The notes under the pieces: generated by a model
Told to the model about the DNA's origin: nothing
The model's database searches: none
Seen by the model: only the letters and a program-made list of their open reading frames with translations
Shown here: positions 1-64,000 of the stretch, piece after piece
Numbering within the stretch: position 1 is the stretch's first letter
How the letters are laid out: every line of letters starts with the position of its first letter
Source: Pseudomonas phage SM1
Reading direction: 5' to 3' (one strand)
Sequence record: NC_041877.1
DNA length: 64,000 nt
Made by a program: the position numbers and the translations under genes

Positions 1-4
1 TGGA

Positions 5-1114
5 GTGATTGCGGCAGACGGTACACGGGTTTGTAGCGGCGTAGGAGTGTCACATAACACACTCCGTACAGCTCTCGAAGGGCTGGTAGATAAGGGAATA
101 GTTGATATTCACGCGTTTTTGGACGGTAAAACCGAGACGATATCGCGTGTTTACGAGGTAAAAACAGCCAAAATAGTGGCTGATAGAGATACCGAAGGGG
201 TTCGAAGTATGCTCATCAGGTCCCGGAAAACCATGGAAAAACAGCCAGATAGAGACGGTTTTGAGGAGTCTGGGAGGGGGTCCAAAATTTGGCACACCCC
301 CCTCCAAAATTTGGCACACAATAAAGAGATACTACGTATCTCTAAAACATCTTCTAAAGAAGATGTATCCGGATCGGGGGAAAAAGTTGTAGAGCGGGCT
401 TTCAAGCTACCTATGGCCAAGAGGGTTAGGCGTGCAAGCGTTTGCACAGAGCCCACTACTATGTCTGCCCGTGAACGGGCAGAGCAGATACTTGGTGCCG
501 CCAAGGCGAAGCGCAATGATCGGGCGGTGAACACCAAGGTACCTACGAAGAAATGGGAGACCCGAACCCTACAGGCCCTATTGGATAAAGCGCGGGAGTC
601 TGTAGGCACCTCGTGCCCTCGCATCACGGTAGTCTCTAAGGGTATCGGGGTACTCCATCGGCGTATGTTGGAAAGCGAGGTAGAAGACGTAGTTGATTTC
701 TTCTCTTGGGCTCTAACGAACTGGACGTTGGTTGCCAGTGCAAACCGAAAAGCCAAAGCGACCCAGTTGCGTAATAAGGCTACCAAGGCTGCGCAATCGG
801 AAATGCACATGGCACCTAACTTCAGTGATCTGGCGTATCGGTTCCCCTACTTCTTCCGGTTCTACCAAGACCGCTGCTATACCGAGAAGCAACTAGCTAG
901 CGAACTGAAAGCGAAGCAAGAAAAAATACAAACAGCCAAGCGCAAGGAATCCGAAGCCAGCATAGCCCGTCGTAATGAGGTGCGCCGCAGGGACGAGGAA
1001 GCGGAACGTCAGCGTCGCAGGGAAGAAGAGGCATTCCGTAAGCGCAGGGCAGTAATGGCGCAGGATTCTGATGATGATCTGCCAGAGTACGAAGCTCCGG
1101 CATGGGGAGGTTAA
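5..1114 (+). CDS. hypothetical protein with a Lys/Arg/Glu-rich C-terminal coiled-coil region; open at the window edge, with a possible true start at the in-frame ATG at 413
   Basis: ORF of 369 codons open from the window start; strongly charged C-terminus (RRRDEEAERQRRREEE); the 281-343 repeat/palindrome lies inside the N-terminal part, so that part may be non-coding. Confidence 0.4.
   Translation: MIAADGTRVCSGVGVSHNTLRTALEGLVDKGIVDIHAFLDGKTETISRVYEVKTAKIVADRDTEGVRSMLIRSRKTMEKQPDRDGFEESGRGSKIWHTPLQNLAHNKEILRISKTSSKEDVSGSGEKVVERAFKLPMAKRVRRASVCTEPTTMSARERAEQILGAAKAKRNDRAVNTKVPTKKWETRTLQALLDKARESVGTSCPRITVVSKGIGVLHRRMLESEVEDVVDFFSWALTNWTLVASANRKAKATQLRNKATKAAQSEMHMAPNFSDLAYRFPYFFRFYQDRCYTEKQLASELKAKQEKIQTAKRKESEASIARRNEVRRRDEEAERQRRREEEAFRKRRAVMAQDSDDDLPEYEAPAWGG
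281..343. repeat. two 17-bp direct repeats TCCAAAATTTGGCACAC followed by the perfect palindrome AGAGATACTACGTATCTCT
   Basis: Repeat copies at 281-297 and 303-319; palindrome at 325-343. Confidence 0.8.
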
Positions 1115-1115
1115 A

Positions 1116-1682
1116 ATGAAGAAAGTGAATATCCCTTCTCAACTGCGCAAGGCTGGGGTTCCTCGCTCTTGCTGGGCTATTAACTGCGACGACACGGGCC
1201 GTGGGTATATCAACACTTGGGCTGAAGATGTGTATAAGCGTTTCGATAGTCGTGAGAGCCGGCTTGGCGTCTACGTTCGGCCAGCGAGCCGGGAGTCCTC
1301 CATGCTCGCTATCGAGGCCGTGGAGTTGCATGCCCGTCAGGCTGTAGTGCATGGCGTGCCCGGGAAGTACCTAACTTTCTCTCGCCTCGTCCAATTGTTA
1401 CGTCTCTCTGAAACACGAGAGGCTAGCGACGAGGACATCCACTCGTTGGTAGGTCGTGGCTTTTTCGCGATACCGGTCCTGCCTACTGTCGTCAGTTGGC
1501 CGGGCGGCCAGCAACACGCTTACAACGAAGCCATGGGTTTCCTGCATTCCCACATTTGCGAAGGAGGGATTCTTCTGACCTCGGCGGCGCACAAGCTACT
1601 CACTGAGTACAAAGGAGGTGTGGGTTTCCCCCTGGAGCTGGAAAAATTGATCTTTGACACATCGGTAATCGTGGAGGTGTGA
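1116..1682 (+). CDS. hypothetical protein
   Basis: ATG at 1116 lies 6 nt after GGGAGG; ORF runs to the TGA at 1680-1682, immediately followed by the next gene. Confidence 0.5.
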   Translation: MKKVNIPSQLRKAGVPRSCWAINCDDTGRGYINTWAEDVYKRFDSRESRLGVYVRPASRESSMLAIEAVELHARQAVVHGVPGKYLTFSRLVQLLRLSETREASDEDIHSLVGRGFFAIPVLPTVVSWPGGQQHAYNEAMGFLHSHICEGGILLTSAAHKLLTEYKGGVGFPLELEKLIFDTSVIVEV

Positions 1683-1683
1683 T

Positions 1684-2961
1684 GTGACAGTAGGTCTTAA
1701 TTTCCTTGCTACCGTTGTGGCCTCCGAGACAGGATCATCCCTAGCTAGGCTGGAGGAGGATTTGTTTGTAGGTGAGCAGGAGCAGGCTGCTTTCGAGTTC
1801 GTGCGCCGCTACTACCGGCAGTACCGGTCCGTCCCTGACGCCAGGACTGTGCAGGAGCATACCGGGGTACGGCTGCCTACTCCTCGGGGGGATGTCGAAT
1901 TCCACCGAAACAATCTGTATGACCGTCGCACGTTTGACGTGATCCGCGATACGTACTCAACCCTACGCGATGCGATAGGTACGCGGCAGCCCGCCCCGGC
2001 TATTCAGGCCCTTGAATCCGGGCTGCGGCGCGTACGTAGCACACAGCGTAATGCTGGACTGGTAGACCTTGCCCAGGGCATGGCGGAGGTCCGCCAGCGC
2101 CTTGTACGGGTGCAAGCCATGGGAGGTATGTCGGGGGTTCCAACACCATGGCCCACTCTGAACGCAGAGACCGCAGGTTACCAAGACTCGGACCTCATCA
2201 CGTTTGTGGGTCGTATGGGTACTGGTAAAACTATGACCCTTCTCTGGCAGGCCAACCACGTCTACGAGGAAGGCTACTCCGCATTGGTAGTTACAACCGA
2301 GATGGGGTCGGAGCAGATAGCTCGCCGATGGATGGCGATGCATTACGGCCTGGATGCCAAGATGCTGAAGTCCGGCATGGTCTCTACTCGACTTCTACGT
2401 CAGATAGAACAGTACGAAGCTGAGTTGCTGGGGCGAGAGCGTTTCCGGATTCTGTCGCTCGGCACCGGGGCGCAGATATCACAGATTGAGGCGGCAGTGG
2501 AGGAGTTAAGTCCTGATATCGTATTCATCGACGGTGCTTATTTGCTCAAACCGAGTAAGCAGAGCCGACCGCTCAACCGTAATGAAACAGCCGCTTATGT
2601 GTTTGATGAGATAAAGCAGCTAACCATCGACACTAACCGCCCTTGGGTAGTCAATACCCAGTTCAACCGCGCAGCGGGCAAGGGCGGTAAGGATGGCACC
2701 CTGGAGTCCATCGCTATGTCCGATGTGATTGGTTATCACAGCTCGATTGTAGTAGCAGTAAAGCACGGACCCACGGAGAACCCGTATGAGTCTCGTGAGC
2801 TTGATATTCTCAAAGGACGGGAAGGGGAATTCGGGTCATTCTTTACGCACTACCGTTTCAAGCCTGCAAACCTCAACGAGATGACGGCGGAGGAGGTTGA
2901 GGCCGTGTCGGCTGGTCCGGCGGCTGCCGAAGAAGACGATCAAGGATACGCTTGGAGGTAA
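1684..2961 (+). CDS. DnaB-like replicative DNA helicase (RecA-fold ATPase domain)
   Basis: GTG start 7 nt after GGAGG; Walker A FVGRMGTGKT; the segment LVVTTEMGSEQIARRWMAMHYGLD resembles the DnaB H1a/H2 region (SLEM..EQI..R). Confidence 0.65.
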   Translation: MTVGLNFLATVVASETGSSLARLEEDLFVGEQEQAAFEFVRRYYRQYRSVPDARTVQEHTGVRLPTPRGDVEFHRNNLYDRRTFDVIRDTYSTLRDAIGTRQPAPAIQALESGLRRVRSTQRNAGLVDLAQGMAEVRQRLVRVQAMGGMSGVPTPWPTLNAETAGYQDSDLITFVGRMGTGKTMTLLWQANHVYEEGYSALVVTTEMGSEQIARRWMAMHYGLDAKMLKSGMVSTRLLRQIEQYEAELLGRERFRILSLGTGAQISQIEAAVEELSPDIVFIDGAYLLKPSKQSRPLNRNETAAYVFDEIKQLTIDTNRPWVVNTQFNRAAGKGGKDGTLESIAMSDVIGYHSSIVVAVKHGPTENPYESRELDILKGREGEFGSFFTHYRFKPANLNEMTAEEVEAVSAGPAAAEEDDQGYAWR

Positions 2962-2963
2962 TT

Positions 2964-5870
2964 ATGGCATTTGATGAAACACTATGTGATGGCTGCCCGA
3001 TCCAGGGCGAGTTCACACCGTACCGTGGCGTAGACGGGAACGAGGATGCCCCCTACCTGATAGTTACAGATTTGCCTAGCCAAGCTGGCGCGAGAAAAGG
3101 CCGCATGCTTCCCGCCAATCAGGGCAAATTGCTCGCTAAGTGCCTGAAGGATGAAGAGTTCGATACAGCGGATTTCCGCCTAGTTCCTATGTGCCGTTGC
3201 CCGTACAACAAGGATTCCTACAAGACTGCTTTCAAGAAGCAGATTAACCGCCACTGCCGGCGGCACCTAGAAGATTATATCGACGAGACCAAGCCGGCTG
3301 CGATTATCACGCTGGGGGCAGATGCCACCGGTCAGGTGATGAACAAGAACGTCAAGATCACCAAGGTACGCGGCCTAGCGCATCACTCTGAGGAGTTTGG
3401 GGTACCGGTATTCCCGATGCAGTCTATCGCCGTAGCGGTTAACTATCCTCAGAACGAGCCGTTGCTAGCCGCAGACTGCGCGAGTTTTGGCCGTCTTGTA
3501 GATGCCGATCTAGATATCGATACCGCTGACGCCTTCACCACCGGGGAATACACGCTGGTAAAAGACCTGCAATTCCTCATCGATATGGACCCTGAGATTC
3601 TGTCGTTCGATACTGAGACTACTGGATTGCGTTGGTACCAACGTGGCGTCGATGTACGGAGCTACCGTAAGCACCTTCATGAGGGCAAAGCTTGGTTTCA
3701 GCCGCGTTTCCAGATACTCACTATGCAGTTTACCGTCGAAGCTGGCAAATCCTACGTACTGGCCTGGGACCACCCGGAAGACCCAATACCGGAGGAGGAT
3801 AAACCTCGCCTGCGTAATCAGCTCCGCCAGTTGTTATGTGCGCCTAATCGGATAGTGGTAGGCCAGCGTCTCAAGTTCGATAACGTAGCTTTGTGGATGA
3901 CCGAGGGCATTCGCTTCCGCATCGGCGGCGATACTTCGATGATGGCTGCTATCGTGGACGAAAACCTACCCGAGAAAAACTTGGACGTATTGACCAAGCT
4001 GTTCGTGAAGGATATGGCCGGGTACGCGGATCGGTTCAATCAAATCGTGCAGAAAGATCGGATGTGGGAGACCACCTTGGATAGTCTTGTCCCCTACGGC
4101 GGTGGGGATACCGATGCGGTTTTTCGTCTATACCATATTTTGGAGGACAAGATCGCGAGCGACGAGGGGCTCTGGACTCACTACACCCAGGTCTCCATCC
4201 CTGGCCTGAATGCCATGGCTCGCATCGAAACCCATGGTATGTATGTGGACATGGAGGAGGCGATGCCGCAGTTCCAGGCCTACATGGAGGAGGAAGTTGA
4301 GAGGCAGCGGCTTAGCTTGCTTTCGCAGCTTGACCGTGGCTTGAAGCGGGATGTGGTAAGGGACTTTTTGAGCAAATCCCAGAATAAAAATAAGTCCGCG
4401 GAGGAGGCGCTGTCTTTCGGGCGAACTGATTTCCTGAAGGAGATTCTGTTCTATCACCCGAAAGGGTTCCGGCTCAAACCGGTAGTCTTTACAAAGACTA
4501 CTGACAAGCTGGAGGACCCGAACCTAAAAGAACCAAGCACCAGTTCGAAAGACCATCTTCCGTTCTTCTTCGACACATGCCCGTTCACGCTGGAGTTGGC
4601 CCAGTATGTGAAGGATAAACGGATGTTGGAGACGAACATCCTGGGTTTCCAAGAAAAGTTCGTCGTAGACGGTATGGTGCGCCCTACCTACTATCTGGAT
4701 GTCACGGTGACCCGACGTACGGCATCTCGCGACCCCAACGGGCAGAACTTCCCGAAGCGCGGCAAGAAAGCCAAGATGTACCAGAAATCCTTTGTGGCGC
4801 CGAGGGGGTGGGTCATCATCTCTTGCGACTTGTCGCAGGCTGAGCTGCGTATTGCGGGGGACATGGCTCGTGACCCAGAGATCATCCGTATCTACAACGA
4901 GAATGGGGACATTCACATAACCACGGCATGTATCGTGGCCCGCATTAGCGAGGAGGAATTCCATAGACTGCCCGAGGAGCAGAAGAAGGACCTACGTACT
5001 AAAGCGAAAGCGGTGAACTTCGGTTTCCTCTATGGCATGTCTTGGCGGAAGTTCATCATTTACGCCAAAACCCAGTACGGCGCGGTATTCACTGAGCAGC
5101 AGGCGAAGCGTATTCGTACGGATTATTTCCGCCGCTACAAGAATCTGGAGGTATGGCACAAGAGAGTACGGCAGATTGTACAAGAGCGGGGATGGATTCG
5201 GTCTTACTCAGGTCTTATCCGCCATCTCCCTACCGTGTGGAGCCATGAGGAGTACATCCAGGCAGAAGCTATTCGCCAGGGCATTAACAGCCCTGTGCAG
5301 GAGTTTGGCTCGACCCTCGGGGTTATGGCCCTGGGTCGCATGGACGAGGAGTTGGACCCAGAGTACATCAAGCTCATTGGTTTTGTGCATGACGCGATTT
5401 ATGCCTATGTCAGGGAGGAGCATGTTGACTGGGGCTTGAAGACCTTGAAGCGCTACATGGAGACCAACCCGCTGGAGGAAACTTTCAATTTGCGCATGCG
5501 TATCCCGATTGTTGCGGATGCTTCCTTCGGCTGGAATCAGGGCGAAATGTTCGAGTTGAGTAATTTCCGTCTCGACGAGCCTTATGACTTCTCGACAATC
5601 CAAGACAAGGAAGGTAGGCAGCTGTTCGAACTTCCAGAGCAGGTCGCTCCCGCTAATGATGGTTACTTGGTCGGTTCACCGTACACGGAGCCTGATGAGT
5701 TTGAGGATGAGAATGTGGTCTCCATCGCTCGCGTCCGCCGGATACGCGGAGCCAGTGTGAGTAGCACAAAGAAACAGGGCCACCGGAAAGGTCAAGCGCC
5801 GGTCAAAGTGCGTTTCGCGGAAGATAGCGAGACAGCACCAGCAACCTCGCGCATCCGTAGGAGCAGGTAA
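2964..5870 (+). CDS. family-A DNA polymerase with 3'-5' exonuclease domain and an N-terminal family-4 uracil-DNA-glycosylase-like domain
   Basis: RBS GGAGGTAATT then ATG; Exo I motif LSFDTETTGL; Pol A motif A ISCDLSQAELRIAGD, motif B KAVNFGFLYGMS, motif C FVHDAIYAY; first ~180 aa align to the family-4 UDG pattern (GNEDAPYLIVTDLPSQ.. G.ML.AN.GKLL .. C.CPYNK .. ITLGADA .. RG..H). Confidence 0.85.
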   Translation: MAFDETLCDGCPIQGEFTPYRGVDGNEDAPYLIVTDLPSQAGARKGRMLPANQGKLLAKCLKDEEFDTADFRLVPMCRCPYNKDSYKTAFKKQINRHCRRHLEDYIDETKPAAIITLGADATGQVMNKNVKITKVRGLAHHSEEFGVPVFPMQSIAVAVNYPQNEPLLAADCASFGRLVDADLDIDTADAFTTGEYTLVKDLQFLIDMDPEILSFDTETTGLRWYQRGVDVRSYRKHLHEGKAWFQPRFQILTMQFTVEAGKSYVLAWDHPEDPIPEEDKPRLRNQLRQLLCAPNRIVVGQRLKFDNVALWMTEGIRFRIGGDTSMMAAIVDENLPEKNLDVLTKLFVKDMAGYADRFNQIVQKDRMWETTLDSLVPYGGGDTDAVFRLYHILEDKIASDEGLWTHYTQVSIPGLNAMARIETHGMYVDMEEAMPQFQAYMEEEVERQRLSLLSQLDRGLKRDVVRDFLSKSQNKNKSAEEALSFGRTDFLKEILFYHPKGFRLKPVVFTKTTDKLEDPNLKEPSTSSKDHLPFFFDTCPFTLELAQYVKDKRMLETNILGFQEKFVVDGMVRPTYYLDVTVTRRTASRDPNGQNFPKRGKKAKMYQKSFVAPRGWVIISCDLSQAELRIAGDMARDPEIIRIYNENGDIHITTACIVARISEEEFHRLPEEQKKDLRTKAKAVNFGFLYGMSWRKFIIYAKTQYGAVFTEQQAKRIRTDYFRRYKNLEVWHKRVRQIVQERGWIRSYSGLIRHLPTVWSHEEYIQAEAIRQGINSPVQEFGSTLGVMALGRMDEELDPEYIKLIGFVHDAIYAYVREEHVDWGLKTLKRYMETNPLEETFNLRMRIPIVADASFGWNQGEMFELSNFRLDEPYDFSTIQDKEGRQLFELPEQVAPANDGYLVGSPYTEPDEFEDENVVSIARVRRIRGASVSSTKKQGHRKGQAPVKVRFAEDSETAPATSRIRRSR

Positions 5871-5932
5871 TCGGTGTAGGTCAGCATTACCGGCTAAACA
5901 GGTATAATCCTAACAAATGGAGAACACTACCC

Positions 5933-6397
5933 ATGGCAATCATGCGCAATCCGCAAGTCCGCCGGCTGCGCCGTCCCGCAGCCACGGTCGAGCGGGAAGA
6001 CAAGGCGAAAGCTGAGAAAGAACTCAACACCAAGCTCCAGCTCATTGCGGTTGAGCTAGCTAAGGTCGAGGCGGCGACCGATGCTATGGAAGCTTTGCGC
6101 AATCGCGTTGGTGAGCTTTTGAAAACGCTGGGTAAATCTGACCACGAGTTTGCCGGTATATCGGCAGCCTGGAAAGACGAAATGACCAGGGCCAGCCGTG
6201 AAGTCGATCCGCACAAGCTCTACAACAAGCTCGCAGAGAAGGATTTCTTCGCTGTAGTAAAAGTGAGTTTGGGGGAGCTTGGTAAGGTTCTGACCGAAGA
6301 CGAAATTGATGCTATAGCTAAAACGATACCGGCCACTAAAAAGGGACAAAAGCTGGTCGTGGAGCGTAAGAAGGCGGCAGCCGGGAGGAGGAAATGA
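5933..6397 (+). CDS. hypothetical protein (Lys/Glu-rich, predicted helical)
   Basis: 154-aa ORF, compact spacing, no recognisable motif. Confidence 0.5.
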   Translation: MAIMRNPQVRRLRRPAATVEREDKAKAEKELNTKLQLIAVELAKVEAATDAMEALRNRVGELLKTLGKSDHEFAGISAAWKDEMTRASREVDPHKLYNKLAEKDFFAVVKVSLGELGKVLTEDEIDAIAKTIPATKKGQKLVVERKKAAAGRRK

Positions 6398-6585
6398 ATA
6401 ATTTGCGTGAGCGTATTCGTAACGTGGTCAATCGTTACCGGGACGCCAGTAGCCGGCCCGACGTTATCGTCTTGCTCGCGGAGGCCGCAGTCGAGATCGA
6501 CAGCCTAACCGACATCATCGCTGCCTACGCTGAGAAAGAAGTGCAAGCGCTTGCACGGGCTAAGGACAAAGAGGAGTCGAAGTAG
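6394..6585 (+). CDS. hypothetical small protein
   Basis: 63-aa ORF with ATGA overlap to the upstream gene; contains one copy of the 14-bp palindrome (6542-6555). Confidence 0.4.
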   Translation: MNNLRERIRNVVNRYRDASSRPDVIVLLAEAAVEIDSLTDIIAAYAEKEVQALARAKDKEESK

Positions 6586-6588
6586 GGT

Positions 6589-7620
6589 ATGGATCGCGGA
6601 ACGATAAAAGAGGTCGTCCGCGATGTGTTCGGGCGTTCAACGGAAATGATCGACACTGGCGATTGGGTCAGTATGCGATGCCCGTTAGCGCCCTGGACAC
6701 ATGATAGCGGGTCGGACACGCACGCTTCTGCCGGGGTATCCGTGGTAGAGGACGGCACCAGTATTTTCAACTGCTTCACTTGCAAAAATACGGCACCGTT
6801 CCATGTGATGCTAACCCGGTACGCTGAGTTTACCGGGGAGGACCTGGACGACCTTATCGAGGAGCTGGAGGAGGGCGAGTTTCTGGGCCCACGAACCATA
6901 TCCAGCATGGATGCGTGGCTAACGGACAACCTCCAAGAAGTGCTAATGCCCATCAATGAGGGCATTTACATGGACCTATATGATTCTGCCGTTGGGCACC
7001 CATACCTGCGGCAGCGGGGTATATCTAACTCCACCGCCCGTAAACTGGAGCTATTGTTCGACCCCTCCGATAGCGAAGGCGAGCCTAGAATACTTTTCCC
7101 GGTACGGGGGCCGGGGGGAGAACTGTACGGGTTCAGCGGACGTGCTACGAGGGATACCGCCCGCCTCAAGGTGCGGGACTACCACGGTCTGGCCAAATCG
7201 CATTGCGTGCTCGGGGCCCATCTCGTAGGCCCTTCTGATGACGTGGTAGTCGTAGAGGGTTTAGTGGACTACGCGGTAGTTCACGACATGGGGGCTTGCG
7301 GCTGCGCGGTAATGCACTCGACCATGACCAAGTTCCAAGCCGCAATTGTGGCAGGGTTCGGCGCGCCAACCTATTTGTTTTACGACAACGACAGCGCGGG
7401 CCAAAAAGCGATCCCGATAGCAGCGAATCAGCTATGCCAGCATGTGAGCGTATTCCGACCGACCTACCCCAAAGTTTGGATACCTAACAGCGCAGAAAAA
7501 GAAGGCGGCCATTTCTTGAAAGACCCGGGAGAAATGACCGATGAAGAGTTTTGGGAGATGAAGAGAACCGCTAGGCTATGGGATAAACCAAACTGGCTTA
7601 AAAGCAGACGCAACTATTGA
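6589..7620 (+). CDS. DnaG-like DNA primase (zinc-binding plus TOPRIM domains)
   Basis: CHC2-type zinc motif CPLAPWTHDSG...FNCFTCKN; TOPRIM motifs VVVVEGLVDYAVVHDMG and LFYDNDSAGQKAI. Confidence 0.65.
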   Translation: MDRGTIKEVVRDVFGRSTEMIDTGDWVSMRCPLAPWTHDSGSDTHASAGVSVVEDGTSIFNCFTCKNTAPFHVMLTRYAEFTGEDLDDLIEELEEGEFLGPRTISSMDAWLTDNLQEVLMPINEGIYMDLYDSAVGHPYLRQRGISNSTARKLELLFDPSDSEGEPRILFPVRGPGGELYGFSGRATRDTARLKVRDYHGLAKSHCVLGAHLVGPSDDVVVVEGLVDYAVVHDMGACGCAVMHSTMTKFQAAIVAGFGAPTYLFYDNDSAGQKAIPIAANQLCQHVSVFRPTYPKVWIPNSAEKEGGHFLKDPGEMTDEEFWEMKRTARLWDKPNWLKSRRNY

Positions 7621-7645
7621 CATACGCAGGGCTATAGCCTAGTAT
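7617..7645 (+). promoter_or_regulatory. sigma70-like promoter candidate (TTGACA-17-TAGTAT)
   Basis: -35 at 7617-7622, 17-nt spacer, -10 at 7640-7645; lies very close to the 7655 start codon, so the leader would be very short. Confidence 0.35.
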
Positions 7646-7654
7646 GGTGAGCAG

Positions 7655-7990
7655 ATGACTACTGGTCATGTAGATGAACCGAACTACCTACTCCAGACCC
7701 TTTTGCCGTTACGCAACGGCCAGACTGCGAAGTTGGTACAGGTTACTAAATCCCGCCACGGTAAGTTGGCGGTAGAGCGGACGACTAATACTGGAATTCT
7801 TTTTGCCCCTGGTCAGCTTTATGGATTGGACCCGAGGGCCGTTGTGATTTCCCTCCTGGGGAGGGGTAGCTGTGTGATCTTCCCTGGATCACGTAAAGGA
7901 GCGGGCGACTTGGTTCGAGCTGGGGTAGCCCCATCGCTGGCCAAAGCCTTACTTGAAACATTGACTGAAGTGTACGGAGTGAATCGATGA
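7655..7990 (+). CDS. hypothetical protein
   Basis: 111-aa ORF downstream of the predicted promoter at 7617-7645. Confidence 0.45.
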   Translation: MTTGHVDEPNYLLQTLLPLRNGQTAKLVQVTKSRHGKLAVERTTNTGILFAPGQLYGLDPRAVVISLLGRGSCVIFPGSRKGAGDLVRAGVAPSLAKALLETLTEVYGVNR

Positions 7991-9201
7991 GTCGTACTCA
8001 ACGCCCTAGCCGGACCTCTGCGTCCCGTAAGCCGGCAACTACTACCAAACCCCTTCGCTCCACCTACGGCGCCGAAGATGGCCGCCGCCAGATGCAGGAG
8101 GAAGCTCGCCGGCAGGAGGCTCGCCGAGAAGCGCAGAAGCAGCGCTCGTCTGAGCCTCGTCGCTTCTGGATGAAACCGGGAGAGACCCGGGAGCTGATCA
8201 TCGTCGATGAAGAGCTGTCTTTCTTCCGCTATGAGCACGCTCTTCGCAACACAGCAACTGGCCGTTTCGACCTTTTCGTACCGTGCGTCAACGAGAATGC
8301 CAATTGCCCGGTGTGCGCTAACAGCGAAAACAAGCCGTCGTATTTCGCCGCGTACCTCACCGTGATCGATACCACTCCGTACGAGAACTCCAACGGCGAA
8401 GTCATCGAATGGTCCAAGCGCCTGATGGTAATCAAGCCTGCGCAGCAGAAGAAATATCTTCGTTTGCAGGAGCGTGAGAAGAGCCTGCGAGGGCTCGTGA
8501 TCGAAGTCACTCGCGACCGCGAGACCGATGCTGCCATCGGCAACGATGTGGAGTGCGTTGGCGATATCAGCGAAGATGACCTGCTCGCGTACGAGACGGT
8601 TTATGTGGACAAGGATGGTAAAGAGCATGACGTTATCGGGCATGAGCCGTTCGACTACGAAGAGGCTTTCCCGGAGTGGACCGAGAAGCAACTCGTAGCG
8701 GTAGCCGGTGGTCGCTCTCGTTCGACCATGGGTAATCGAGACGATATCGACCGCGATCTTGGTCGTCGCTCTCGTCGCTCCAGCGAAGAGCAGGAGGAGG
8801 ACGAGGATAGCGGCACCCGTGGCCGGCGGTCGGCCAGCCGGGACTCTAGCCGATCTGGAAGTCGTCGCGCTGCCCGCGAAGAGCCGGAAGAGCAGTACGA
8901 GGAAGAAGAGGAAGCTGAAGAGGCTGAAGAGCGCACTCCGAGGCGTTCGGCTGGCCGTACCTCGGCCCGCGCCGCTTCACGTTCCGCCCCTCGCCGGCAG
9001 CCGAGAGAAGAGGCGGAGGAGCCGGAATACGAGGAAGAAGAAGCCGAAGAGCAGCAAACCCCGCGACGCTCCAGTCGCGCGTCTTCTGCTCGTTCGAGGG
9101 ACGAATATTCGGTAGAAGATACCCTGCCTGATGAGCGCCCACAACGGCCCGCTCGCTCCGGTGGCGCTGCCAACCGCCGCGAAGCTCTACGGCGTCGCTA
9201 A
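7987..9201 (+). CDS. hypothetical protein with a CxxC zinc-ribbon-like motif and a long Arg/Ser/Glu-rich disordered C-terminal tail (possible ssDNA-binding or nucleic-acid-associated protein)
   Basis: ATGA overlap with the upstream gene; CPVCANSEN motif; C-terminal ~170 aa are low-complexity RS/E repeats (EEEEAEEAEE, RSSRASSARSR). Confidence 0.5.
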   Translation: MSRTQRPSRTSASRKPATTTKPLRSTYGAEDGRRQMQEEARRQEARREAQKQRSSEPRRFWMKPGETRELIIVDEELSFFRYEHALRNTATGRFDLFVPCVNENANCPVCANSENKPSYFAAYLTVIDTTPYENSNGEVIEWSKRLMVIKPAQQKKYLRLQEREKSLRGLVIEVTRDRETDAAIGNDVECVGDISEDDLLAYETVYVDKDGKEHDVIGHEPFDYEEAFPEWTEKQLVAVAGGRSRSTMGNRDDIDRDLGRRSRRSSEEQEEDEDSGTRGRRSASRDSSRSGSRRAAREEPEEQYEEEEEAEEAEERTPRRSAGRTSARAASRSAPRRQPREEAEEPEYEEEEAEEQQTPRRSSRASSARSRDEYSVEDTLPDERPQRPARSGGAANRREALRRR

Positions 9202-9204
9202 ACC

Positions 9205-10941
9205 ATGCGCCCGGCTATCCTAGCGGGCGCCATGAAAATCCCCGTCGCTCGGATTAACGCAAAACTTGTCGAAAAGCATACTACCTACCTCTATAGACCA
9301 ATGGGGGCGGAGGATGATATCGAAGTTAAAGCGTTTTTCTACGACGGGGATTTTATATGTGTGCCCAGGCAGTATGGTCTTGCGCTATGCAATAAACTAG
9401 GCATTGAGTGGGAGGACCACACCTCATCCGGGGTACCTGTTTCTTTCCCTAAAGTACCGGTACCTCGCGAATACCAAATCCAGACCTTGGACGATATAGT
9501 TCAAGCCTGTGACAACTACTACGATTTTCTTTTCCGAGCGCACACGGGATGGGGCAAGACCATCGGCGCGCTTATCGTGGCCGCCCGTTTGGGTGTATCT
9601 ACCCTCATTATTGTCGATCAAGATAACTTGGCGGACCAATGGGTAGAGCGGCTCACTGACCCTAGCCTCTTCGGTCTTAACCCAGAGGATATAGGGCGAA
9701 TTCAGGGAAAAAAGTGTGACTACGAAGGCAAGCCCGTAACTATTGCGATGGTGCAAACGCTTGCACAAAAAAAATTCGATGAGGAGGTCTACCGCTACCA
9801 CGGTTTGGTAATATCGGATGAGGTCCATACTATTGGAGCCCCGACCTTTAGTCAGGTTCTGACTCAGTTCGCGGCTACATGGAGGATTGGGATATCCGCT
9901 ACTCCGAAACGCCGGGACGGTTTGCAGAAGGCTCTAGATCATAACCTGGGCAAGGTAAGGGTGGCCGCTGACAAAGAACACAAAGAGTCTGCGGTATACA
10001 TGATCTACCATGACACCGTTTATTCGTGGTATGGGAATGTGTCGCCGAAGGTTGGACGGATATTGACGGAAATCGCAGACGATGGTTTTCGAAATCTCAA
10101 GTTGGCTGACGCCGTAGTATGGTTGTACGAGACCGGTAGGGATGTGCTTGTCCTGGGCGACCGAATAGAGCAACTCAAGGAACTCGGTTGTTTGCTGAAA
10201 TACATGGGCGTGGAAGAAGATCGCATAGGACTTTATACTGGGGAAGACCCGGTATTCCGTCTTACCAAGGACCCACGTCCTGCGCGCCGCCCGAAAGGTT
10301 ATGTGCGAGATACGGAGTACACTCCTCTGAAATACGAGCGAGTCCGTAAGAAAGTGCCAAAGGCCCGCCTGAAGCAAGTCTTGCGGGAGTCTAAAATTAT
10401 CCTGGCTACGTATGGGATGTTTCAAAAAGGTGTGGATGAACCGAGGTTGGCTGGGGGCGCTGACGCCACGCCGCGAGGAACCTCTGAGCAGCAAATGGGT
10501 CGTATCCAGCGGGAGGTCGCCGGGAAGCATATGCCCATTTGGGTAACTATCGTGGACAGGCAGAACTACCGACTTCTGAACTCGTTCCTAGGGAGGGCTC
10601 AGGAGTATGTCAAAAACAACTCTCGCCTCTTCGAATGGGGCGAAGACGGGGGACTTACTGAATGCGAACCAAAGCGCCTATTCGCCGAGATACGAAACCG
10701 AATAAACGAACTGAAAGCAATGAGGATCGAAACGAACTCAGACGGTATAAATATGCTAACGACAGCACCCTGCGCGAAGACCAAAGGGCAAAAGCACGAG
10801 ACCGATATACGCGAGTGGGCCAAGCGCCTCTCCCGTCAGCGGTCCGAGGGCGAGGCACGCGAAGGGAAATCACCTTCGAAGGTGCGCCGAGGCCCACCAC
10901 CATCGAAACCTTCAGCATCGCCGAGGCTGCGCAGGCGTTAG
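9205..10941 (+). CDS. superfamily-2 DEXH-box DNA/RNA helicase
   Basis: Motif I FRAHTGWGKT, motif II ISDEVH, motif III ISATPKR, motif VI QQMGRIQRE; the low-complexity C-terminal tail may reflect a mis-called stop or an overlap with the next gene. Confidence 0.75.
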   Translation: MRPAILAGAMKIPVARINAKLVEKHTTYLYRPMGAEDDIEVKAFFYDGDFICVPRQYGLALCNKLGIEWEDHTSSGVPVSFPKVPVPREYQIQTLDDIVQACDNYYDFLFRAHTGWGKTIGALIVAARLGVSTLIIVDQDNLADQWVERLTDPSLFGLNPEDIGRIQGKKCDYEGKPVTIAMVQTLAQKKFDEEVYRYHGLVISDEVHTIGAPTFSQVLTQFAATWRIGISATPKRRDGLQKALDHNLGKVRVAADKEHKESAVYMIYHDTVYSWYGNVSPKVGRILTEIADDGFRNLKLADAVVWLYETGRDVLVLGDRIEQLKELGCLLKYMGVEEDRIGLYTGEDPVFRLTKDPRPARRPKGYVRDTEYTPLKYERVRKKVPKARLKQVLRESKIILATYGMFQKGVDEPRLAGGADATPRGTSEQQMGRIQREVAGKHMPIWVTIVDRQNYRLLNSFLGRAQEYVKNNSRLFEWGEDGGLTECEPKRLFAEIRNRINELKAMRIETNSDGINMLTTAPCAKTKGQKHETDIREWAKRLSRQRSEGEAREGKSPSKVRRGPPPSKPSASPRLRRR

Positions 10942-11171
10942 GCAAGTCGCTGAGTACCTTCCGACGGTGGCTCCGAGAGGACATGCTCCCTGAGCCGTAT
11001 TTGGAGGAGACCAGTTCCGGCTACCACGTCTATAGCCGTGGGGAGCTTGAGGTGATTGCTGCGGTTCTGTCCGAGCATGCGCAAACCTTCGCGAATGCAT
11101 GCCGGACCCATACGCATGTATGGCACCAGATACAGCAGCGCATTAGCGCATATCGCGCCGAACGACTATGA
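10662..11171 (+). CDS. putative HTH (MerR/excisionase-like) DNA-binding protein; the start is uncertain and the ORF overlaps the helicase 3' end in another frame
   Basis: HTH-like segment FSIAEAAQALGKSLSTFRRWLRE in the C-terminal half; no clear in-frame ATG after the helicase stop. Confidence 0.35.
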   Translation: MRTKAPIRRDTKPNKRTESNEDRNELRRYKYANDSTLREDQRAKARDRYTRVGQAPLPSAVRGRGTRREITFEGAPRPTTIETFSIAEAAQALGKSLSTFRRWLREDMLPEPYLEETSSGYHVYSRGELEVIAAVLSEHAQTFANACRTHTHVWHQIQQRISAYRAERL

Positions 11172-11179
11172 GGTGAGTT

Positions 11180-11533
11180 ATGGCACTACCACGCCGGATC
11201 AATACCAAGAGACCGAAACCTTCTACAACCCACAAGGGCTCCGTGGTAAGTAACTCGGCTTTACGACATCGAAAAGCCCTACTGGACGAGCAAGAACTTC
11301 GCGAAGACCTCGACGAGGTAACGTTCCCCGCCGGGGAGGAACCCGCGTTTATACGGGTAGGCGTAGGCCAAACGTACAACATGGGCGACTTTAACTCTCT
11401 GCGGCTAGAAGTCTCCGTAACTCTCCCTTGCCGGGTTGATCGGCTGGAAGATACTTATCGGGAAGCTTCCGATTTCTGTAATGAAAAGCTGGCAGAAGAA
11501 GAAGCGCTTTGGTTTCCTAAAAGGGGTAAGTAG
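11180..11533 (+). CDS. hypothetical protein
   Basis: RBS GAGGTGAG then ATG; 117-aa ORF directly upstream of the recA-like gene. Confidence 0.45.
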   Translation: MALPRRINTKRPKPSTTHKGSVVSNSALRHRKALLDEQELREDLDEVTFPAGEEPAFIRVGVGQTYNMGDFNSLRLEVSVTLPCRVDRLEDTYREASDFCNEKLAEEEALWFPKRGK

Positions 11534-11535
11534 AA

Positions 11536-12738
11536 ATGGCTGTACAGCGGAGAGCGCCGAAGACCTCGCGTAAGATGACCAATGCGACCAGAGACAACCC
11601 CAGGACCGGAGCCGAGCTTACTGCGGCCCTGAAAGCCATCGAGAAGAAACTCGGAGAGCACGTAGTAACTCGGGCCTCTGACTTACGGACGGCCAAGCGA
11701 TTCCCGTCAGGGGTGTTCACCTTCGATGTGGCCACTTGCGGCGGCATACCGATTCAAGGTATGACAGAGATTCACGGTATACGCTCTAGCGGCAAAACGA
11801 CTTTTGCTTATCTGGTAATTGCCCAGGCCCAGATGCACTACCCGGATAAGGTATGTGTACTTGTCGATCAGGAGCGTAGTTTCGACTCGGTGTGGGCCGA
11901 GAAGTGTGGCGTCGATTTGGCCCGTCTGGAAGTTATCACCGCAGATACTGGCGAAGATGCGGTAGACCTCATGGAGGGTATGGTGCGGGTGGCTGAGGTG
12001 TGTTTGGTAGTTTTGGACTCCATCGGTACGCTTACTCCCCACAAGGAAATCGAAGGGGCTTCGGAGGACCAGCACGTTGGTATCCACGCCAAACTCTGTA
12101 CCCGTTTGGTGCGGAAACTTACCACGGCTTTGGGGGTTGAGAAATCGCGAGGACATGAGGTTTCAGTGCTCTGCATCAACCAGCAGCGAGCCGGCGTTGG
12201 CAAATGGGCCCCACCGGGCCAGGAAGCCGTTAGCCTGCCGGGCGGTAAAGCCCTGGAGCATGCTTTCCTCATAATCGCGAGGTTTAAAAATAAGGAAAAT
12301 ATGCGCAAGGACAGTGACGGATTCGACCTCCTTGATTACAACGAGCACGCCTTCACGCTTGAGAAGAATAAAATCTGTGCAGGTATGCGGCAGGGTGAAT
12401 ACCAGCTAATGCGTCGTGACCATGACGAGATCGAGGACCTCCGCGAGGGCATGGTAGACAATGTGCCGACTATGATCGCGTACGCTAAGAAGATGGGGGT
12501 ATATGCGGGGGCTGGCCGTAGCTGGACGTTGTATCTGCCGGACGAGGAGATCACGCTGGGTAGTGCCGACGAACATATCGCAAACATCTATGGCGATCCT
12601 CTGTTGTACTGGCGGTTCCGTAACCACCTAATAGCTCTGCATGCTGCAAAATTGCGGATGCCAGATTACTTCATCGAAAGTTTCTACGGTGACGACGCGC
12701 CGGGGATTGCCTTCTATGAATCGCTTGAGACGGAGTAG
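11536..12738 (+). CDS. RecA-like recombinase
   Basis: GIPIQGMTEIHGIRSSGKTTFAYLVIAQAQ closely matches the RecA P-loop region (G.ESSGKTTL.L..IAEAQ); Walker B CLVVLDSIG. Confidence 0.75.
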   Translation: MAVQRRAPKTSRKMTNATRDNPRTGAELTAALKAIEKKLGEHVVTRASDLRTAKRFPSGVFTFDVATCGGIPIQGMTEIHGIRSSGKTTFAYLVIAQAQMHYPDKVCVLVDQERSFDSVWAEKCGVDLARLEVITADTGEDAVDLMEGMVRVAEVCLVVLDSIGTLTPHKEIEGASEDQHVGIHAKLCTRLVRKLTTALGVEKSRGHEVSVLCINQQRAGVGKWAPPGQEAVSLPGGKALEHAFLIIARFKNKENMRKDSDGFDLLDYNEHAFTLEKNKICAGMRQGEYQLMRRDHDEIEDLREGMVDNVPTMIAYAKKMGVYAGAGRSWTLYLPDEEITLGSADEHIANIYGDPLLYWRFRNHLIALHAAKLRMPDYFIESFYGDDAPGIAFYESLETE

Positions 12739-12938
12739 GCCAGCCGTAGTGACGGAAACCAAACACGAGCGCCTTAAACAGGCGCTCCGCTGGTATCCAA
12801 AGATGCATGAACAGGGGGCCTCCTTCTCCTCTTTGTTATATACCGCTTCTGTATGGCACGGCAGCCGCGCTAACGTACGGGGCGAGACGTGGAGTGATGA
12901 GGAGATATCTAAAGCCTTAACAGAGCTAGGGATTGAGT

Positions 12939-13304
12939 ATGAGCAACCCAGTATTCGACCGGTTCGAAAAGAAATCGAATCTCACCAAGAGCCATCGCAG
13001 GAGCAAGACCCAAGAGCGGGAAGTGGCGAAGCGAGTAGGCGGTCGTTTAACTCCCGCGTCAGGCGCCCGAGAAGTGAAAGGGGATGTGCGGGTAAAGAGA
13101 GTGGTTCGGATAGAATGCAAAACGACGAAGAACAAATCGTTCTCTGTCACGCGCGAGATGATAGAAAAACTGGAAATGGCGGCCACCTTGTCAGGGGAGA
13201 TGCCAGTGCTAGTCGTAGAGTTCAACGACGGCGCTGGGCGCAAGCAAGGTGAGTTGGTCATTTGCCCTAGCTATGTTTTGGACGATCTAGTAGAGGTAAA
13301 CTGA
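12939..13304 (+). CDS. Hjc-like PD-(D/E)xK Holliday-junction resolvase or nuclease
   Basis: Motifs E(ERE)...KGDV...RIECKTTK match the archaeal Hjc-type E / GD / (I/L)ExK arrangement; an overlapping frame-2 ORF (12641-13252) was judged less likely. Confidence 0.5.
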   Translation: MSNPVFDRFEKKSNLTKSHRRSKTQEREVAKRVGGRLTPASGAREVKGDVRVKRVVRIECKTTKNKSFSVTREMIEKLEMAATLSGEMPVLVVEFNDGAGRKQGELVICPSYVLDDLVEVN

Positions 13305-14311
13305 TGCCAACTATTCGCCGCCCTACTTCCGGAAAGCCACCAGCCACCAGAACGGAAGAGGTACTAAAGCGCCGCCGGTCGAGCCCGGAGGAAAAGCCCT
13401 CCACCCGTTTGCGCATACGAGCTGCTCGCAATTTAGTGCAGCCTGCGTCTAGCGGTTTGGGTGAGGTAGTCCGGGCACCCAACACCGATTACGTATACGG
13501 AGATGCGATCCGCCCGGCAGCACGCCAGAGCAAGCCAATGCGAACGGGCGAGTACCTTCACGTTTCGGACTTGATTCATCGGTGCGTTCGAGCCCGCGCA
13601 TTGCATGAGTTGCACCAGTTGTCGCTACCGCAGCAGCGACTTACTGTGTCGGACCTGACCACGTTCGCTCAGGGCGATGCGATACATGACGTTGGCAAAT
13701 CCCTGGCGCGCGATGGGGCGCCATACCTCACTTGGGGTAAGTGGTCGTGCAAATGTGAATACCTCAAACACGAAGACCCCTGCCTGTACGAAGAAATCGA
13801 TCAGGAAGAGGTTTGCCCGCATTGCCACACGCATGTGGATCAGTACCACGAAGTGAGTTTCTTCGACGAGGAGTATGGCGTAGTCGGCAACCCGGACCTT
13901 CTCTTCTACATTCCGCGATCCTCTGCCTACCACGTCGTCGAACTTAAATCGATTTCGCATGAACAGTGGAAGGAGCTGTCCCGCCCTAAGCCGGAGCATG
14001 TCTTGCAAGTAGTGTGGTATTGGCTACTCATGCGCCGGGCCGGAAAGCGGATGACGGATCGATGCAGCATAGTTTACTACACAAAGGGATGGCTGTTCGG
14101 TGACCAGATCAACAATAAAGAGTTTCTGGTAGAACCTGAAAAGGAAGTGAAACGTCTGGACGATATGATCGAGGACGCCAAACGCTATCGGGCACACCGT
14201 AAAGCCCTAATTGCGAAAACGTCGGCACCGCTTCCGACCCGCACTTGCGCCAGGGAGGATGTCAAGGCAGCTAAAGCCTGCCCTGTATGCGAACTCTGCT
14301 TCAGGAGCTGA
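13304..14311 (+). CDS. Cas4/RecB-like PD-(D/E)xK nuclease with Cys-rich clusters
   Basis: GNPDLLFY...HVVELKS (D ... ExK); Cys clusters CKCEYLKHEDPC...CPHCH and C-terminal CAREDVKAAKACPVCELC suggest metal or Fe-S binding. Confidence 0.5.
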   Translation: MPTIRRPTSGKPPATRTEEVLKRRRSSPEEKPSTRLRIRAARNLVQPASSGLGEVVRAPNTDYVYGDAIRPAARQSKPMRTGEYLHVSDLIHRCVRARALHELHQLSLPQQRLTVSDLTTFAQGDAIHDVGKSLARDGAPYLTWGKWSCKCEYLKHEDPCLYEEIDQEEVCPHCHTHVDQYHEVSFFDEEYGVVGNPDLLFYIPRSSAYHVVELKSISHEQWKELSRPKPEHVLQVVWYWLLMRRAGKRMTDRCSIVYYTKGWLFGDQINNKEFLVEPEKEVKRLDDMIEDAKRYRAHRKALIAKTSAPLPTRTCAREDVKAAKACPVCELCFRS

Positions 14312-14313
14312 TT

Positions 14314-14928
14314 ATGCGGATACGACGTACTAAGTCTGATGGTCAGTTGTTCGTTCTGGGCGTAGACCCGTCATTGGGGTCTACCGGCTACTGTTATGAG
14401 CTTGACGGTCGCCCGGTAGTGGGTAGGCTCTGTACTAAGTTTCGTGGAATGCAGAGGCTGGAACACCAGTTAAACCAGTTTCGTGGGCTGTTGGATACGG
14501 TGATGGAGGAGGCGACCGATTACCGGATAGTTTGCGTATACGAAGGGTATGCAATCGGCGCCAAGGGGGTTGGTCGTTGGGAATCCGCAGAGTTGGGCGG
14601 GCAATTCAAGCTGGAACTTTACAAACGCGGGATTCCGGTTATCCTAGTGCCTCCTACTACCCTAAAGCTGGTATTCACTGGCAAGGGGAACAGCAAGAAG
14701 CCTGCGATGAAAGCTGCCGCTATTGAGCACTTCGGTGTAGATAGCAGTTTGAATAACGATGAAGTAGACGCGTATGCTTTGTATCGATTGGGCCATGCGT
14801 TACTTCACGGGATCGGACCGGCGGAGTTTTTGCAACGTGCGTTACGGGCGAAAAGTAAGGTAACATTGCACCCAGGCAAGGGAGCCTTCGAGATGCAAGC
14901 GCTTGCACATTTGGCTTCTGTAGGTTGA
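14314..14928 (+). CDS. RuvC-like Holliday-junction resolvase
   Basis: RBS CAGGAG then ATG at 14314; LFVLGVDPSLGSTGYCY matches the RuvC N-terminal catalytic motif; downstream DEVDAYAL acidic motif. Confidence 0.65.
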   Translation: MRIRRTKSDGQLFVLGVDPSLGSTGYCYELDGRPVVGRLCTKFRGMQRLEHQLNQFRGLLDTVMEEATDYRIVCVYEGYAIGAKGVGRWESAELGGQFKLELYKRGIPVILVPPTTLKLVFTGKGNSKKPAMKAAAIEHFGVDSSLNNDEVDAYALYRLGHALLHGIGPAEFLQRALRAKSKVTLHPGKGAFEMQALAHLASVG

Positions 14929-15010
14929 TTGCGATATACTTTTGACCTACGATCTGCATCGTAAATTCGATAACCAACGACCGGCTTGCCGGTAAAACCA
15001 ACGAAACAGG

Positions 15011-16360
15011 ATGGAAGACACCATGGCACAGACCAAGCCCAAGACCGCCCCGGTCGTGGAACAGGCGGAACAAGAAATCGTAATCGGCAGCCGAGTCAAG
15101 TTCCTCGGCTACGACGAGCAGACCAAGGAAGAGGATCGTATCCTCGAAGACGGCGGCATCTACCTCGTGGTCGGCTTCGAGCCGGAGCAGGAAGGTGACG
15201 ACGATGAAACCCTGCCGGTCCTTCAGGCGCCGAACCCGGGCTTCAATCCGAAGAAGAAGAAGCACCCGGAAACCAACCCGGAATTCCTCGAAGTCGTCTG
15301 CTTCCCCGAGGAAGTAGAGCTTTCTGACGAGGCCGACGAGGCCGAGGAAGAAGCCGAGGAAGAAGAAGTCGAAGAGCAGCCGGAAAAACCGGCGCGCGGC
15401 GCCAAGGGTAAGGCCGCCGACAAGGGCAAAGCTGCCGACAAGGGCAAGGCGCCGGCCAAGGGCAAGGCTGCCGAAAAAGCGCCGGCCAAGGGCAAAGCAG
15501 TGGCCAAGCAGGTCGAAGAAGAGCCGGAAGACGCGGGCGACCCGGTACTGGCCGACGTTCCCGATCTGGAGCAGGAAGACCCGTCCGTTCTCGATCTGGT
15601 AAACGACAACGACGATCTGATCGCTGCCGTCCAGACCATGGAAAACGAGATCGCCACCACCGAGTTCCAGATCGGCGGCATGCTGTACCACATCAAGCGC
15701 GAAGTGCCCTGGCGTGACATGGACCCTGCCTACGCAGAGCAGGGCGGTTGGGGCAAGTTCGTCGAGGCCTACTTCAACCTCGGCGCGCGTAAAGCCACCC
15801 AACTGATCGCGATCTACGTTCAGTTCAACCAGGCCGGCATCGCCAACCCGTCGGAAGTCGTATCGACCCTCGGCTGGTCCAAGGCGGCCAAGCTGTGTGG
15901 CTACCTCAACGAGGAAGGCGTCGATGCCGGCGAACTGATCGAACTCGCAGGCGAGACCGCCACCAACGACCTGTCCACGGTCCTCAAGGAGACCTACCGC
16001 GAAGGCGGCACCGGCGGCACCCCGGGCGAGAAGAAGGTGCGGGTTAAGGTGAACCTGTCCTTCGAGCAGGAGAAGGGCGAGCTGGTTCAGGACATCATCT
16101 CGGAAGCCGTCTCCACCTTCGGCGCGGCCACCGAAGAAGAAGCTCTGTTCCAAGTTCTCGTCGAGTGGCGCGCCAGTAACACCGCCGGCGGCGCGGCTGT
16201 CGATGCCAAAGAGAGCGGCAAAGAGGTGGCAGAAAAAGCGGTAGCGGACGCCAAGGCCAAGCGCGCCGGCGCCAAGCCCGCTTCGAAGCCCGCCGCCAAA
16301 CCGGCAGCCAAGCCAGCGACCAAACCGGCGACCAAGCCGGCCAGCCGTGGCCGTAAATAA
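15011..16360 (+). CDS. hypothetical protein with acidic N-terminal region, KGKA repeats and C-terminal KPA repeats (histone-H1/AlgP-like low complexity)
   Basis: GKAADKGKAADKGKAPAKGKAAEKAPAKGKAVAK and AKPASKPAAKPAAKPATKPATKPAS; followed by a strong intrinsic terminator. Confidence 0.55.
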   Translation: MEDTMAQTKPKTAPVVEQAEQEIVIGSRVKFLGYDEQTKEEDRILEDGGIYLVVGFEPEQEGDDDETLPVLQAPNPGFNPKKKKHPETNPEFLEVVCFPEEVELSDEADEAEEEAEEEEVEEQPEKPARGAKGKAADKGKAADKGKAPAKGKAAEKAPAKGKAVAKQVEEEPEDAGDPVLADVPDLEQEDPSVLDLVNDNDDLIAAVQTMENEIATTEFQIGGMLYHIKREVPWRDMDPAYAEQGGWGKFVEAYFNLGARKATQLIAIYVQFNQAGIANPSEVVSTLGWSKAAKLCGYLNEEGVDAGELIELAGETATNDLSTVLKETYREGGTGGTPGEKKVRVKVNLSFEQEKGELVQDIISEAVSTFGAATEEEALFQVLVEWRASNTAGGAAVDAKESGKEVAEKAVADAKAKRAGAKPASKPAAKPAAKPATKPATKPASRGRK

Positions 16361-16386
16361 CGCCCGGCGCATCCTGTAACCCCGAA

Positions 16387-16420
16387 GGGGCTCTCCATAG
16401 CGGGGAGCCCCTTTTTCTTT
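16387..16420 (+). terminator. rho-independent terminator
   Basis: GGGGCTCTCC-ATAGC-GGGGAGCCCC 10-bp stem followed by TTTTTCTTT. Confidence 0.7.
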
Positions 16421-16433
16421 GAGGAGAGAAAAC

Positions 16434-17144
16434 ATGGCTCTACAACGTAGCCGGCGCTCGGCGTCTTCGTCCAAAACCAACGCGAAGCCCCGACGTGCGG
16501 CTGAGCCCGTACGGATCAAAATCGACTATATCCCTATCGAGGAGATTGTCCCCTACGAGTTCAACGCCCGTAACAATGAGCAGGCCATCGAAGCGGTCAA
16601 AAAGTCTATTCAGCAATTTGGCTTTCTGAACCCGATTGTCCTCGACGAGAACAACGTGCTGGTCGCGGGCCATACGCGAACGGAAGCGGCCAAGCAACTA
16701 GGCTATATCGAGCTTCCGTTCGTAAGCGCAGCCCACCTTACTCCGGAGCAAGTACAGGCCTTCCGCCTCGTAGACAACAAAGTAGCTGAGATTGCTACAT
16801 GGGATGACGCACTCTTGGCGCAGGAAATGTATGCGATCAAGGAGATGTTTGATTTCACTGATTTCGGTTGGGACGCGGCAGAGATCGATTGCCTGGGCCA
16901 GCTTGTTTCTGACGATTGCCTACTCACTGCTGGTCTAGCTACGCCGGAGGAGGATGAAGAAGGTAGCGCCCGCCTTCCTGTGCGGCGTTCCCCGGCAACT
17001 GCGCGTATTGTGATCGGAGAGTTCGTCTTTTTCCGTCCGGCATCCTCAGTTCGCAATTTCCTCGACGGTCTGCGGCGTGCCCACAACGCCGACAGTGCGG
17101 CGATGGAAGAGGATATCGCTAACCGGCTTGGGCTACTGGATTAA
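16434..17144 (+). CDS. ParB-like nuclease-domain protein
   Basis: RBS GAGGAGAGAAAAC then ATG; IEEIVPYEFNARNN...NPIVLDENNVLVAGHTRTEAAKQLGY matches the ParB N-terminal (ParB/Srx) domain. Confidence 0.65.
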   Translation: MALQRSRRSASSSKTNAKPRRAAEPVRIKIDYIPIEEIVPYEFNARNNEQAIEAVKKSIQQFGFLNPIVLDENNVLVAGHTRTEAAKQLGYIELPFVSAAHLTPEQVQAFRLVDNKVAEIATWDDALLAQEMYAIKEMFDFTDFGWDAAEIDCLGQLVSDDCLLTAGLATPEEDEEGSARLPVRRSPATARIVIGEFVFFRPASSVRNFLDGLRRAHNADSAAMEEDIANRLGLLD

Positions 17145-17154
17145 GGAGCACCAA

Positions 17155-18711
17155 ATGGCACTTCGTCAGCGCCGCACCAGGGTGAGTGCAGCCGATAAAC
17201 TTACCTCGATTACTGTCGTCAATGTACCTACGGAGAACCACTCGCCCGACATCAAGAACCCGCGAAAGGCGGACCCTGCGCGTCTGGGCCTGCTTCGGTT
17301 GTCTATCGTCAAATTAGGGTTCCTGATGCCGATATTCGCGCGAGAACAGGACGGAACTTTGTTGTCTGGGCACCAGCGACAAAGGGTATGCCTGGAGGCG
17401 GGAATCCCCACCATGCCGACCGTGTACGTATCGCTCACGGAGCAGGAGATGATGGGTATCAACATACTCTTCAACCGCGTCACCAACGACTTCAGTGCTT
17501 TCGACACAGGCAGCACCGGAGTGGCCCGGATCAACATGAAACAAACACTGGAAGCGCTGGAGTCTTTGCCCGACTGTGACTTCAGTAACTTCTATGCAAA
17601 CGCTTGCAAAAACGAACCGATCAAAGTATTCGCGGCGGGTTGCGTAGACCAGTACGATAAAAAGGCCATTGTCACCGCCGGGGCGTTCGTTCGAATGGGG
17701 GTCAAAATCCCACTCGTAGTCAGTGAGTCTGGGGAGGTAGTAAATGGGGTCCACCGCCTATTCGCCGCTATTGAGAAGGGTTTGGATCAGTGGCCTGTAG
17801 TCCGTATCCCGGATCGCATCGCCGAGGTCGCTAAGATTGTTCTCAACTACCTGAGCATGGACTTCCACATCGACGAGGACTTCAAGGACCTTCTCCGTGG
17901 TGGTGCCTTCCGGCGAGTTTCAAATAACCGAGGTTTGGTGCCGAAGAGTTTTCGTTTCTGGGCCAATGGCGAACGATCTCTACTTGACAGGGATAGCTAC
18001 AGCACGGAGTTTTGGCTACGTTTCCGTGAGATACATGGTAACTCCATTCTCGATTTCGGAGCTGGGCTTTGCCGTGTAGCCCCCTACCTGCGGACCAAGG
18101 GATTCGAGGCAATGGATTTCGAGCCCTATCGCGTCGATCCCGTACTTAACGAAGCAGAGCCTAGCCCCGACTATAGCCGGTCCATGGCGAAGCAATTCCT
18201 GTCCGCTATCGCTGATCCTAGGCACAAATTCGATTCTATTTTTATGTCGGCAGTGATGAATTCGATTCCTTTCCCGGAGGATCGATTGAAGGTATTGGTT
18301 ATTGTGCATGCACTCTGTCGGCTGGATACTTCGGTTTACGGAACGTGCCGAGATATTTCCGATTTCTCCTACGAGTATGGCGGGGTAAGGAACGGTAACT
18401 ACTTCGTGATGGACGGAGAGCCGGGCATACGGTTGGGTGACATCAACTCTAGGCCTAAAATTCAGAAATTCATGACGCAGGACGAAGCTCGTAGCTACTT
18501 TGACCGCTTCTGGAACAAAGTCGAATTTTGGGAGGGTGGCAACGTTTTCTTCTTCCGTTTGTCTGCTCCCAAAGCACCGAATCTGAAAGCTCTGGGCCAG
18601 AGTTTGGATTTCGAATTTGGCGATCTGCCTTTTCTTGACGGCTCGCGTATGGGTTTAGCTAAAGAGGCTCGTGCGGCTTTCGCAAAGCGATTGGGGCGGG
18701 CGATTCCCTAG
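17155..18711 (+). CDS. ParB-like domain(s) fused to a class-I SAM-dependent methyltransferase domain
   Basis: AGGAG RBS then ATG 17155; ParB-like segments LSGHQRQRVCLEAGIPTMPTVYV and VVNGVHRLFAAIEKGLDQWPVV; MTase motif I ILDFGAGLCRVAPYL; no DPPY/NPPY motif seen. Confidence 0.6.
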   Translation: MALRQRRTRVSAADKLTSITVVNVPTENHSPDIKNPRKADPARLGLLRLSIVKLGFLMPIFAREQDGTLLSGHQRQRVCLEAGIPTMPTVYVSLTEQEMMGINILFNRVTNDFSAFDTGSTGVARINMKQTLEALESLPDCDFSNFYANACKNEPIKVFAAGCVDQYDKKAIVTAGAFVRMGVKIPLVVSESGEVVNGVHRLFAAIEKGLDQWPVVRIPDRIAEVAKIVLNYLSMDFHIDEDFKDLLRGGAFRRVSNNRGLVPKSFRFWANGERSLLDRDSYSTEFWLRFREIHGNSILDFGAGLCRVAPYLRTKGFEAMDFEPYRVDPVLNEAEPSPDYSRSMAKQFLSAIADPRHKFDSIFMSAVMNSIPFPEDRLKVLVIVHALCRLDTSVYGTCRDISDFSYEYGGVRNGNYFVMDGEPGIRLGDINSRPKIQKFMTQDEARSYFDRFWNKVEFWEGGNVFFFRLSAPKAPNLKALGQSLDFEFGDLPFLDGSRMGLAKEARAAFAKRLGRAIP

Positions 18712-18777
18712 CCACTGTAGCTAAGGCGTAGAGACAAGCTGTATAGTGCAAGCGTTTGCATTCAAGGAGCGGCGATC

Positions 18778-19515
18778 ATGCTGACAAGAAAAGATGACAG
18801 GCCGGTGCATATGCCGGCCAACCCAGCTAAGTTTGAATTCGATGCCGAGGTGGCTGCTATTTTTCCGGACATGGCGTGCCGGTCCATACCGGATTTCCTG
18901 CGGGCTCACGACCTCCATGCGGAGTTATGCAGAGAGTTGTTCGAAGTTGGCCGTAACTCCGTAGCTGACCTGGGCGCCAGTCGCGGCCACTTCCTCGGGG
19001 CATTAAGTAGACGCTACGGTAAAGAGTTCCATGCTTACGCCTGCGACTATTCACTGCCAATGGTTGAGCATCTGCGCAAGGATTTTCCCTGGGCGGATGT
19101 GGAGCTGGTTGATCTGACCGCGCCCACTTTCTTCCATGATCGTCGTACGTATGACGTAGTTAATCTGTCGTACGTATTGCAATTCATCACTCCTGCAATG
19201 CAGCGCAGAGTGCTCGCCAAGGTGGTAGAAATGGTTAGGCCGGGTGGGTTGCTATTTATCGGGTCGAAATACGAGGTGCTTGGACAAGTAGGGGAAATGC
19301 TCCATCGTCAGTACATAGAGTGGAGAATGGAGCGTGGCTACTCTCGTGAGGAGATTGAAGCCAAGACCAAGGCACTAGCCGGAAGTATGTGGCCGCGCAC
19401 GCGTAATGCACTCCTCATCGACTTGAAGGATTTCGGTATGGAGAATATCTCTGATACTACCTACAACATGGTGTTCGGCAATATCGTGTGTCGTAAAGGC
19501 GGAGAACGAGAATGA
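18778..19515 (+). CDS. CmoA-like (carboxy-SAM synthase family) SAM-binding methyltransferase-fold protein
   Basis: N-terminus FDAEVAAIFPDMACRSIPDFL parallels CmoA [20 protein letters not shown]; motif I VADLGASRGHF; motif II-like YDVVNLSYVLQFI. Confidence 0.55.
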   Translation: MLTRKDDRPVHMPANPAKFEFDAEVAAIFPDMACRSIPDFLRAHDLHAELCRELFEVGRNSVADLGASRGHFLGALSRRYGKEFHAYACDYSLPMVEHLRKDFPWADVELVDLTAPTFFHDRRTYDVVNLSYVLQFITPAMQRRVLAKVVEMVRPGGLLFIGSKYEVLGQVGEMLHRQYIEWRMERGYSREEIEAKTKALAGSMWPRTRNALLIDLKDFGMENISDTTYNMVFGNIVCRKGGERE

Positions 19516-20354
19516 CAGATCGGACCGAAGATGGGCGTCGCCCAGTTGCGCGCCGCAATTTGCGCCGGGTGCGGGGTGGGGCACGCTTCGCCTCCAACTC
19601 TGGCAGTAGTAACTTGCGAACTCCACGAGATTTCGATGAGCAGGAGCACGATGACGTAGATGACGCCATTGATCCCCTCGCCGTACATCGCGGTGTAGTA
19701 TCCCGTGCTCGTGCAGATGATGCCGAGCCTGGGACGGATGTCTCTCCGGCTCAGCGGATGTTTGATGTGCAGCGAAATGCCCCAGCCAGTGTTTCACGGG
19801 AATACCGCCTGAATCTAGTTGGCCGGTTGTTGATGCGCAAGATTCCATTGGATCGGATCGCCCAACAACTGAACGTGTCTGTATCGACGGTAGAGAAAGA
19901 TAGGGCGGCCTGGAAAAAGATGCTAGCTGAACGGGCCCGCCAATTCGATGTGAACGAGTACATCGGCATTCAGTCGGAGTTCTACGACGAGGTGAGCGGT
20001 CAGGCAATGCAGATCGCCTCTATGGCAGCGGGTGAGAATGCCGTACCTACGGCCATGCGTTTGGCTGCGATGCGGACTGCGCTGGCTGGCCAAGCCGACA
20101 AGACTCGTACACTACAGTCTGCCGGCGTATTTGAGGCCGCGCGCTTCCGCCGAACTACGGACGGCTCTGCCATGAGCGATGTACAGATGCTTATGGCTCG
20201 GACTATGGAAGCTCTGGAAGACCTGATGCAGGCTGACGAGCCTCCACCTCCGCCGCCGCGCGGTGGGCCCCCGACAACCCGCCGACGTGACGGAAGCGGT
20301 TTCGACGATCTGACGTTGGATGACCCGGAGGAAGGGGAGGTTATGGAGCTATGA
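19512..20354 (+). CDS. putative terminase small subunit (HTH-containing); alternatively a sigma-region-4-like regulator
   Basis: Lies immediately upstream of and overlaps (ATGA) the large terminase; HTH-like LDRIAQQLNVSVSTVEKDRAAWKKM. Confidence 0.35.
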   Translation: MTDRTEDGRRPVARRNLRRVRGGARFASNSGSSNLRTPRDFDEQEHDDVDDAIDPLAVHRGVVSRARADDAEPGTDVSPAQRMFDVQRNAPASVSREYRLNLVGRLLMRKIPLDRIAQQLNVSVSTVEKDRAAWKKMLAERARQFDVNEYIGIQSEFYDEVSGQAMQIASMAAGENAVPTAMRLAAMRTALAGQADKTRTLQSAGVFEAARFRRTTDGSAMSDVQMLMARTMEALEDLMQADEPPPPPPRGGPPTTRRRDGSGFDDLTLDDPEEGEVMEL

Positions 20355-22282
20355 ACGTGAGTCCCATGAAGAAAACACGCCGTGTTCAAGCTTTTCTGCG
20401 CACCATAGAAAGCGTGTCGAAGGATATCGATAATGCGTTTTTTGGCCTGCTCTACCGTACGGCCATGGAGCGCATGGTCGATGGGGAGGCTACGCTGTTC
20501 GAGTTCCTTGGGCAGCTAGAGCATATGCCTGTGAGCATTGAAACCTTCCTCGACAGCGCGGAGTTCTTGGGCGCTACTGACTTGGTGATGTGGCCCGAGG
20601 TTCGAAAGGCAATCGTCGAGGAAAATCAGAACTGGTGGCGAGGCCTCGATACCGCTCCTGGCGCTCTCGGTGGGGCCTTTGATACGGCCTGCCTGATGGG
20701 TTGTACGCGTTCTGGTAAGTCTACCCAGGCCATCGTGGGGTTCATGTACCAGCTTCACATTCTGTTGTGTATGAAGAACCCGCAAGGCTGGTACGGGCTG
20801 CCCTCCGCTACCTCGATTGTCATGGCGATCATGGGCGCCAAACCTCATGTTACCAAGAAAGTGGTTTACGCGCCGATGAAGAAGTATATCGAGCGTATGC
20901 CATGGTTCCAGAAGTATGGAGTACCGGACAAGAATATCGACAGCGAAATGCTGTTCATCGAAAAGAACATTCGTGTTGTGCCGGTAGCGGGTAATGAAGA
21001 CGCGGTTCTCGGTGAAGCCTTGATCGCGTGTTTGATTGACGAGATCAACTTCATGAACGTGGTGCAGAAGTCCAAAAAGGCAGAAGTATCCACGGGGCGC
21101 TCTGGCGTATACGATCAGGCGCAAACGGTCTACGATACCGTGGTACGTCGTCGGCGTGGTACTTTCCCTAAACGGTACCCCCAGATCGGCATCATCTACG
21201 CCAGTTCGTCTACCCGGTACAAAGGTGATTTCACTGATAAGCTGAAGGCGGAGACCGAGAAGTTCAACCATAACAACGTCTACATTTTCAACAAGAAGCA
21301 GTACGAAGTTCAGCCCAAAGAAAACTTCTGCGGAGAGACGTTCCGTCTACTGATCGGCAATGATGTACAGCACGATACTCGTGTTCTAGGGCCGGACGAG
21401 GCGGTGCCGGAGGGGTCCTGGGTAGAGCTGGTGCCTATCGAATATTTGCCGGACTTCCAGCGTAAGCCCTATGACGCCATGCGAGACGTTCTTGGTATAT
21501 CCTCGAACGCGATCAGCCCGTTCATCAAAATGCGCTACCGGGTCTACGAGTGCGTTGAACTCGGCCACGAGAAGCGGTTGGAGTCGTTCCTTGAGAAAGA
21601 TCACGTCATTCTTGGCGTTGACGGTATGCCAAAAGTTCGACATGGGCACGTATGCACCAACCCGAGCAAGCCTCGGTACGTCCATATCGACCTGTCACGT
21701 ACTGGAGACCGCTGCGGTGTAGCGATGGTTCGCTTCGACGGGATGAGTAACTTTGAGCGGGCCGGGGACCAGTCAGAGCGGTTGCCGTTGGCTACGGTGG
21801 AGATGGCACTTTCCATCGAGCCAGATGCGAATAACGAGATTCAGATTGCAGAGGTGCGGTCCTGGGTTCGATCCCTTATTAAAGTGCATGGCTACCCGAT
21901 TAAAGGCGTTTCGTACGACGGCTTTGATAGCCGCGAGTCCATCCAGCAATGGCGTAAGGACCGCATGCCGTCCAAGGAGGTTTCGGTGGATCGTACCAGC
22001 GCGCCGTACAAGCAATTCCGCGATGCACTCTACGACAGGCGTGTAGCCCTTCTCGATGATCCCATCTTGCTGAATGAAATATTGGAGTTGGAGTACGACA
22101 CGCATAAGGACAAGATAGATCACCCGATGATGGGTAGTAAGGACGTATCCGATGCTGTATGCGGCGCGTATTGTAATATGCTGGAACGCCGAAGCACTTG
22201 GGCTGCCGTTCACGAGATCGATGGCGGTGATATGGCCGGCAGGTTCGAAGGCGAACGTTTTGACGATGATCGACGTTTTTAA
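20351..22282 (+). CDS. terminase large subunit
   Basis: 643 aa; Walker A GCTRSGKST; Walker B-like LIACLIDEINFM; C-terminal acidic nuclease-like region. Confidence 0.7.
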   Translation: MNVSPMKKTRRVQAFLRTIESVSKDIDNAFFGLLYRTAMERMVDGEATLFEFLGQLEHMPVSIETFLDSAEFLGATDLVMWPEVRKAIVEENQNWWRGLDTAPGALGGAFDTACLMGCTRSGKSTQAIVGFMYQLHILLCMKNPQGWYGLPSATSIVMAIMGAKPHVTKKVVYAPMKKYIERMPWFQKYGVPDKNIDSEMLFIEKNIRVVPVAGNEDAVLGEALIACLIDEINFMNVVQKSKKAEVSTGRSGVYDQAQTVYDTVVRRRRGTFPKRYPQIGIIYASSSTRYKGDFTDKLKAETEKFNHNNVYIFNKKQYEVQPKENFCGETFRLLIGNDVQHDTRVLGPDEAVPEGSWVELVPIEYLPDFQRKPYDAMRDVLGISSNAISPFIKMRYRVYECVELGHEKRLESFLEKDHVILGVDGMPKVRHGHVCTNPSKPRYVHIDLSRTGDRCGVAMVRFDGMSNFERAGDQSERLPLATVEMALSIEPDANNEIQIAEVRSWVRSLIKVHGYPIKGVSYDGFDSRESIQQWRKDRMPSKEVSVDRTSAPYKQFRDALYDRRVALLDDPILLNEILELEYDTHKDKIDHPMMGSKDVSDAVCGAYCNMLERRSTWAAVHEIDGGDMAGRFEGERFDDDRRF

Positions 22283-22306
22283 TGCAAGCGTTTGCACGGA
22301 GATACT

Positions 22307-22867
22307 ATGACCATTCTTTCCTATACCCGTCTTTGCGAAGTAGTGGACCGGGGCTATCTTAGTGGCCTTGAGGATCGGAGCCAGATAAACGCTGCAAGCA
22401 TAGACGTTCGTCTGGGTTGCACCTTTCTAGTAGAAGACGCACCTTTCGACGAGGACTATTTCACAGAACCTCCTTTGCTGAATGTAGATTTGGCGGCCAG
22501 GGAATCTGTGTGTTTCAGGGAACATAAGGGACGGATCAGGCTGGAGCCAATGGAATTTGTACTGGCCCATACTGTGGAGCAGTTTAACCTCCCGGACTGG
22601 TTATCCTGTGAATTCTCATTGAAGTCCTCCATCGCCAGGAATGGCTTGGAGCACCTCAACGCGTGTTGGGTGGATGCCGGGTTCAGTAGCTCGGTACTCA
22701 CCCTTGAACTGAAGAACATGACCCGTCATCATGCGCTGGTGCTAAGGCCCGGTATGCTGATCGGGCAGCTCAAGTTCTTCGAGCATGAACCGGTGCCGGA
22801 AGAGCAGAGCTATCGCAATCGCGGTCGCTACAACGGTGATGCTTCGGTGAGCACTATCAAACCGTGA
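22307..22867 (+). CDS. dcd: dCTP deaminase family protein (dUTPase superfamily)
   Basis: SIDVRLG, RSSIARNGLEHL...DAGFSSSVLTLELKN, LRPGMLIGQL align along the length of bacterial dCTP deaminase. Confidence 0.75.
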   Translation: MTILSYTRLCEVVDRGYLSGLEDRSQINAASIDVRLGCTFLVEDAPFDEDYFTEPPLLNVDLAARESVCFREHKGRIRLEPMEFVLAHTVEQFNLPDWLSCEFSLKSSIARNGLEHLNACWVDAGFSSSVLTLELKNMTRHHALVLRPGMLIGQLKFFEHEPVPEEQSYRNRGRYNGDASVSTIKP

Positions 22868-22882
22868 GCAAAGGAGTAACAC

Positions 22883-23698
22883 ATGGCTAAAGGTGAACAG
22901 GGCAAAGCTCGAAACGGTAGCCGTAAAAATCGCCGCGATGACGATGTGATGCGGGATGACTTCGAGGCCAGAATGGAGGGGCCCGTAAAGAAGTCTTGGA
23001 CATTGCATGATCTGGTACCGCTGGAGCCGGGTTCGGATAACCAGCGTGCGGCTATCGAGGCCTACTGCCAAGGTGACCATCTCGCCATGCTCGGCTCTGC
23101 CGGGGCGGGCAAGACTACCTTAGCGTGCTATCTGGCAGCAGGGTCTTTAGTGAGGAATGAGGTTGAGAAAATCATCCTTGTTCGTTCTGCCGTAGAGCAG
23201 CGAGAGCAGGGCTTCGTACCCGGTACCCAAGAAGAGAAAGATGCCAAATTCGAAGAGCCGTATGTCTCGGCCTTCGGCCACATCTTTGGCCACCCCACCA
23301 CTTACCAGTGGATGAAGCGGCGTGGATTGATCGAGTTCCGTACGACTGGCAATCTACGGAGTCTGAATTTCGATAATGCGGTAGTCGTGGGTGATGAAGT
23401 GCAGAATCTCAATTTCGAGGAGTTGCATACTTTCATAACCCGTCTAGGCCCTCGTTCTAGGTTGATCATGTGCGGAGACCAAGCGCAGTGCGACCTGAAG
23501 CGGTTCGAGATCAAAGGGCTGCCGATTTTCGAGGAGCTGGCAGGCGACTTGCCAAACCTCACAGTTGTGAAGTTCAGCAGACATGACTGCCTTCGTCATG
23601 GATTTGTCCGCGCATGGCTCGGTGCCGTCGAGGACTGGCACAAGCGTCGGGAGGAAACACGACCCGTAGCCGATATAACCACGAAGGTAGCCGGCTAG
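22883..23698 (+). CDS. PhoH-like P-loop ATPase
   Basis: AAGGAG RBS; Walker A MLGSAGAGKTTLA, Walker B VVVGDEVQNL, and GDQAQCDL (PhoH signature GD.xQ.D). Confidence 0.7.
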   Translation: MAKGEQGKARNGSRKNRRDDDVMRDDFEARMEGPVKKSWTLHDLVPLEPGSDNQRAAIEAYCQGDHLAMLGSAGAGKTTLACYLAAGSLVRNEVEKIILVRSAVEQREQGFVPGTQEEKDAKFEEPYVSAFGHIFGHPTTYQWMKRRGLIEFRTTGNLRSLNFDNAVVVGDEVQNLNFEELHTFITRLGPRSRLIMCGDQAQCDLKRFEIKGLPIFEELAGDLPNLTVVKFSRHDCLRHGFVRAWLGAVEDWHKRREETRPVADITTKVAG

Positions 23699-23750
23699 TA
23701 GACACCAGCCACTATAGCCGTCCTTCGGGGCGGCTTTTTACGGGGAGCGG

Positions 23751-24081
23751 TATGGGATACAAACTGTTCAGCACTTTCCAGGCAACGCCTAGTACGCTGG
23801 GAGAAGTAAAGCCTGTTTTCTATCTTGATTTAGCTGGCCCGTCGCATAAATGTTTATGGCGATTTGAGGGGCAAGTGGCATCCTCTGTTTCTCACGATAG
23901 TAATCTACAGTGTGTTGTCGAGGTTGAGTTCGAAGTAGCAAAACCGATCAGCTATTCGGCCCTTGCTCCGTTGGCTATCTCGGTGATGAGGGACGCGATA
24001 CGTGAGGCGGAAGAGGAGCCGGGAGGGTGGGCTGCTATGAAGTGGAGCGTCTATGCCAAACCGCGACACAGCCATGTGTAG
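23751..24081 (+). CDS. hypothetical protein
   Basis: ATG after GGGGAGCGGT; 110-aa ORF; longer ORF-track version 23614 overlaps the phoH-like 3' end. Confidence 0.4.
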
Positions 24082-24109
24082 TTGACACTACTTTTCAAAA
24101 GAGTATTAT
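24082..24109 (+). promoter_or_regulatory. sigma70-like promoter (TTGACA-16-TATTAT)
   Basis: Consensus -35 TTGACA at 24082-24087, 16-nt spacer, -10 TATTAT at 24104-24109; reads into the ORF-free RNA region. Confidence 0.55.
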
Positions 24110-24122
24110 TGAGGGCGTAGAG

Positions 24123-24168
24123 CGGGCTCGGCGTTATTTTCACTACTTCCGTCGAGCCCGTTTTCTCC
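24123..24168 (+). terminator. terminator-like hairpin downstream of the promoter (possible short RNA or attenuator)
   Basis: CGGGCTCG ...22-nt loop... CGAGCCCG followed by TTTTCTCCCC. Confidence 0.4.
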
Positions 24169-24767
24169 CCATACGTGTGGGTCCTGGGTTCAACCTAGCT
24201 GGGCTGAATCAACCGCCTAGGGCTCACACGTATGGCGAGACCCGGTAGCACCGGGGTGATAAACGCAACACGCTACGAAACGTGAGGCTCCCATCCAATG
24301 GTGACATTGGCTAATATGGGGAGTAGGTGGCAGGGCGGAAAGCACGTTAGCGCTGACGTTAGGCACTCCAATTTTGGAATGCGTAGCACGGCCCTGGGAA
24401 GTAGGCACAATGCGCCCGCGCTCTAGTTGTAGCAACAGAGCGCCCACGCGACTAGGCACGTTTGCGTCAATCCCCTCCGAGCAGGTTAGTAGGAGGGTGA
24501 GGGCCTCTACCTCAAAACTCTGCGGATGCGCGCTGGTCGTTGCGGGGGTCGTCTAGAGGCTCTAAACTGTAGCTAGTCGGGGTAGCGTCCGACCGCCATA
24601 TTTGATCTGTTGTTACGGGGTGGCAGGTTGTTCAGGACCTGATGCTCTATGGCTACGTATCGTAGCCACGGCTGAAACACTGAACCGAGGGGCTGGAAGG
24701 GGCCCCTGCCAAACAAATGCAAGCGTTTGCACTCTACGTAGAACGGATCACGGGAGGCAAAACTTGG

Positions 24768-24839
24768 GGGGTGGTAGCTCAGGGGTAGAGCGAGCGTTTT
24801 CTAAACGCTTGGGCGTGGGTTCGAATCCCACTCACTCCA
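24768..24839 (+). tRNA. tRNA-Arg (anticodon TCT)
   Basis: Manual cloverleaf: acceptor GGGGTGG/TCACTCC, D arm GCTC-AGGGGTA-GAGC, anticodon arm AGCGT-TTTCTAA-ACGCT, T arm GTGGG-TTCGAAT-CCCAC, discriminator A; CCA not encoded. Confidence 0.8.
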
Positions 24840-24907
24840 TCTAGAAGTTTAGATGCCACGGAAGGCGTCTACCTAGAATTGCTGTAATCCCTTCAAAGGG
24901 GAAACGT

Positions 24908-24942
24908 GGCGGACGGGGGTTCGATTCCCCCCAGCTCCACCA
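24908..24942 (+). ncRNA. tmRNA (ssrA) 3'-end-like segment: T arm, acceptor 3' strand and encoded CCA
   Basis: GGCGGACGGGGGTTCGATTCCCCCCAGCTCCACCA closely resembles the 3' end of proteobacterial tmRNA (…GGACGCGGGTTCAACTCCCGCCAGCTCCACCA); no canonical tRNA 5' half could be paired upstream. Confidence 0.4.
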
Positions 24943-25266
24943 AAGACATTCTCGGCCAGCACGTTCGTTCCTAGGTGTGAGAAGGTGGCTGCGATACTGC
25001 CGGGTGGTTGCTAGGAACATCATTCGGAAAGTCCAGCTAGAGAGTGTCTCTGATGGGGCTGTTCAGGATTCGACGCCGCGCGTACTTAGCGAAGGCAGCA
25101 AGGAAAGGCGACGCACCTTGACGCGCGCAAATCGATAAACGCCAACGATACTTCGTTCGACGTTCGCCTCGCAGCCTAAACCCCTGCGGAGTGACGGGTA
25201 GCCTCCGGGCTTCCTCCCCCTGCTACGGCTAGTACCCGTAGTTGCCTTGGAACAGAAAGGGGAGGG

Positions 25267-25342
25267 CCTTCGCGTAGGCGCACTGACGGTCGGCACTCCA
25301 CCGCACGCCTGTCAGGGGGCTGTCAGTGCGCCTACGCGAAGG
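25267..25342. repeat. 21-bp perfect inverted repeat (CCTTCGCGTAGGCGCACTGAC / GTCAGTGCGCCTACGCGAAGG) with a 34-nt loop
   Basis: Exact reverse-complement arms at 25267-25287 and 25322-25342. Confidence 0.85.
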
Positions 25343-25665
25343 TAGCGATAGTGACCTTCGATCACAAGTGGATATTTCTGCTACGCAACGGGCAGTGCCC
25401 GTCACTCTGTCTAACCTTCGGGCGAGACTGGCAAGGCCACCACCGGCATAGCCGGCGCTGGAAACAGAAGGTGGCCAATTTCAGGAATCAGTGAGCTAGA
25501 GCCTGCGGGCCATGACTAGGGGACACACTTCAGTGTGGACGGTAATGCTCGCCGGGCGCCGCGCTAGCCTCTCTCGTCAAGAGGTACACCCCAGGGGGGT
25601 AACGTTGACCACCCCGCCGGCTCTAGCTCAGTGATCCCTACCCACACCAGACAGAGGATCGGAAA

Positions 25666-26493
25666 ATGTCTGATGTACTTGAGCCCTTCTATCGGACGGG
25701 CCGCACCACCCGAGCGCTACACTACGTCGCCATGTGCGCGGTCGAAGGCCAGAAGATTGCCTTTCACTGCCCCAATAAAGAGTCTACTTCGCTTAGCGTC
25801 CAAGCTTTCATGGGGCTTCTCTGCGCCTCATTTGTACGTTACGAGGCCAAACAGCTAGACAAGGGATACCTATTCGGTACCCACGAGATCACGGTGATAG
25901 ACGACGTAGGCCGCTCTCGTGGCTCAGTCGCGTTCTTCACATACCGCAACGGCAGTCTAGGGCCTGACGGTAATCACCGGGAGCTTAGCGAATTCAAGAA
26001 CGTCTTCGATCCGTCCTGCTTCGAGCAGGACCCAAGACTGAGGAAGATTCTCTACGCATACCATGCCTTCGACGATCAGAACGAAACCACGACTCCACGC
26101 AACGTGCGCAACGCTATGTCGGCGCAGAAGGGTCTGCGGGGTAACTCCAGCATCCGCGACGACGGTGCGTATTGGGAGCGCCGTATCGTTCGCAAACTCG
26201 CTGAGGCTGGCGTCAAGGATGTTGTACCGGGCAAGAACAAGGTAGACGACATCGGCTATGGCCATCGTTTCTCCATTCCGTTCAATGCGGCCACATCGCT
26301 ATCGATTCCGGACGAAGCAGCCAAAGGCGAGTACCTCCCCGACTGGCAGGCCTGCCTGGGCATCTCCAACGAGCCGCCGGTACACGAGGCCCTGTCCAAC
26401 TTCTCCGAAGACCAAACCGAGAATAACGCTGTGTGCGTGATTCGGGCTATTGTTACTTCCATCCGGGCCCGAATCTTCAAGGCGTTTCCCTGA
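25666..26493 (+). CDS. hypothetical protein
   Basis: RBS GAGGATCGGAAA then ATG; 275-aa ORF; no recognised motif. Confidence 0.5.
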   Translation: MSDVLEPFYRTGRTTRALHYVAMCAVEGQKIAFHCPNKESTSLSVQAFMGLLCASFVRYEAKQLDKGYLFGTHEITVIDDVGRSRGSVAFFTYRNGSLGPDGNHRELSEFKNVFDPSCFEQDPRLRKILYAYHAFDDQNETTTPRNVRNAMSAQKGLRGNSSIRDDGAYWERRIVRKLAEAGVKDVVPGKNKVDDIGYGHRFSIPFNAATSLSIPDEAAKGEYLPDWQACLGISNEPPVHEALSNFSEDQTENNAVCVIRAIVTSIRARIFKAFP

Positions 26494-26542
26494 GCGATGG
26501 AATGGAAGTACGTACTCTGATTGAGAATGCCAACGACGAGAC

Positions 26543-26854
26543 ATGCCTATGACCGACCACGCAGAGTTGCGGAGGCTTGCTGAACAGGCTAGCTATTTCG
26601 ATATAACTACGGATTGGATGTTCAAGCCAGTTATAGCCTTTCAAAAAGCATCCGACCCCAAGATCGTCCTCGCCCTTCTGGACGAGATCGACAGGCTCAA
26701 GTCAGAAAACGATGCGCTGCGCAAGGATGCTGCGCGATACCGCGCATTGCGGCAGGAGGGTCGTGGAGTTGTAGTTGTACGAGACCGAGTATCTCATTTG
26801 TTCGAAAACAAGCTCGACGCTGCAATTGATGCAATCATAGAAGGAGATAAGTAG
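26543..26854 (+). CDS. hypothetical protein, Ea22/Ead-like coiled-coil N-terminal family
   Basis: PKIVLALLDEIDRLKSENDALRKDAARYRALRQ is typical of lambdoid Ea22-like N-terminal domains. Confidence 0.4.
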   Translation: MPMTDHAELRRLAEQASYFDITTDWMFKPVIAFQKASDPKIVLALLDEIDRLKSENDALRKDAARYRALRQEGRGVVVVRDRVSHLFENKLDAAIDAIIEGDK

Positions 26855-28863
26855 TGGCTGATCAAGAGAATACTCAACCTACCCAAAGGGAAGGGTTGTG
26901 TGGGCCTACGATAGTAGCCTATTTGCTCGTTAGACCGGATGGAAGCCTGTCGATGGATGCAGTCAGGCACAAGCCGAAACAACCCGCCGTTGCAGTTATG
27001 GCCGTAGATGAGCACGCTGCTAGTGTTGCCAGATGGGCAGAAATGTTCAATCGTGCTATTGAAGGGCATGGGCATGTTTTTCCGCGTGCGGATGGAGTAA
27101 AGATGCGGTGCGGCGGCCCTGGGCTCTGCTCGAAATGCACTGCCGACGCTTCTCTCGTCCATCCGTGCCCGGCACATCCTGCGGTAGAGCAGGCAGGCGG
27201 AGATGCGCGCAAACTGTCAGACCTCGGTAACGAATTGCACAACCTTTCGTGCTCGATCATTCACGAAAACGAGGAATGGGCTGAACAGATCGGCGGCATT
27301 GCCCGCGAGCTTTGGAATTGGCCACAAGCCCGCGCTGCCCTGGCGCACGACGAACAAGAACAGGCAGCACATGAACTCAGGCTGCTGGCAAACGCACTTG
27401 GCGAGTGCATTCAGGCGGCTGGCATTACTGCGCCCGGAGTGCCATTGACTGGGCCGCAGCTTCTCATGTTCGCCGAAGACCTGAAGCGCGATCTGCAACG
27501 CTCCTCCCTAGCGCAACCCTCCCCGAAGTGCGCGACCTGCAACGGCTCGAAAGTCGTTTCCACGACGGACACCGATCACAACGGCGACTACATCGAAGCG
27601 CCCTGTCCGAAGTGCTGCGGCACTGGCGAAGCAGATTCCGGTGGCGCCCACCCATGGGGAGAGCCGGTCTTGATCCCCTGTGACTGCGAGACAGAGCAGG
27701 CAGAGCCGGAACTGGAGCCGCATATACCTGCACAGAACATCGCTGAGGCCGCAATAGAGCAGTTGATTAAGTCTGGCGCCAAACACTATCAGGAATTCCA
27801 TTTCGACCTCCACCTTGATGGTCAGGAAGGGGCACGCCCTGTTGTCGTGACAGTAGCGTTTTCTGATGGGCCGTCTGCGCACGAACTACGCATGAAAGCA
27901 GAGCAAGAGCGCGACGCCGCTCTGGCCGAAGTCGAGCGCCTGAGTGAGTCAAAAGGTGACCCTGTTGGCAGCCTCGAAAAGTGCATGAAAGTGATGTACG
28001 AGCGCGACGAAAACGCTAAGCGGCTGGAAGCCGCCCTGGCCAGGGTGGCGGAGTTGGAAGGGAAGTTGACGGACTGGGTGCACGAAGGGTTCCGGCTCAA
28101 CGAGGCGCTAGCGGTCGCCAAGGCTCAGCACAGCGTGCCGGATGACGACATGATCTTGCAGATTTTTGCCGATAATGCTGAGCACTCGGAGCAAGGCGAC
28201 GAGCATGGTTACTGTATCGTGCGCGAACAGCATGCTCAAGCAATTGCGCGAAAACTGCTCGCCGCCGCGCCCGGCAACTCGGCTCAGCACAGCGTACCGG
28301 AGGGCTGGAAGCTGGTTCCGATTGAGCCGCTTCTCAACATGATGAGCGACAAGGACCACGACACCCGAATTACGGCTGAGCGCCAACTGCTTTCGATACT
28401 CGCCGACGCGCCCGCCCAGGCTCAGCACAGCGCGCCGGAAGTGTCAGGGATCGGACGCGACACTGGTCATCCGCGCGCGGTCGTTCTGTACCTACGCAAG
28501 GAGCCGACCGACGATGATCTGCGAGCCATCCATGATGCTCTGCGCTCTCTCGCCGCCGCGCCCGGCAAGGAAGTGCCACAGGCATGGCTCGACGTGCAGG
28601 CAGAGCGCCGCCGGCAGATCACCGCCGAGGGATGGACGCCGGAGCACGACGACCTCTATTGCGCCGCCGAACTTCCGCGCGCCGCAGCGGCATACATCCT
28701 CAACGGAGCCAATGACGAGGCGCCGGCTATCTGGCCGTTCTCGGCGAAGTGGTGGAAACCCCGCGACGCGCGTGCCAACTACGTGCGGGCAGCCGCCCTG
28801 ATCCTGGCCGAGATCGAGCGACTGGACCGCGCCGCGCCCGGTAAGGATGTAGGCCATGAGTAA
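26854..28863 (+). CDS. large hypothetical protein with a DnaJ-type CxxCxGxG zinc-finger-like motif and internal AQHSVP/AAPG repeats
   Basis: GTG start abutting the previous stop; CATCNGSKVV...CPKCCGTGE; three copies of GCTCAGCACAGCG(T)(G/A)CCGGA at about 150-bp spacing (28124, 28272, 28423). Confidence 0.5.
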   Translation: MADQENTQPTQREGLCGPTIVAYLLVRPDGSLSMDAVRHKPKQPAVAVMAVDEHAASVARWAEMFNRAIEGHGHVFPRADGVKMRCGGPGLCSKCTADASLVHPCPAHPAVEQAGGDARKLSDLGNELHNLSCSIIHENEEWAEQIGGIARELWNWPQARAALAHDEQEQAAHELRLLANALGECIQAAGITAPGVPLTGPQLLMFAEDLKRDLQRSSLAQPSPKCATCNGSKVVSTTDTDHNGDYIEAPCPKCCGTGEADSGGAHPWGEPVLIPCDCETEQAEPELEPHIPAQNIAEAAIEQLIKSGAKHYQEFHFDLHLDGQEGARPVVVTVAFSDGPSAHELRMKAEQERDAALAEVERLSESKGDPVGSLEKCMKVMYERDENAKRLEAALARVAELEGKLTDWVHEGFRLNEALAVAKAQHSVPDDDMILQIFADNAEHSEQGDEHGYCIVREQHAQAIARKLLAAAPGNSAQHSVPEGWKLVPIEPLLNMMSDKDHDTRITAERQLLSILADAPAQAQHSAPEVSGIGRDTGHPRAVVLYLRKEPTDDDLRAIHDALRSLAAAPGKEVPQAWLDVQAERRRQITAEGWTPEHDDLYCAAELPRAAAAYILNGANDEAPAIWPFSAKWWKPRDARANYVRAAALILAEIERLDRAAPGKDVGHE

Positions 28864-29179
28864 AGTGAAGCGATTCTACGCCCCTGGCCTGGATTGCCTT
28901 TACCGCAGCGATGCAGACGCACCCCGGCAACTGATTGCTCTGGTTCTGGGGTCGGATTACGACGCACTCGCCGCCAAGCTGGCCATGGCCGAGGACGCAG
29001 CAGCAAAGGGAGATGCTGCTCGCCAGCAATGCGGCGGAATGGGGATGGAGATCGAGGAACTTCGCGCTGAACTAGCGGAACTGCGCGCAAGGGTGGTGGT
29101 TTTGCCGGAGCCGTTGAACGAAGGCGATGCTCGACGAGAATGCGGGGGAGTACGGAGCGGCCATGCAGCGTGGATATAA
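28856..29179 (+). CDS. hypothetical protein
   Basis: ATG 28856 overlaps the upstream stop; 107-aa ORF. Confidence 0.4.
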   Translation: MSKVKRFYAPGLDCLYRSDADAPRQLIALVLGSDYDALAAKLAMAEDAAAKGDAARQQCGGMGMEIEELRAELAELRARVVVLPEPLNEGDARRECGGVRSGHAAWI

Positions 29180-29354
29180 CGCATGCCTGCGCGAACTGGC
29201 GCGCATCAACGGTATGACGGTCAGCGAAGGACTACTGCGACGTACTTTGGAGTTCGTCAAGGTTACCAATTGCAAGGGCTCTATCCCGCTCGGACTGATC
29301 GAAGAGTTGAGCGAGCTGCTCGGTGAGGTGAATGATGTCAGCCGTACTAAGTGA
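29163..29354 (+). CDS. hypothetical small protein
   Basis: GGAGCGGCC then ATG; 63 aa; overlaps neighbours at both ends. Confidence 0.3.
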   Translation: MQRGYNACLRELARINGMTVSEGLLRRTLEFVKVTNCKGSIPLGLIEELSELLGEVNDVSRTK

Positions 29355-29847
29355 ATGTGGTTTGTACCGCTACCGGCTAGAACGGAGTGTAAACCTTGGC
29401 CGCCCATTTGAGCCTAGGTCAGTCGCCTTCATAGGGGTCAATCCCTCTACTGCCGATGCTGTATCAGATGACCCTACTATCCGGAAGATGGTCGGCTTCG
29501 CCCGGCAATGGGGCTATAGCCGTATCCTTGTCGGTAATCTGTTTGCTTACCGCGCGGCAGATGTGCGGGAGTTGCGTCGAGTCTATCTCGATCCGTTCGG
29601 GGCCGGAACTCTGTTCGAAACCGAGTCTGTCTATCTGCTTGATATTTTGCAAGAAGCGGAGCTGTTGGTACCTTGCTGGGGTGATCGTAAAAAGCTTCCC
29701 AGGGTGTTGCGTGAGCGTGTTATTGACGTTCTCAGCATGCTGCGCCAGCAGCTTAAGCCTGTTTGCCATCTTGGCTTGACCGCTGGGGGAGACCCCAAAC
29801 ACCCGCTCTATCTACCATACTCTACGGAGCTACAGCTATGGGAGTGA
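29332..29847 (+). CDS. DUF1643-like protein (family I recall as belonging to the UDG-fold clan)
   Basis: YRYRLER...IGVNPSTADAVSDDPTIRKMVGFARQWGYSRILVGNLFAYRA matches the DUF1643 signature (G.NPSTAD ... DPT.RR..GFA ... NLFA.RAT). Confidence 0.45.
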   Translation: MMSAVLSECGLYRYRLERSVNLGRPFEPRSVAFIGVNPSTADAVSDDPTIRKMVGFARQWGYSRILVGNLFAYRAADVRELRRVYLDPFGAGTLFETESVYLLDILQEAELLVPCWGDRKKLPRVLRERVIDVLSMLRQQLKPVCHLGLTAGGDPKHPLYLPYSTELQLWE

Positions 29848-30263
29848 TAAAGAAAATAGTCGGTAAGGTTACAATCGCACGTAACTCCAATGGCCGTATG
29901 AGCATTCAAGTAGTCGATAGCGCGTCTAAGCTTCAAGTGATCGATATAGACATGGACTTGACTTTGTTCGCTATGGCCCTTACGGGCATTGCCCGCCAAG
30001 AGGCAGAATGTGAAGTCAACATCGATCCGGACATTGGCCAGCTTCTGGTTCGGGAACCGCGCAGCGTGGTAGTGCCCGGTAGTGTACCTACTGAGCAGCG
30101 GGAAAAATACTTGTTGGAGCATTGTAAAGAGGATGGCTGGCGTGTAGACCCGTATCTGCGTTCTCAGAACTCTGTACAGCACGTACCAGAGGGTGTGCGT
30201 TTGAACTACCACGTATACAAGTATGTGGATTCCGTTGCTTCTCGGAAAAGAATCAGGCGGTAG
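29838..30263 (+). CDS. hypothetical protein
   Basis: ATG 29838 overlaps the upstream stop by 10 nt; 141 aa. Confidence 0.45.
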   Translation: MGVIKKIVGKVTIARNSNGRMSIQVVDSASKLQVIDIDMDLTLFAMALTGIARQEAECEVNIDPDIGQLLVREPRSVVVPGSVPTEQREKYLLEHCKEDGWRVDPYLRSQNSVQHVPEGVRLNYHVYKYVDSVASRKRIRR

Positions 30264-30401
30264 TGCAAACGCTTGCACTAGGTCTGTGTAGCTATACGTA
30301 GTTTGCAATACAGCATAGTCTAGACCGTATCTAGAATCCGTCGTTGGACCCCAGCCGGGCGGGGCAAGGCCCGGCAACTATTACGAACCGAGGAAATAGA
30401 C

Positions 30402-30842
30402 ATGACTGTAAGCAAAAAGAAAGGGGTAGGCGCGAGTCTGGTCCGGTCGAACCTGAGCGAGGAGGAAGCGAAGGATGCTGCGGCTGCCTTACAAAATGTG
30501 GTCTTCGTCCCGTCAGGCGGACCGTACCTGCGCCATGGCCACCCCTACGCTCTTCGTTGCGATGAAGATGGCGATGGTACCTTTATTTACATTCGTGACG
30601 AAAAAGACGACAATGTAGACCTCCGGTGCGTGCCGGAATCCGGCGATATTCGGACCTACTGCGGTAAGTTCTATCTTCAAGAAGTCTGGGACGAGATAGA
30701 GCGAGAATCCGACCCGGATAAAAACGAACTGAGCCAGATGAGTTCCGACGAACTGATGGCTCTGTATAAGGACTGCGAGAAGCGTATGACCATTGCGAAA
30801 AACTTGCTTACTCGCCGTCTTTCCGGTATTTTATCGAAGTAG
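30402..30842 (+). CDS. hypothetical protein
   Basis: RBS GAGGAAATAGAC then ATG; followed by an intrinsic terminator. Confidence 0.5.
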   Translation: MTVSKKKGVGASLVRSNLSEEEAKDAAAALQNVVFVPSGGPYLRHGHPYALRCDEDGDGTFIYIRDEKDDNVDLRCVPESGDIRTYCGKFYLQEVWDEIERESDPDKNELSQMSSDELMALYKDCEKRMTIAKNLLTRRLSGILSK

Positions 30843-30856
30843 TTTGTTTTGACATA

Positions 30857-30883
30857 AAGCCCCGTTCGCTCGGGGCTTTTTTA
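30857..30883 (+). terminator. rho-independent terminator
   Basis: AAGCCCCG-TTCGCT-CGGGGCTT stem followed by TTTTTTAT. Confidence 0.7.
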
Positions 30884-30933
30884 TGCCTGGGATTTGAGCT
30901 ACTGTATGGACCATTTACAGGAGGAGATACGTT

Positions 30934-31254
30934 ATGAATGGCCCAACGATGTGCCACACCCGTGGCGATAGCTTTGTTGTACAGGGCCGGGTGAGCCAGG
31001 ATGGAATTCCAGTAGATATCACGGACTGGGTTATTCGTTCCCAAGTCCGCAATGGTAGTGAAGTGGTTGCGGAGCTGGTTATCTCGATGACGGATGCGAC
31101 CAAAGGTCTGTATCGAGCGGAGGCTTTGGATACCACGAACTGGCCGTTGGTCACATTGGATATCGACATCCACTATGCCATGCCCGGAGGCTACAAGTAC
31201 ACCACGCCGACCGGGAAGGTGGCTGTAAAGCCGGGGGGTTATTATGCCCCTTGA
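30934..31254 (+). CDS. hypothetical protein, possible virion or tail-associated beta-sandwich protein
   Basis: RBS CAGGAGGAGATACGTT then ATG; first gene of the tail-fibre block. Confidence 0.45.
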   Translation: MNGPTMCHTRGDSFVVQGRVSQDGIPVDITDWVIRSQVRNGSEVVAELVISMTDATKGLYRAEALDTTNWPLVTLDIDIHYAMPGGYKYTTPTGKVAVKPGGYYAP

Positions 31255-31534
31255 GATGACGCTCATACCGGTGATGCGGTACGAAACAGCTTGGACACTG
31301 GGAGATGGGGCGGTGGTCCAATTTGGTCCGGCCCTAGAGCCGATGATCCTGCTGACTGAGGTATCTGTAGGCCCTCCTGGGCCGCCGGGCAAGGACGGAA
31401 ATATAGACAATTTGGAGGCGGCGATAAGCACAGACCCTGGGAACAATCTGGCGCTGGGCTCCGATAGTAAGTTGTACACTCCGGACGACATAGCGTCCGA
31501 TCCACTCGCATATTACATACTCGCAAAGGGGTAA
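31244..31534 (+). CDS. hypothetical protein with collagen-like GPPGPPGKDG triplets (tail-fibre-associated)
   Basis: GPPGPPGKDGNID motif; lies directly upstream of the tail-fibre genes. Confidence 0.4.
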   Translation: MPLEMTLIPVMRYETAWTLGDGAVVQFGPALEPMILLTEVSVGPPGPPGKDGNIDNLEAAISTDPGNNLALGSDSKLYTPDDIASDPLAYYILAKG

Positions 31535-31538
31535 TGCC

Positions 31539-32222
31539 ATGAGTCTCGAAACTAAACTCAATCAGCTCGCTACGGCAGTCGGTACCGATGTCAAAGGTAT
31601 TTTAGTGTCTATTGGCAATCTGGCAGACCTGGGCATCACTCCCACTCCTGCTAGTTTGGTCGCCGCTCTACTCCTGTATAAAGCTGATATCGATGGCAAC
31701 ACGAACAGCATAGGCGACCTCAGTGCCCTGACCACGACGGCTAAGAGCAACCTCGTAGCCGCGATCAACGAAGTAAAAAGTCTGATCGGGCAGTCTGGCG
31801 CGGTGATCGACGATAACGCTGGCATCGGCGACACGGACGTAACTTGGTCTGCCGACAAGTCAGCTACGGAACTCGCTGGTAAATTGGCCATCACCAGCAA
31901 AGCCACTGGCGACGACGTGATTGCAGGTACCGATGACGTTAAGTACACCACATCCAAAGCTGTCGCTGCGGGTATCGCCAAGGCAGTAGGTGATCTGGTA
32001 AATGGCGCGCCCGAGGTACTGGATACTCTGAAAGAGCTGGCTGACGCCCTCGGCAACGATCCTAACTACGCGGCCACTATCGCAGAGGCGTTGGGCAAGC
32101 GTGTACGGGTAGACGCAGCGCAGACTTTCACCACCGCCGAGAAGCTTCAAGGTTGTCAGAATCTGGGTGTTGGCGACCCAGAGCAGGACCTCGTAGCCGT
32201 ATATAATGCAGCTAAGGCGTAA
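31539..32222 (+). CDS. tail fibre protein (N-terminal conserved fibre domain)
   Basis: GAPEVLDTLKELADALGNDPNYAATIAEALGKRV is a widespread tail-fibre N-terminal motif; N-terminus paralogous to the next gene. Confidence 0.6.
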   Translation: MSLETKLNQLATAVGTDVKGILVSIGNLADLGITPTPASLVAALLLYKADIDGNTNSIGDLSALTTTAKSNLVAAINEVKSLIGQSGAVIDDNAGIGDTDVTWSADKSATELAGKLAITSKATGDDVIAGTDDVKYTTSKAVAAGIAKAVGDLVNGAPEVLDTLKELADALGNDPNYAATIAEALGKRVRVDAAQTFTTAEKLQGCQNLGVGDPEQDLVAVYNAAKA

Positions 32223-32227
32223 CAACT

Positions 32228-33958
32228 ATGAGCCTCGCACAACGTCTATCAGCACTAGCCCAGGCGATAGCTCAGGATGTAAAAAACATCATCCTTAACT
32301 ATCGTTTGAAGACCGATCTGTACGAGGAGAAGACTACTGCGGTAACAGTGGCACCTTCTACTTTCGACCAAGTTAAGCAGGCTCGATGGCTAAAGGCGAC
32401 CTGGGCGCCCTCTTCTGCCAGCAATGGAGGGGTAGTAGCTGCTGACTTCGTAGATATGATCTTCAACGGGGCTAACGGAAGCGTAACTGGGGGCGGCCAC
32501 TACGTTGGCCGCTTTACCTATTTGCAAGCGATTGGCGGCGGCGCGCTCGATCAAGGCTTTCTCGAAGAGCATCGAGTAGGCGTCCGCAACAGCACTACGG
32601 TAAACACGGTCATAGGACGTAAGTGGGTTATCGATAAGAACTCGGAAGCTAGCGGTACTATAGGCAAGTTGGCGTTGGAGGTATTCGACGACATGCGCGC
32701 CGATGTCAGTTACGTGCAGCGATTCACTCGCGAGTTCTTAGACCCGCGTATGGTTACGTTACATGCTGGCGGGGTAATACAGACTGGAGTCATCATAGGG
32801 GACGAAACTACAACAGTCTCCATTGCGGACTATTGGTCAGGTAAGTCTGTCTACCTCAATAGTGCCAGTAATCGAACTCTATCGGTACCTGCCTCGATCA
32901 CTGAAGGCTTCTCTTTGAAGCTGATCCAGGGATCGTTAGGTGGTAAATGGTCGATCACCGCTCCGGGCCGTACGATTCTGTCTAACACTGGAGCAACAGC
33001 CACTGTTAACGCCTACGATATAGTCACCTTGAAGGTCTACCCCGGAGGGATAGTGTGGCTAGAGTTCGAGGCTAATCCGGCCACCAGTTACGACACTTCC
33101 AAGGTCGTGCCGATTATTAATGGCGGTACTGGCGCTACGAGTGCCGCTGCCGCGCGGTCGAATCTATTCGATACCCGTTTGCAGAACTTCAGTTCGCTAT
33201 CGGGTGGCGTTGACCAACTCCCATATCAGACTGGGGCCAATACCTGGGCGCAGACCCCTCTCACCTCGGTAGGGCGGGGCGTTTTAGGTGGAAGTACAGT
33301 TGCTAACGTCCTTTCTTACCTTGGCGGCGTACCCAAAAGTCTAGCGTCTAACCGGACGGTCTCCGATCCGAATACTGTGCCGGATGAGTGTGGTTTTTAC
33401 AGCATAGGTTCGAGCCCGTGGTCTAACTTACCGGCGGGCGTAGACTCTCTGAACCCCATAGGTTCAATGCTGTATCACCATCCGTACGATGCAGCTACCG
33501 CAGTTCAAATGTTGGTGGTTCGTACATCTAACTTGATGTACTTCCGACGGCGCGCGGCTGGGTCGTGGCAGGCGTGGAACCGTGTTTTGTCGGATACTCA
33601 GCTACTCGGTATTGTCGCCCAGACTGGAGGCGTTCCTGTAGGTTCCGTGATAGAGCGTGGTAGTAACTCTAACGGCCAGTATGTTCGTTTTGCTGATGGG
33701 ACTCAGATTTGCATAATTAGCTTGCTAGGGGCGAATGACCGGACTGCTGGCGTAGGCTACACGCTCACGTTGCCTGTATCTTTCACTCCAGATTGGACCG
33801 TGGGGGTATCGGTGTCCTGGGTGTCGCACGCAACGAACCCGTCAACATACAACGGCACGCGTGTTGCTTATGCTAACGGTAACGCCTTGACGTTTATACT
33901 CTCTGAGAACCTGACAACTAACCGATTAATTTTTACCTGCATAGGAAGGTGGTTCTAA
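32228..33958 (+). CDS. tail fibre / receptor-binding protein
   Basis: 576 aa; N-terminus MSLAQRLSALAQAIAQDVKNI paralogous to the 31539 gene; Gly/Ser/Thr-rich beta-like composition. Confidence 0.55.
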   Translation: MSLAQRLSALAQAIAQDVKNIILNYRLKTDLYEEKTTAVTVAPSTFDQVKQARWLKATWAPSSASNGGVVAADFVDMIFNGANGSVTGGGHYVGRFTYLQAIGGGALDQGFLEEHRVGVRNSTTVNTVIGRKWVIDKNSEASGTIGKLALEVFDDMRADVSYVQRFTREFLDPRMVTLHAGGVIQTGVIIGDETTTVSIADYWSGKSVYLNSASNRTLSVPASITEGFSLKLIQGSLGGKWSITAPGRTILSNTGATATVNAYDIVTLKVYPGGIVWLEFEANPATSYDTSKVVPIINGGTGATSAAAARSNLFDTRLQNFSSLSGGVDQLPYQTGANTWAQTPLTSVGRGVLGGSTVANVLSYLGGVPKSLASNRTVSDPNTVPDECGFYSIGSSPWSNLPAGVDSLNPIGSMLYHHPYDAATAVQMLVVRTSNLMYFRRRAAGSWQAWNRVLSDTQLLGIVAQTGGVPVGSVIERGSNSNGQYVRFADGTQICIISLLGANDRTAGVGYTLTLPVSFTPDWTVGVSVSWVSHATNPSTYNGTRVAYANGNALTFILSENLTTNRLIFTCIGRWF

Positions 33959-34260
33959 TGTACATAAAACTATCCCCGTACGTAGTGATCCCTGGCGACA
34001 GCACGGATATGGAGGTTTCCGTATCTGGCGATTTGATCGCCATCAACGGTACCGACTTCGACTTTTCGCCGTTGCCGGAGGGTGCAGAGCTGCCAGCCGT
34101 AGCTACAGGCTCGGACTACTTTGAGGGCTCTATTACCCGCGTTGATGGGGAAATCCGCTTGACCTTGAAGTTGCCTATCTCCTCGGACGCAAGCGAAGAG
34201 GCGCGATTCCCGGCGCCGATTCACGTAACGTGGAGCGGTCCAGTGGAGTTGCCGAAATGA
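33949..34260 (+). CDS. hypothetical protein (possible tail-fibre assembly or accessory protein)
   Basis: 103-aa ORF overlapping the tail-fibre 3' end. Confidence 0.4.
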   Translation: MVLMYIKLSPYVVIPGDSTDMEVSVSGDLIAINGTDFDFSPLPEGAELPAVATGSDYFEGSITRVDGEIRLTLKLPISSDASEEARFPAPIHVTWSGPVELPK

Positions 34261-34472
34261 CTATCGATTGGGGTCATTTGAAAACTCCCGAGGAACTGTT
34301 GGAGGAGAAGCGACAGCTTGTCAGGCAGCAGCGGAGAGAAGCCTACGGCATAGAATCACTCCCGCTGTATATGGAGGCCCAGTACGAAGCGGCCAAGACG
34401 GGACAACCTGCTGACCTAACCGAATGGGTAGCTAAGGTTGACGAAATCGTAGCGCGCTATCCGATGCCGTAG
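34257..34472 (+). CDS. hypothetical small protein
   Basis: ATGA overlap with the upstream gene; 71 aa. Confidence 0.4.
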   Translation: MTIDWGHLKTPEELLEEKRQLVRQQRREAYGIESLPLYMEAQYEAAKTGQPADLTEWVAKVDEIVARYPMP

Positions 34473-34486
34473 AGGTAGAAAGGAAA

Positions 34487-34590
34487 TCCTGTGTGGGCAT
34501 GGACGCTCCCCTACTAAATCCTGTGTGGGCATACGCCTTCCCCTACTGTCCAGATTCTGTGTGGGCATACGGGCTCCCCTACTACACCCC
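34487..34590 (+). repeat. three tandem 32-36-bp repeats (TCCTGTGTGGGCAT...TCCCCTACT)
   Basis: CTGTGTGGGCAT at 34489, 34521 and 34557, each followed by a CCCCTACT half; the CTGTGTGGGCAT core also occurs at 42811 and 43904. Confidence 0.8.
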
Positions 34591-34838
34591 AGTGCAGTTT
34601 TGTGCTTATTCGCCGGCGTCAGTGTTCGATTACTGGCAGCTCCCGCTGGCCGCTGGGTGGTCTCCTTCTGGTTACTGGTGTTGAGCTGGTGAACTCTTCT
34701 TGTGCTACCCCACTGACTGTCAGATTTAGCTTTCTGGTAGTAGGCCTCTGGTATTCGCTCGCTGTAGCAGCACACAATCCCATATCGCGTATAATGCAAG
34801 CGTTTGCACTAATTCAGTCACCCAGAGGGGATGCTTAG

Positions 34839-35105
34839 GTGAAACTTACAGAACAAGATATCCGCAAAGCATTGGGGCTCCCGGAACCTAAGAAAGCCAA
34901 AAAGGCTGCGCAGAGCCGACCCCATAAAGGTCCGACTATAGTAGTAGTATTAAATGTCCGCCGACCGAATTCCTGGCCGCCGGAGCGAAAACTTTATCGC
35001 ATGCCTACTATATTCGAAACGCAAGCTATCGTAGCGGCGCACCAGCAAGCCCGCGCGGAAGGTTATATAGTTCATGCGCACCTCGACACGTACATAGAGG
35101 ATTGA
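34839..35105 (+). CDS. hypothetical small basic protein
   Basis: GTG start 7 nt after the conserved TCACCCAGAGGGGA leader motif. Confidence 0.45.
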   Translation: MKLTEQDIRKALGLPEPKKAKKAAQSRPHKGPTIVVVLNVRRPNSWPPERKLYRMPTIFETQAIVAAHQQARAEGYIVHAHLDTYIED

Positions 35106-35179
35106 TCTCTGTCTATTGTCGAACTAATTAGACGGCTCCATAATGGGGCCATATACCTACAGTACCCAGAGGGGCTAGC

Positions 35180-35824
35180 ATGAAAACGAAAACTGAAATT
35201 GCATCGATGGTACGGGAAGGGTTGACGAGCCTTTCTGAGAAAGCACTCGCTGAACTTACCCGTCTTGAGAAAAATAATGGTGAAACCTTCAAACGCCTGA
35301 TGCAACGGCAGGAGAAAGTAGGCGCCGCTGAAGCTGCCGCCGAGTTGCTGCTAGCTATCGCGATTAGCGCGGCTGCGGAGTTTCGGCCAACTAATGTCCA
35401 GCTCACTGCTAAGCCTGGAAATTGCCTATCGTCAGCGTCTGCGCAAAGATCGCGTGAATCCGCCGGGCAGGTTTTAGATTTTCTTTGGCGACTCGAAAAT
35501 GAACCAACGGTAGATACCTCATACTCGCTGGTATACCTCGGTACCTGCCTGCCGGACTATTTTCTAGGTTTTGGCGGGCATGTGTTCGCCGTTCCGCTCT
35601 CGGCCCGGCCACGCAAGCGCGACGTTAAAACCGGGCTGCTATCGAGTATTAACGTCGAAGAAATTTACGACGAGAGTGGCGAACCCGTCGGTGAAAGTGC
35701 GTACCTAGGTCTGGCTCAAGCAGTAGAAGAACTGTTTGCTGGAGAAAACATGATGGAGTCTTGGATGCGCTCTATTGTGGACCTGAGCGAGAGCTACGCT
35801 TATTTCGGTGTTGTCCGGGTTTGA
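35180..35824 (+). CDS. hypothetical protein
   Basis: ATG preceded by TACCCAGAGGGG leader motif. Confidence 0.5.
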   Translation: MKTKTEIASMVREGLTSLSEKALAELTRLEKNNGETFKRLMQRQEKVGAAEAAAELLLAIAISAAAEFRPTNVQLTAKPGNCLSSASAQRSRESAGQVLDFLWRLENEPTVDTSYSLVYLGTCLPDYFLGFGGHVFAVPLSARPRKRDVKTGLLSSINVEEIYDESGEPVGESAYLGLAQAVEELFAGENMMESWMRSIVDLSESYAYFGVVRV

Positions 35825-35893
35825 TCATTATACTCTAACTCGCCAGTTCGACGCTGACTGTTATTCAATATTCGTTACCCAGAGGGAACAATC

Positions 35894-36469
35894 ATGGAAA
35901 AGCTTAAAATTTCTGATCTAGAGTCCGGCGATATTACTCTGAAGATTCTGGCTTCCGTCGATACCGAACATAGGGATTATCTTCGTGTTCTTCATCGGCT
36001 CGGTTTGTTCCGGTTACGTACGGAGGCCGACTCTAGTTGTAGTTTCGAGGACTTGTGTGGCGACTCTTATAACCCTGAAGTAGTCACTGATATTGACGCG
36101 GATGAGCTTAAAAAACAGAAAGAAAAATTCCGTAGGGAAGTAAAGGCCTCTGGAGTCTGGGGCGTGATTTTGGAGGCTCGGCCCAGCTCCTCTGTTCCCT
36201 GGGAGGATGCTGAGCACGTTGATTCCATATGGGGTTTTGTTGGTACTAGCTTCCAGGGATCAGGCTATGATAGGGATATGTTGGCGCTAGCCTATGAGTG
36301 GTTGGCCCAACATAGCACCGACGAAATCCATAATCTGTATGTCCAGTGCCTGTATAGCCAAGCGGTTCTCGCTGAACTTTCGGATCGTCTACCGGTTGAG
36401 GAGTGCGCCATACTGAAGGATATACAAGCGCGTCTTTCGGTTGCCGTGCGCAAGCTAACTAATCCGTAA
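35894..36469 (+). CDS. hypothetical protein
   Basis: ATG preceded by TACCCAGAGGGAA leader motif. Confidence 0.5.
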   Translation: MEKLKISDLESGDITLKILASVDTEHRDYLRVLHRLGLFRLRTEADSSCSFEDLCGDSYNPEVVTDIDADELKKQKEKFRREVKASGVWGVILEARPSSSVPWEDAEHVDSIWGFVGTSFQGSGYDRDMLALAYEWLAQHSTDEIHNLYVQCLYSQAVLAELSDRLPVEECAILKDIQARLSVAVRKLTNP

Positions 36470-36524
36470 CTGGCCGGCGTGCAAACGCTTGCACGCCTAC
36501 GTGTCCTGAAAAAGGGGTTTAGTA

Positions 36525-37043
36525 ATGAGCAAATTTATTATTGAGTGGGGACGTTTGGACGAGACTCTACCGACTTCTGTACCCATGGCTACTGCCATGT
36601 TTGAAGTAGAGTCGCTCTCTGGGGCTTTCCGAATGGTGGGAAGCCTCGCCCATACGCTCACCACTGATCGGGTGGAAGATAGCGCCGTTTTGAGTAATAT
36701 CTACGGATGCGTAGCGCATCGGTTCAATTCTGCTCTGAAGGCGAACGGGCGTGCAGTCTTCTGGGGCGCGAGAGATGACTGGTTCATCTCCATAACCAAC
36801 CGGGACAAACATCCTCTGGATGGAGGTTACCGCTCAGTAGCGCAGACGAAAGTAAAGGCCAAGTGGATGGCCACGCTTAGCCTTCGTCGAGAATTCCCGC
36901 TGAAGGAACAAACGCGCAAACTCGTGCAGCAGCTAATAGCAGAGCATGAGCGTTGTCATTCCTATTGCGAGGGCGACTGCCGTATGGGGATCGCTATTCG
37001 CGATGCGGAGATAGCTCTGAACGCCATGGAGAGTCCGCTGTGA
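36525..37043 (+). CDS. hypothetical protein
   Basis: 172-aa ORF after an intergenic palindrome copy (36480-36493). Confidence 0.5.
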   Translation: MSKFIIEWGRLDETLPTSVPMATAMFEVESLSGAFRMVGSLAHTLTTDRVEDSAVLSNIYGCVAHRFNSALKANGRAVFWGARDDWFISITNRDKHPLDGGYRSVAQTKVKAKWMATLSLRREFPLKEQTRKLVQQLIAEHERCHSYCEGDCRMGIAIRDAEIALNAMESPL

Positions 37044-37249
37044 TCACTATCCTGGGCCCTCTGGCGGTAATGGTAGTCACGGTATGCACGCCAGAGAATG
37101 GATGTGCTACGGCTACCAGTAAGGTAGTTCCTCTCGTGGAGTGCGAGGCAAGAAAAGAGATGGTTCTATCCGGCGCAGACGGGCGGCGCCCGCTAAGGTA
37201 TGATAAGTCTGTAAGTATTGAATGCCGGAGAGTCCAGCATGGCAACTAA
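37040..37249 (+). CDS. hypothetical small protein with a hydrophobic N-terminus
   Basis: GTG overlapping the upstream stop; VITILGPLAVMVVTV hydrophobic start. Confidence 0.35.
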   Translation: MITILGPLAVMVVTVCTPENGCATATSKVVPLVECEARKEMVLSGADGRRPLRYDKSVSIECRRVQHGN

Positions 37250-37448
37250 ACTCTATATCGTCGAGGTGCGGGATTCCGATGGGAATCTTGTATTGTCCCC
37301 GCAGTCTCCCCCGCCATTCGCTACGGCTAGCGAGCGCCAATTGCAGGAATACCACGACGAGGTTACCGGAGACTACATGGCGGAATTTAGGGATGTTCTG
37401 GGATGGTACAGAACGCAAGGTTGGCACGTACGGCGGCGGCCATGGTAG
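37239..37448 (+). CDS. hypothetical small protein
   Basis: ATG 37239; 69 aa. Confidence 0.4.
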   Translation: MATKLYIVEVRDSDGNLVLSPQSPPPFATASERQLQEYHDEVTGDYMAEFRDVLGWYRTQGWHVRRRPW

Positions 37449-37563
37449 GGGGAAAGCATGACCGAGGGTATCCTAGCACTATGGCGACTTTCAAAGCTGG
37501 CGGCCATGGTATTTGCGTTTTGTTTTCTATGGCGTCTTAACCTTCACCTAACGGATTCACCGA

Positions 37564-37878
37564 ATGAACCTACTGTTCGACACGCCGCAGTTTCGGCTGG
37601 TACCGGCGGCGCAGAAAATGAATTACGCGAACGTATCGAACCTGCTGGAGGTAAGCTACAACGGTAAGGAGGTTTACCATCCGATTGAGGTAAATACTCT
37701 AATTTTCCACTTGATGGACACGCTCGGTGTAGCCGTCGAGAGCCGAGTTACTCTCTATCTGGACAAAGCCTCTGTAGGTTGGGTATTTGGAATATGCGTG
37801 GATGAGGAGGCGATATTCGACCTTTGGCGCTATTCTGAAACAGAGTTCCCGCCATGGTTGGAGATTGAGCCTCTGTAG
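37564..37878 (+). CDS. hypothetical protein
   Basis: 104-aa ORF with a globular-looking composition; the overlapping 37458-37667 ORF was judged less likely. Confidence 0.4.
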   Translation: MNLLFDTPQFRLVPAAQKMNYANVSNLLEVSYNGKEVYHPIEVNTLIFHLMDTLGVAVESRVTLYLDKASVGWVFGICVDEEAIFDLWRYSETEFPPWLEIEPL

Positions 37879-37942
37879 GCGCCCAAGCACGCAAGGCTGC
37901 GTTATACTTCGTTTATCGCATACTACCCATGAGGGGGTTACC

Positions 37943-38698
37943 ATGAGCTTTGCAGGCAAGACCGTTAATTTCACTTGGCAGGACGCTTCCGAAAACGAAC
38001 GCGGGGTTTCCGGCTGGGTTATGTCCACCATGCCGCACTTCGATCCTGTACAGGGTATGGGCGCCGCGCATGACATCCTTGAGCACTTCACCCCGCGTGC
38101 AGGCAACGCCGGCGAAGCCGAGGCGTTCGGCGCTATCGTGTGGATTCGCCTCGACGGCGGGTATTGGGCGGCATTCGCCGATAACCCGCATACCAGCCGC
38201 ATGAGCGTAGAGGAGCACGCTAAGGGTCTGGGCCAGGAGTTCGGTGACTTCCTGCACTACAGCGATTACGAAATGGCCGAGCCTCTGGACTTCGAGCGGG
38301 TAGAAGAGCCTGACGACGAAGACGGCACCCGCTCCATTCTGCGCCTTATCTGCGCCCACGCGGCACGGCACTGTCGCAACGAACATGGCATGGACCCCAG
38401 CAAACGCCATTGCATCAAGCTGATGTACCAGTGGCTATGCAGCGGCTATGCCAAGGTGCAGGAGTTCTACGGCAACAACGCGCCGAACATGGCCGCGCTC
38501 TTCTGGGAGCTGGAGAAGGCTATCGACGACAATATCAAGTATGTGGAGCACTACTCCGGTGATCGTATCGAGGTTCGAATCGACCCCGACTACACCTGGG
38601 CGCTGACCACCATCACGGGCATCGACGAGAATGGCGACATCTGGGAGGATGGCGTCTTGTGGGGAAACGGGGAACCCGCCTACGCCGATGCCGACTAA
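37943..38698 (+). CDS. hypothetical protein
   Basis: ATG preceded by the TACCCATGAGGGGG leader-motif variant. Confidence 0.5.
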   Translation: MSFAGKTVNFTWQDASENERGVSGWVMSTMPHFDPVQGMGAAHDILEHFTPRAGNAGEAEAFGAIVWIRLDGGYWAAFADNPHTSRMSVEEHAKGLGQEFGDFLHYSDYEMAEPLDFERVEEPDDEDGTRSILRLICAHAARHCRNEHGMDPSKRHCIKLMYQWLCSGYAKVQEFYGNNAPNMAALFWELEKAIDDNIKYVEHYSGDRIEVRIDPDYTWALTTITGIDENGDIWEDGVLWGNGEPAYADAD

Positions 38699-38773
38699 TC
38701 ACTGTACGGCCCAAACCTCGTATATTTTGCTATAGTCACTTCGTATTCGTCAGTCACCCAGAGGGGATAAACA

Positions 38774-39292
38774 ATGCATAGGCCTATTCTTTCCGCAGAC
38801 GGCACCGTAGAGCTTAGCTTTATGCCGTCTTGTGTTAGCTATCGAGACTCCGCCCGTCCGGATGTACGACAGGTATTGGATGGCATTCTGTCCATGATTG
38901 GGGTCTACACGCTCACCGAGTTCGCGTCAGTGAAGCGCCTTAAAAAAGCCGAGCCTGTAGAGTACGATTACATATGGTCCAGACACGGTAGTCGTCTCTC
39001 GCCCTCGTGGCAAGAGTTCGAAGCGGCCAGGAAGCCCTACGTTGGTGCATACCTGATCAGTGGAAACTTTCGCGAAATCTCGTGCGCTTTTCGGTTCATC
39101 ACTTCTGATCGCACGTTGGCTTCCAAGTTCATCCGGGCGATGGAGCGCAATCCCGGTTGGCCAGACGCTTGCCGCTGGAGCGAAGAATTTGCACTGAAGT
39201 ATCAGGTATTCGTCGATAACTATGAGCGCTGGAAAGAATTTCGTACGGCGCGCAACCAGGGGGTGCCCAGTGAACAACAAAAACTCCATTAA
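38774..39292 (+). CDS. hypothetical protein
   Basis: ATG preceded by TCACCCAGAGGGGATAAACA leader motif. Confidence 0.5.
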   Translation: MHRPILSADGTVELSFMPSCVSYRDSARPDVRQVLDGILSMIGVYTLTEFASVKRLKKAEPVEYDYIWSRHGSRLSPSWQEFEAARKPYVGAYLISGNFREISCAFRFITSDRTLASKFIRAMERNPGWPDACRWSEEFALKYQVFVDNYERWKEFRTARNQGVPSEQQKLH

Positions 39293-39623
39293 AGCCGTAC
39301 CAGTCCGCGTATTCACCCGTGAACGTCCGTGCGACAAGGTGGACCTGTATCTGTGCTTTACCAATGGCGGCGGGGCCTATGTTCCTCGTGCCGTTGTAGA
39401 GGCCAGGGGTGAAATAGGCTTGAATGCAATAAAGTACCTGAAGAAGAACGGCCTCGCCGTGCAATTCGAGTCGGGCTCGGTGGACTACTGGCAGCTTACC
39501 CCGCCCGGTGAACAATGGTTGCAAGAAGGTCTTGCCCGGTTTCTGGAGTTACACCCGGACGCGGCTGCGCGTATACCCAAGCGCCAGGCTTCTGCTCGAA
39601 CGCGCGTGCGCCGGGCAAAGTAG
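39268..39623 (+). CDS. hypothetical protein
   Basis: GTG start overlapping the upstream gene; 118 aa. Confidence 0.4.
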
Positions 39624-39724
39624 TAAAATTCTATTAAACCCCGAAAGTTTAGAAAGTTTGCGATTTTTTGCGATAAATTCCGGACGTGCAAGCGTTTGCA
39701 CGCCTCACATCAATAGGTAAATTT

Positions 39725-40057
39725 ATGTCGAAACGTACTGAGAACGGACGCGCAGTAATTCGCGTCTGCGGGCTGGAGCCCGTAGTGCCCTTAGATATCG
39801 TGGGTAAGCTGGCGCGGGTTAGTCCGTCTGACATCATCCGCATTGCCGCAGCTATTCAGGTATTGAGCGCGGTAACCGGGATCGATAAGGCCACTCTGCT
39901 CGATTGGGATAGCTTGCCTACGGCGCAGGCTGACCCCGAACGCGCACGCGCTACGGAGGCTTTGTTTTCCGGTATCCTGGCGAATATCGACTATGAGGAG
40001 GAGTGTGCGAAAGCGTTGCAATTGCGCCGCCGGTCGAGGAAACGCCATGCCGAGTAA
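39725..40057 (+). CDS. hypothetical protein
   Basis: ATG 39725 chosen over the palindrome-embedded ATG at 39686. Confidence 0.45.
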   Translation: MSKRTENGRAVIRVCGLEPVVPLDIVGKLARVSPSDIIRIAAAIQVLSAVTGIDKATLLDWDSLPTAQADPERARATEALFSGILANIDYEEECAKALQLRRRSRKRHAE

Positions 40058-40129
40058 AACCGAGCTTTTGGTTAGCGCCGCTCTATTGGTATTGGTTTTC
40101 TCCCTTTTTTACGTACTGGGGCCAGTTCA

Positions 40130-40423
40130 ATGACTGAGATGAAGTATGTAATGTTCAGGCTCACCCACAAGGAATCTGGAATCTATAAGCTAGTCCCTGT
40201 CATATTCCCGACCTTGCTAGTTCACGCCTCGGTGGCTCATGCCAATCTGGCCTTACTGATGCAGGATTTTCCGAGGTTCGATGTGTGGGTAGATAGTGCA
40301 GGGTTCGTGAACCTCGAAGATGCCCACTGCTTCGGTGAGTCTGAGACGCTGAATAAGAAAGCGGATGGAGAGCGCGATTCTCTGGTAATCAGCACGTACA
40401 ACTATACGCACGGAATGGTCTGA
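40130..40423 (+). CDS. hypothetical protein
   Basis: 97-aa ORF. Confidence 0.4.
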   Translation: MTEMKYVMFRLTHKESGIYKLVPVIFPTLLVHASVAHANLALLMQDFPRFDVWVDSAGFVNLEDAHCFGESETLNKKADGERDSLVISTYNYTHGMV

Positions 40424-40498
40424 TCGCTGTATCTTGCGCCCCTTAGCCGGGGCGTTATAATTTCGCTATATCCATCTACTACCCATGAGGGGGTTATC

Positions 40499-40882
40499 GT
40501 GACTCGTGTAGCCGCAAGTATCGAAAAGTTCGATTTGGTTAAAAATGTGGACCGCGCTCTGGCCAAGCGGATTCGTGCCATCTGGAGAGGCGATCTTGAC
40601 GAAGTGCGCAAACACTTCCCGGAGACCGATACTCTGATCGAGGAATATTACACCCAGCCCGGGGCCCGTGAATTACGCCGTGTCATCATTGACCGCCTGT
40701 TGGACACCTGTGGCGTAGAGTACCTGGGCCAATACAAGCGCTCTGGAGAGCACGTTCACTATTGCAACGCGGGTGATCCGTACGTTACTACGGTCATGTT
40801 CTTCGATCAGAGGTTGGTTATTGGCTGTTGGGGAGACCTTGTAGAGCGTAACCTAATCCGCGAACCGGCCACCGCTTACTAA
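40499..40882 (+). CDS. hypothetical protein
   Basis: GTG preceded by the TACCCATGAGGGGG leader-motif variant. Confidence 0.45.
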   Translation: MTRVAASIEKFDLVKNVDRALAKRIRAIWRGDLDEVRKHFPETDTLIEEYYTQPGARELRRVIIDRLLDTCGVEYLGQYKRSGEHVHYCNAGDPYVTTVMFFDQRLVIGCWGDLVERNLIREPATAY

Positions 40883-40920
40883 TGCAAGCGCTTGCACCTA
40901 CTTAGAAAGGGCGAAACATC

Positions 40921-41604
40921 ATGATCAAAAATCGAGCCTACTACTACGGATTCGGGTATGAGAACGCCGGTGCGTTGCATGCTCTCGGTTGCCTGGAGCC
41001 GGAAGGTTACCCCGTGACCTTCGGAAATTTGGCTATTGCCATGAATGGTTCATGGCAGGCTAAGGCTTTCAAAGAAGGCTTTGATGCCAAGCGCGATCTG
41101 CTCCGTGACACTAAAGAGTATGCGGCGGATATGGATCGTTTCAACCGCTCTACGATCAAGAGCAGGGTAATCTCTGACCGTATCGGGAAAATGGCAAAGG
41201 GTTATATCGCTTGTGCATTGTGGGCGTCCGACGGTATACATCCTGAAACTGAAAAATTTCTCGATTCGCTGGAAGGCTTCGAGGCTGCTCCCTCATTCCT
41301 CGCCCACGCCGAGCGTACCTGCTCTGCCTTCTATGCGCAGAACATGACCGATTGCGCCGCCTTTGTCGATTTGTACCCATCGCGGGTCAGTAGCGAGTCT
41401 GACCCGTGGGAAGGCCTGGGCCACGATCTCTGGCTCACTCGCAACGGGCACGGCGCCGGTTTCTGGGATCGCGGCATGGGTAGGGTTGGTGAGCGTCTTT
41501 CTGGTAAATGCGGGCACGGTAAAGCCTTCGCCCCGCTATATCCCTACCTCACTGACGAGATTCTCGTAGACGTGGATAAGCCGTATCACAGTAAAGTCGA
41601 TTGA
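40921..41604 (+). CDS. hypothetical protein
   Basis: 227-aa ORF after palindrome copy 40883-40896. Confidence 0.5.
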   Translation: MIKNRAYYYGFGYENAGALHALGCLEPEGYPVTFGNLAIAMNGSWQAKAFKEGFDAKRDLLRDTKEYAADMDRFNRSTIKSRVISDRIGKMAKGYIACALWASDGIHPETEKFLDSLEGFEAAPSFLAHAERTCSAFYAQNMTDCAAFVDLYPSRVSSESDPWEGLGHDLWLTRNGHGAGFWDRGMGRVGERLSGKCGHGKAFAPLYPYLTDEILVDVDKPYHSKVD

Positions 41605-41674
41605 TCGCTGTAAGTAGCGCGGACGACTTGCCGACGCTACTATGCACCTACTAATCACCCAGAGGGGATAAACA

Positions 41675-42265
41675 ATGGAAATGCGTACAAAGAGTTTTAT
41701 GAATGTGTGGTCCTTCAGAGGTCGTCGGATCGAGTCCCTGAAGTTCTACACCCGCGAGGCTGGCGTTTTGGCTACTTCTGACACCGGCTATCTCCCGCAC
41801 TCGGCGGATCGATACTGCTACGAGGCGGCCACTGAAGTTAAACAGATTGCCGAGGTACGGCCAGCACGCGCCGAGCTATCCAATATCGCCCGTGGCGGTC
41901 ACTTCGTAATAGGCGGTACTCTTTATTTGGATTTGTCCGAGTTCGATTACTGGAGTATCGAAGAGCAGCAGGTAAGCTCTGGGGCTGGTTACACTCTGCA
42001 CGCTCGTGGAATAGTTTTGCAGTATGACGCTTCGGGCAGCTCCCTGGTCGGGGCTAACGAGTTTCTCAATATTCAGCGGTTCGTTTATGACCGCAGTAAA
42101 ACCGAGGAACGCGCATCCGAAAACAGGGCCAAGCTGGAAGCTGTGGCAGAGTGGTATAACCGCAATGTAGCGGACCATAGTAACCGGTACCTAAGCTTGG
42201 CCGGGGCTGAACGCCTTTTGAGCAAATTCCGGGAACTGAAGGCTATAGTAGAGGGGGAGCTATGA
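41675..42265 (+). CDS. hypothetical protein
   Basis: ATG preceded by TCACCCAGAGGGGATAAACA leader motif. Confidence 0.5.
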   Translation: MEMRTKSFMNVWSFRGRRIESLKFYTREAGVLATSDTGYLPHSADRYCYEAATEVKQIAEVRPARAELSNIARGGHFVIGGTLYLDLSEFDYWSIEEQQVSSGAGYTLHARGIVLQYDASGSSLVGANEFLNIQRFVYDRSKTEERASENRAKLEAVAEWYNRNVADHSNRYLSLAGAERLLSKFRELKAIVEGEL

Positions 42266-42388
42266 TGAGTCCCGCACCGTTCGAAGCCTTGCGCAATTTC
42301 GATGAGGCGCACGTCGCATTGTTGGGGAGAATCAAGCGAGGTAAGAAACGCTAACCCTGTATAGGCAATTGCAAGCGCTTGCACAGCA

Positions 42389-42417
42389 GCCCCGGGTCAC
42401 TCCGGGGCTTTTCTTTT
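42389..42417 (+). terminator. rho-independent terminator
   Basis: GCCCCGG-GTCACT-CCGGGGC stem followed by TTTTCTTTT; preceded by a palindrome copy (42370-42383). Confidence 0.7.
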
Positions 42418-42429
42418 CCGGGCCGAACA

Positions 42430-43100
42430 TTCGGGGGCCCGAACGCTATACAGGAAATACCTATATAGACCTTCTATATGTACTTCCCCCCTTTGAGCCC
42501 TCTTATCCCCTATCCCTCCTATACAGTCCAGCCAGGGCGATCCGGGGGCCCTCCTACCTAACTTTCGGGGCCAGAACAAAAAGAAATACATATATAGGAG
42601 AGAATCCATATAGGACTATATAGATACATAGAGAGAGTATAGAGGAAGTAGATAGCTTGTGTTCTACCTGTGGAATGTTTGCAGCAAAAATTTTGTGAAC
42701 AGGCAAGGGGTGGCCTCTGCTGTAGCTATCTGTGTCCTTCTGCTGGCTGGCGTGACTTGTGTCCTAGCTAACGTGAGCTACTGACTGCTGGATGGTAGCT
42801 ATCGTGGATTCTGTGTGGGCATGTGATATGTACTACTGTTCTCTCTGCTGTCCTATATAGGGTACTTGCTGGTGGTATGGCTCCCTGGTGATGGCTGGTG
42901 ATAACTGGTGCTGCCCGCTGATCGCTGCTGGTGACTGGTGGTCTCTGCTGCTGGTGGCTGCTGGTGAACCCGGGCCGCTGGGTGGAGCCGCTCCTACTGA
43001 TGCTCTCCTATATAGGGCGTGTGGCAATTACGACCTGGGCTTCTGGTAGGTATTGCACTCCTATATAGGGAGACCATAATGGGGCCTACGAAATACACAG
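42430..43100. other. ~670-bp ORF-free repeat-dense hub (candidate early promoter cluster or origin)
   Basis: Contains the TATATAGG family motifs, CTGTGTGGGCAT, eight CTGGTG repeats including two exact GCTGGTGG, and three TCCTATATAGGG copies; no credible ORF on either strand. Confidence 0.6.
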
Positions 43101-43121
43101 TCACCCAGGAGGGGACACATC

Positions 43122-43367
43122 ATGCCGAGCACCTATCCCAATCTTGTCTTTTGCACCCTGCCGCAGGAGATCGACGGCGACCTGTATGTAGAAGGGTTCG
43201 AAGCTTCCAATGGAATGATCGATGTAGGTAGCTTCATCCTTTCCCAGGGAATGATCCAAGGTCTGGCCCCGCTCTGCGTTACTACCAGCGTCGAGGCTGG
43301 GCTTTCGTTCCTCGATAGCTTGGAACCGCCGACCGAATTGGATATCGCTTACCTCGACAGCCTCTAA
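43122..43367 (+). CDS. hypothetical acidic small protein
   Basis: ATG preceded by TCACCCAGGAGGGGA leader motif. Confidence 0.45.
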   Translation: MPSTYPNLVFCTLPQEIDGDLYVEGFEASNGMIDVGSFILSQGMIQGLAPLCVTTSVEAGLSFLDSLEPPTELDIAYLDSL

Positions 43368-43400
43368 TGCAAGCGCTTGCACCTATATAGGAGAATCATT

Positions 43401-43853
43401 ATGTACGCCATCTATGTACACGAACGCGCAGAGAACGGCGGCGCCGGAAAGCTGGTAGACCTGATAGTGCGCGAAAGCATGTCAGAGGCGCACCGCGCCG
43501 CCTGCCGCCAGTATGGTTTTAAAAAGATGGTTTTCAAGCCGGGCGATCTACCCTTGTCCACCATCGCGGAGCTATACGAAAATCTCGACACCCGTGAGCG
43601 CTTTTTCGAACGCGTCAATACTCTGGAGCTGCGCCAGGGCGACATCGTTGTCCATACCCTCGGCTTGATCCACCTAGGCGAGCGGCTCATCAGTGAAGCT
43701 CATAACGACGTGAAGGATGATGGCGGATGGTGCGAGTATGGGCCGGACGACGAGCTGCTCTGGGCGTGGCCTTCCGGCATCTCTACCTCTACCCGGAAAT
43801 ACAATATCCAAGGTAACGGCCTCGCCAACTGGATTCGGTTCAAACGTACTTAG
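43401..43853 (+). CDS. hypothetical protein
   Basis: ATG after GGAGAATCATT; the start embedded in the palindrome/TATATAGG motif was rejected. Confidence 0.45.
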   Translation: MYAIYVHERAENGGAGKLVDLIVRESMSEAHRAACRQYGFKKMVFKPGDLPLSTIAELYENLDTRERFFERVNTLELRQGDIVVHTLGLIHLGERLISEAHNDVKDDGGWCEYGPDDELLWAWPSGISTSTRKYNIQGNGLANWIRFKRT

Positions 43854-44145
43854 TGGATCGGGGCCCGGTGTGGCCCCATCTCTGTTATTACTCCCTGGTG
43901 ATCCTGTGTGGGCATGTGTATTTAATTACTGGTGACTGGTGAAGCTTCCGGCCCAGTGATCGCTGGTGAAGTGGAAACCCCTGTAGCACGCCATTGACGT
44001 GCTTCACCGCTGGTCGAGGGGTACAGACGTGCTACAACTTTTGGCACGGTCCGTGCTACGCCCGCGCGCACCCGTTTCCTCCTTCTGGTAGGGAAAGCAG
44101 GTGCAAGCGCTTGCCTTGTGTTATGAAATTATTTTGAAAATATGC

Positions 44146-44174
44146 TTGACCTGGCTCTGTGAGGTACATATTAT
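44146..44174 (+). promoter_or_regulatory. sigma70-like promoter (TTGACC-17-TATTAT) with an AT-rich UP-like element
   Basis: -35 TTGACC at 44146-44151, 17-nt spacer, -10 TATTAT at 44169-44174; upstream AT-rich TTATGAAATTATTTTGAAAATATG. Confidence 0.55.
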
Positions 44175-44227
44175 GACTTCCAAGCCAGGCAATACCGCCT
44201 AGGCAAGTCACCCAGAGGGGACGTACC

Positions 44228-44794
44228 ATGCAAGCTCTCATTGAAAAGAACATCGCCGAAACCGCCGCCCAAGTTACTGAAGCTCCGGCCAAGGCCAAAA
44301 AAGCCACTGCCGCCAAGCCCGCAGCCAAGCCCGTCAAGAAAGCGGCAGCCAAGCCCAAGGCAAAAGCTCCGGCCAAAGCAAAAACCGCAGCCAGCAAAGG
44401 CGCAGCCAAGCCCCGCGCGGCCAAGGCGAAAGCAGCCACTACCGCAGCTTTCTTTATCCATCCGCAGTTCCGTCCGGTAGCCGGGGCCCGTCTCGCAGCT
44501 CATACCGAGGCCGTTCTTCAGTATTTCGGTCTGTACGGCGAAGGCGTCAAAGTTTCCCGCCGGGAGCTGGCGCGCGTAATGGGCGATACCGCAGTCGGTT
44601 ACCACCTTAACAAGACTCGCAATTTCGAGGAGTCCGACAAGATGATCAGCCTGAGCAAAGTAGGCCGTATTGCCTTCGGGGCCCGTCAGGGTAACGTACG
44701 CGACGAAGAACGCGATGCGTTCCTGGCCATCTTCCGGACCGGCAAGGCGAACGAGATTGCCCATATCCCGCAAGACTTGATCCTGGCCGCGTAA
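44228..44794 (+). CDS. histone-H1/AlgP-like DNA-binding protein (AKP-repeat N-terminus plus globular C-terminal domain)
   Basis: ATG preceded by TCACCCAGAGGGGA leader motif; N-terminus AKAKKATAAKPAAKPVKKAAAKPKAKAPAKAKTAASKGAAKPRAAKAKA. Confidence 0.55.
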   Translation: MQALIEKNIAETAAQVTEAPAKAKKATAAKPAAKPVKKAAAKPKAKAPAKAKTAASKGAAKPRAAKAKAATTAAFFIHPQFRPVAGARLAAHTEAVLQYFGLYGEGVKVSRRELARVMGDTAVGYHLNKTRNFEESDKMISLSKVGRIAFGARQGNVRDEERDAFLAIFRTGKANEIAHIPQDLILAA

Positions 44795-44848
44795 CCTCGA
44801 ACGGGGCCCATAGCGGGCCCCACTACCTAACCCTATAGGAGATATCCC

Positions 44849-45073
44849 ATGGCACGTAAACCTCTCGTAGTGAGCGCCGTAGCTCGCATCTTCCGCGTCC
44901 AGGCTAATGAGACCGTCATAGTTGAGGAACTGGCCTATAGCGATCTTACAGCAGAGCAACGCGCCTACTTCGAAGGCCTGAAAGAGCGTGATCGCCTGGA
45001 CAGCATTCGGGCAAAGGCTGAGGCCTACGCGCTAGCTAACCCGCAGCCCCGCGCTATGTTCCTTATCGACTAA
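44849..45073 (+). CDS. hypothetical small protein
   Basis: RBS AGGAGATATCCC then ATG; 74 aa. Confidence 0.4.
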   Translation: MARKPLVVSAVARIFRVQANETVIVEELAYSDLTAEQRAYFEGLKERDRLDSIRAKAEAYALANPQPRAMFLID

Positions 45074-45086
45074 AGGAGTCAATACG

Positions 45087-45434
45087 ATGTCCGCACCTAT
45101 CGTTATTCACCATCCGGTACACTCCAGCCACCCGAACGGGGGAGCTGAACAAGTAACCCATATCTATGAGCCGTTGGACCTCTCCGACAAGGGGGCCATT
45201 GAACATTTCGCGGCCACCTACAATCGCGCATTGCGACACGCTCAAGGCGAAGGCGTGCATTCCGTAGATATCTATCTGGGGGAACGTACTCAGCCTAAGA
45301 TCATTGACGGCGAAATAATGATCCAAGGGGGATGGCTGGAGCATACGATTGTCGTTCGGTATACCGAGGGCAAGTCGTTCACCATCGGCGCCATTCAACG
45401 CAAGCCGAATGATGCGAGCGAATTCCATAGCTAG
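45087..45434 (+). CDS. hypothetical protein
   Basis: RBS AAGGAG then ATG; 115 aa. Confidence 0.45.
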   Translation: MSAPIVIHHPVHSSHPNGGAEQVTHIYEPLDLSDKGAIEHFAATYNRALRHAQGEGVHSVDIYLGERTQPKIIDGEIMIQGGWLEHTIVVRYTEGKSFTIGAIQRKPNDASEFHS

Positions 45435-45680
45435 CGCAAGCGCTTGCACGGGGGCTCCAATCGGGGCCCTTCTTTATGCACCCCCTATGCCATATAGGAA
45501 TAATCCACCATAGAAATTCTCTATCCAAGAACGGTCGTGGCGCAGCACAGTTTTTATACCCATGGGATTTTGAATACCCCCTATTCACTTTTTTCGTCAA
45601 CGGGCAGACCACCAGACCACCACGCGAAGTTGGCAGACAGCATCATGACTCTCTCATGATTTGGGCAGCTCTCATCGCAA

Positions 45681-45733
45681 CAGGGTCATGTCCAGGGTCA
45701 TGCTCTTTTCATGATCAGGGTCATGATCAGGGT
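45681..45733 (+). repeat. CAGGGTCATG direct repeats (three full copies plus one partial) inside a 520-bp ORF-free region
   Basis: CAGGGTCATG at 45681, 45693 and 45716; CAGGGT at 45728. Confidence 0.7.
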
Positions 45734-45959
45734 TTCTGAACTAATGCGAAAAATCGCTTCAGGGTATGGGAAATTTTCAAATTCAATTAGTGTCCAAGCC
45801 AGCTTTCCAGCAAGCTTCCATCGCGATATAGGCAGGACACTATCATGAGTCACTGTAGGATGATGGCGCATCAGTTTCAGGATAGAATCCAAAAAACGCA
45901 CGGTTTAACATTCTCATGAGCTGCGGGCGCATAAGAGCCCCGAAATAGGTTAAGGAACC

Positions 45960-46406
45960 ATGTCTCTACCCATAGTCCACCAGACCCAGCCTCTACCCGA
46001 TGCCTGCGCATGCACCTGCCTAGCAATGCTATCAGGGCAGCCGGCGGCCACTATCATTGACAGCTACCATGCGGGGTACCGCGACGGAAGCATGTCCGTA
46101 TTCGAGATCATGGATAAGCTGGGCATCTGCGCAGAGTACGCGGAAGGCCATACGCTGTACCCAGGAAATCTCTACCTTCTATACGTAGCGTCGCTGAATT
46201 TGCGAGGAGTTCTCCATCAGGTAATTGCCGATATGCGCGAGGGGAGTTTGGTCATATTCGATCCGAACAAGGGCCGAGCAGGTAAGAGTTACTACTATGT
46301 AGGCCACGAGCAGCTTCCGCCTGACCCTTTAGCGGTGCCGCTCACAGACTGGGGAGTGGATGCCAAAATAGTCGTAGCGCCTGCGCTGCAATTTTCAATA
46401 CGTTAA
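45960..46406 (+). CDS. hypothetical protein (Cys-containing, possibly peptidase-like)
   Basis: RBS AAGGAACC then ATG; 148 aa; N-terminal DACACTCLAM. Confidence 0.45.
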   Translation: MSLPIVHQTQPLPDACACTCLAMLSGQPAATIIDSYHAGYRDGSMSVFEIMDKLGICAEYAEGHTLYPGNLYLLYVASLNLRGVLHQVIADMREGSLVIFDPNKGRAGKSYYYVGHEQLPPDPLAVPLTDWGVDAKIVVAPALQFSIR

Positions 46407-46416
46407 AAACGCGAGG

Positions 46417-46638
46417 TTGAATAGTATGGACGAAATGACAATGCTGGGCGCCCTGGGCTGTGTGCTCGTAGTAGTGGGGGTGATGGCCGGGTACGTAGCT
46501 GCCGACATGTCGCAGTACAACGCGCTCTCTTCGGTAACGGCTGCCGTCATATTGGTGGTATCCATGGTCTTCGTTGTAGTGGGCGGGTCCGCCGTGGCGC
46601 TAGCCGTGTACGGTACTGTCCACCTCTATTTTATGTAG
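46417..46638 (+). CDS. small membrane protein
   Basis: Two predicted transmembrane helices (LGALGCVLVVVGVMAGYVAA, AAVILVVSMVFVVVGG). Confidence 0.4.
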   Translation: MNSMDEMTMLGALGCVLVVVGVMAGYVAADMSQYNALSSVTAAVILVVSMVFVVVGGSAVALAVYGTVHLYFM

Positions 46639-46646
46639 GAGGCAAC

Positions 46647-46934
46647 ATGCTCATCTTCAAGATTCTGGCTACTCAGTTAGTGCTCGCCGTAGGGGTATGG
46701 CTGGCCCTGTGCATAAACGAAAAGTACGTTAGCCGTTGTTGCGAGCAACTTAAGCGCCAGCGCCTGCACCGTGACTGCTTCACCGGGGAGACACAGGCTG
46801 AGCGTGATGAGCGTTTGGGCCTGAGTAAGAGCCTGCGTAACCGGGAAAGGCTGCGCTCCATCTTGGTAGTATCTGAGTGGTTGATACTCTACTCTGCCAT
46901 GCTGGTAATCGTGATCGCCGTATGGGGTGCGTAG
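46647..46934 (+). CDS. small membrane protein
   Basis: Hydrophobic N- and C-terminal segments. Confidence 0.4.
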   Translation: MLIFKILATQLVLAVGVWLALCINEKYVSRCCEQLKRQRLHRDCFTGETQAERDERLGLSKSLRNRERLRSILVVSEWLILYSAMLVIVIAVWGA

Positions 46935-46936
46935 CT

Positions 46937-47161
46937 ATGAGCGGTGGTCTGTCTTTCTTCAAAGCGGCGGTAGTGTATTTGTTCTTGGGAGGCCTGTTAT
47001 TGGGGCCTGTAGCCGGCGACCGAGCCAGAGCTTGCCCCAATGAGCCAATGCAGTTTTCATTGGTTGTAGCGGTCGTTATATGGCCTGCCATGCTCGGTAT
47101 GTCTGTCACAGCCGGCAAGCTACCGAAATCCAACGTCTCCAATTGCGAGGTGCCGCTATGA
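46937..47161 (+). CDS. small membrane protein
   Basis: ATG overlaps the upstream stop; LSFFKAAVVYLFLGGLLLGPVAG. Confidence 0.35.
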   Translation: MSGGLSFFKAAVVYLFLGGLLLGPVAGDRARACPNEPMQFSLVVAVVIWPAMLGMSVTAGKLPKSNVSNCEVPL

Positions 47162-47490
47162 GAACGGAGGTGCGTACCTACGATGGTACCCTGGTCCATC
47201 TGGAGTGCTTCGATCTGGACTACGACGAAAAGCGCGGAACCTTAGTGTTTCGCCGGCTGGACGGGGCTTGGGCCTGCATTCGTTTCTTGCACGAAAACCA
47301 CGGTCTAGTAGTGGTCGCCGCAGCGCCACAAGACGAGATAATGAGCACGGTAGCTCGTTTAAGAACGGCTGCTAGTCGAAGGGCCGCCGAGGCCCGAATC
47401 GGAGAGGCCCTAAAGGCGCTACATCGGTTCTTCTACTCCAACTGGAAAGAAGAAACCGGCTTGGCTCGATTCAAAGAAGTGAAACTGTGA
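47159..47490 (+). CDS. hypothetical protein
   Basis: ATGA overlap; 110 aa. Confidence 0.4.
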
Positions 47491-47491
47491 G

Positions 47492-47833
47492 GTGACTATG
47501 CGTTTGACACTGGCTACATGGGACGACAAGCCTCTGGGTTTGCCGGGGTTCGAGATGAACTACGATGTGGTAACTCAGGGTGTTCAGTTCGTTAAGCACG
47601 GCGCCGTCTATGAGTTTAGCTGCTCCTTCGGTAGCGTGACCGCCACGGCGGGGCGTACGGATTCGGAGTGCCGGTTGAGGGCTCGTGGGTATGTCAATAC
47701 CAGACACATCGACGCCGAGAAACTCATCGACGCCAAGCTGTTGGGTGCTCTGGAGTTGGTTCGGCGGTTTTTCTCGGGAGACCCCTCGGACCCTGAGTGG
47801 GTGGCGTTCTTCTCGAAGGCGCATGCACTATGA
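47492..47833 (+). CDS. hypothetical protein
   Basis: 113 aa. Confidence 0.4.
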   Translation: MTMRLTLATWDDKPLGLPGFEMNYDVVTQGVQFVKHGAVYEFSCSFGSVTATAGRTDSECRLRARGYVNTRHIDAEKLIDAKLLGALELVRRFFSGDPSDPEWVAFFSKAHAL

Positions 47834-48096
47834 AACGGCTGAGACCCTGGATGCCGCAGCGAGCCTTCTGGTCCGGCGGTAACTGCCTGATGAGGGGCCG
47901 AACCCAGGTGCGTGGCGGGCGAGAAACCTTCTACATGGAGCGCTTACTATACCGGCGAGTGCGCTCTGGTTATCGGGTAGTAGAGCGCGGCGTATCTTGC
48001 AGCCATAAGCATGTGCCTTCTTTCGGCAAGGCGGTGCCTGGATGGAGGCGAGCCCACTACAAATATCCCAACTCACCCTACTCCCGGCGTAGTTGA
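47830..48096 (+). CDS. hypothetical basic protein
   Basis: ATGA overlap; Arg-rich, so could be a GC-driven artefact. Confidence 0.3.
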   Translation: MKRLRPWMPQRAFWSGGNCLMRGRTQVRGGRETFYMERLLYRRVRSGYRVVERGVSCSHKHVPSFGKAVPGWRRAHYKYPNSPYSRRS

Positions 48097-48186
48097 CCAC
48101 TGAGGGTCGATAGCGCGAGCGTCTTGAGTTAACATCAGGTTGTCCCTAGAGGGCACCCATTAACCAGGGCGCTACGCGCCGGAGAC

Positions 48187-48372
48187 ATGCACATGTCTGT
48201 AGTTAGCATAGTCATCACAGGGGCAATAATGCTCCTCTTGATCGCTCTCTGTGTACTGATTGCCGATCTAGGCGACCGAGGCCCACTGCACTACCTCGCC
48301 GCCTCTCTTATCTTGGTAGCCGTCGTATTCCTCGCCGCGCTGCTCTCCATCACACTACGCATGCAATCGTGA
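48187..48372 (+). CDS. small membrane protein
   Basis: 61 aa, two hydrophobic helices. Confidence 0.35.
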   Translation: MHMSVVSIVITGAIMLLLIALCVLIADLGDRGPLHYLAASLILVAVVFLAALLSITLRMQS

Positions 48373-48605
48373 GGCCCCGCATGGAACTCCACAACCAGGG
48401 GATGGCCTTGTGGCTGTCCGTCGCTTACGTACTCGTCCTGCTCCTGCTCACCACCTTCGTCAATCGCCGGGTGCTCAAGTACACCATGGCCGATTCATAC
48501 GCCAGGGCTCACCGGCTGGTTCGATGGTACGCGTTCTGTGTTACCCCGATCCTGTTCTCGGCGGTAGTAATCATCGGAACCCTACTTCTCGGGCCAGAGC
48601 TATAG
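48369..48605 (+). CDS. small membrane protein
   Basis: ATGA overlap; hydrophobic helices. Confidence 0.4.
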   Translation: MRPRMELHNQGMALWLSVAYVLVLLLLTTFVNRRVLKYTMADSYARAHRLVRWYAFCVTPILFSAVVIIGTLLLGPEL

Positions 48606-48614
48606 GAGGTCGTC

Positions 48615-48914
48615 ATGCTTGATATCGCTTTCGGGGTAGTGAGCCACCCAGGCTACTTGATCCTTTTCAATCTGCTGCTCATGGTGGGGTGTTTGCTACT
48701 GGTTAGCGCCTCGGTTACGTGCGCTCGCTATATACGGGAGAACTGCGATTGCCATGGTGGCCGCCGTGATCCTGAGCTGATGCTCCAGCGGCAGAAGACT
48801 GTAAATTTCTGGTACCGAGTAAGCTACGTTGTACTTACCATCGCGGCGGTGCTTGGCTTGTTGTATATCGCCATCCGTAGCTATCTCCTGCTCTTGGTCT
48901 TGGGGGCAGTATGA
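48615..48914 (+). CDS. small membrane protein
   Basis: GGAGG RBS; hydrophobic helices. Confidence 0.4.
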   Translation: MLDIAFGVVSHPGYLILFNLLLMVGCLLLVSASVTCARYIRENCDCHGGRRDPELMLQRQKTVNFWYRVSYVVLTIAAVLGLLYIAIRSYLLLLVLGAV

Positions 48915-49153
48915 TTCTGGCGCAGGCCATGCTTTGCCTTTTTATGGCGATTGGGTGCCTGTTTTACTCACTCGCGCGTGAAGACTTCGTGCGTTTTGCG
49001 TGCATTTGGTCTGCGGGACGTAATCGGAGAGGTATCGCCCTCACGCGGCATCTTCTCAAAGTGGCGGCCATAGCTACCCTCTGGGTTATGGCCGTTCGTC
49101 TGCTTGCTATTCTGTGTCTAGGTACGGGGTTATGGCTATTGGCTACACTATGA
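48911..49153 (+). CDS. small membrane protein
   Basis: ATGA overlap; hydrophobic helices. Confidence 0.4.
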   Translation: MILAQAMLCLFMAIGCLFYSLAREDFVRFACIWSAGRNRRGIALTRHLLKVAAIATLWVMAVRLLAILCLGTGLWLLATL

Positions 49154-49182
49154 TGGCCACTTCAAACTACAGGGAGTAATCC

Positions 49183-49485
49183 ATGGCCCAGCGTCCCCCA
49201 TACTTCGAGCATGTCTGCAAAGCAGCAGACCGTTTGGTAGCAGAAATCAAGAAGGACAACCTTCCCGCAGCATCGATTCACTTCGAAACGTTCAGAGTGT
49301 TGCTTGACCTGCCTGACATGATCGAATCTGATCCGCAGTTCTCGGCGTTCCGTACCCAGGTGCGCATCCGGGGCTACAAGATAGTCCATGTCGTAAAAGG
49401 CCGGTACTGTGTACTGGAACACGAGTTCTTGGTCCGCAGTTTGCCCAGTCTCGTGTTCCAAGAAGAAAGTCGCCAATCGGCATAA
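49183..49485 (+). CDS. hypothetical protein
   Basis: RBS GGGAGTAATCC then ATG; 100 aa. Confidence 0.4.
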   Translation: MAQRPPYFEHVCKAADRLVAEIKKDNLPAASIHFETFRVLLDLPDMIESDPQFSAFRTQVRIRGYKIVHVVKGRYCVLEHEFLVRSLPSLVFQEESRQSA

Positions 49486-49795
49486 CTGGAGCAATCGCAT
49501 GGACCTTAATATCAAACATGTCCCGGCCACCTGCGCTATCGTCTACATACCGCAGGCGCCGGTCTCTTTCTTCGCGCTTTATGAGGCCTGAATATGGACC
49601 GTGAGCTGGAAATGCAAACGCTTGCACGCCCGCTCTCGCGCATAAATTTTTTGTTCTTTGCCGCCGGGGTTCGCATGTCGAATGCCCGGCTGCGGCGCGA
49701 AAAGCGGCTACTCGATAGCCTTGTTGAACGCTGTGCAGACTTGGACCTGTATTACGCAGGTCTGGTAAGTCAATTCCCGTATAGGAGCCCTAGCA

Positions 49796-50104
49796 ATGCC
49801 AAAAGCAGTACGACCCGCGAAAGAAACTGAAGCAGAGAAGCTCAAGCGGGAAACCCTGGACCAGTTCCTCGCCGCCGTCGAGGAGACGGGTATCGCCGTA
49901 GTTGTTATCCCGGAATATGCCCGGCGGCACCATGCGGCTATTTTCAATCGAGACTATTCGGCATTACTGAGCGTGGACGCTCGGGTATTCCAGTGGCTCG
50001 ATGAGCTTGTAGAGCGGGGCATGGTGCATAGGGGTCCGTACGGGCATGATATAGCCTATTACTCCCCGCTGGGTACTAGGTCTTTCGGGCCCAACGCTGT
50101 TTAG
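49796..50104 (+). CDS. hypothetical protein
   Basis: 102 aa; the upstream palindrome-embedded ORF 49594 was rejected. Confidence 0.4.
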   Translation: MPKAVRPAKETEAEKLKRETLDQFLAAVEETGIAVVVIPEYARRHHAAIFNRDYSALLSVDARVFQWLDELVERGMVHRGPYGHDIAYYSPLGTRSFGPNAV

Positions 50105-50126
50105 TTGCTTTGGTTTATAGGACTCC

Positions 50127-50936
50127 ATGGAGAATATAGAAATGTCTGAGAATGAAAGACCGAAAGTAGATATCACGGCCAAAATGCGCCAGGAGATCAG
50201 CCTGTTCGTAGCCAAAAGGCGGGTGTTGGATACTCCGGCTTCCGAGTGGTTCTCCAGCGGAAGTTTGGTGCAGGTTTATTTGCGGGCCGGTAGGTACGCG
50301 CACGACCGGCAGACCGATAGTTTCGAGTACGCAATCGGGCTGTCAAATATCTCGGTAAACCCAAAGTTTCATTGCCGAGGCGTGTTCTCGCGAGTTCTCG
50401 AACATCTGGAGGCCATGGCGAAAGAGCTGAACTACAGCTACGTGCAGGTTGAGCAAGTAATGCATCCCTGGCTTGGTGCGCGCCTCGAAGCTCGCGGGTA
50501 CAAGATACTGCACGCGGGTGAGCTGGCCCCGATTTATCGGAAACCTGTAGCTTGGGATGGCCGTATAGACAGTGCCGAGCTATCGATCTACACCTACCCA
50601 ATACCCAACGGGGAAGGTAGCTGGGCCCGTGCTATGGCTACTAAAACAGGGGTAGCGGTTTGTCATAAACCGTCAGGGATCGAGGTGCGATCAAGTCTTC
50701 AGTTCTCCGTACATGCGAACCGGCATATGGCTTTCTCGGTTTTGCATAACGGCCTGGGGCGGTCGGATGCGGTAGTATTGGAGCAACAATTGAAGAAGGC
50801 TTGCGACCTCCTCCATAACGCAACGCTTACGCTCCATTCCGGCGAGAAACGCGCAGACATCACCGAGTTTCTCAACGAAGTCCAGTACACCGGAACCCGA
50901 GGATTGGCGCAGCGGGACGAAGAAGAGTCCGAATAG
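50127..50936 (+). CDS. hypothetical protein, possibly a GNAT-like acyltransferase
   Basis: Weak GNAT motif-A-like NISVNPKFHCRGVFSRVLEHL. Confidence 0.35.
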   Translation: MENIEMSENERPKVDITAKMRQEISLFVAKRRVLDTPASEWFSSGSLVQVYLRAGRYAHDRQTDSFEYAIGLSNISVNPKFHCRGVFSRVLEHLEAMAKELNYSYVQVEQVMHPWLGARLEARGYKILHAGELAPIYRKPVAWDGRIDSAELSIYTYPIPNGEGSWARAMATKTGVAVCHKPSGIEVRSSLQFSVHANRHMAFSVLHNGLGRSDAVVLEQQLKKACDLLHNATLTLHSGEKRADITEFLNEVQYTGTRGLAQRDEEESE

Positions 50937-50938
50937 CC

Positions 50939-51652
50939 ATGAGCGATGCACTCTTTGTCACCCTCTTAGGCGCTAGCCTGCTGGTCTACGCATTTTACCA
51001 ACCCGTACGTAGGCTGTGCTTGATACTTCGGGCTATGCATCGCTACCGGCTAGGGCTATCTCGGGCTAGCGAGATCGTCGAGGCAGAACCTAGCGGGTCT
51101 TTGCCGGCCCGAATGTCCGCAGTGCGTGACGTTGCAATGTCGAACGAGGGGTACAGGAAAGACGACTGGGCAATGCGCGGTATGCTCGACTACTGTTGTA
51201 CGTACGAGAGAGAGGACGCTATCTCAGTCTCCCGAGAAGGTGAAACCCTATCGGATTTCCAGTTGAGTCAGTATTCCAGTGACCCAACCATGGAGTGCAT
51301 CACACGCCTCGCGAACGCCTGCATAGCTGAAGTGGAGGAGAGCCATACGCGGCCATGGCGCGTCCCGAGTGCGAGGCTGGAGGTAGAGAGATTCATCGCC
51401 GGAACTCAAAGTTTTGTCTACGAAAAACTCAATCGCGTAGAGCTGGCCGTACACGCGGAGGCAGAAATAGACAGAGTAGTAGCCGCTTGGCGAGGGCGGT
51501 TAGCGAGCCAGGCCAGGGCCGCATCAACCATCTCGATACCGAATGAAGAGACCCCGCAGACCGTACCCGCCTCTGCGATAGAGCCGATCAGGGTTCTAGC
51601 TCGGGTTCCCCGCCGCAAGCGGAGAGGCCCGGATCAATGTAAGGAGAATTGA
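50939..51652 (+). CDS. hypothetical protein
   Basis: 237 aa; hydrophobic N-terminus. Confidence 0.45.
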   Translation: MSDALFVTLLGASLLVYAFYQPVRRLCLILRAMHRYRLGLSRASEIVEAEPSGSLPARMSAVRDVAMSNEGYRKDDWAMRGMLDYCCTYEREDAISVSREGETLSDFQLSQYSSDPTMECITRLANACIAEVEESHTRPWRVPSARLEVERFIAGTQSFVYEKLNRVELAVHAEAEIDRVVAAWRGRLASQARAASTISIPNEETPQTVPASAIEPIRVLARVPRRKRRGPDQCKEN

Positions 51653-51653
51653 A

Positions 51654-51920
51654 ATGCAAACGCTTGCACCGAATGAAGTGACTTTCGAGGTGTATCAAGA
51701 GAACGGGCTGACCGTATGCATGATCCGGTCCGACGATACGGCCTACGAAGTTGGGTTCGCTGTCGCCCCAGGCTTCGTATGCACAGACTGCTTGGTGTAC
51801 GACCGCTACAAGTTTGTCGTCGGGCACGAATCGCGCTATGGGCAGAAATCCATTACCAAAACAATAACTGAACTAGGCTGTCTGACAGGTATGGACGGCG
51901 CTAATCGCATACCTGTGTAG
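51654..51920 (+). CDS. hypothetical small protein (start may be GTG 51678)
   Basis: The annotated ATG lies inside a palindrome copy; an in-frame GTG sits 24 nt downstream. Confidence 0.35.
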   Translation: MQTLAPNEVTFEVYQENGLTVCMIRSDDTAYEVGFAVAPGFVCTDCLVYDRYKFVVGHESRYGQKSITKTITELGCLTGMDGANRIPV

Positions 51921-51972
51921 CTAGCCAACCGTAGAAGGTTGGGGTAGTCTGCCGTAGACAAGGAGGAGTAGC

Positions 51973-52215
51973 ATGACGACCGTTACTTCAGCACCGGAAG
52001 AATTTCAAATTGTCGATCCGGATATAAATGAGCGCATCCAAGCGGGTGACCTACTTTGGGACCCTAGCGAGTTCGATTGGCTTCCTGCCTGCCGATCTGA
52101 GATAGGCGAATATGTATACGGATTTGCTGCCGTAGCACGTCGTAAAGCGGAACAACCCAAACCAGAACTGCCGGCAGTTAAGAGACTGCCGCGACGAGTC
52201 AGACCAACCAAGTAA
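51973..52215 (+). CDS. hypothetical small protein
   Basis: RBS AAGGAGGAG then ATG. Confidence 0.4.
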   Translation: MTTVTSAPEEFQIVDPDINERIQAGDLLWDPSEFDWLPACRSEIGEYVYGFAAVARRKAEQPKPELPAVKRLPRRVRPTK

Positions 52216-52226
52216 GGAGTAACCAA

Positions 52227-52544
52227 ATGCCAGTTTTCGCTAACGACTCCGAGTTGCACGAGTTTTACGGGCCCGATATTCGTTTCGTAAACCTGCGGCT
52301 TCCGCAGGCTTTCGATCAGTGGATCGAGGGGCGGCAAGCCCTCGCAAAGGACAACCCCGGCATGCCGGCGCTGGTTGCAGCCGACCACGACATCGGTCTG
52401 CTGCTCGATTCGGAGGCCAACGTTCTGGGTTACGTGGCTTGGGCCGGTAAGCGCTGGTACACCAGTCTGCACGCTCAGCCGATCCGCCCCAGCCCCTCGG
52501 TACTGGTTTCGGCTGCGGTGTGCAAGGCCAACGCGTCCTTGTGA
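52227..52544 (+). CDS. hypothetical protein
   Basis: RBS AAGGAG; 105 aa. Confidence 0.4.
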   Translation: MPVFANDSELHEFYGPDIRFVNLRLPQAFDQWIEGRQALAKDNPGMPALVAADHDIGLLLDSEANVLGYVAWAGKRWYTSLHAQPIRPSPSVLVSAAVCKANASL

Positions 52545-52609
52545 AAACCGCCACCTGTACCGGTAGTTGAAGTTGTATCTACTTTGAGGCAGAAATTGAG
52601 AGGAAGAAA

Positions 52610-52990
52610 ATGAGCAAATTCGACACGCGTAATGCTGAGAAGTTCGTGGTCCGTATGCCGCCTGGGATGCGCTCCGAGATCGGTAAACTGGCCTCGCAAA
52701 ATCACCGCAGCATGAACTCCGAAATCCTCGACAGGCTGACGGCCAGCCTCGCGGGTCTGCCGCTCGATGGCGGACCTCCCCAGGAGAAGGTATGGACGCC
52801 GGTACGCGGTATGTTGGTGGAGCACCCAGGCGGGTTCGGTATTATCGAAGATTTCTACCTGAGCGCCGGGCAAGTTTTTGCTGAAGTGGAAACCTTCAAT
52901 CGTGCCGGGAAGGTAAGTGCCAACTACCCGTTGAGCAGTCTCAGGCCACTGATAGCCCGCCAAGGGCTTGCCGACATCTACGAGTCCTGA
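52610..52990 (+). CDS. ribbon-helix-helix (Arc/CopG family) transcriptional regulator
   Basis: N-terminus KFVVRMPPGMRSEIGKLASQNHRSMNSEILDRL is a typical RHH beta-strand plus two-helix motif. Confidence 0.55.
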   Translation: MSKFDTRNAEKFVVRMPPGMRSEIGKLASQNHRSMNSEILDRLTASLAGLPLDGGPPQEKVWTPVRGMLVEHPGGFGIIEDFYLSAGQVFAEVETFNRAGKVSANYPLSSLRPLIARQGLADIYES

Positions 52991-52998
52991 ACCTTGAC

Positions 52999-53021
52999 TG
53001 TGCGATCTGGCCGTCGCACAG
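52999..53021. promoter_or_regulatory. 8/9-bp inverted repeat ACTGTGCGA-N5-TCGCACAGT (operator-like or hairpin) directly after the RHH gene
   Basis: CTGTGCGA and its reverse complement TCGCACAG separated by about 8 nt; TTGACT lies immediately upstream. Confidence 0.4.
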
Positions 53022-53050
53022 TGTTCACAGGTAGTTATCAGGAGTAGAAG

Positions 53051-53701
53051 ATGGATCAGATAGACCGCAATACCCTAGGCGACGCTGTAGCTGCCTTTCT
53101 CGCCAATGGTGGCTCGGTTGAACAGTGCCCGCCCGTCGAGCCCAGTAGTAGAAAGCCGAAAACCACGCGCCGATCCAAGTCACCTCGGGCTAGTGGATTG
53201 CCAGAAACCCACCCGTTTGATGTTCCTCTGAGCCTTGGTGAACGTACCCATGCGAGCGCCGTTAAACGCTGCGTAGAGCAAGGGTACAGCCTGACGCAGG
53301 CAGTGAAGCACCTGGGGCTCCCTCGTGATGTTGTCCTGCGAATCTGCCGAGAGTATCAATTTCGACTACGCGGCCCTCGCCCAGAAAGCGAAACCCAGGC
53401 TATACAGGCTCTAGCAGAACGGTACGCCATAGGAGACTGTCACGCGGTAGCCTGTCGAAAACTGGGATTGGACCAGGGAGTTTACCAAACCGCCTACGCC
53501 CGCTACCGGGCCGCCGACCCTTCTCTACCGGAGCCTCCCTCCGCGTCTAGCTATTCTGAAGCTCAGATTCTTTCTATGCTGCTGCTAGGTCTTCGACAGG
53601 GCCGCAAACTGATAGAGATCATAGACGACAACGGCCTGAATACGGCTGAGGCTATGCGCATCTACGACCGGCATAGGCGCGCTCGCCGCCGATTACTGTA
53701 G
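53051..53701 (+). CDS. hypothetical protein with HTH-like segments
   Basis: GYSLTQAVKHLGLPRDVVLRICREY HTH-like segment. Confidence 0.45.
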   Translation: MDQIDRNTLGDAVAAFLANGGSVEQCPPVEPSSRKPKTTRRSKSPRASGLPETHPFDVPLSLGERTHASAVKRCVEQGYSLTQAVKHLGLPRDVVLRICREYQFRLRGPRPESETQAIQALAERYAIGDCHAVACRKLGLDQGVYQTAYARYRAADPSLPEPPSASSYSEAQILSMLLLGLRQGRKLIEIIDDNGLNTAEAMRIYDRHRRARRRLL

Positions 53702-53758
53702 GTAGGCTAGGGTGCGATAGATGGTAAAATTTAGGGAACGTATCCATGGAGTTCAGAA

Positions 53759-54490
53759 ATGCAAGAACAAAGAGTTGAGATACTGTTGAGGGCGATTGGC
53801 TCCAGCTTCGACGAAGGTAAAATTCGAGCGCGCATGGATGATCTGGCCAAAGGTCGTGGCCCCCAAACGGCAACAATGCGGCAAGAGCTGGCCATGGAAG
53901 CCGGGTATACGGAAGGGGCGGCAATCGCGGTAGGGACGCTTTTGGGCATGACGGACCAGCTCACTTCCTGCATGGCTCACGGGTACAAGCTGTCTGAGCG
54001 CGCTTTGGCTCTGACGGGTGATTTGCCGTCCGGTCCGCTGTTGGACACCCTTTTGGAGCTTCGCAATTACCACATTGCAGAGGGTAACAAAATCTGGAAT
54101 GGCATATGGAGCCGTATGGAGGGCTTGGTAGTCATGCTCTCGGGAATGGCGCCGAGCATTCTCAACGGCAGTGCAACCCCGGTCTACTCGGAGTTCGTAG
54201 ACATAATCAAGCAGATGTACCGGACCAGAGAGCTGCACTATTTCATGGTGTGGCTCGATATGCGGCACGAAGGCAAATCGCCGTCCTTCGCCAACCACGC
54301 GGGTGGCTTAGCCGAGACCGTGAAAGACCGGCAGAACGAGGTAGACGAAGAGTTGTTGAGGGAATACGTTGAGTGGGGCCGTGCGGAGTACAAAAGACTC
54401 GGCGGGGCGCTGGCGAAGATTCAGAGAGAGTGCCCGTTCCCGGACAGGGACGCCGAGTTGAAAATAGCCAAATTATTCGGAGTTTACTGA
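53759..54490 (+). CDS. hypothetical protein
   Basis: 243 aa. Confidence 0.45.
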   Translation: MQEQRVEILLRAIGSSFDEGKIRARMDDLAKGRGPQTATMRQELAMEAGYTEGAAIAVGTLLGMTDQLTSCMAHGYKLSERALALTGDLPSGPLLDTLLELRNYHIAEGNKIWNGIWSRMEGLVVMLSGMAPSILNGSATPVYSEFVDIIKQMYRTRELHYFMVWLDMRHEGKSPSFANHAGGLAETVKDRQNEVDEELLREYVEWGRAEYKRLGGALAKIQRECPFPDRDAELKIAKLFGVY

Positions 54491-54491
54491 T

Positions 54492-54797
54492 ATGGAGAAA
54501 GCCAATATCAGCCGGGCTCATAAGCATCTGGAGTCCTTACTGAAGGAGCAGAAGGAATGGGTAGCCTACGCTCAGCAGGTTCTCAATACGTGGCATAAAG
54601 AGACGGATTTCCTAGTAACAGCTATCGCGACTGGTCTAAAGGACGCGTACGAGCGTGGGGCAAAAGGTCTACCGCCGCCAACGGCAGCGGGCGCAGGGGA
54701 CGTGGCGAAGCCGGCAAGAGTACGACCGGCGAAACCCACCATCTCCAAAAACGAGAGCAAATCTCCTGCGATACGCAGGGTTCGGAGGGGCACGTAA
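54492..54797 (+). CDS. hypothetical protein
   Basis: 101 aa. Confidence 0.4.
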   Translation: MEKANISRAHKHLESLLKEQKEWVAYAQQVLNTWHKETDFLVTAIATGLKDAYERGAKGLPPPTAAGAGDVAKPARVRPAKPTISKNESKSPAIRRVRRGT

Positions 54798-55210
54798 TGC
54801 TAGGGGTGGAGGAGGTAAAAATACTTCCGCCTAACTTACTTGTCTCCCACTACCTGCTAGCCTCGTATTGTTACTACTGGCAGGACGAATCACCTATGAC
54901 GGATGCAGCGTATGATTTAATGTGCAAACGCTTGCACGCGGCGTGGGATCAAATAGACCACCAACACAAGCATCTAGTAGATCGGGAGGCGCTGTCCGCT
55001 GGTACTTGCCTATTGCCGGCGTGCGACTACCCGAACGTGGTCTACAACGGTTGGGAGTCGTATTTGCGTAATTGTCTATCCGGTAGGGCCCGCGTCGATC
55101 TGCACACCCTCTACGCCGGTAGATTACCTACCCCTCTAGCACCTACAATGGCACCAAAGCCAGTGTGCCGCCGGATATCCACGACCCGAGTAAGACGGCG
55201 CTCTAGGTGA
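54797..55210 (+). CDS. hypothetical protein
   Basis: 137 aa; contains a palindrome copy in frame. Confidence 0.4.
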   Translation: MLGVEEVKILPPNLLVSHYLLASYCYYWQDESPMTDAAYDLMCKRLHAAWDQIDHQHKHLVDREALSAGTCLLPACDYPNVVYNGWESYLRNCLSGRARVDLHTLYAGRLPTPLAPTMAPKPVCRRISTTRVRRRSR

Positions 55211-55264
55211 CTTTAATCCTCGTTTTTCGATATAATGCGCAGCATTAGACCCCGGAGTTAGTCA

Positions 55265-55702
55265 ATGGACCAGTACAACCAAGAAATGCTTAGCGCGGAG
55301 TTCGACCGGATTCTCGCGCAAGCCATCCCTCTAGGGGATTTTTTGAATACGGCGCAGCTTTTTATCGATGCAGATGATTTCCAAAAACTCGGGATGAATC
55401 TGCATCACTCGGCGCTTATCCAGGCTGCGGCGGAGCTGCATCACCCTGATGATAGCTTTATCGATGAAGGAGTAACTACGCAGACGGAGGTTTATTTCGA
55501 GACCTACCGCCGTGCCTTCTTTGACGTGCTCCACGGCGCCCGCTTGGGTACCCTGGAGATTGTCAGAGACAGCGCACAACGGGAGTATGTAGCGTCTACG
55601 CTATATGCCCGGATTGCGGAGCATGCACCCGATGCCGGTAATCCGGCCACGGACAAGTGCATCGGCAAGGTAGTGGATATTTCATCGCGTCGGAAGCATT
55701 GA
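55265..55702 (+). CDS. hypothetical protein
   Basis: 145 aa. Confidence 0.45.
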   Translation: MDQYNQEMLSAEFDRILAQAIPLGDFLNTAQLFIDADDFQKLGMNLHHSALIQAAAELHHPDDSFIDEGVTTQTEVYFETYRRAFFDVLHGARLGTLEIVRDSAQREYVASTLYARIAEHAPDAGNPATDKCIGKVVDISSRRKH

Positions 55703-55703
55703 A

Positions 55704-56855
55704 ATGCGGATACTCAATCCTACTGAAACCCGTCTATCCCCGCATTTCATGCTTTCGGATTTTATGGGATGCCACTCCGTTTACTCGAAAGGGTATCGCA
55801 ATGAGTTCGAGAGCGGCGATGCGCTGGTAGATGTTCGTCTGGAGAACGCGAAAGCACTTTGCGAGTTTGCGTTAGAGCCCGTCTTAGGGACAGCCGGTCC
55901 CATCTCGATCTCCTATGGCTATATCTCACTTGAGCTTTCTGAGCGGATAGTCAGGTATCAAGACCCCAGGAAGCCTAGCCACCACATGTGGAACCTCGGG
56001 GCAGCCGCAGATATCTGCGTGCATGAATGGGTGCAAACGCTTGCACCTGGGGCGCAAGACAGAACCGGCGCACCGCTCGAATTCGCTCTACTGCATATGG
56101 CGGACTTGCCACTTTCTAGGCTCATCACCTATAGCGAATCGCCGTTCTTCTGCGTCGCGGTATCGCAGCAGGAGGTGCTCAGTGGCCTGCCGCGTAAGAT
56201 GTGGTACGAGAACGAATACGGTGGCGTGCCCGGGGCTAAACCGCATTTTCGGAAGTTGGCTTCCGATCCCGCCCGAGAGCTGAGACTGCACGACATCACG
56301 CAAGACGGCTTTGAGCATGGGTGGCAGGGGGCGGGCTTCCCTACGTACCACGGCGGCGGCAAACGCCAGTATCAACATTTTCGAGTAAGCGCTTATACGA
56401 TGCTCAGCGATTGGCTCTTTGATGAGCTGTTTGTCAGGGTCGGCATAAGCAATGAACCGCAGATGGGTAACCCGCTAACCAGGGAAGCTTTCTACCTCGC
56501 GGGATACGCGTACGACTTACTCATAAAAGTTTTGGGCGTTCCGCGTCTGTCCATTGTGAGCGCCTACACCAACCCCAGAAGTAGCAATAAATGGATAGAA
56601 GGGCGCGATTGGGCCGGCAGCTCGATTGTCTTCGAGTTGGTACCGCCGGAGTACCTCAGCCCAGAAGACGCCCAGGCCTCTTGCCTACAGCATCCTAGCA
56701 TCTCGGAAATTATGAACATAGAAGTAGACGAAGATCGTCTAATAGTTATAGTGGAGCGAGAAAATGCGAAAAACTCCAAGGGATTTAAGGCAAGCACCTC
56801 CGCCGTGCTTGCACATGCAAGAGCCAGTTCCGGGCAAAGAATACGTCGTAGTTAG
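55704..56855 (+). CDS. protein with N-terminal peptidase M15A-like (zinc D,D/L,D-peptidase) domain; possible cell-wall hydrolase
   Basis: HFMLSDFMGCHS and SHHMWNLGAAADI resemble the M15A/YcbK H..G.A.D zinc-binding motifs. Confidence 0.4.
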   Translation: MRILNPTETRLSPHFMLSDFMGCHSVYSKGYRNEFESGDALVDVRLENAKALCEFALEPVLGTAGPISISYGYISLELSERIVRYQDPRKPSHHMWNLGAAADICVHEWVQTLAPGAQDRTGAPLEFALLHMADLPLSRLITYSESPFFCVAVSQQEVLSGLPRKMWYENEYGGVPGAKPHFRKLASDPARELRLHDITQDGFEHGWQGAGFPTYHGGGKRQYQHFRVSAYTMLSDWLFDELFVRVGISNEPQMGNPLTREAFYLAGYAYDLLIKVLGVPRLSIVSAYTNPRSSNKWIEGRDWAGSSIVFELVPPEYLSPEDAQASCLQHPSISEIMNIEVDEDRLIVIVERENAKNSKGFKASTSAVLAHARASSGQRIRRS

Positions 56856-57507
56856 CAGTGATTTGGCTATCGGCGCAGACGAAATGGTGCTCAATATACG
56901 TGGCTCCGCATCGGCGATTTTAACTATAGATGAGCTTTCATCAGAGTTCTTTGACGCCCTTTTCTACGACCAGACTGCGCATCAAGAGAGAGCGCAGAGC
57001 ACAATTCGCGGAAGTTTCATAAATGCCGCCTTGGATCGACTCCGGGGTAAAATTACTTTCGTGGAATCTGCGGTATCCACCCTGGAAGACGCAGCGAGAG
57101 CCGAAGGGTGGAGGCTGGGGCGTGACAATAAAAAGTCCCCTGGTTTGGTAGTCATTCGGGCGGCGGCAAACGCTTTCTACGAATACATCGAAACTCTTAG
57201 TCGCGAGGAGCCAGAGATTAGGTACGCCGCTATCCACGGGCAGGGCGCCGGTCGGCATGTAGTATTCGTGGCGCTTACGCCCTCTGCGGCTATGTCTTAT
57301 GCGACTTCCGGTTTGCCTAATTCGCACCCTATCAGGCAGTACATGCCGCTAGAGGCGACCGACACGCCAGAGGAGGAGAGAGTTGCGCTGGCCGTAGGTT
57401 CCGTAGTTCTGGCTATCCGCCGTCGAGCGTACCAGCCTCCCAGCAGGGCTCCCACTTTACGCGAATCGCTTAGGGGGACTCGAAGATTCGGGTTTGTACG
57501 GGAATAG
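56813..57507 (+). CDS. hypothetical protein
   Basis: ATG 56813 chosen; overlaps the upstream 3' end. Confidence 0.4.
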
Positions 57508-57514
57508 AACGTCC

Positions 57515-57934
57515 ATGATTAACAAGGAACGGAAACATTTTGGATTAGTCGGTCTGTCTAGGGCCCCCAGAAAACGCCACTCGGTAATCAGCAACACCTG
57601 CTTGGTGCAGGATGGGGAGACTTCCGGATATTGCTACATAAAGTTCAGTGAGAGTTTCGTGACTTTTGTAGGTAAAAAACTGCATCGCGGGGTAGCCGTT
57701 TTCGATCCAGCTTTTGTGGAGGTCGTAAAGGTAGGGGAGTCGTGGGAGGTATGGGCCTGCTATCATAGGGACGCACATCGAACGATGTTATGGGTGACGG
57801 ATAGACAGCCGTCGTGGATTGAAACAGTCAAAAAGGTAAGAGCAAATGGCAACGTCCAGTCGCATCCGACCGAAAAGATCGGCTCCGGTAGGGCAGGAAG
57901 CTCAAGAGAAGAAAACCACTCTAGCGAGACCTAG
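57515..57934 (+). CDS. hypothetical protein
   Basis: 139 aa; overlaps the next ORF by about 90 nt. Confidence 0.35.
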   Translation: MINKERKHFGLVGLSRAPRKRHSVISNTCLVQDGETSGYCYIKFSESFVTFVGKKLHRGVAVFDPAFVEVVKVGESWEVWACYHRDAHRTMLWVTDRQPSWIETVKKVRANGNVQSHPTEKIGSGRAGSSREENHSSET

Positions 57935-58259
57935 AGTCCGCGTAAGACCGGCGCGGGGGGTAGAGGAGCCCGTAAAACCGGTAGAGTTGATCCCCGTACG
58001 CACCGAAACACCACCGGAGCGCGAGGTAGTTCATTCTTGGTCGGACCGTGTTGATTATGATGCGATCATCCAGAACTACAAGTCTAAGGCCACCAGTTAC
58101 AAAACTGCGATACGCTCCCATTGTGTGGATTGTATGGGCGGCCTGGTACAGTCGATCAAGGATTGCACGTCCTACGACTGCTCGTTGTACCCCTTCCGGA
58201 TGGGCGAGAACCCGTACGACGCCCGGACCGTTAAGGCCAGGGAAAAGAAAGAGGGCTGA
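57846..58259 (+). CDS. hypothetical Cys-rich (zinc-ribbon-like) protein
   Basis: CVDCMGG...CTSYDC motif; basic N-terminus. Confidence 0.4.
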   Translation: MATSSRIRPKRSAPVGQEAQEKKTTLARPRVRVRPARGVEEPVKPVELIPVRTETPPEREVVHSWSDRVDYDAIIQNYKSKATSYKTAIRSHCVDCMGGLVQSIKDCTSYDCSLYPFRMGENPYDARTVKAREKKEG

Positions 58260-58263
58260 CAGC

Positions 58264-58917
58264 ATGCAGATAGTAGGACTTACGGGTCTTCCTCGCAGCG
58301 GGAAAGACACTCTGGCCAATCTAATGGTGGCAAGGCATAGCTGGATTAGGATGGCCTACGCCGAGCCGCTGTACGAGGAGGTAGCGGAAGCCTTCGGGGT
58401 CACGGTGGTTCAGCTACTTAGCAACGAGTGGAAGACACAGCCTCAAGCGCGCTTGGTAATCGACCGCTGCACTGACAAGGAATTTTTCGATGTATTCGAA
58501 AAAGCCATGGATGGTGATTGTCTCTACCGGTACAACACCTCTCGAACCATTTTGCAGTTGTGGGGGACTGAGTACCGGCGCCTGTCTTGCCGCCAATCAT
58601 ACTGGACCGAGAAGATGGAGCAGCGCATCATGGAGGCCTATCACAACGGGCACTCAAGGATCGTCGTGTCAGATGTGCGGGTCTTTCTCGACGGGCAGGG
58701 CCAACCCGTTTACGATGAGTTTGAATGTCTGGATTCCTTGGCATTCGAGCTGGGAGGTTCTATGAAGTTGGTAGAAGTCCTCCGGGAGGGTACTACGAGT
58801 AACGGCCATAGCAGTGATTCGCGGTTCCCTGACCATCTGATATACGCCAAACTCAACAACAACCGGACGCCGGAAGAGTTATTCTTCCAGGCTGGAAAAA
58901 TGGGAATAGTCACATGA
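58264..58917 (+). CDS. dNMP-kinase-like P-loop nucleotide kinase
   Basis: MQIVGLTGLPRSGKDTLANLM parallels the T4 gp1 dNMP kinase N-terminus (MKLIFLSGVKRSGKDTTADFI). Confidence 0.6.
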   Translation: MQIVGLTGLPRSGKDTLANLMVARHSWIRMAYAEPLYEEVAEAFGVTVVQLLSNEWKTQPQARLVIDRCTDKEFFDVFEKAMDGDCLYRYNTSRTILQLWGTEYRRLSCRQSYWTEKMEQRIMEAYHNGHSRIVVSDVRVFLDGQGQPVYDEFECLDSLAFELGGSMKLVEVLREGTTSNGHSSDSRFPDHLIYAKLNNNRTPEELFFQAGKMGIVT

Positions 58918-59660
58918 CCATTGCAAAAGATAGCAACGCCGACGCCGCGTTTTCTCAAATGTTTCCCAAGGGTTTGGACATGTGCGAGCTGGATGCGCGC
59001 ATGCACCAGCTTTTTGGCAACCGCGAAGGCAATAAGTTCTCCCCGAGCTGGGCCGACCTACAGCGGTATACTGACATTCTGAAATCCGAAGTTGAGGAAC
59101 TGGAGAAAGGAGTAAACGAGCAGGATTTCGTCGAAGTTCTCGATGGCCTTGGTGATATTCTGACCGTTCTCCACGGCTTGGCCAACTTGGCTGGCGTCGA
59201 TATTCGAGAAGTATGGATGCGGGTGTTCGAGTCCAATCTCACTAAATTCTGCCGTAACGCCGGTGAGATGGAGGCCACCTTGGAAAAATATAAAAACCAG
59301 GGCGTATCAGTAGAGGCGGGCGGCGTATTCCCCTTTGCCTACGTCACAACTTCGGAAGCTCAGGTAGTAAACGGGCGTCAGGTGCCGAAGGGCAAGTTTC
59401 TCAAGTGCGTACGCTTCACGGAGCCGGATTTTTCGGACCTCTTATCAAGTGAGTACAAAGGCACCCGTAGCCTTGTAGGTATGTTGGATAGTTTCGATGT
59501 ACCGCTACAGCACCGGCTTCGGAGTATGCTGACGGGAGCCAAACCACGACAGGCCTCCGAGCGTATCCTTCTACAGCTCGAAAGCCAAGGTATGCTGAGC
59601 CCTGTAAGCCAGCCGTCGAACGCGAAGCCGACCCCCAGGGTCCGAGATATCCTGAGATAG
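58914..59660 (+). CDS. MazG-like nucleotide pyrophosphohydrolase
   Basis: LKSEVEELEKG...EVLDGLGDILTVLHGLA matches the MazG EExxE / E..D..GD metal-binding helices. Confidence 0.6.
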   Translation: MTIAKDSNADAAFSQMFPKGLDMCELDARMHQLFGNREGNKFSPSWADLQRYTDILKSEVEELEKGVNEQDFVEVLDGLGDILTVLHGLANLAGVDIREVWMRVFESNLTKFCRNAGEMEATLEKYKNQGVSVEAGGVFPFAYVTTSEAQVVNGRQVPKGKFLKCVRFTEPDFSDLLSSEYKGTRSLVGMLDSFDVPLQHRLRSMLTGAKPRQASERILLQLESQGMLSPVSQPSNAKPTPRVRDILR

Positions 59661-59678
59661 TGCAAGCGTTTGCACAGA

Positions 59679-59705
59679 GCCCCGCCAAGTGCGGGGCTTT
59701 TTATT
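59679..59705 (+). terminator. rho-independent terminator
   Basis: GCCCCGC-CAAGT-GCGGGGC stem followed by TTTTTATT; directly preceded by a palindrome copy. Confidence 0.7.
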
Positions 59706-59761
59706 GCCCGGGATTCAGTTTGTGTTGTAAGCTCGCGCCAGTTTGGAAAGGGAGAAACGAT

Positions 59762-60121
59762 ATGGGCAATGAAACTGCGTCCGTATTTCCTGCGTTGGTG
59801 CAAGAAGTGTTGTCCGGAGACGATCTGGTTTTGTTGGTAGACCTGGGAGTTGATGGCTTGCATAAGCGCGTGCGGGTACGGCTTAAAGATGTGGATGCAC
59901 CCAATGCGATACGGCAGGGTTCGGATACGGAAGCTGGAAAACTGAGGGACCGAGTTGCAAACCTTTGCAACCACTCGAAGGTTACGGCCACTGTAGTCAA
60001 GAAAACTGCACATGCTTGGGTAGTGATCCTCAACCTTGAAACTTCTGACGGGCAGAACATCGACCTGAATGAAATGCTCAAGAGCGAAGGCTACGTCTAC
60101 CGGGGGCTACGAAATGAGTGA
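59762..60121 (+). CDS. hypothetical protein
   Basis: RBS GGGAGAAACGAT then ATG. Confidence 0.4.
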   Translation: MGNETASVFPALVQEVLSGDDLVLLVDLGVDGLHKRVRVRLKDVDAPNAIRQGSDTEAGKLRDRVANLCNHSKVTATVVKKTAHAWVVILNLETSDGQNIDLNEMLKSEGYVYRGLRNE

Positions 60122-61736
60122 AACAACCCAACGAGTTCCGCGCCGTCGCCGGGCCTCCGCGATCACTGCGCGTTCGACCGTAATTCAGGTCAAACGTGCA
60201 GACGCTGATACCTCGCGACAAGTGGATTTTCTAGAGGACTGGACCGGCATTGATTCTGCCGGCGGGATTATTCTGCTTCCGCCGTACGACCCGGGTCGTC
60301 TTTTCGAGATCATCGAAACCTCTAACGCCTTGCGGCCCTGCATCGACGCCTACGTGACAAACGTAGTCAAGCCGGGGTGGGAAGTAGGGCCGATTCGTCG
60401 TGGCGCCAAGATCAATGCTGGCGAGGCTGACGAGCTTCAGTCTTTTATCGAGTACGCAAACAGCGACCAGAACCTGGAAGCGGTCTTGGATGCGGCTGTG
60501 CGTGACCGGGAATCAGTAGGCTACGGATTCGTAGAGGCTATTCGCGACCTATCCAACAATCTCAGTCTTTTCCGCCATGCGCCTGCGCTGCATACGCGCC
60601 TTGGGGTCAAGCACCCGCAGGAGGTTGAGGTTCGCTACACGATAGCCCGTGGTCGTCGAGTTACGACCGTTACCGAATTCCGCCGTTTTCGCAAATTCGT
60701 TCAACGAGTGAACGCAAGGACCGTGTGGTTCAAAGAGTTTGGCGACCCGCGCCGCATGAACCGCAATACTGGTCTCTTCGAGGGCGAAGACGGCTATACC
60801 CCCGGAGCCGATGCCACTGAAATTCTGCACCTGAAACTGCCGTCCAACGAGCCTTACGGAGTGCCGCGCTGGATTAACCAGCTTCCCTCGATCATCGGCA
60901 GCCGCGAGGCTGAAGAAGTAAACATGCGCTATTTTCAGGAAAACACGGTGCCCCCGATGATGCTGACGGTTTCGGGTGGCCGGCTTACTGCCTCGTCGTT
61001 CAAGAACCTGACCAACATGTTCACGCAGAACACCGGCCAGGAGCGCCAGAACCGCATCATGATCGTGGAAGCGGTAGGTGAAGGAGACAGTCTGGATAAC
61101 AAAGGCTCTACTATCCAGATGAAGGTCGAGAAACTTACCGATGCCCGCCAGTCGGACGCGTTGTTCAAGGACTATGACGCAGCCAACATGGCTAAAGTAC
61201 GGTCTTCCTGGCGCCTAGGTGCGGTGCTTGTCGGTATGGGTAATGAGACCAACTACGCTAACGCGCAAGTGGCAATTGCGCTGGCTGAAGCCCAGGTATT
61301 CGGGCCCGAACGAAGTGACATGGATGAGCTTCTGAATAAGTTGGTTGTCAACGGTTATCGAGGTCTGGCCCTGAAGACCTGCAAGTTGGTATCTCGCGTT
61401 CCGCCGATCAGCAGTCCGGAAATGGTCATCAAGGCGTTGACCGCACTGAACGTGATGGGTGGCGTAACTCCGCGTAGCGCTATCGATGCGGCAAATACCT
61501 TCTTGCAAACCGAGCTGCCGCAATATCCGGAGAAAGGGGAGGCCGGCTATGAACCCTGGATGGACCAACCTATGGCGAGGTCCATCAAAAACAGCGGCGG
61601 GGAGTCCACTACTGGCAAGCTCCCGACAACTCATGCCGGCCAGAGTCTCAAAGATGACGCTACCAAGTCATTGGAGCAAGATGGCGATATCGAGTTCCGG
61701 GCCCCGGAGCATGGTAGGGAGGGTGAAAGCCTATGA
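60114..61736 (+). CDS. putative portal protein
   Basis: 540 aa; first gene of a head-morphogenesis-like block ending in an HK97-like capsid gene; no motif-level support. Confidence 0.4.
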   Translation: MSETTQRVPRRRRASAITARSTVIQVKRADADTSRQVDFLEDWTGIDSAGGIILLPPYDPGRLFEIIETSNALRPCIDAYVTNVVKPGWEVGPIRRGAKINAGEADELQSFIEYANSDQNLEAVLDAAVRDRESVGYGFVEAIRDLSNNLSLFRHAPALHTRLGVKHPQEVEVRYTIARGRRVTTVTEFRRFRKFVQRVNARTVWFKEFGDPRRMNRNTGLFEGEDGYTPGADATEILHLKLPSNEPYGVPRWINQLPSIIGSREAEEVNMRYFQENTVPPMMLTVSGGRLTASSFKNLTNMFTQNTGQERQNRIMIVEAVGEGDSLDNKGSTIQMKVEKLTDARQSDALFKDYDAANMAKVRSSWRLGAVLVGMGNETNYANAQVAIALAEAQVFGPERSDMDELLNKLVVNGYRGLALKTCKLVSRVPPISSPEMVIKALTALNVMGGVTPRSAIDAANTFLQTELPQYPEKGEAGYEPWMDQPMARSIKNSGGESTTGKLPTTHAGQSLKDDATKSLEQDGDIEFRAPEHGREGESL

Positions 61737-62335
61737 GTAATGAAATTGCTTTACGCCGGATATCCAGGGATGGCTACGAGTGGGAGCAAGTAGCGTGGGC
61801 CGAGTTGTTGGTGCCGGATACCCCAAACGTCTACGGCGACGTGTATACCAGAGAGGCCATCGTAGGGTTCCGCGATGCCTACATGGAGGCCAACTACGGT
61901 CTCGATTTGGAGCACGACGGGGAGGATATCCGTAATACCGGGTACTACATTGTGGAGTCGTTCATCGCCAGGGAAGGCGATCCTGATTTCATCCCAGGTT
62001 CGTGGGTGCTCGGGGTAAAAGTTCTGGACTCGGACATCTGGAATCGCATCCTTACGGGCGACTTGAATGGATTCAGCTTCGAGGCTCTTGTCGGTCTAGA
62101 GCCGATAACTCTGTTGTATTCGGACGAGATGGAGCAGGTATTGGTGCATGGAACTACTGAGCCTGACCCTTTCGACGGACATACCCATTCTTTTTCAGTG
62201 GTACTAGGGCCACTGAATAAGGTAATCTCCGGCTCAACCGGAGAAACGGATGGGCATTTCCACCCTATAACCACCCATACGGTAACCGGGCACGCAGCCG
62301 GGCATAACCATCGATTCCAAGTCCTGGGAGACTAA
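61733..62335 (+). CDS. hypothetical head-morphogenesis protein (possible prohead protease)
   Basis: 200 aa between the putative portal and scaffold; ATGA overlap. Confidence 0.3.
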   Translation: MSNEIALRRISRDGYEWEQVAWAELLVPDTPNVYGDVYTREAIVGFRDAYMEANYGLDLEHDGEDIRNTGYYIVESFIAREGDPDFIPGSWVLGVKVLDSDIWNRILTGDLNGFSFEALVGLEPITLLYSDEMEQVLVHGTTEPDPFDGHTHSFSVVLGPLNKVISGSTGETDGHFHPITTHTVTGHAAGHNHRFQVLGD

Positions 62336-62336
62336 A

Positions 62337-63719
62337 ATGAGTAAGAACCAACGTATTCGTCGGTCCACTGAAGTGGAAGGAAACCTCGTCACGATCAGCA
62401 AACCGGCGTTCATTACCATGTGCAAGAAACCGGCTAACCAGCGTGGTTTCTCTGTACTTCGTTCCGATGGTGACGAGCCGGCGACCTCCAAGCGCGTCCG
62501 CCCGGCTCGGGCCCGCCGTAGCGACACCGCCAATCTCGTGCGTCTGGAGTTCCCGGCAGATTTGACCGAGGAGCAGGTAAAGGAGAGTCTGCAAAGCTTC
62601 GGCCTGGGGGAACTCCAGATCACCCGTAACGAAGGAGAGCCGTGGAAAGCCGTCAATAGTGCAATCGCTTGCACGGACGACGAGCTGGTTGCCCATAAGA
62701 TCACGGAAGATGGAGTAACCGCATTCGTTAAACGTTCCGAAGCGGTTAGCGGAACTCCGGGTAAAAACAAAATCGTGGTCAATGCCATTCGTTTCGACGA
62801 CAAAGATGCGTCGCGAGAAGAAGTCGAAGCATGGCTCGCTGAAAATGGTGTTGACTTCGATGAAAAAGACCTCAACAATTCGTCCGGCAAATTTGTGTTG
62901 CAGCGGGCGGAGTTGGAGGATGGGGTAGAAACTCGCCAAGTGGAGTTGTCCGAGGGGGTTGTCGCAGTTATTTCGCGAGGTGACTCCCAGGATATTCCGG
63001 CGGGTTTCGTACTGGTCGTGAATGAGTTGGCTTACTCCGGCTACGGCTGGGGGCAGTTGGATTTCAACTCCTACATGGCCGACCGTACTGTTGGTGAGGC
63101 TGTTCGGGATGCGATGTACAACCTCGACAGCGTTATTAACAATATCCTGTTCTGGAACACGGAATTGACGGTAGAGGCGAAAAAGACCTTGGTTACCCGC
63201 AGCGTGAATCAGTTCGCTGAATACGTTAACGGTTTCCTCGACAGCTTGCCGCGCTCGCTGCTGATCCCGGTAACCCCCGAAACAATTTCTGCTCAACGTA
63301 GCGATACCGTCAAGGAGTCCAAAGAGATGAATATGAAGTCCACCCCCACCGCGTATGTAACCAAGGAGGATTTGGCCTCCACCGTCGCCGAGGTGCTGCG
63401 TTCCGAGCGCGAAGCCGAACGTGAGCGTGAGCGTCAGGCTGCTGCCGAAAAAGAGCGCCTGGAGCAGGAAGCGCAAATTCGCCGCAGCGAAACCGAGGAA
63501 GTGGTAAAGGCCGCCGTCCAGCCTCTGCTGCAACAGATCGAAGAGCTGAAGGGCACCACCGTCGTTCGCAGCGGCGAAGAGCCGATCACCAAGCCGCGCA
63601 AGGAAGAAGATGTAACCCGTAACGACGGCAGTGTCTTCTCCGGCATGCTGGGTGACATCCACGGCCTGCGGGACATCAGCGAACTGGAAGACGAAGCCGA
63701 CGAGAGCGGCGACGAGTAA
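62337..63719 (+). CDS. putative scaffolding protein
   Basis: C-terminal coiled-coil REAERERERQAAAEKERLEQEAQIRR and acidic tail DEADESGDE; lies immediately upstream of the capsid gene. Confidence 0.4.
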   Translation: MSKNQRIRRSTEVEGNLVTISKPAFITMCKKPANQRGFSVLRSDGDEPATSKRVRPARARRSDTANLVRLEFPADLTEEQVKESLQSFGLGELQITRNEGEPWKAVNSAIACTDDELVAHKITEDGVTAFVKRSEAVSGTPGKNKIVVNAIRFDDKDASREEVEAWLAENGVDFDEKDLNNSSGKFVLQRAELEDGVETRQVELSEGVVAVISRGDSQDIPAGFVLVVNELAYSGYGWGQLDFNSYMADRTVGEAVRDAMYNLDSVINNILFWNTELTVEAKKTLVTRSVNQFAEYVNGFLDSLPRSLLIPVTPETISAQRSDTVKESKEMNMKSTPTAYVTKEDLASTVAEVLRSEREAERERERQAAAEKERLEQEAQIRRSETEEVVKAAVQPLLQQIEELKGTTVVRSGEEPITKPRKEEDVTRNDGSVFSGMLGDIHGLRDISELEDEADESGDE

Positions 63720-63776
63720 TTCAACCCGGCGCGTGCTGTAAGGCAAGCCATCAGTAAAGCAACAGGAGAGACAGAG

Positions 63777-64000
63777 ATGTCCAAGAAAGCGTACGAACTC
63801 ATGAAAAAGCGCGCCGACCTGTCCATCGGGCAGATCACCTCGGCGGGCGGTGTTCTGCTGCCGCAGCAGTCGAACCGCTTCATCGACTTCATCCTCGAAC
63901 AACCGACCGTGATCCGGCAAGCCCGTGTAATCCGCATGGGCGCCCCCGAGGTCAACATCAACCGCATGGGCTTCGACAGTCGTGTACTGCGCGCCGCGCG
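63777..64000 (+). CDS. major capsid protein, HK97-fold family (5' partial; continues beyond the window)
   Basis: RBS AGGAGAG; N-terminus ...SIGQITSAGGVLLPQQ...VIRQARVIRMG matches common HK97-like major-capsid N-terminal patterns. Confidence 0.5.
   Translation, partial: MSKKAYELMKKRADLSIGQITSAGGVLLPQQSNRFIDFILEQPTVIRQARVIRMGAPEVNINRMGFDSRVLRAA

Follow-up and report, generated by a model that had tools for sequence, protein, structure and literature searches.

What is the tRNA-like element that lies a short distance past a tRNA gene with a UCU anticodon in Pseudomonas phage SM1? A sequence-only reading of the window (the whole 64,000-nt stretch analyzed here, from record NC_041877.1) had drawn attention to a 35-nt string, GGCGGACGGGGGTTCGATTCCCCCCAGCTCCACCA, about 70 nt after this tRNA, and had recognized in it a T arm, a tRNA-Ala-like acceptor 3' strand (CAGCUCC) and an encoded CCA. 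This description is accurate: the string sits at 24908-24942, with a discriminator A ahead of the CCA, and the measured distance is 68 nt. Three options had been left for it, namely an attP-like remnant of integration into ssrA, an isolated tRNA-like fragment, or the acceptor piece of a permuted, two-piece tmRNA. Our analysis bears out the last of these and rejects the other two: a coding piece with a canonical tag frame starts 112 nt further on, and the acceptor piece pairs with it.

Genomic Setting of the Locus

Judged from its sequence, the window belongs to Samunavirus (the SM1/PaMx31 group) and comes from a lytic phage. The 12 kb around the locus are 98-99% identical to UF_RH6, vB_PaeS_FBPa45 (hereafter FBPa45), PaMx31 and PA_L9, which are siphophages of Pseudomonas aeruginosa with genomes of ~93 kb; UF_RH6 has been reported to be a lytic phage whose genome is circularly permuted (PMC10281142). 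Nearly all long ORFs of the window are on the + strand. They include a replication module with a DnaB-like helicase, Pol I, a primase-like protein, a helicase and a RecA-like protein, alongside ParB, methyltransferase proteins, a terminase-like protein and a portal protein. A dCTP-deaminase-like protein and PhoH are encoded just upstream of the locus and tail-fibre-like proteins downstream of it. Domain scans of 30 ORFs of the window recovered no integrase or recombinase domain, in agreement with the sequence-only reading, which had likewise seen no integrase.

Identification of a Permuted tmRNA Gene

Profile and program searches converged on the same gene. The Rfam model tmRNA_permuted (RF04321) matched 24880-25179 over its full length (model positions 1-213) with 118.6 bits against a cutoff of 47 (E = 1.6e-22 for the 64 kb window), and beta_tmRNA (RF01850) matched 24828-25219 with 111.2 bits against a cutoff of 84 (E = 5.3e-33 for the 64 kb window). 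ARAGORN called a permuted tmRNA (tmRNA*) at 24850-25270 with the tag ANDTSFDVRLAA, placing the 3' tRNA domain at 24904-24942, the 5' tRNA domain at 25055-25081 and the tag at 25141-25179. These were checks that the sequence-only reading had proposed for the segment, and both returned a permuted tmRNA rather than no call. Further, a pattern describing the junction had a single match in the window and none in 100 shuffles. The computed gene order is acceptor piece, spacer, coding piece. We have next to no doubt that the tmRNA gene is genuine and complete, and we are confident that the region from 24880 to about 25264 or 25342 represents an entire ssrA gene in circularly permuted form, of beta-proteobacterial (Rhodocyclales) type, in a lytic P. 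aeruginosa siphophage.

ARAGORN found the permuted gene, with the same tag, in all four complete Samunavirus relatives (4/4), a conservation that is only weakly informative because these genomes are 98-99% identical. None of the Samunavirus GenBank records examined carries a tmRNA annotation, and the FBPa45 record annotates only the tRNA at the locus. An apparent loss of the locus in BHU-1, BHU-15 and BHU-17 was rejected, as these records consist of CDSs joined by 100-nt spacers and are uninformative on this point. A search of IMG/VR with the downstream 275-aa protein as query recovered no syntenic relatives.

Anatomy of the Two Pieces

The acceptor piece (24880-24942, + strand), delimited by the Rfam alignments, ARAGORN and covariation, comprises the P2 5' strands (24880-24911), the T arm (24915-19/24927-31; GGGGG-UUCGAUU-CCCCC), the acceptor 3' strand CAGCUCC (24932-38) and the terminal ACCA (24939-42), all on the + strand. 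It is followed by an intervening spacer of 112 nt (24943-25054, + strand), which is presumed to be excised, and then by the coding piece (at least 25055-25264, + strand), which is supported by ARAGORN, Rfam, covariation and co-folding. The coding piece opens with the acceptor 5' strand GGGGCUG (25055-25061, + strand), 112 nt downstream of the CCA, and its pairing with CAGCUCC creates a G3:U70 pair. The sequence-only reading had placed this strand at 25317; that assignment was mistaken, as the GGGGCTG near 25316-25322 falls within the apical portion of a long hairpin and is in part lost through an 11-nt deletion in UF_RH6. GGGGCUG is followed by UUCAGGAUUCGA, and this in turn by the P2 3' strands (25074-25100, + strand), of which 25074-80 pair with 24905-11 and 25096-25100 with 24880-84. 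Next comes the PK1-region hairpin (25101-25119, + strand; AAGG...CCUU), which aligns to the corresponding Rfam element, with a second pseudoknot stem not being discernible by eye.

The tag ORF (25141-25179, + strand) reads GCC AAC GAU ACU UCG UUC GAC GUU CGC CUC GCA GCC UAA, corresponding to the tag called by ARAGORN. It displays the hallmarks of such a frame: an Ala resume codon (GCC) in place of a start codon, a UAA stop and a hydrophobic C-terminal degron. Helices downstream of the tag reach to about 25264, and this post-tag region folds more stably than its shuffles (z = -3.7).

Base pairing in the acceptor stem and P2 joins the two pieces into an alanine-tRNA-like domain. This domain consists of a 7-bp acceptor stem (25055-61/24932-38) and a T arm with the conserved T loop GGUUCGAnUCC, with all pairs being standard, and it presents the alanine identity set, namely G3:U70 (G25057:U24936), A73 (A24939) and the CCA (24940-42). 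When 24880-24942 and 25055-25140 were co-folded without constraints, the acceptor stem, P2a, the outer part of P2 and the T arm were rebuilt, with 19 of the 23 expected intermolecular pairs recovered. The binding energy of -13.7 kcal/mol compares with -5.5 +/- 2.3 in shuffles, none of which equalled it (0/200). In the phage RNA, the central part of P2 favours a local hairpin.

Taken over its full length, the spacer folds no more stably than its shuffles (z about 0), and our claim is limited to its basal stem (24944-53/25040-49). One pair of this stem, 24949:25044, varies among the phages without loss of pairing: it reads U:G in the window, C:G in both PaMx31 and PA_L9, and U:A in FBPa45. The base of the stem is homologous to the spacer hairpin of Rhodocyclales genes (26-28 nt), with ~85 nt inserted in the loop.

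Relationship to the Two-Piece tmRNAs of Rhodocyclales

A pattern combining the T arm, the acceptor 3' strand and an AAG..CATTC motif matched 54 species-representative genomes, all of them Rhodocyclales-type beta-proteobacteria (genera Azonexus, Dechloromonas, Thauera and Ferribacterium). ARAGORN called permuted tmRNAs in the bacterial loci, with the tags ANDEQFAIAA, ANDERFALAA and ANDERFAVAA. The phage and bacterial genes show 73% identity in the acceptor piece and ~57% across P2/PK1 and the tag, and their flanks are unalignable; with gapped columns left out, identity is 64-66%. The ssrA of P. aeruginosa is of the one-piece form. Based on these comparisons, the closest relatives of the phage gene appear to be the Rhodocyclales two-piece tmRNAs rather than the one-piece tmRNA of the host.

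We counted covariation over the tRNA-like domain and P2 in 16 distinct sequences, using anchor-extracted helical segments of equal length because in the MAFFT alignment the P2 3' strand of the phage was shifted by one column. Standard pairs account for 98.6% of helix cells. Among the 32 helix pairs, 11 have changed on both sides between phage and bacteria and still pair, a count reached in 0/500 shuffles and compared with 0-3 in slid controls; these double changes all fall between a single phage clade and a single bacterial clade and so amount to few independent events. The G3:U70 pair is invariant in all 16 distinct sequences, and the single P2a change in UF_RH6 yields a G:U, keeping the pairing. 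Such compensatory changes and retained pairing argue against a decaying pseudogene.

The phage gene has the same order, tRNA-like domain and P2 as the Rhodocyclales two-piece tmRNA (RF01850), the lineage of Sharkady & Williams 2004 as far as it is described in the paper that cites it (PMC9004378). It further has in common with the Rhodocyclales genes the AAG..CAUUC motif past the acceptor end, the base of the spacer hairpin, the resume context (AUAAAC-GCC-AAC-GAU) and the tag start AND. The differences are equally clear. The CCA is fully encoded in the phage, whereas all 40 bacterial genes examined (40/40) read ...CUCCACC-C, with the terminal A not encoded; the spacer is 112 nt in the phage as opposed to a small hairpin of 26-38 nt in the bacteria; the tag has 12 residues instead of 10; and a promoter lies directly upstream of the bacterial genes but not of the phage gene. 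Moreover, the Rhodocyclales gene is chromosomal in a beta-proteobacterium, while its phage counterpart resides in a phage of a gamma-proteobacterium. By score the phage gene is a member of RF01850, yet these features point to a distinct phage-borne branch.

Other Phage Carriers

A first scan of viral sequences for the T arm, acceptor 3' strand and post-CCA bases returned nothing because the pattern required GGTTCGATTCC, and a scan of viral sequences with the spacer-start motif was also empty. A search for the CCA-encoded form recovered two more phage-like contigs, L063 and L064, both unrelated to the window. L063 (Ga0181591_10008985), an AT-rich metagenomic contig, codes on one strand for dCMP deaminases, a methyltransferase, DUF6267 and several PHROG families. 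Its gene scores 128 bits with beta_tmRNA, carries the tag ANDDIYEDYALAA and is preceded by its own promoter-like AT-rich region; the spacer is 86 nt long, with ends similar to those of the Samunavirus spacer. L064 (IMGVR_UViG_3300033068_001287), a GC-rich contig from IMG/VR, codes for a portal protein, a minor head protein, endonuclease VII and a tRNA-Met. Its gene scores 85 bits and has the tag ANDSSFLMAANA, a 91-nt spacer and the Samunavirus-type acceptor stem GGGGCUG/CAGCUCC; its tag ends in ANA, whereas the Samunavirus tag ends in LAA. Both contigs differ from Samunavirus in genome backbone and GC content. A further contig, L061, has an acceptor piece and spacer without a coding piece after them.

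Identity among the three phage genes is 54-63%, against 86-95% among the bacterial genes themselves. The three carriers have in common traits confined to the phage genes: an encoded CCA, a spacer of 86-112 nt and a tag of 12-13 residues starting with AND. These shared derived traits, assessed here by comparison rather than by a tree, suggest that the beta-type two-piece tmRNA has an old branch borne by phages.

The Surrounding Non-Coding Locus

The tmRNA gene lies inside a 1.58 kb block (24082-25665) with no ORF longer than 80 aa. At the start of this block, directly past the stop of the upstream ORF, is a sigma-70-type promoter-like site (24082-24109, + strand; TTGACA-16 nt-TATTAT) that matches 11 of the 12 consensus positions and is identical in FBPa45, PaMx31 and UF_RH6. 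No terminator-like site was found on the + strand in 23600-26000. Since the tmRNA gene has no promoter of its own, the RNA would have to be cut from a longer transcript, with its 5' end needing a processing step.

The promoter-like site is followed by a structured non-coding leader (24112-24767, + strand; fold z-score -6.8) found only in Samunavirus records; in its part 24560-24735, 5 of the 49 predicted pairs are kept through two-sided changes in UF_RH6. Directly after the coding piece is a hairpin of 26 bp, 21 bp of them perfect (25265-25342, + strand), a candidate 3'-end or processing hairpin, whose loop wholly contains the 11-nt deletion of UF_RH6. The remainder of the block forms a structured non-coding trailer (25343-25665, + strand; z = -3.95), which is again found only in Samunavirus, includes an interrupted 27-nt inverted repeat (25483-25509/25613-25639) and extends up to the next gene, which starts at 25666. 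The long perfect hairpins could, from their predicted form, serve as RNase III sites. Rfam searches of 23900-25800 at E<=1 returned no family for the leader, trailer or hairpin. The matches to mir-9198, to IMES-2 (on the opposite strand) and to a plastid 3'UTR motif (on the T loops) were dismissed as chance matches, with the miRNA-hairpin match being below threshold.

In PA_L9 and UF_RH6 an 84-aa ORF takes the place of the tRNA, with its stop 2-3 nt before the tmRNA, and homology between the tRNA-bearing and ORF-bearing variants restarts at 24876. The tRNA(UCU) is thus a swappable module that is dispensable, being absent from these two phages.

The tRNA(UCU) and the Decoding of AGA

The tRNA itself (24768-24839, + strand) is called by ARAGORN as tRNA-Arg(tct) and matches RF00005 with 68.2 bits against a cutoff of 29. 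Its cloverleaf is intact, with C35 and U36 in the anticodon. The acceptor stem GGGGUGG/UCACUCC pairs G1-G4 with C69-U70-C71-C72, which gives a G3:U70, next to an A73; the 7-nt D-loop AGGGGUA lacks A20, and the CCA is not encoded. An A20 in the D-loop is a major ArgRS determinant. G3:U70 is an AlaRS determinant, and G3:U70 with A73 forms the AlaRS identity set (PMC7373986). The sequence-only reading had called the gene a canonical tRNA-Arg(TCT): the UCU tRNA stands, but the canonical arginine identity is doubtful because G3:U70 is present and A20 is missing, with A73 likewise belonging to the alanine set.

We compared this tRNA with others of its kind in a sample of 118 UCU tRNAs with the same D-arm (117 viral ones and that of the window). 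An A follows G18G19 in 108 of the 118, and just three (the window, L065 and L066) combine G3:U70 and A73 with the lack of both A20 and an encoded CCA; a scan of IMG/VR for this combination yielded only the contigs L065 and L066. The best end-to-end match of the tRNA outside the genus is a tRNA-Ala. As for the codon, all five AGA codons checked (5/5) are retained in PA_L9 and UF_RH6, which lack the tRNA, and one AGA aligns to a conserved Arg of Pol I, with most AGA sites in PhoH and Pol I falling at variable positions. The retention of AGA codons without the tRNA and the Pol I match indicate that AGA is read as Arg in the Samunavirus group.

Proposed Function and Competing Explanations

The most likely function of the gene, considering its sequence features, is ordinary trans-translation with host factors, and we regard it as probable that the tmRNA acts in ribosome rescue during infection. 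Beyond the folding itself, we infer the following course of events. The tmRNA would be transcribed from the strong promoter at 24082 within a long structured precursor, which in some phages would also hold the tRNA(UCU). Host RNase P would cut 5' of G25055, and host tRNA 3'-end enzymes would trim to the CCA at 24942, thereby removing the 112-nt spacer. The two-piece RNA would then be charged by the host AlaRS and brought by host SmpB and EF-Tu to ribosomes stalled on broken mRNAs in the infected cell. Translation would resume on the tag, and the released protein, ending in LAA, would be directed to degradation by ClpXP. The phage would thereby gain added capacity for ribosome rescue at a time when mRNAs of both host and phage are being broken down.

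The tag keeps the AND start, an aromatic residue and the LAA end, the features that in the host tag ANDDNYALAA act as SspB and ClpX determinants (PMC13159725). The host has SmpB (PMC13159725). In tblastn searches, E. coli SmpB as query recovered annotated smpB genes at 100% as a control but gave no match in the window, and none of the 68 phage records that it hit was a Samunavirus. Without an SmpB from the phage, function would depend on the gamma-proteobacterial SmpB accepting a beta-type two-piece tmRNA. The host tmRNA is non-essential thanks to ArfA and ArfB (PMC13159725), and with such a backup the benefit to the phage may be small.

A more elaborate reading, which we regard as unlikely, sees the entire 1.6 kb non-coding block as a phage-adapted translation-manipulating unit that goes beyond a borrowed ssrA. 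Its first part would be an old, distinct phage-borne two-piece tmRNA of beta type that may move between unrelated phages. Its second part, present in some genomes, would be the co-transcribed UCU tRNA, which from its alanine identity elements and its lack of the main arginine determinant may, like the tmRNA, be a substrate of AlaRS. Such a tRNA may insert Ala at the host-rare AGA codon as a form of deliberate mistranslation, or it may act as a decoy or a processing handle.

Two further readings are possible but disfavoured. One of them, which we consider quite unlikely, is that an RNA folding like a tRNA titrates the host SmpB or competes with the host tmRNA, altering or blocking tagging. A precedent exists in mycobacteriophage DS6A, whose tmRNA consists only of a tRNA-like domain and inhibits the host tmRNA in E. 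coli (PMC4131195, PMC11915505), and the absence of a phage SmpB and the existence of contig L061, with its missing coding piece, would fit such a role. A pure decoy would not need a tag, and against this reading the tag frame, resume context, stop and LAA ending are all intact, with the frame being held in three deeply diverged phage lineages. The other, for which we see little likelihood, is that the gene is a functionless passenger, that is, a decaying beta-proteobacterial ssrA copy acquired horizontally. This would be in keeping with the ~57-66% identity to the bacterial genes, the dispensability of the adjoining tRNA and the lack of annotation of the gene in every record examined. A decaying copy is nevertheless hard to reconcile with the near-complete pairing of helix cells and the 11 compensatory pairs seen despite this divergence, with an open tag frame that has canonical ends, with the P2a G:U of UF_RH6 that still pairs, or with a gene form common to three unrelated phages.

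The attP-like option of the sequence-only reading, by which integration or excision at the host tmRNA gene would have left behind a 3' piece of ssrA, can be rejected. The gene for tmRNA is often an integration site, prophages are known to contain its 3' fragments (PMC4383910, PMC9004378), and only the 3' half had been seen in that reading; but the gene is complete and permuted, its relatives are the Rhodocyclales two-piece genes rather than those of the host type, the 30 scanned ORFs have no integrase or recombinase domain, and UF_RH6 has been described as lytic. Finally, the one-piece tmRNA at 24689-24942 with the tag ATEGVYLELL that ARAGORN lists as a second call, and that has a matching 'linear' SM1 call in Table S1 of Buchholz et al., can be set aside as spurious, since it would contain the whole tRNA gene, its supposed tag differs among near-identical phages, the call is absent in PA_L9 and UF_RH6, it resembles overlapping calls in two of the bacterial loci (L040 and L048), and Rfam shows no RF00023 match at 24689-24942, in a display that leaves out lower-scoring same-clan overlaps.

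Relation to Known Phage tmRNAs and Significance

That phages can carry a tmRNA gene has been clear since the Bxz1-type mycobacteriophages (PMC4131195). Buchholz et al. 2022 count 133 unique phage tmRNAs, 53 of them in two pieces, and describe one phage tmRNA of a non-host type (PMC9004378). Their Table S1 contains 'Pseudomonas_phage_SM1', the type species of Samunavirus, with a 'linear' and a 'Permuted' call, the same pair that we obtained, and the Samunavirus gene is one of only three non-aquatic cases among the 53 (PMC9004378). The existence of the SM1 two-piece tmRNA is therefore already on record, as a table row only. Our analysis adds the beta (Rhodocyclales) assignment, support from covariation, a corrected anatomy, the traits confined to the phage genes and two further phage carriers.

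The nearest parallels are the Melnitz methylophage and the pelagimyophages (PMC9004378), which are likewise lytic phages with a complete permuted ssrA of a type unlike that of the host lineage; Melnitz-type genomes and Samunavirus also both have tRNA-Arg(TCT) genes. The Melnitz gene, however, is of alpha type, marine and linked to a glutamine riboswitch, whereas the Samunavirus gene is of beta type and comes from soil or clinical P. aeruginosa phages. The Bxz1-group mycobacteriophages and Bacillus phage G also carry a phage-borne ssrA, which is presumed to boost or redirect rescue through the host SmpB (PMC4131195), but unlike the Samunavirus tmRNA theirs are one-piece and non-permuted, and belong to other hosts and another lineage.

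Elsewhere in the window, the ORF at 50127-50936 shows a weak but consistent match to the RF-1/GGQ domain in four libraries, with GEGSW at the place of the GGQ. No homologues were found outside the genus, and a single-sequence AlphaFold model was unusable (pLDDT 44.6). Under the more elaborate, unlikely reading given above, this RF-1-like ORF might also be part of the manipulation of translation.

For annotation, the immediate value lies in a gene that is missing from the Samunavirus records examined, in phages already used, or under consideration, for treating P. aeruginosa infections. The phage-only traits and the UCU tRNA with alanine identity elements are small testable leads rather than established discoveries. 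More broadly, a phage-borne ribosome-rescue RNA bears on how phages take over translation and on ideas for drugs against trans-translation in P. aeruginosa. The role of phage tmRNAs has so far been a matter of speculation from marine phages, and P. aeruginosa with a culturable lytic phage would offer a tractable system in which to approach it.

Other tmRNA calls and carriers

ARAGORN also calls a standard tmRNA at window 24689-24942, overlapping the circularly permuted tmRNA gene (24880 to at least 25264, + strand). We reject this call as an artefact: it rests on a second GGGGCUG, at 24689, and comparable overlapping calls are made at two bacterial loci (L040 and L048). The artefactual call has reached the literature: Table S1 of a published survey (Buchholz et al. 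2022, PMC9004378) lists a 'linear' tmRNA for phage SM1.

The metagenome contig L061 (446-640) shares its acceptor piece and spacer with L063, an uncultured phage contig with a beta-type permuted tmRNA, but in L061 no coding piece follows. It is either a natural acceptor-piece-only variant, in which case it resembles the tRNA-like-domain-only tmRNA of DS6A, or an assembly chimera. In the IMG/VR contig L064, an Rfam match to anti-hemB, a Burkholderia sRNA, lies about 115 nt 3' of the phage tmRNA (7211-7299; 54.7 bits versus a cutoff of 49.5), which hints at a host of the Burkholderia type.

Leader and long hairpins

A non-coding leader of 650 nt (24112-24767) follows a near-consensus promoter. 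It is confined to this genus, displays extreme structure (z = -6.8) and matched no Rfam family; within it, at 24560-24735, compensatory changes in the relative UF_RH6 preserve five pairs. The leader could represent a further ncRNA or serve as a scaffold for processing. The RNA genes of the window are flanked by three long hairpins: 24164-24240 (25-nt arms, 84% complementarity), 25265-25342 (26 bp, 21 of them perfect) and 25483-25639 (27-nt arms, 89% complementarity). An 11-nt deletion of UF_RH6 falls exactly within the loop of the second. By their length, all three could serve as RNase III substrates and are candidate sites for this enzyme.

Neighbouring genes

A dCTP-deaminase-like protein and a PhoH homologue (Pfam matches at 1e-24 and 2e-37, respectively) are encoded at window 22292-23698 and at 181-1572 of the UF_RH6 locus. 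The UF_RH6 and BHU records name them 'minor tail protein' and 'tail length tape-measure protein', probably through an annotation-transfer error. About 3 kb 3' of the RNA locus, a 107-aa ORF (28856-29179) matches a PHROG of Lar-like restriction-alleviation proteins (E = 7e-16).

Farther away, residues ~140-215 of a 269-aa ORF (50127-50936) weakly match the RF-1 (GGQ peptidyl-tRNA hydrolase) domain. The weak match recurs across four libraries, with PHROG 20323 at E = 2e-6 and further hits to PrfH of NCBIfam, to Pfam and to PDB chains of RF1. GEGSW occupies the GGQ position. Homologues of this ORF were not found outside the genus, and its AlphaFold model (pLDDT 44.6) was too poor for use.

The UCU-anticodon tRNA and the cassette swap

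The 'tRNA-Arg(UCU)' at 24768-24839 carries the alanine identity set (G3:U70, G1-G4/C69-C72 and A73), together with a 7-nt D-loop devoid of A20 and a gene that does not encode CCA. Among 118 sampled UCU tRNAs (117 viral plus that of the window), this combination is found only in the window and two IMG/VR contigs (L065 and L066). That AGA is read as alanine is disfavored by the retention of AGA codons in phages lacking the UCU tRNA.

Within the genus, this tRNA belongs to a swapped cassette (window 24736-24875 versus 2748-2999 of both the PA_L9 and the UF_RH6 locus), with an 84-aa ORF in the latter two phages taking the place of the tRNA of SM1-like phages. Because the swapped segment stops 4 nt 5' of the tmRNA, this comparison of sequences indicates that the tmRNA is the conserved element of the locus and the tRNA is optional.

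Follow-up and report, generated by a model that had tools for sequence, protein, structure and literature searches.

Conserved RNA hairpins directly after a putative two-piece tmRNA gene in a Samunavirus of Pseudomonas aeruginosa

Introduction

In the genome of the Pseudomonas aeruginosa Samunavirus SM1 (NC_041877.1), a densely folded stretch at positions 25200-25460 raises the question of what its helices are for and whether they act as RNA or as DNA. The window analyzed here is a stretch of 64,000 nucleotides, to which all positions refer. A preliminary description had proposed either a structured noncoding RNA or a DNA cruciform or protein-binding site. The comparison with related phages indicates that the observation is genuine and that the flagged stretch consists of RNA hairpins conserved in evolution, located directly after a predicted two-piece tmRNA gene. 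The first proposal holds in that the stretch is structured RNA whose helices are kept by compensatory changes; it is not a free-standing noncoding RNA gene of ~250 nt, and comprises four or more modules that evolve separately within a 1.6-kb noncoding locus. Samunaviruses are clinically used P. aeruginosa phages that figure in phage-therapy papers, and the predicted ribosome-rescue RNA is absent from the annotation of the GenBank records examined.

The Gene-free Locus and Its Relatives

The gene-free interval at 24082-25665 is the sole such interval of the 64-kb window that holds its top three long inverted repeats (27, 25, and 21 nt), and long stems within the window are confined to this locus. 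Plus-strand genes flank it on both sides, the neighboring genes belong to nucleotide metabolism, and Pfam and PHROG scans of the neighboring proteins gave no functional clue. The locus opens with a sigma-70-type promoter-like site on the plus strand (24082-24109; TTGACA-16-TATTAT, 11/12), and TTGAC(A/T)-N16-17-TA..AT motifs align at the equivalent place in L006, L014, L010, and PA_L9 and are also present in L013. A plus-strand tRNA-Arg gene with anticodon TCT follows at 24768-24839, in place of which PA_L9 and UF_RH6 carry an 83-aa ORF.

In all relatives, a gene-free gap of 0.9-1.6 kb occupies the same syntenic place; it holds zero ORFs in L006, and a gene for an 82-aa protein sits in the middle of the locus in most lineages. 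The comparison rests on about six lineages, mostly assembly contigs, of which three independent ones bear the tmRNA (the window, L010, and L018), L006 and L014 being the tmRNA-less relatives. Close Samunavirus relatives are 99% identical and hence provide zero covariation signal. Near-identical strains differ in the flagged region by indels of 11, 1, and 2 nt, and no ORF in it is conserved in the relatives; the region is therefore regarded as non-coding. The statement that it contains no ORF stands only in this sense, since mechanical ORFs of 41-77 aa overlap it and the UF_RH6 record annotates a 126-nt ORF on its minus strand.

Pattern and protein scans of IMG/VR with the inverted-repeat arm, the 5' end of the tmRNA, the downstream protein, and the conserved 5' block returned zero matches, as did scans of JGI metagenomes and GTDB genomes, so the lineage is visible only in GenBank and in Logan/ENA assemblies. 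The records BHU-1/15/17 were considered as natural deletions of the whole block and rejected, because they consist of CDSs joined by 100 N. A P. cavernicola prophage (L020) with a homolog of the 82-aa ORF lacks the RNA locus.

The larger gene-free locus appears to encode an undescribed, heavily folded RNA. Its 5' structured part, within the locus and outside the flagged stretch, spans 24110-24740 on the plus strand (core 24213-24502) and contains a 25-nt inverted-repeat hairpin at 24164-24240. Across five lineages, 39 of its 119 RNAalifold pairs are doubly compensated; the core is present in all relatives at 72-92% DNA identity, and zero Rfam families match this 5' RNA. The conserved 5' block GATAAACGCAACACGCTACGAAACGTGA was also tried as a second tag frame and rejected, the frame being unconserved in L006.

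The Two-piece tmRNA Directly Upstream

An unannotated circularly permuted (two-piece) tmRNA gene, missed in the preliminary description, is predicted at 24880-~25212; it stops where the flagged stretch starts, overlapping its first ~12 nt. ARAGORN calls a permuted tmRNA here, and the covariance scores are 118.6 bits for RF04321 (gathering score 47) and 111.2 bits for RF01850 (gathering score 84). Across the three lineages, 23 of the 78 pairs are doubly compensated and G3.U70 is invariant. The interval bears every sequence hallmark of the class and is referred to here as a putative two-piece tmRNA.

All parts of the gene lie on the plus strand. The acceptor piece (24880-24942) comprises the P2 5' strands, the T-arm GGGGGTTCGATTCCCCC, the 3' acceptor strand CAGCTCC, the discriminator A, and CCA. 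The intervening segment (24943-25054), which maturation is expected to remove, contains the majority of the substitutions among Samunavirus strains and is ~50 nt shorter in L010 and L018. The coding piece (25055-25212) comprises the 5' acceptor strand GGGGCTG with G3.U70, the P2/PK1 region, the tag ORF, the conserved GTGACGGGTAG, and a terminal mini-hairpin, AGCC-TCCG-GGCT; its 3' limit would lie at ~25212, judging from the comparison of PA_L9 with the tmRNA-less L014 and L006. In the tRNA-Ala-like domain, GGGGCTG (25055-25061) pairs with CAGCTCC (24932-24938), followed by A and CCA at 24939-24942, with the 3' strand upstream of the 5' strand. The resulting 7-bp acceptor stem shows three covarying pairs and an invariant G.U pair in the three lineages. 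The tag frame at 25141-25179 reads ANDTSFDVRLAA followed by a stop, with an Ala resume codon and a hydrophobic degron, and the corresponding peptides in relatives are ANDESYGIRAAA and ANDESYGIRLVA.

The gene resembles the beta-proteobacterial two-piece tmRNAs (RF01850, RF04321) in the order of its pieces, the acceptor piece preceding the coding piece, as well as in G3.U70, the T-arm, a CCA encoded in the gene, and a tag that has an Ala resume codon and terminates in LAA. Four GenBank Samunavirus records were examined, and the tmRNA gene is annotated in none of them. The tmRNA of the host P. aeruginosa is of the one-piece type, and the difference raises the question of what a phage gains from re-tagging stalled host or phage proteins. 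In the accessible part of the supplementary data of the phage tmRNA survey of Buchholz et al. 2022, PaMx31 and other Pseudomonas phages do not appear.

The CCUCCCC Domain and the Small Hairpins

The CCTCCCC/GGGGAGG pairing had been described as enclosing the 21-bp repeat, which is incorrect: its strands lie at 25213-25219 and 25259-25265, just upstream. As this helix stops 2 nt before the repeat and encloses the CTACGG hairpin only, the two structures are adjacent. The resulting CCUCCCC domain (25213-25265, plus strand) consists of the 7-bp outer helix and an inner hairpin at 25222-25228/25236-25242, in which the previously noted CTACGG/CCGTAG pairing (25223-25228/25236-25241) is found. Its single strand TTGCCTTGGAACAGAAA is nearly invariant, with one substitution in L018; two pairs are doubly compensated, a G.U pair is conserved, and identity to L010 reaches 90% over 62 nt. 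The domain is limited to the three tmRNA-bearing lineages, and the tmRNA-less relatives have a plain GGUCCUC-tetraloop-GAGGGCC hairpin at its position. It may belong to the mature tmRNA and not form a separate module.

Further downstream, the remaining local hairpins of the preliminary description were likewise found on the plus strand as three small elements, Ha-Hc. Ha (ACGGGC-AGT-GCCCGT, 25388-25402) has an invariant stem and a variable loop, and Hb (GUCU..CC-UUCG-GG..AGAC, 25406-25431) shows a C-G to U-A compensation. Hc (25435-25476) is a three-way element in which the outer helix GGCCACC/GGTGGCC (25436-25442/25470-25476) encloses the hairpin CCGGC-ATA-GCCGG and a mini-hairpin, CUG-GAAA-CAG. 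The outer helix was re-anchored by hand because the MAFFT alignment had shifted it by one column; three of its seven pairs are doubly compensated and none is broken, the strands being GCCUCCC/GGGAGGC in L010 and GCCCUCC/GGAGGGC in L018. Over the hand-anchored small helices, 9 of 60 pairs are doubly compensated, with non-canonical combinations in 6 of 203 cells.

Two additional pairings were tried and rejected. A long-range helix between GAGTGACGGG and CCCGTCACTC (25189-25198/25398-25407) is perfect in the window only and shows no covariation in L010 and L018, and a pseudoknot of the nearly invariant loop TTGCCTTGG with GGCAAGG upstream of Hc is lost in the same two lineages.

The flagged 21-bp repeat and small hairpins exceed chance, and the comparison with divergent phages from public assemblies, a check proposed at the outset, revealed that almost all flagged helices carry double compensatory changes. 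The proposed Rfam scan was positive in part: the tmRNA and the tRNA scored above threshold, and no other family matched the flagged stretch. With Rfam 15 (including riboswitches, GOLLD, ROOL, and glnA RNA) at E up to 10, the other hits were noise, such as miRNA precursors matching a bare hairpin.

The position of these helices suggests one alternative, namely that they form a 3' domain of the coding piece in the mature tmRNA and take the place of the pseudoknots PK2-PK4, which come after the tag frame in tmRNAs of the one-piece type. They do come directly after the tag stop codon, and the CCUCCCC domain is more conserved than the coding piece in addition to being restricted to tmRNA lineages. 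In the methylophage Melnitz, a two-piece tmRNA whose structured 3' domain is a glutamine riboswitch has been reported (PMC9004378), and the Samunavirus locus shares with it a structured RNA element after the tag but differs in lacking the riboswitch. However, the Rfam permuted and beta-type models finish at or just past the tag and terminal hairpin and leave the flagged helices uncovered, and most of these helices also occur in tmRNA-less relatives: the junction hairpin, the long stem, and Ha(-Hc) are present in L006 and L014. Ha-Hc follows the presence of the downstream ORF rather than that of the tmRNA. We regard the helices as established in covariation, order, and independence from the tmRNA, and consider this alternative rather improbable.

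The ORF in question (25666-26493, plus strand, 275 aa) is preceded by a Shine-Dalgarno motif, GAGGA, at 25654-25658. In the window, L006, L010, and L018, Ha-Hc is conserved as a single block with the ribosome-binding site and the N-terminus of the ORF; within it, the Ha-Hc DNA is 74-84% identical, compared with 35% for the adjacent protein in L006. Ha-Hc is probably the leader of this downstream gene.

The 21-bp Hairpin and Its Possible Alternative Partner

The perfect 21-nt inverted repeat reported at 25267-25287/25322-25342 was confirmed, with 34 nt between its arms. The hairpin (25267-25342, plus strand) abuts the preceding helix, has a fold energy of -56.6 kcal/mol (z = -5.6), and pairs 21 of 21 positions in Watson-Crick fashion with zero G.U. 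The arm is unique in the 64 kb when up to 3 mismatches are allowed, and the number of matches expected from shuffles is 0. Positional homologs with stems of 20-26 bp are located at the GAGGGCC junction in UF_RH6, L010, L006, L014, L013, and L018. Six lineages keep such a stem, with loops from 5 to ~60 nt and a sequence that is unalignable between lineages; the 11-nt deletion of UF_RH6 falls solely in the loop. Position and stem length (about two helical turns) are therefore kept while sequence and loop drift, which suggests that the helix is selected for its length. Since the hairpin also occurs in tmRNA-less relatives, it is not tmRNA-specific.

A further element, CCTTCG at 25355-25360 on the plus strand, copies the first 6 nt of the 5' arm of the hairpin and thereby offers an alternative partner for CGAAGG at the base of the 3' arm (25337-25342). 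The equivalent repeat tracks the stem changes in L010, L018, L014, and, in shifted register, L006, with a ~1% chance for each. At 6-7 bp, the alternative helix is much weaker than the long stem, and any role for it is conjectural.

This conserved alternative pairing is typical of switches and bears on the possibility that the whole stretch is a cis-acting leader of the gene at 25666, controlling translation through a conformational switch or by binding a protein or ligand; the switch elements would be the long stems together with their alternative partners. The conserved Ha-Hc block would agree with this, as would the SD-like GGAGG/GGUGG strands paired with CCUCC/CCACC in the helices. Nevertheless, the scan up to E of 10 revealed zero riboswitch or leader families of Rfam, the 21-bp stem lies ~320 nt from the ribosome-binding site, the intact long stem outcompetes the alternative helix thermodynamically, and the downstream protein has no known function suggesting a ligand. 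Such control by the entire stretch is unlikely, if still worth considering.

The proposal that the inverted repeat acts as DNA, by forming a cruciform, serving in a replication origin, or binding a phage or host protein as a palindrome, was not supported. In its favor, the arms are perfect and free of G.U, both strands fold equally well, and the neighboring genes serve nucleotide metabolism. Because a sequence-specific site would need conserved arms, the observation that the arms are unalignable between lineages and still complementary does not fit an operator. Moreover, homologous stems contain G.U with few A.C, and the small helices retain conserved G.U on the plus strand. In the window, L006, and L010, the long stems show G.U and A.C at 10 versus 3, and the balance over all lineages is just 15 versus 8. 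The plus-strand RNA gene context and the conserved plus-strand promoter-like site upstream also speak against the proposal, and no iterons, direct-repeat families, AT-rich dip, or GC-skew inflection, as looked for at a replication origin, were found. A DNA-level function is very improbable. As a counterpoint to the RNA reading, a 21/21 stem with no G.U would also be expected of a DNA-level palindrome or a young duplication.

Least credible of all, to the point of being negligible, is a selfish or neutral palindrome (MITE-like or REP-like) or an intrinsic terminator. The perfect arms and the presence or absence of long-stem modules by lineage speak in its favor. Nonetheless, the repeat is single-copy in the window, the phage collection, and IMG/VR, and its GAGGGCC junction is a fixed syntenic position in all lineages. 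The 25355-25360 repeat does not flank it as a target-site duplication, since the first copy belongs to the 5' arm itself, at its start, and the second is found 12 nt beyond the 3' arm. Regarding termination, a scan of the plus strand of 24000-25900 detected zero intrinsic terminators, and the hairpin has a 34-nt loop, against the 3-8 nt typical of such terminators, and a 3' flank, TAGCGATAG, in which a U-tract is absent. With regard to an RNA anti-CRISPR, a search for CRISPR-repeat mimics, which is a weak test, gave zero matches at <=25% errors to the P. aeruginosa I-F, I-E, and I-C repeats.

In terms of strand, the fold z-scores of 25180-25665 are -4.85 for the plus strand and -5.57 for the minus strand; this equal folding is a counterpoint to a plus-strand reading.

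The 27-bp Stem and a Proposed Model of Transcript Processing

The structured stretch runs on to 25639, an extension missed in the preliminary description. Here, a 27-bp closing stem with a 103-nt structured insert occupies 25483-25639 on the plus strand. In this domain, 12 of 49 pairs are doubly compensated, compared with 3.1 +/- 1.5 in shuffles (0/500 reach 12) and 0-3 when the register is slid. All three lineages retain a mismatch at stem position 4-5. The domain is reduced to a bare 20-bp hairpin in L018, where the inner part is lost, and is missing from L006. Sequestration of the Shine-Dalgarno motif by the 3' arm of the stem was considered and rejected, as it would involve 5 bp only and the motif is identical in the stem-less L006.

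The explanation that we favor, with a confidence somewhat short of even, is that the hairpins are plus-strand RNA modules of a 1.6-kb noncoding unit, whose length-selected stems would serve as processing sites of double-stranded RNA. The unit would be transcribed from the promoter-like site at 24082, presumably on the plus strand, and carry the tRNA-Arg and the two-piece tmRNA. In the 5'-3' direction, the transcript would present the terminal mini-hairpin of the tmRNA (to ~25212), the CCUCCCC domain, the 21-bp hairpin, a variable linker, and Ha-Hc (25388-25476). The long stems are probably sites of double-stranded RNA processing or stability of the RNase III type, the enzyme being suggested solely by stem length: the junction stems (20-26 bp in six lineages) and those of the second site (20-27 bp) reach the at least ~20 bp, or two helical turns, of RNase III substrates. 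The host RNase III would most likely recognize these stems as double-stranded RNA and punctuate the precursor, its cleavage cutting the tmRNA (or, in relatives that lack it, the message of the 82-aa ORF) away from the leader and mRNA that follow. The product released downstream could refold in turn, CGAAGG pairing with CCUUCG at 25355 to give a 5'-terminal hairpin.

Processing hairpins of RNase III are known from the R0.3-R18.5 sites of T7, the N-leader and sib of lambda, and the processing stalks of rRNA operons. The Samunavirus stems resemble the T7 and lambda sites in being stems of about two turns between functional units of a long transcript, of which the helix and not the sequence is kept. 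The 27-bp stem encloses a structured insert as an rRNA processing stalk does, and its near-basal mismatch recalls the internal loops of T7 sites. In contrast to T7 and lambda, the loops are large and variable (5-60 nt), and the processing sites here are putative. To our knowledge, T7 and lambda sites have no counterpart of the conserved 5'-arm copy that lies downstream of the Samunavirus hairpin. In the flagged hairpins, nature provides a clear case of selection on where a helix lies and how long it is, not on its sequence, along with a partner-switching repeat that tracks the stem. If the stems are punctuation of the RNase III type, they would illustrate the way in which phage tRNA and tmRNA cargo is matured out of a long noncoding precursor.

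The extent of the locus invites comparison with GOLLD and ROOL, which are large structured RNAs of phages and prophages in Rfam, often adjacent to tRNA genes. The likeness consists in a gene-free, covarying structured RNA locus of at least ~1 kb with tRNA-type genes embedded or adjacent; the differences are that no sequence or structure match exists and that the Samunavirus locus is modular, with a protein gene interrupting it in most lineages. The hairpins could be architectural elements of a single large, ornate noncoding RNA that takes up most of 24110-25640 and carries the tRNA, tmRNA, and small ORF as cargo. The syntenic gap of all relatives, ORF-less in L006, the covarying 5' core in every lineage, and the embedded tRNA or tmRNA genes would be consistent with this. 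Yet neither GOLLD, ROOL, nor any other large RNA of Rfam matches, the 82-aa protein gene lies mid-locus in most lineages, and the independent gain and loss of modules, as with the 27-bp domain in L006 and L018, fits separate modules better, which makes a single large RNA a poor prospect.

A broader proposal, possible but doubtful, is that the whole interval 24110-25640 exemplifies a new class of phage RNA locus, large and ornate, in which a covarying core of ~290-500 nt, present in every relative, is combined with interchangeable cargo (tRNA, two-piece tmRNA, or 82-aa ORF) and split by length-selected stems with built-in alternative partners. Stems and partners would then amount to a processing-and-refolding system undescribed for phage transcripts. 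With its strongly conserved, covarying core of no known family, the locus is a candidate for a large phage RNA of a new kind, and both phage and host can be cultured.

Inverted Repeats and Hairpins of the Gene-Free Interval

The 21-nt perfect inverted repeat reported in the preliminary description of the segment 25200-25460 is present at 25267-25287 and 25322-25342, with arms 34 nt apart. The arm occurs at a single place in the window even when three mismatches are allowed, shuffled sequences being expected to give none. As RNA, the 21-bp hairpin reaches -56.6 kcal/mol (z = -5.6), and the fold of 25180-25665 beats all shuffles on either strand (z = -4.85 and -5.57). Each of the small hairpins listed in that description was likewise found in the sequence, while the proposed nesting of the 21-bp repeat within a CCTCCCC/GGGGAGG pairing proved wrong: 25213-25219 pairs with 25259-25265, and the resulting helix stops 2 nt before the repeat and encloses the CTACGG/CCGTAG hairpin, without the 21-bp repeat. 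This CCUCCCC domain (25213-25265) and the 21-bp hairpin are followed by hairpins Ha (25388-25402) and Hb (25406-25431) and by a three-way element, Hc (25435-25476). The structure continues 3' of the segment with a 27-nt repeat, 89% complementary (25483-25509 / 25613-25639; the 27-bp stem), and the top three long inverted repeats of the 64 kb all lie within one gene-free interval, 24082-25665. Near the window end, at 63167-63386, lies a further long inverted repeat, with 30-nt arms that are 80% complementary and 160 nt apart.

The CCUCCCC domain and Hc are alike in layout, each combining a 7-bp helix with an inner hairpin on the 5' side and the single strand YUGGRAACAGAA(A)GG, and they have in common a 17-nt direct repeat (D3; 25246-25262 and 25458-25474), as might be expected of an internal duplication. 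The 3' strands of both are Shine-Dalgarno-like.

A Two-Piece tmRNA Gene Upstream of the Hairpins

A tRNA-Arg(TCT) at 24768-24839 and, at 24850-25270, a circularly permuted tmRNA bearing the tag ANDTSFDVRLAA were predicted by ARAGORN, and in Rfam the region 24880-25179 matches tmRNA_permuted (RF04321) at 118.6 bits (gathering score, 47), as well as beta_tmRNA (RF01850) at 111.2 bits (gathering score, 84). The hallmarks can be read from the plus strand: the acceptor piece closes at 24942 with ...GGGGGTTCGATTCCCCCCAGCTCC-A-CCA, the coding piece opens at 25055 with GGGGCTG and supplies its strand of a 7-bp acceptor stem that includes G3.U70, and the tag frame occupies 25141-25179, according to both sequence and Rfam. 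Together, these calls and hallmarks place the start of the flagged segment inside or immediately 3' of a two-piece tmRNA gene (24880-25212), which the preliminary description had overlooked. The first call of ARAGORN, a one-piece tmRNA with the tag ATEGVYLELL at 24689-24942, is regarded as spurious: it overlaps the tRNA-Arg and takes in the acceptor piece a second time.

The tmRNA of the host, P. aeruginosa, is of the one-piece type. Permuted tmRNAs were also detected in two divergent lineages of relatives, namely contig L010 (tag ANDESYGIRAAA; RF04321, 127 bits) and contigs L018/L019 (tag ANDESYGIRLVA). Of the 78 predicted pairs compared in the three tmRNA lineages, 23 are doubly compensated, and the acceptor stem varies at three pairs with G3.U70 constant, which indicates, on this comparative evidence, that the tmRNA is under structural selection. 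A comparison of PA_L9 with L014 sets the limits of the module at ~24876-25212. Buchholz et al. 2022 (PMC9004378) described 53 two-piece tmRNAs in 18,146 phage genomes, nearly all aquatic, and, in one phage, a two-piece tmRNA followed by a glutamine riboswitch; PaMx31 and other Pseudomonas phages were not found in the part of its supplementary files that was covered.

Close Relatives in the Genus Samunavirus

The region is 98.4-99.6% identical to the P. aeruginosa siphophages FBPa45, PaMx31, PA_L9, and UF_RH6 (genus Samunavirus), and the two-piece tmRNA is unannotated in all four GenBank records. Among the five Samunavirus sequences, substitutions are concentrated in the tmRNA intervening segment 24943-25054, and 25180-25665 is nearly unchanged, the differences being one substitution, a G run that differs by 1-2 nt, and, in UF_RH6, an 11-nt deletion confined entirely to the 21-bp hairpin's loop. 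These indel sizes exclude a coding function for 25180-25665; a 126-nt minus-strand ORF is annotated within the structured region in the UF_RH6 record.

The tRNA-Arg(TCT) is present in the window, FBPa45, and PaMx31, and in PA_L9 and UF_RH6 an 83-aa ORF is found instead, as 24736-24875 is replaced by ~380 bp carrying this ORF (2622-3000 in sequence L002) and homology picks up again at 24876, 4 nt 5' of the tmRNA. The ORF belongs to a conserved small-protein family (C-terminal part of PHROG 6978), whose members lie just 5' of the tmRNA or of the hairpins in most relatives. A natural loss of the RNA block in BHU-1, BHU-15, and BHU-17 is only apparent: in the BHU-1 record OL343755, CDSs are joined by exactly 100 N and intergenic DNA is all absent, and the other BHU records (among OK638201-3, OL473897, and OL622073) give the same gapped match pattern, which can be mistaken for loss of the RNA locus. 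The genes at 22292-23698, labeled 'minor tail protein' and 'tape-measure protein' (UF_RH6, BHU) or 'DNA replication protein' (PA_L9), correspond in Pfam to a dCTP-deaminase-like protein and PhoH.

Conservation of the Hairpins in Divergent Lineages

Divergent syntenic contigs (L006-L019) were reached through homologs of the flanking PhoH, the downstream ORF (25666-26493, 275 aa), and the 83-aa ORF, and pattern scans of IMG/VR, JGI metagenomes, and GTDB genomes gave no match. PhoH is 60-69% identical in these distant relatives, and a gene-free gap of 0.9-1.1 kb occupies the same place in every syntenic contig.

A BLAST alignment of 25272-25387 to any relative was never obtained, and a long stem is found in every lineage at the same junction, immediately 3' of ...GAGGGCC, with z-scores from -4.0 to -8.0. 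It comprises 24 bp in UF_RH6, 9+3+8 bp with a 5-nt loop in L010, 5+2+14 bp in L018, 25 bp in L006, 21 bp in L014, and 22 bp with a loop of ~60 nt in L013. Judging from these alignments, position and a length of about two helical turns are conserved, and sequence and loop are not. The hairpin is no domain of the tmRNA, since L006 and L014 carry the junction stem, together with the preceding CCUC/GAGG hairpin and Ha, without a tmRNA. The expanded CCUCCCC domain is the only element limited to lineages with a tmRNA, its identity among them being 90% over 62 nt. An extra hairpin, formed by a 21-nt inverted repeat with ~80 nt in the loop, lies between an 82-aa ORF and the tmRNA in L010 (7803-7927) and L018 (1981-2099) and is missing from Samunavirus.

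In every lineage, the first 6-7 nt of the 5' arm are copied 4-14 nt past the 3' arm (CCTTCG at 25355-25360 in the window, CCATCTG in L010, CCATCT in L018, CCCTTG in L014, and CCTTGC, one register shifted, in L006), so that the base of the 3' arm has two possible partners. The chance of such a copy is ~1% per lineage, with three independent groups, and both arms and the copy co-vary across lineages. Because the alternative helix is far weaker than the long stem, it should matter only when the 5' arm has been removed or is occupied.

Compensatory changes among related phages were found in the small helices. The inner hairpin of the CCUCCCC domain changes from CUACGG/CCGUAG to CUCAGG/CCUGAG with G.U pairs kept, Hb shows a C-G to U-A compensation, and the outer helix of Hc reads GGCCACC/GGUGGCC (window, L006), GCCUCCC/GGGAGGC (L010), or GCCCUCC/GGAGGGC (L018), with 3/7 pairs doubly compensated and none broken. 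Pooled over hand-anchored alignments, the small helices have 9/60 doubly compensated pairs, and 6/203 cells are non-canonical.

The second long stem, of 27 bp, resembles the 21-bp hairpin in behavior. In the window, as in L010, it surrounds a structured insert of 103 nt, and the domain is heavily compensated in L010; in L018 it is reduced to 20 bp closed directly by a 5-nt loop, and it is missing from L006. A mismatch at position 4-5 is retained in all three lineages having the stem. Doubly compensated pairs number 12/49 in this domain, against 3.1 +/- 1.5 in shuffles (0/500 reach that) and 0-3 with slid partners.

RNA or DNA

A DNA cruciform or protein-binding site had been offered as an alternative to a structured RNA. 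Freely varying arm sequences argue against a sequence-specific DNA site, leaving these alternatives unsupported, and covariation together with conserved G.U pairs on the plus strand favors the RNA interpretation. The bias toward G.U over A.C in the long stems is modest, at 15 to 8 for the full set of lineages and 10 to 3 for the window, L006, and L010. Both the tRNA and the tmRNA, like the genes on either side, lie on the plus strand, and a strong promoter-like site (TTGACA-16-TATTAT, 24082-24109) is conserved among relatives. Searches for iterons, an AT-rich dip or skew inflection, and an intrinsic terminator found none, Rfam returned no family other than tmRNA and tRNA with the E limit raised to 10, and a comparison with host CRISPR repeats, a weak test, showed no likeness. 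The flagged helices are very probably selected plus-strand RNA structures, neither DNA elements nor products of chance.

Proposed Mechanism and the Wider Locus

What the comparisons demonstrate is that the helices exist, covary, keep their order, and do not depend on the tmRNA. The segment is read as plus-strand RNA structure within a putative long noncoding transcription unit, in which the long stems would act as double-stranded modules selected for length, punctuating a precursor between cargo units. By analogy, RNase III would be their most likely reader, the stems being comparable to its processing sites in T7 and lambda and to rRNA processing stalks; the conserved alternative partner could then let the downstream product refold after cleavage. 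Taken in full, with transcription, enzyme, and refolding all inferred, this mechanism falls slightly short of being probable. Ha-Hc, which co-travel with the N-terminus of the downstream ORF and its ribosome-binding site, most plausibly form the leader of that ORF.

All relatives contain the 5' half of the gap (24110-24740, core 24213-24502), at 72-92% DNA identity, against 60-69% protein identity for PhoH; 39/119 predicted pairs, long-range helices included, are doubly compensated, and no Rfam match was obtained. That this half is a new large phage RNA, with the flagged segment as its 3' modular part, is conceivable, if rather unlikely. The unannotated two-piece tmRNA and the undescribed conserved RNA locus raise the interest of the region above that of the hairpin itself.

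Homing-endonuclease-type insertions occur in relatives (L010 1364-4438; L006 6899-7393). A 640-aa gene of the MJ0330_N family, 1024 aa in L010, has a faint LAGLIDADG match, and a GIY-YIG ORF lies between DCD and PhoH in L006.

Follow-up and report, generated by a model that had tools for sequence, protein, structure and literature searches.

The window analysed here is a 64,000-nt stretch of DNA from a Pseudomonas aeruginosa Samunavirus (SM1-like, with a genome of about 94 kb), whose host is Pseudomonas aeruginosa. Three non-coding intergenic loci of its early region, A, B and C, carry a composite repeat, in which a bipartite box (the U-box), TGTGTKGGCAY-N12-ACTR, leads into CTG(G/C)TG repeats that form an A-poor array. 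The window was compared with PA_L9, a near-identical phage whose genome is complete, and with a family set of 224 kb drawn from 12 loci of about 10 related lineages of phages, uncultured relatives included. A full-text literature search with the motif strings and the genus name returned nothing relevant. The features of the three loci are as follows:

34486..34589, + strand: locus A, three tandem A-type U units, ATYCTGTGTGGGCAT-N5-YTCCCCTACTR
34628..34760, + strand: A-poor, G/T-rich stretch with CTGG/CTGGTG/CTGGTA repeats (CTGGTG at 34675 and 34686)
34790..34838, + strand: TATAAT, then the palindrome TGCAAGCGTTTGCA, then a conserved ribosome-binding block, CAGTCACCCAGAGGGGA
42388..42409, + strand: intrinsic terminator, AGCCCCGGGTCACTCCGGGGCT plus T-run, closing the first early transcription unit
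42440..42660, no strand assigned: locus B, left arm, A-rich, locally 35% GC, where copies of the TATAG unit lie mostly in reverse orientation
42670..42705, + strand: centre, GTGGAATGTTTGCAGCAAAAATTTTGTGAACAGGCA, a switch point of strand composition (read from the sequences)
42808..42838, + strand: U unit of the B/C type, ATTCTGTGTGGGCATGTGATATGTACTACTG
42852..43069, + strand: right arm, three forward CTCCTATATAGGG units (42852, 43007, 43060) around the CTGGTGR array
42868..42985, + strand: array of eight CTGGTGR and degenerate copies, including two GCTGGTGG octamers
43053..43080, + strand: sigma70-like promoter, TTGCAC-16-CATAAT, with CCTATATAGGG within the spacer
43860..43877, + strand: G+C-rich hairpin (weak terminator) after the gene ending at 43853
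43895..43969, + strand: locus C, CTGGTGA, U unit ATCCTGTGTGGGCATGTGTATTTAATTACTG, then three CTGGTGA (43929, 43936, 43963)
43985..44059, + strand: inverted repeats AGCACG-N7-CGTGCT and GCACGG-TC-CGTGC (read from the sequences)
44146..44174, + strand: near-consensus sigma70 promoter, TTGACC-17-TATTAT, matching at 10 of 12 positions

At locus A the units begin 14 nt past 34472, where the last gene of the tail module has its stop codon, and follow each other at spacings of 32 and 36 nt, the third one starting with ATTCTG; this is a small correction to the sequence-only reading, which gave TCCTG there and whose coordinates and sequences are otherwise correct. The A content falls to 13.6% over 34590-34780, two copies of CTGGTG are present, and the ribosome-binding block precedes the first early gene (GTG at 34839). 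An open reading frame annotated across the three units in PA_L9, PAL9_123, is disrupted both in FBPa45, where 4 nt are deleted, and in PaMx31, where 1 nt is. Locus B is the largest non-coding stretch of the early region and, in every lineage read, occupies 0.7-1.2 kb at a constant syntenic place. Its left arm, exemplified by TATATAGGAGAGAATC, which is 94% complementary to 42999-43014 (inverted repeats I1-I18), has its layout repeated in three relatives (L202, L534, L526), and a likeness of its centre, GTGAAyaTTcCCGCAAAAATTCTCTGGTGA, can be read in related sequences. The CTGGTG copies of its array start at 42869, 42885, 42895, 42905, 42928, 42935, 42951 and 42961, with a local 10-nt tandem repeat of 5.6 and then 2.0 copies, and the promoter lies 242 nt past the U-box, ahead of the gene at 43122-43367. 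At locus C one copy of CTGGTG stands ahead of the box, at 43895, the promoter again lies 242 nt past the U-box, ahead of the gene at 44228-44794, and pairs similar to its inverted repeats, AGCACG-N7-CGTGCC, can be read after the last U-box of L202.

The 12-mer CTGTGTGGGCAT occurs five times in the window, on the + strand only (34489, 34521, 34557, 42811 and 43904), where about 0.008 exact copies would be expected in 64 kb. PA_L9 carries the same five copies and no others; in that whole genome the element is confined to this 9.5-kb early region. The unit reads ATYCTGTGTGGGCAT-N11-TACT in the window, and across the family it consists of a semi-conserved GTGGAYYC, the near-invariant TGTGTKGGCAY, 12 variable nucleotides and ACTR. 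In the 12 loci, GTGTKGGCAY is found 49 times on the + strand and twice on the − strand (0.86 expected per strand), with ACTR following after exactly 12 nt in 36 of the 49 and after 13 nt in five. The element always stands after a stop codon or terminator and ahead of the next early genes, and its syntenic positions A, B and C are kept across related lineages: two to three tandem units lie at the place of locus A in L012, L523, L526, L528, L533 and L534, while in L524 the three locus-A boxes are separated by an inserted gene. Since the flanking proteins are only 30-68% identical between lineages (48-65% for the marker protein) and the intervening DNA is not alignable, the box appears to be under purifying selection. 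Taken together, the strand lock, the N12-ACTR geometry and the synteny point to sequence-specific recognition.

The repeats share the orientation of the box. On the + strand of the window, 14 of 17 copies of CTGGTG and all nine of CTGGTGA fall within the three intergenic regions, which total 1,238 nt or 1.9% of the window, as compared with none of the 20 CTGGTG copies on the − strand; in the 12 loci, the zone from −150 to +300 around the boxes (5.7% of bases) holds 110 of 137 + strand copies and three of 92 − strand copies. Directly downstream of each U-box the arrays form 100-200 nt of A-poor, G/T-rich CTG(G/C)TG(A) repeats (14% A vs 23.5% window-wide) with local 7-nt and 10-nt periods, in which neither long-range helical phasing nor a fixed register relative to the box was found. 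Short direct repeats with such periods resemble arrays bound cooperatively by small dimeric proteins.

The sequence-only reading had considered that these arrays might be clusters of Chi-like sites that would modulate host RecBCD, either protecting linear phage DNA or stimulating recombination. The two exact GCTGGTGG octamers of locus B are indeed present at 42868 and 42950, all copies share a single orientation, and the first five bases, GCTGG, recur in GCTGGCGC, the only biochemically defined Pseudomonas Chi (PMC5959072). However, GCTGGTGG occurs in the window at chance frequency (three copies vs 2.26 expected, with 44 of 100 shuffles reaching three) and makes up only two of the 14 CTGGTG copies in the intergenic regions, the consensus of the repeat being (G/A)CTGGTGA, which in relatives drifts to CTGGTC or GGTGTC. 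The characterised Pseudomonas RecBCD recognises GCTGGCGC, the E. coli Chi being reported to go unrecognised in pseudomonads (PMC5959072), and GCTGGCGC is absent from the three loci, where a single 7-mer, GCTGGCG, lies at 42746. The view of the element as a Chi-site cluster is thus largely refuted, and a RecBCD-modulating role has next to no likelihood. The sequence-only reading was to fall if the host Chi was unrelated and the cassette was not conserved in relatives; the host Chi does differ, yet the cassette is conserved.

The visible sigma70-type early promoters lie 134-421 bp downstream of the box. Examples are TTGACC-17-TATAAT (11 of 12 positions) at the place equivalent to locus A in L523, TTGACG-16-TACAAT downstream of the array in L524, and TTGCGT-16-CATAAT, which heads the extra cassette of UF_RH6 and has the same design as the promoter at 43053..43080. 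The distance from box to promoter is 242/242/244 bp in Samunavirus, a constancy that fails in the other lineages (134 to 421 bp). As these promoters are separate from it, the box is an upstream element and not the sole promoter. The UF_RH6 cassette is an orf50-orf49 insertion of about 930 bp, flanked by CTGGTGATCCTGTGTGGRCATGTG...ATTAATTACTG, and the stretch 43895..43969 of locus C corresponds to the homology at both of its ends; in the metagenomic relative L524, boxes at 3246 and 3616 enclose a DUF7352 gene. The near-identical dispersed repeats of about 45 nt are crossover points between which cassettes are gained and lost, and recombination at the repeats, as surmised earlier, is therefore real in the sense that the element marks cassette boundaries.

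The composite is thus most likely a phage-family-specific, one-directional cis-acting control element that heads each early unit in SM1-like phages and their uncultured relatives, and most likely also a swap point for gene cassettes. This bears out the proposal of a recurring two-part functional cassette, since about 10 related lineages share the architecture with its orientation and synteny; two of the options offered for it, promoters with factor sites and iterons, both fit an element at the head of early transcription units. Tentatively, and with somewhat less than even confidence, the element is read as a putative oriented nucleation site joined to a repeat array, to which a phage protein would bind so as to switch the early promoters. 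The protein, an early product of the phage that recognises a specific DNA sequence, would nucleate on the U-box, of which three copies stand at the main early promoter at locus A, and would spread over the adjoining array towards the promoter; the resulting nucleoprotein complex may switch the early promoters, most plausibly for shut-off or timing. The missing helical phasing and register of the arrays and the variable distance from box to promoter outside Samunavirus count against this reading.

Two rivals stand out: a phage-specific promoter, and origin iterons at locus B. In the former, which is rather unlikely, the U-box would itself serve host RNA polymerase as a promoter of the middle or delayed-early class once a phage factor had redirected the polymerase (through sigma appropriation or a divergent small sigma), with the array as transcribed leader, and the same genes would have a separate start of the immediate-early class at the sigma70 promoter. 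The bipartite unit with its rigid spacing, its orientation along all genes and its place after a terminator or stop codon agree with this, and several B/C-type units look promoter-like in a way that counts against the control element, carrying TGnTATTWA 5-6 nt upstream of ACT/R, itself a pyrimidine(−1)/purine(+1) step. A phage RNA polymerase was looked for and not found, so that the host polymerase must somehow be reprogrammed, and the protein at 53051-53701 has a sub-threshold SutA RNAP-binding motif and HTH motifs; a Pfam scan of about 80 proteins, however, detected no sigma domain. By reading, none of the units shows a −10 hexamer of the sigma70 type; the T at −7 is nowhere conserved and the alternative register lacks the A at −11, nor is the unit sigma54-like, there being no GC 10 nt past the GG except in one L012 unit. 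In the A type the 12-nt spacer, where a promoter would have to melt, is rich in G+C (GCTCCCCT), which is unfavourable for a promoter and irrelevant to a protein-binding site; three units 32-36 bp apart cannot hold polymerase simultaneously, and the local 7- and 10-nt DNA periods have no obvious meaning in RNA. The other main rival, in which the arrays are replication-origin iterons, with locus B as the origin proper, A and C as auxiliary sites after the manner of phage P4 (ori plus crr) and the U-box as the initiator's primary site, is improbable to a similar degree. The features of locus B that are typical of origins count against the control element: its length and constant place, the AT-rich left arm, the conserved centre with an A5 tract, and the inverted arms of about 40-nt units with 10-nt-period direct repeats on the right. 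Among the phage genes are those for a DnaB-like helicase, a primase, a family A DNA polymerase and a RecA-like protein, but none for a recognisable initiator, and winged-helix proteins are the usual binders of iterons. On the other hand, the box-plus-array module heads at least three loci and in UF_RH6 moves with a two-gene cassette, which one would expect from a regulatory module but not from an origin; loci A and C lack an AT-rich unwinding region, the cumulative GC skew is monotonic without an origin signal, and the would-be iterons are short and irregularly spaced.

Two further readings involve these phage genes:

11536-12738: RecA-like protein
19512-20354: likely terminase small subunit, HTH
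20351-22282: likely terminase large subunit

Repeats serving mainly as linkers for illegitimate or homologous exchange that shuffle early cassettes, with little regulatory role, would recall the promoter/stem-loop cassettes (PeSLs) of T4-type phages. Boxes do flank the UF_RH6 cassette and one L524 gene, and G/T-rich arrays suit the preference of RecA-family proteins for G/T-rich sequence, but one orientation, a rigid N12-ACTR and three syntenic positions kept at 30-68% protein identity are unlike a mere homology patch and leave this reading quite improbable. Still less probable are strand-specific processing sites, that is, site-specific nicks, as in T5 and LUZ24/tf-type Pseudomonas phages, or a packaging (pac) signal. 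The extreme strand bias of 49 to 2 would fit, and the conserved TACT/R step bears a loose likeness to TACT/RTGMC, the consensus of nicks in tf-like phages; the match is lost beyond TACTR, however, the sites are limited to three early intergenic loci instead of being genome-wide, and the likely terminase genes lie far from the boxes.

For the control element, the protein that might nucleate on the box may be sought among the early genes:

39270..39623, + strand: early 117-aa protein, putative trans-acting factor

This product, identical to SM1 gp084, is the best-conserved early protein in a local comparison of early regions; by prediction it binds DNA through a winged helix and carries a basic tail. 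Its AlphaFold2 model has a pLDDT of 72, and the top Foldseek matches in the PDB, which are weak (E 0.02-0.1, TM 0.34-0.48), are nearly all winged-helix regulators (PadR, ArsR, MarR, AspA, TubR). A conserved early winged-helix protein is probably encoded in every lineage examined, and to connect it with the U-box and array sites is a guess. Alternative targets for the protein may be the TGCAAGCGCTTGCA palindrome and the TATAG units, since this genome has at least these two further motifs in dispersed form.

The region belongs to the Samunavirus siphophages of Pseudomonas aeruginosa, with SM1, PaMx31, UF_RH6, PA_L9 and FBPa45 showing 98–100% identity to it (the genomes listed are all ~94 kb) and with the early 117-aa product of 39270-39623 being identical to SM1 gp084. 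Nearly all genes are carried on the + strand. Locus A, the first of three early intergenic regions in which a bipartite element (the box) is followed by CTGGTG repeats (the array), occupies 34473-34838, between the end of the tail-fibre block at 34472 and a long run of small ORFan genes beginning at 34839; loci B and C are located 8–9.5 kb deeper in the early region, whose ORFan genes received no assignment from Pfam or PHROGs. The repeats listed at these loci by an earlier, sequence-only reading were all recovered upon re-examination. Exact CTGTGTGGGCAT is present five times in the window, every time on the + strand, and the whole PA_L9 genome holds the same five copies and no others. Together the three intergenic regions cover 1.9% of the window; they contain 14 of the 17 + strand copies of CTGGTG, all nine + strand copies of CTGGTGA and none of the 20 - strand copies of CTGGTG. 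Tandem Repeats Finder together with a repeat finder resolved three units of 32–36 nt in locus A and, in locus B, a degenerate tandem array with a 10-nt unit. The three loci are non-coding: PAL9_123, the ORF that spans locus A in the PA_L9 annotation, loses its reading frame in FBPa45 and PaMx31, and both it and UF_RH6 orf53, each called over repeat arrays, are probably spurious. Some other public annotations look wrong as well, in that the UF_RH6 genes matching 31539-33958 are called large and small terminase subunits, their window counterparts being tail-fibre genes according to PHROGs.

When 33 units taken from nine phage genomes are aligned, it can be seen that the element consists, in order, of a semi-conserved GTGGAYYC, a near-invariant TGTGTKGGCAY, 12 variable nucleotides and ACTR, and that its units fall into two subtypes. 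The A-type units, which form the tandem group of locus A, have a C-rich spacer (N5-YTCCCC-W-ACTR), and in the B/C-type units the spacer is AT-rich and frequently reads GTGnTATTWAnn, with ACTR in several of them coinciding with the first base of a ACTGGTGA repeat. On the 3' side of the box there follow 100–200 nt of A-poor, G/T-rich DNA made of CTG(G/C)TG(A), with copy-to-copy distances that peak locally at 3, 7, 10, 13, 20, 23, 30 and 33 nt. A long-range 10-bp phasing of the array was rejected on its weak periodicity statistic (8–100 nt), and a fixed register of the array relative to the box was rejected as the register is nearly flat. A known RNA family could likewise be dismissed, since an Rfam search of 34000-45000 came back empty at E values up to 1 and the hairpin of the A-type units is not conserved, its partial pairing GUGUGGG/CCCCUAC being absent, as read from the alignment, from the B/C-type units and from the second unit of the uncultured relative L012.

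The cultured relatives are too close to be of use, except for an additional gene cassette in UF_RH6. Pattern scans of IMG/VR provided two uncultured relatives of 95 and 104 kb (L012; L202 and L523), and while the single-box scans were mostly noise, they were nevertheless the source of L012 and L202. Both relatives have the same tandem triplet right after the last gene of a syntenic block, plus a B-like locus, with the synteny confirmed by local BLASTP (proteins 30–68% identical). With the best-conserved early protein (39270-39623) as the query, 23 homologues of 48–65% identity were retrieved, and the contigs of seven of these carry boxes and arrays at corresponding places in each lineage. Comparative genomics of the three loci, which the sequence-only reading had proposed as a check, thus found the box/array module to be conserved. 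In 224 kb of pooled sequence there are 49 boxes on the + strand and 2 on the - strand, with 0.86 expected per strand; ACTR is spaced from the box by exactly 12 nt in 36 of the 49 and by 13 nt in 5; and the 5.7% of the sequence around boxes contains 110 of the 137 copies of CTGGTG on the + strand and 3 of the 92 on the - strand. The DNA between the motifs does not align among lineages. Taken with this lack of alignment, the conserved strand and spacing suggest that selection acts on the box, on its geometry and orientation, and on array composition. A protein-pattern search with the early gene 45960-46406 found no relatives, and among the listed matches of a metagenome tandem-box scan none had ACT 12 nt past the box. 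The host genome was rejected as the source of the motif, as a tandem-box scan of 185,579 species genomes returned no Pseudomonas match, only unrelated scattered ones. The BHU-type records, which have deletions at locus A, were left out as UNVERIFIED, fragmented assemblies.

The boxes and arrays are accompanied by the following elements.

34472: stop codon, just upstream of the box
42388-42409: terminator, just upstream of the box
43053: host-type promoter TTGCAC-16-CATAAT, downstream of the box
43860-43877: hairpin, just upstream of the box
44146: host-type promoter TTGACC-17-TATTAT (10/12 positions), downstream of the box
Uncultured relative L523: host-type promoter TTGACC-17-TATAAT (11/12), downstream of the box
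Uncultured relative L524: host-type promoter TTGACG-16-TACAAT, downstream of the box

Host-type promoters, where visible, are thus further downstream than the arrays, and with terminators or stop codons just upstream of the boxes, each locus can be placed at the head of an early transcription unit. The distance from box to promoter is 242, 242 and 244 bp in three Samunavirus modules, and 210–211 bp from the third unit of locus A; these Samunavirus distances looked like whole numbers of helical turns. A fixed helical distance was rejected as a general rule, since the spacing is 134–421 bp in other lineages and the FBPa45 spacer has a 4-nt deletion. Between the array of locus C and the promoter, at 43985-44059, there are paired inverted repeats AGCACG-N7-CGTGCT, which may constitute an operator or a pair of RNA hairpins; similar pairs are found at the equivalent place in the relative L202 (~7180-7245), where protein identity is about 30–58%. 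Several early genes are preceded by a conserved block of 16–19 nt, CAGTCACCCAGAGGGGA(T), at 34815-34830, 38751-38766, 41652-41667, 43098-43113 and 44205-44220, which is much longer than a Shine-Dalgarno sequence requires. The first gene past locus C, 44228-44794 (+), is driven by the best sigma70 promoter of the region and has a 12-nt tandem repeat, GCCAAGCCCGCA, its product containing Ala/Lys/Pro-rich repeats; an "alginate regulatory protein" annotated in this stretch of FBPa45 is taken to be this gene.

The sequence-only reading had raised the possibility that the exact E. coli Chi octamers at these loci act with the RecBCD of the host, an idea which fails on the frequency of the octamer, on the consensus of the repeat and on the host's own Chi. 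The repeats are indeed Chi-like in being G/T-rich, in a single orientation and in containing two exact E. coli octamers at the loci. However, GCTGGTGG is found 3 times in the window against 2.26 expected, a count reached in 44 of 100 shuffles, and the enriched unit is CTGGTGA, not GCTGGTGG, with the repeat drifting to CTGGTC or GGTGTC in relatives. On published evidence, the octamer is also the wrong one for this host, P. aeruginosa: E. coli Chi is reported not to be recognised by pseudomonads, and the Pseudomonas Chi, as defined in P. syringae Lz4W rather than in P. aeruginosa, is GCTGGCGC, which is recognised by the RecBCD of that species (PMC5959072). There is no copy of GCTGGCGC in the three loci. 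Exact E. coli Chi octamers in a G/T-rich repeat are no evidence of Chi where the host is non-enteric.

The high information content of the element, its asymmetry, its rigid two-part spacing and the G+C-rich spacer of the A-type units, which is poor for promoter melting, instead point to a predicted recognition site of a sequence-specific protein. The short direct-repeat array always follows the box on the promoter side, and we infer that box and array are laid out as a site for nucleation adjoined by an array for cooperative binding; a short direct-repeat array upstream of a promoter is also what is expected of a cooperative operator or a centromere-like array. In such a model, the protein would nucleate on the box and then bind the repeat array cooperatively, whereby early transcription would be controlled, either through shut-off or through timing. 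Control of early transcription is favoured because the arrays precede host-type early promoters at the points where early units begin. This model of a protein-bound box and array is put forward tentatively, as a distinct possibility short of a probable one. As a guess, the binder of the arrays could be the conserved early protein encoded in the first early unit, a predicted winged-helix DNA binder with a basic tail, whose matches to winged-helix folds are weak.

Short direct-repeat arrays bound cooperatively by small dimeric proteins are known from the heptads of the pSM19035 omega-repressor, R1 ParR-parC, TubR-tubC and pNOB8 AspA. The arrays described here resemble these in having 6–11-bp direct repeats in or upstream of promoter regions and in varying in copy number and spacing, and AspA and TubR are among the fold matches of the small winged-helix candidate. 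They differ from them in that an asymmetric bipartite site of 26 nt and high information content stands before every array, and in that the setting is a lytic phage with three or more loci, no partition genes and a binder that is predicted.

Locus B is more elaborate than a box and an array. It is a non-coding region of 0.7–1.2 kb in every lineage read, laid out in the order of terminator, A-rich left arm, conserved centre with an A5 tract, and G/T-rich right arm; in the window it includes an AT-rich segment of 35% GC at 42590-42660. A unit of ~40 nt, which reads CTCCTATATAGGG in the window and CTCTCTATAGGG...CCGCCCG in relatives, recurs in both arms: its copies in the left arm are mostly in reverse orientation, and the right arm has forward copies along with the boxes and arrays. 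The unit CTCCTATATAGGGAG is located at 42852, 43007, 43060 and 43382, with CTCTCTATAGGGAG as its counterpart in relatives (L202 6664-7050; L534 15180-15600). Both closely resemble what we take to be the T7 promoter consensus from -9 to +5 (CTCACTATAGGGAG), with which CTCTCTATAGGGAG agrees at 13 of the 14 positions. At 43060 and in the UF_RH6 cassette the CTCCTATATAGGGAG unit fills the spacer of a TTGCNN-16-CATAAT promoter, and at 43382 it overlaps a Shine-Dalgarno sequence. The linear FBPa45 record ON857939.1 starts and ends within locus B (window 43005), just before CCTATATAGG at 43007, which may reflect an assembly break at the repeats or hint at a real terminus.

Whether the box is itself a promoter bears directly on the model of a protein-bound control site. 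As a sigma70 promoter the unit was rejected, for no unit passes a -35/-10 scan (TTGACA, TATAAT, 16–18 bp apart) and none of the registers of the 33 units shows a conserved T at -7 or A at -11. The TKGGCAY core resembles the -24 element of sigma54 promoters, which have GG at -24 and GC at -12 with a constant 10 nt between them, but the -12 position is YTCC or AT-rich and the TTGC of TGGCAC-N5-TTGC is present in only one of the 33 units (L012 at 12171), so that this assignment was rejected too. A promoter for a phage-modified host polymerase would be comparable to the T4 middle promoter, in which a MotA box and a -10 element serve sigma appropriation: here, too, a conserved upstream box in the -35 place keeps a constant spacing to a short element downstream of it and stands before early or middle genes which are served by host-type promoters as well. 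In contrast to T4, that short element is ACTR rather than TAnnnT, no MotA or AsiA homologue was detected, and the boxes form tandem triplets 32–36 bp apart. This reading, one of the two main rivals of the control-site model, is considered unlikely. A set of T7-type promoters with a recognisable cognate enzyme was rejected, as no RNA polymerase or sigma domain was found: Pfam detected no RNA polymerase domain in the PA_L9 and window ORFs of >400 aa, except PAL9_56 (1,750 aa) and PAL9_71, the latter read by eye; T7 motifs A and C were both missing from a six-frame scan of the complete genome, in which a single DxDGD turned up, in a 146-aa ORF; and PDB sequence searches with four unknown large proteins found nothing. 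It is more doubtful still, to the point of being a long shot, that the box units and the CTC(T/C)CTATA(TA)GGGAG units of locus B, which read CTCTCTATAGGGAG in relatives, are promoters of an unrecognised transcription apparatus, whether a hidden phage RNA polymerase of very divergent sequence or a novel means of redirecting the host polymerase. Separately, the 216-aa protein of 53051-53701 (+) has sub-threshold Pfam matches, one of them over residues 6-28 to the SutA RNAP-binding domain (E 1.3e-4) and the others to two HTH families, with an uninformative PDB sequence search, and could be a phage factor touching the host RNA polymerase.

The arrays could alternatively be origin iterons, above all at locus B, where the array with its 10-nt period and the segment at 42590-42660 would fit such a role. 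Like iteron origins with an auxiliary site (P4 ori and crr, lambda ori), the phage has short direct repeats at more than one locus and, at locus B, an AT-rich segment within a large conserved non-coding region. Unlike them, it has no identified initiator gene, an initiator protein being recognised by neither Pfam nor PHROGs, while the repeats at two of the three loci, A and C, adjoin no AT-rich unwinding element and the module travels with a gene cassette. The GC skew is uninformative on the origin. Iterons, the other main rival of the control-site model, are judged improbable. A headful pac site at the boxes was rejected, as these are not in or beside the small terminase gene; the likely terminase genes, small at 19512-20354 (HTH_7) and large at 20351-22282, are 14 kb or more from locus A. 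A genome end was rejected as well, as PhageTerm gave UF_RH6 as circularly permuted and the records begin at arbitrary points.

Whatever their function, the dispersed repeats are found at the junctions where cassettes have been gained or lost. UF_RH6 has an extra two-gene cassette of about 930 bp with a module of its own, made up of box, array and a promoter of the TATAG type; the box-containing repeats CTGGTGATCCTGTGTGGRCATGTG...ATTAATTACTG bracket this cassette at either end, and one gene between two boxes in L524 is a second case of a box-flanked cassette. Repeats thus flank variable ORFs in a plastic early region, as in PeSL-type cassettes. The PeSLs of T4-type phages, as Arbiol et al. reportedly described in 2010, are an early promoter plus stem-loop flanking ORFs in hyperplastic regions. 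The likeness lies in dispersed, near-identical regulatory repeats at the heads of small early genes and in their coincidence with the gain and loss of gene cassettes. In a PeSL, however, the repeat doubles as a sigma70 early promoter and has a hairpin behind it. The repeat described here does not qualify as a sigma70 promoter and lacks a conserved hairpin; the sigma70 promoter stands apart from it, further downstream.

Phage regulatory repeats, iteron or operator arrays and mobile regulatory cassettes are familiar kinds of element, but the combination of a bipartite oriented box and a CTGGTG array, maintained throughout a family of 94–104-kb phages, appears to be undescribed; full-text literature searches returned no description of the motifs, nor any of gene regulation in this genus. 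Collections of SM1-like phages are being assembled for P. aeruginosa therapy, and the early genes of these phages are almost all ORFans. The non-coding grammar of their early region is now defined as three syntenic control loci with an oriented high-information box, an array and separate host-type promoters, which provides handles for mapping transcription units, searching for regulators, locating the origin and engineering the phage, the box-flanked positions being natural points for cassette insertion.

Several features elsewhere in the window were also observed. The gene at 2952-5870 (+) encodes a family A DNA polymerase with an N-terminal domain of the uracil-DNA-glycosylase superfamily, and 17077-18711 (+) a protein of >500 aa in which a ParB N-terminal domain is fused to a methyltransferase domain. 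Within a 2-kb non-coding block (about 23.7–25.7 kb), ARAGORN predicts a permuted tmRNA-like gene at 24850-25270 (+), with the tag peptide ANDTSFDVRLAA*, adjoining a tRNA-Arg(tct) at 24768-24839; a phage-borne tmRNA would be unusual. Finally, a palindrome of 14–16 nt, (G)TGCAAGCGCTTGCA(C), is present 23 times in the 64 kb at up to 1 mismatch in its 12-nt core, and 30 times, against 4.35 expected, at up to 2 mismatches. It is found between and inside genes (for example at 6543, 14895, 40884, 42371, 43369, 44103 and 45436), is usually preceded by TAAT or TAGT, has the counterpart GTGCAATTGATTGCAC in the uncultured relatives, and is probably a site of a putative dimeric DNA-binding protein or modification enzyme.
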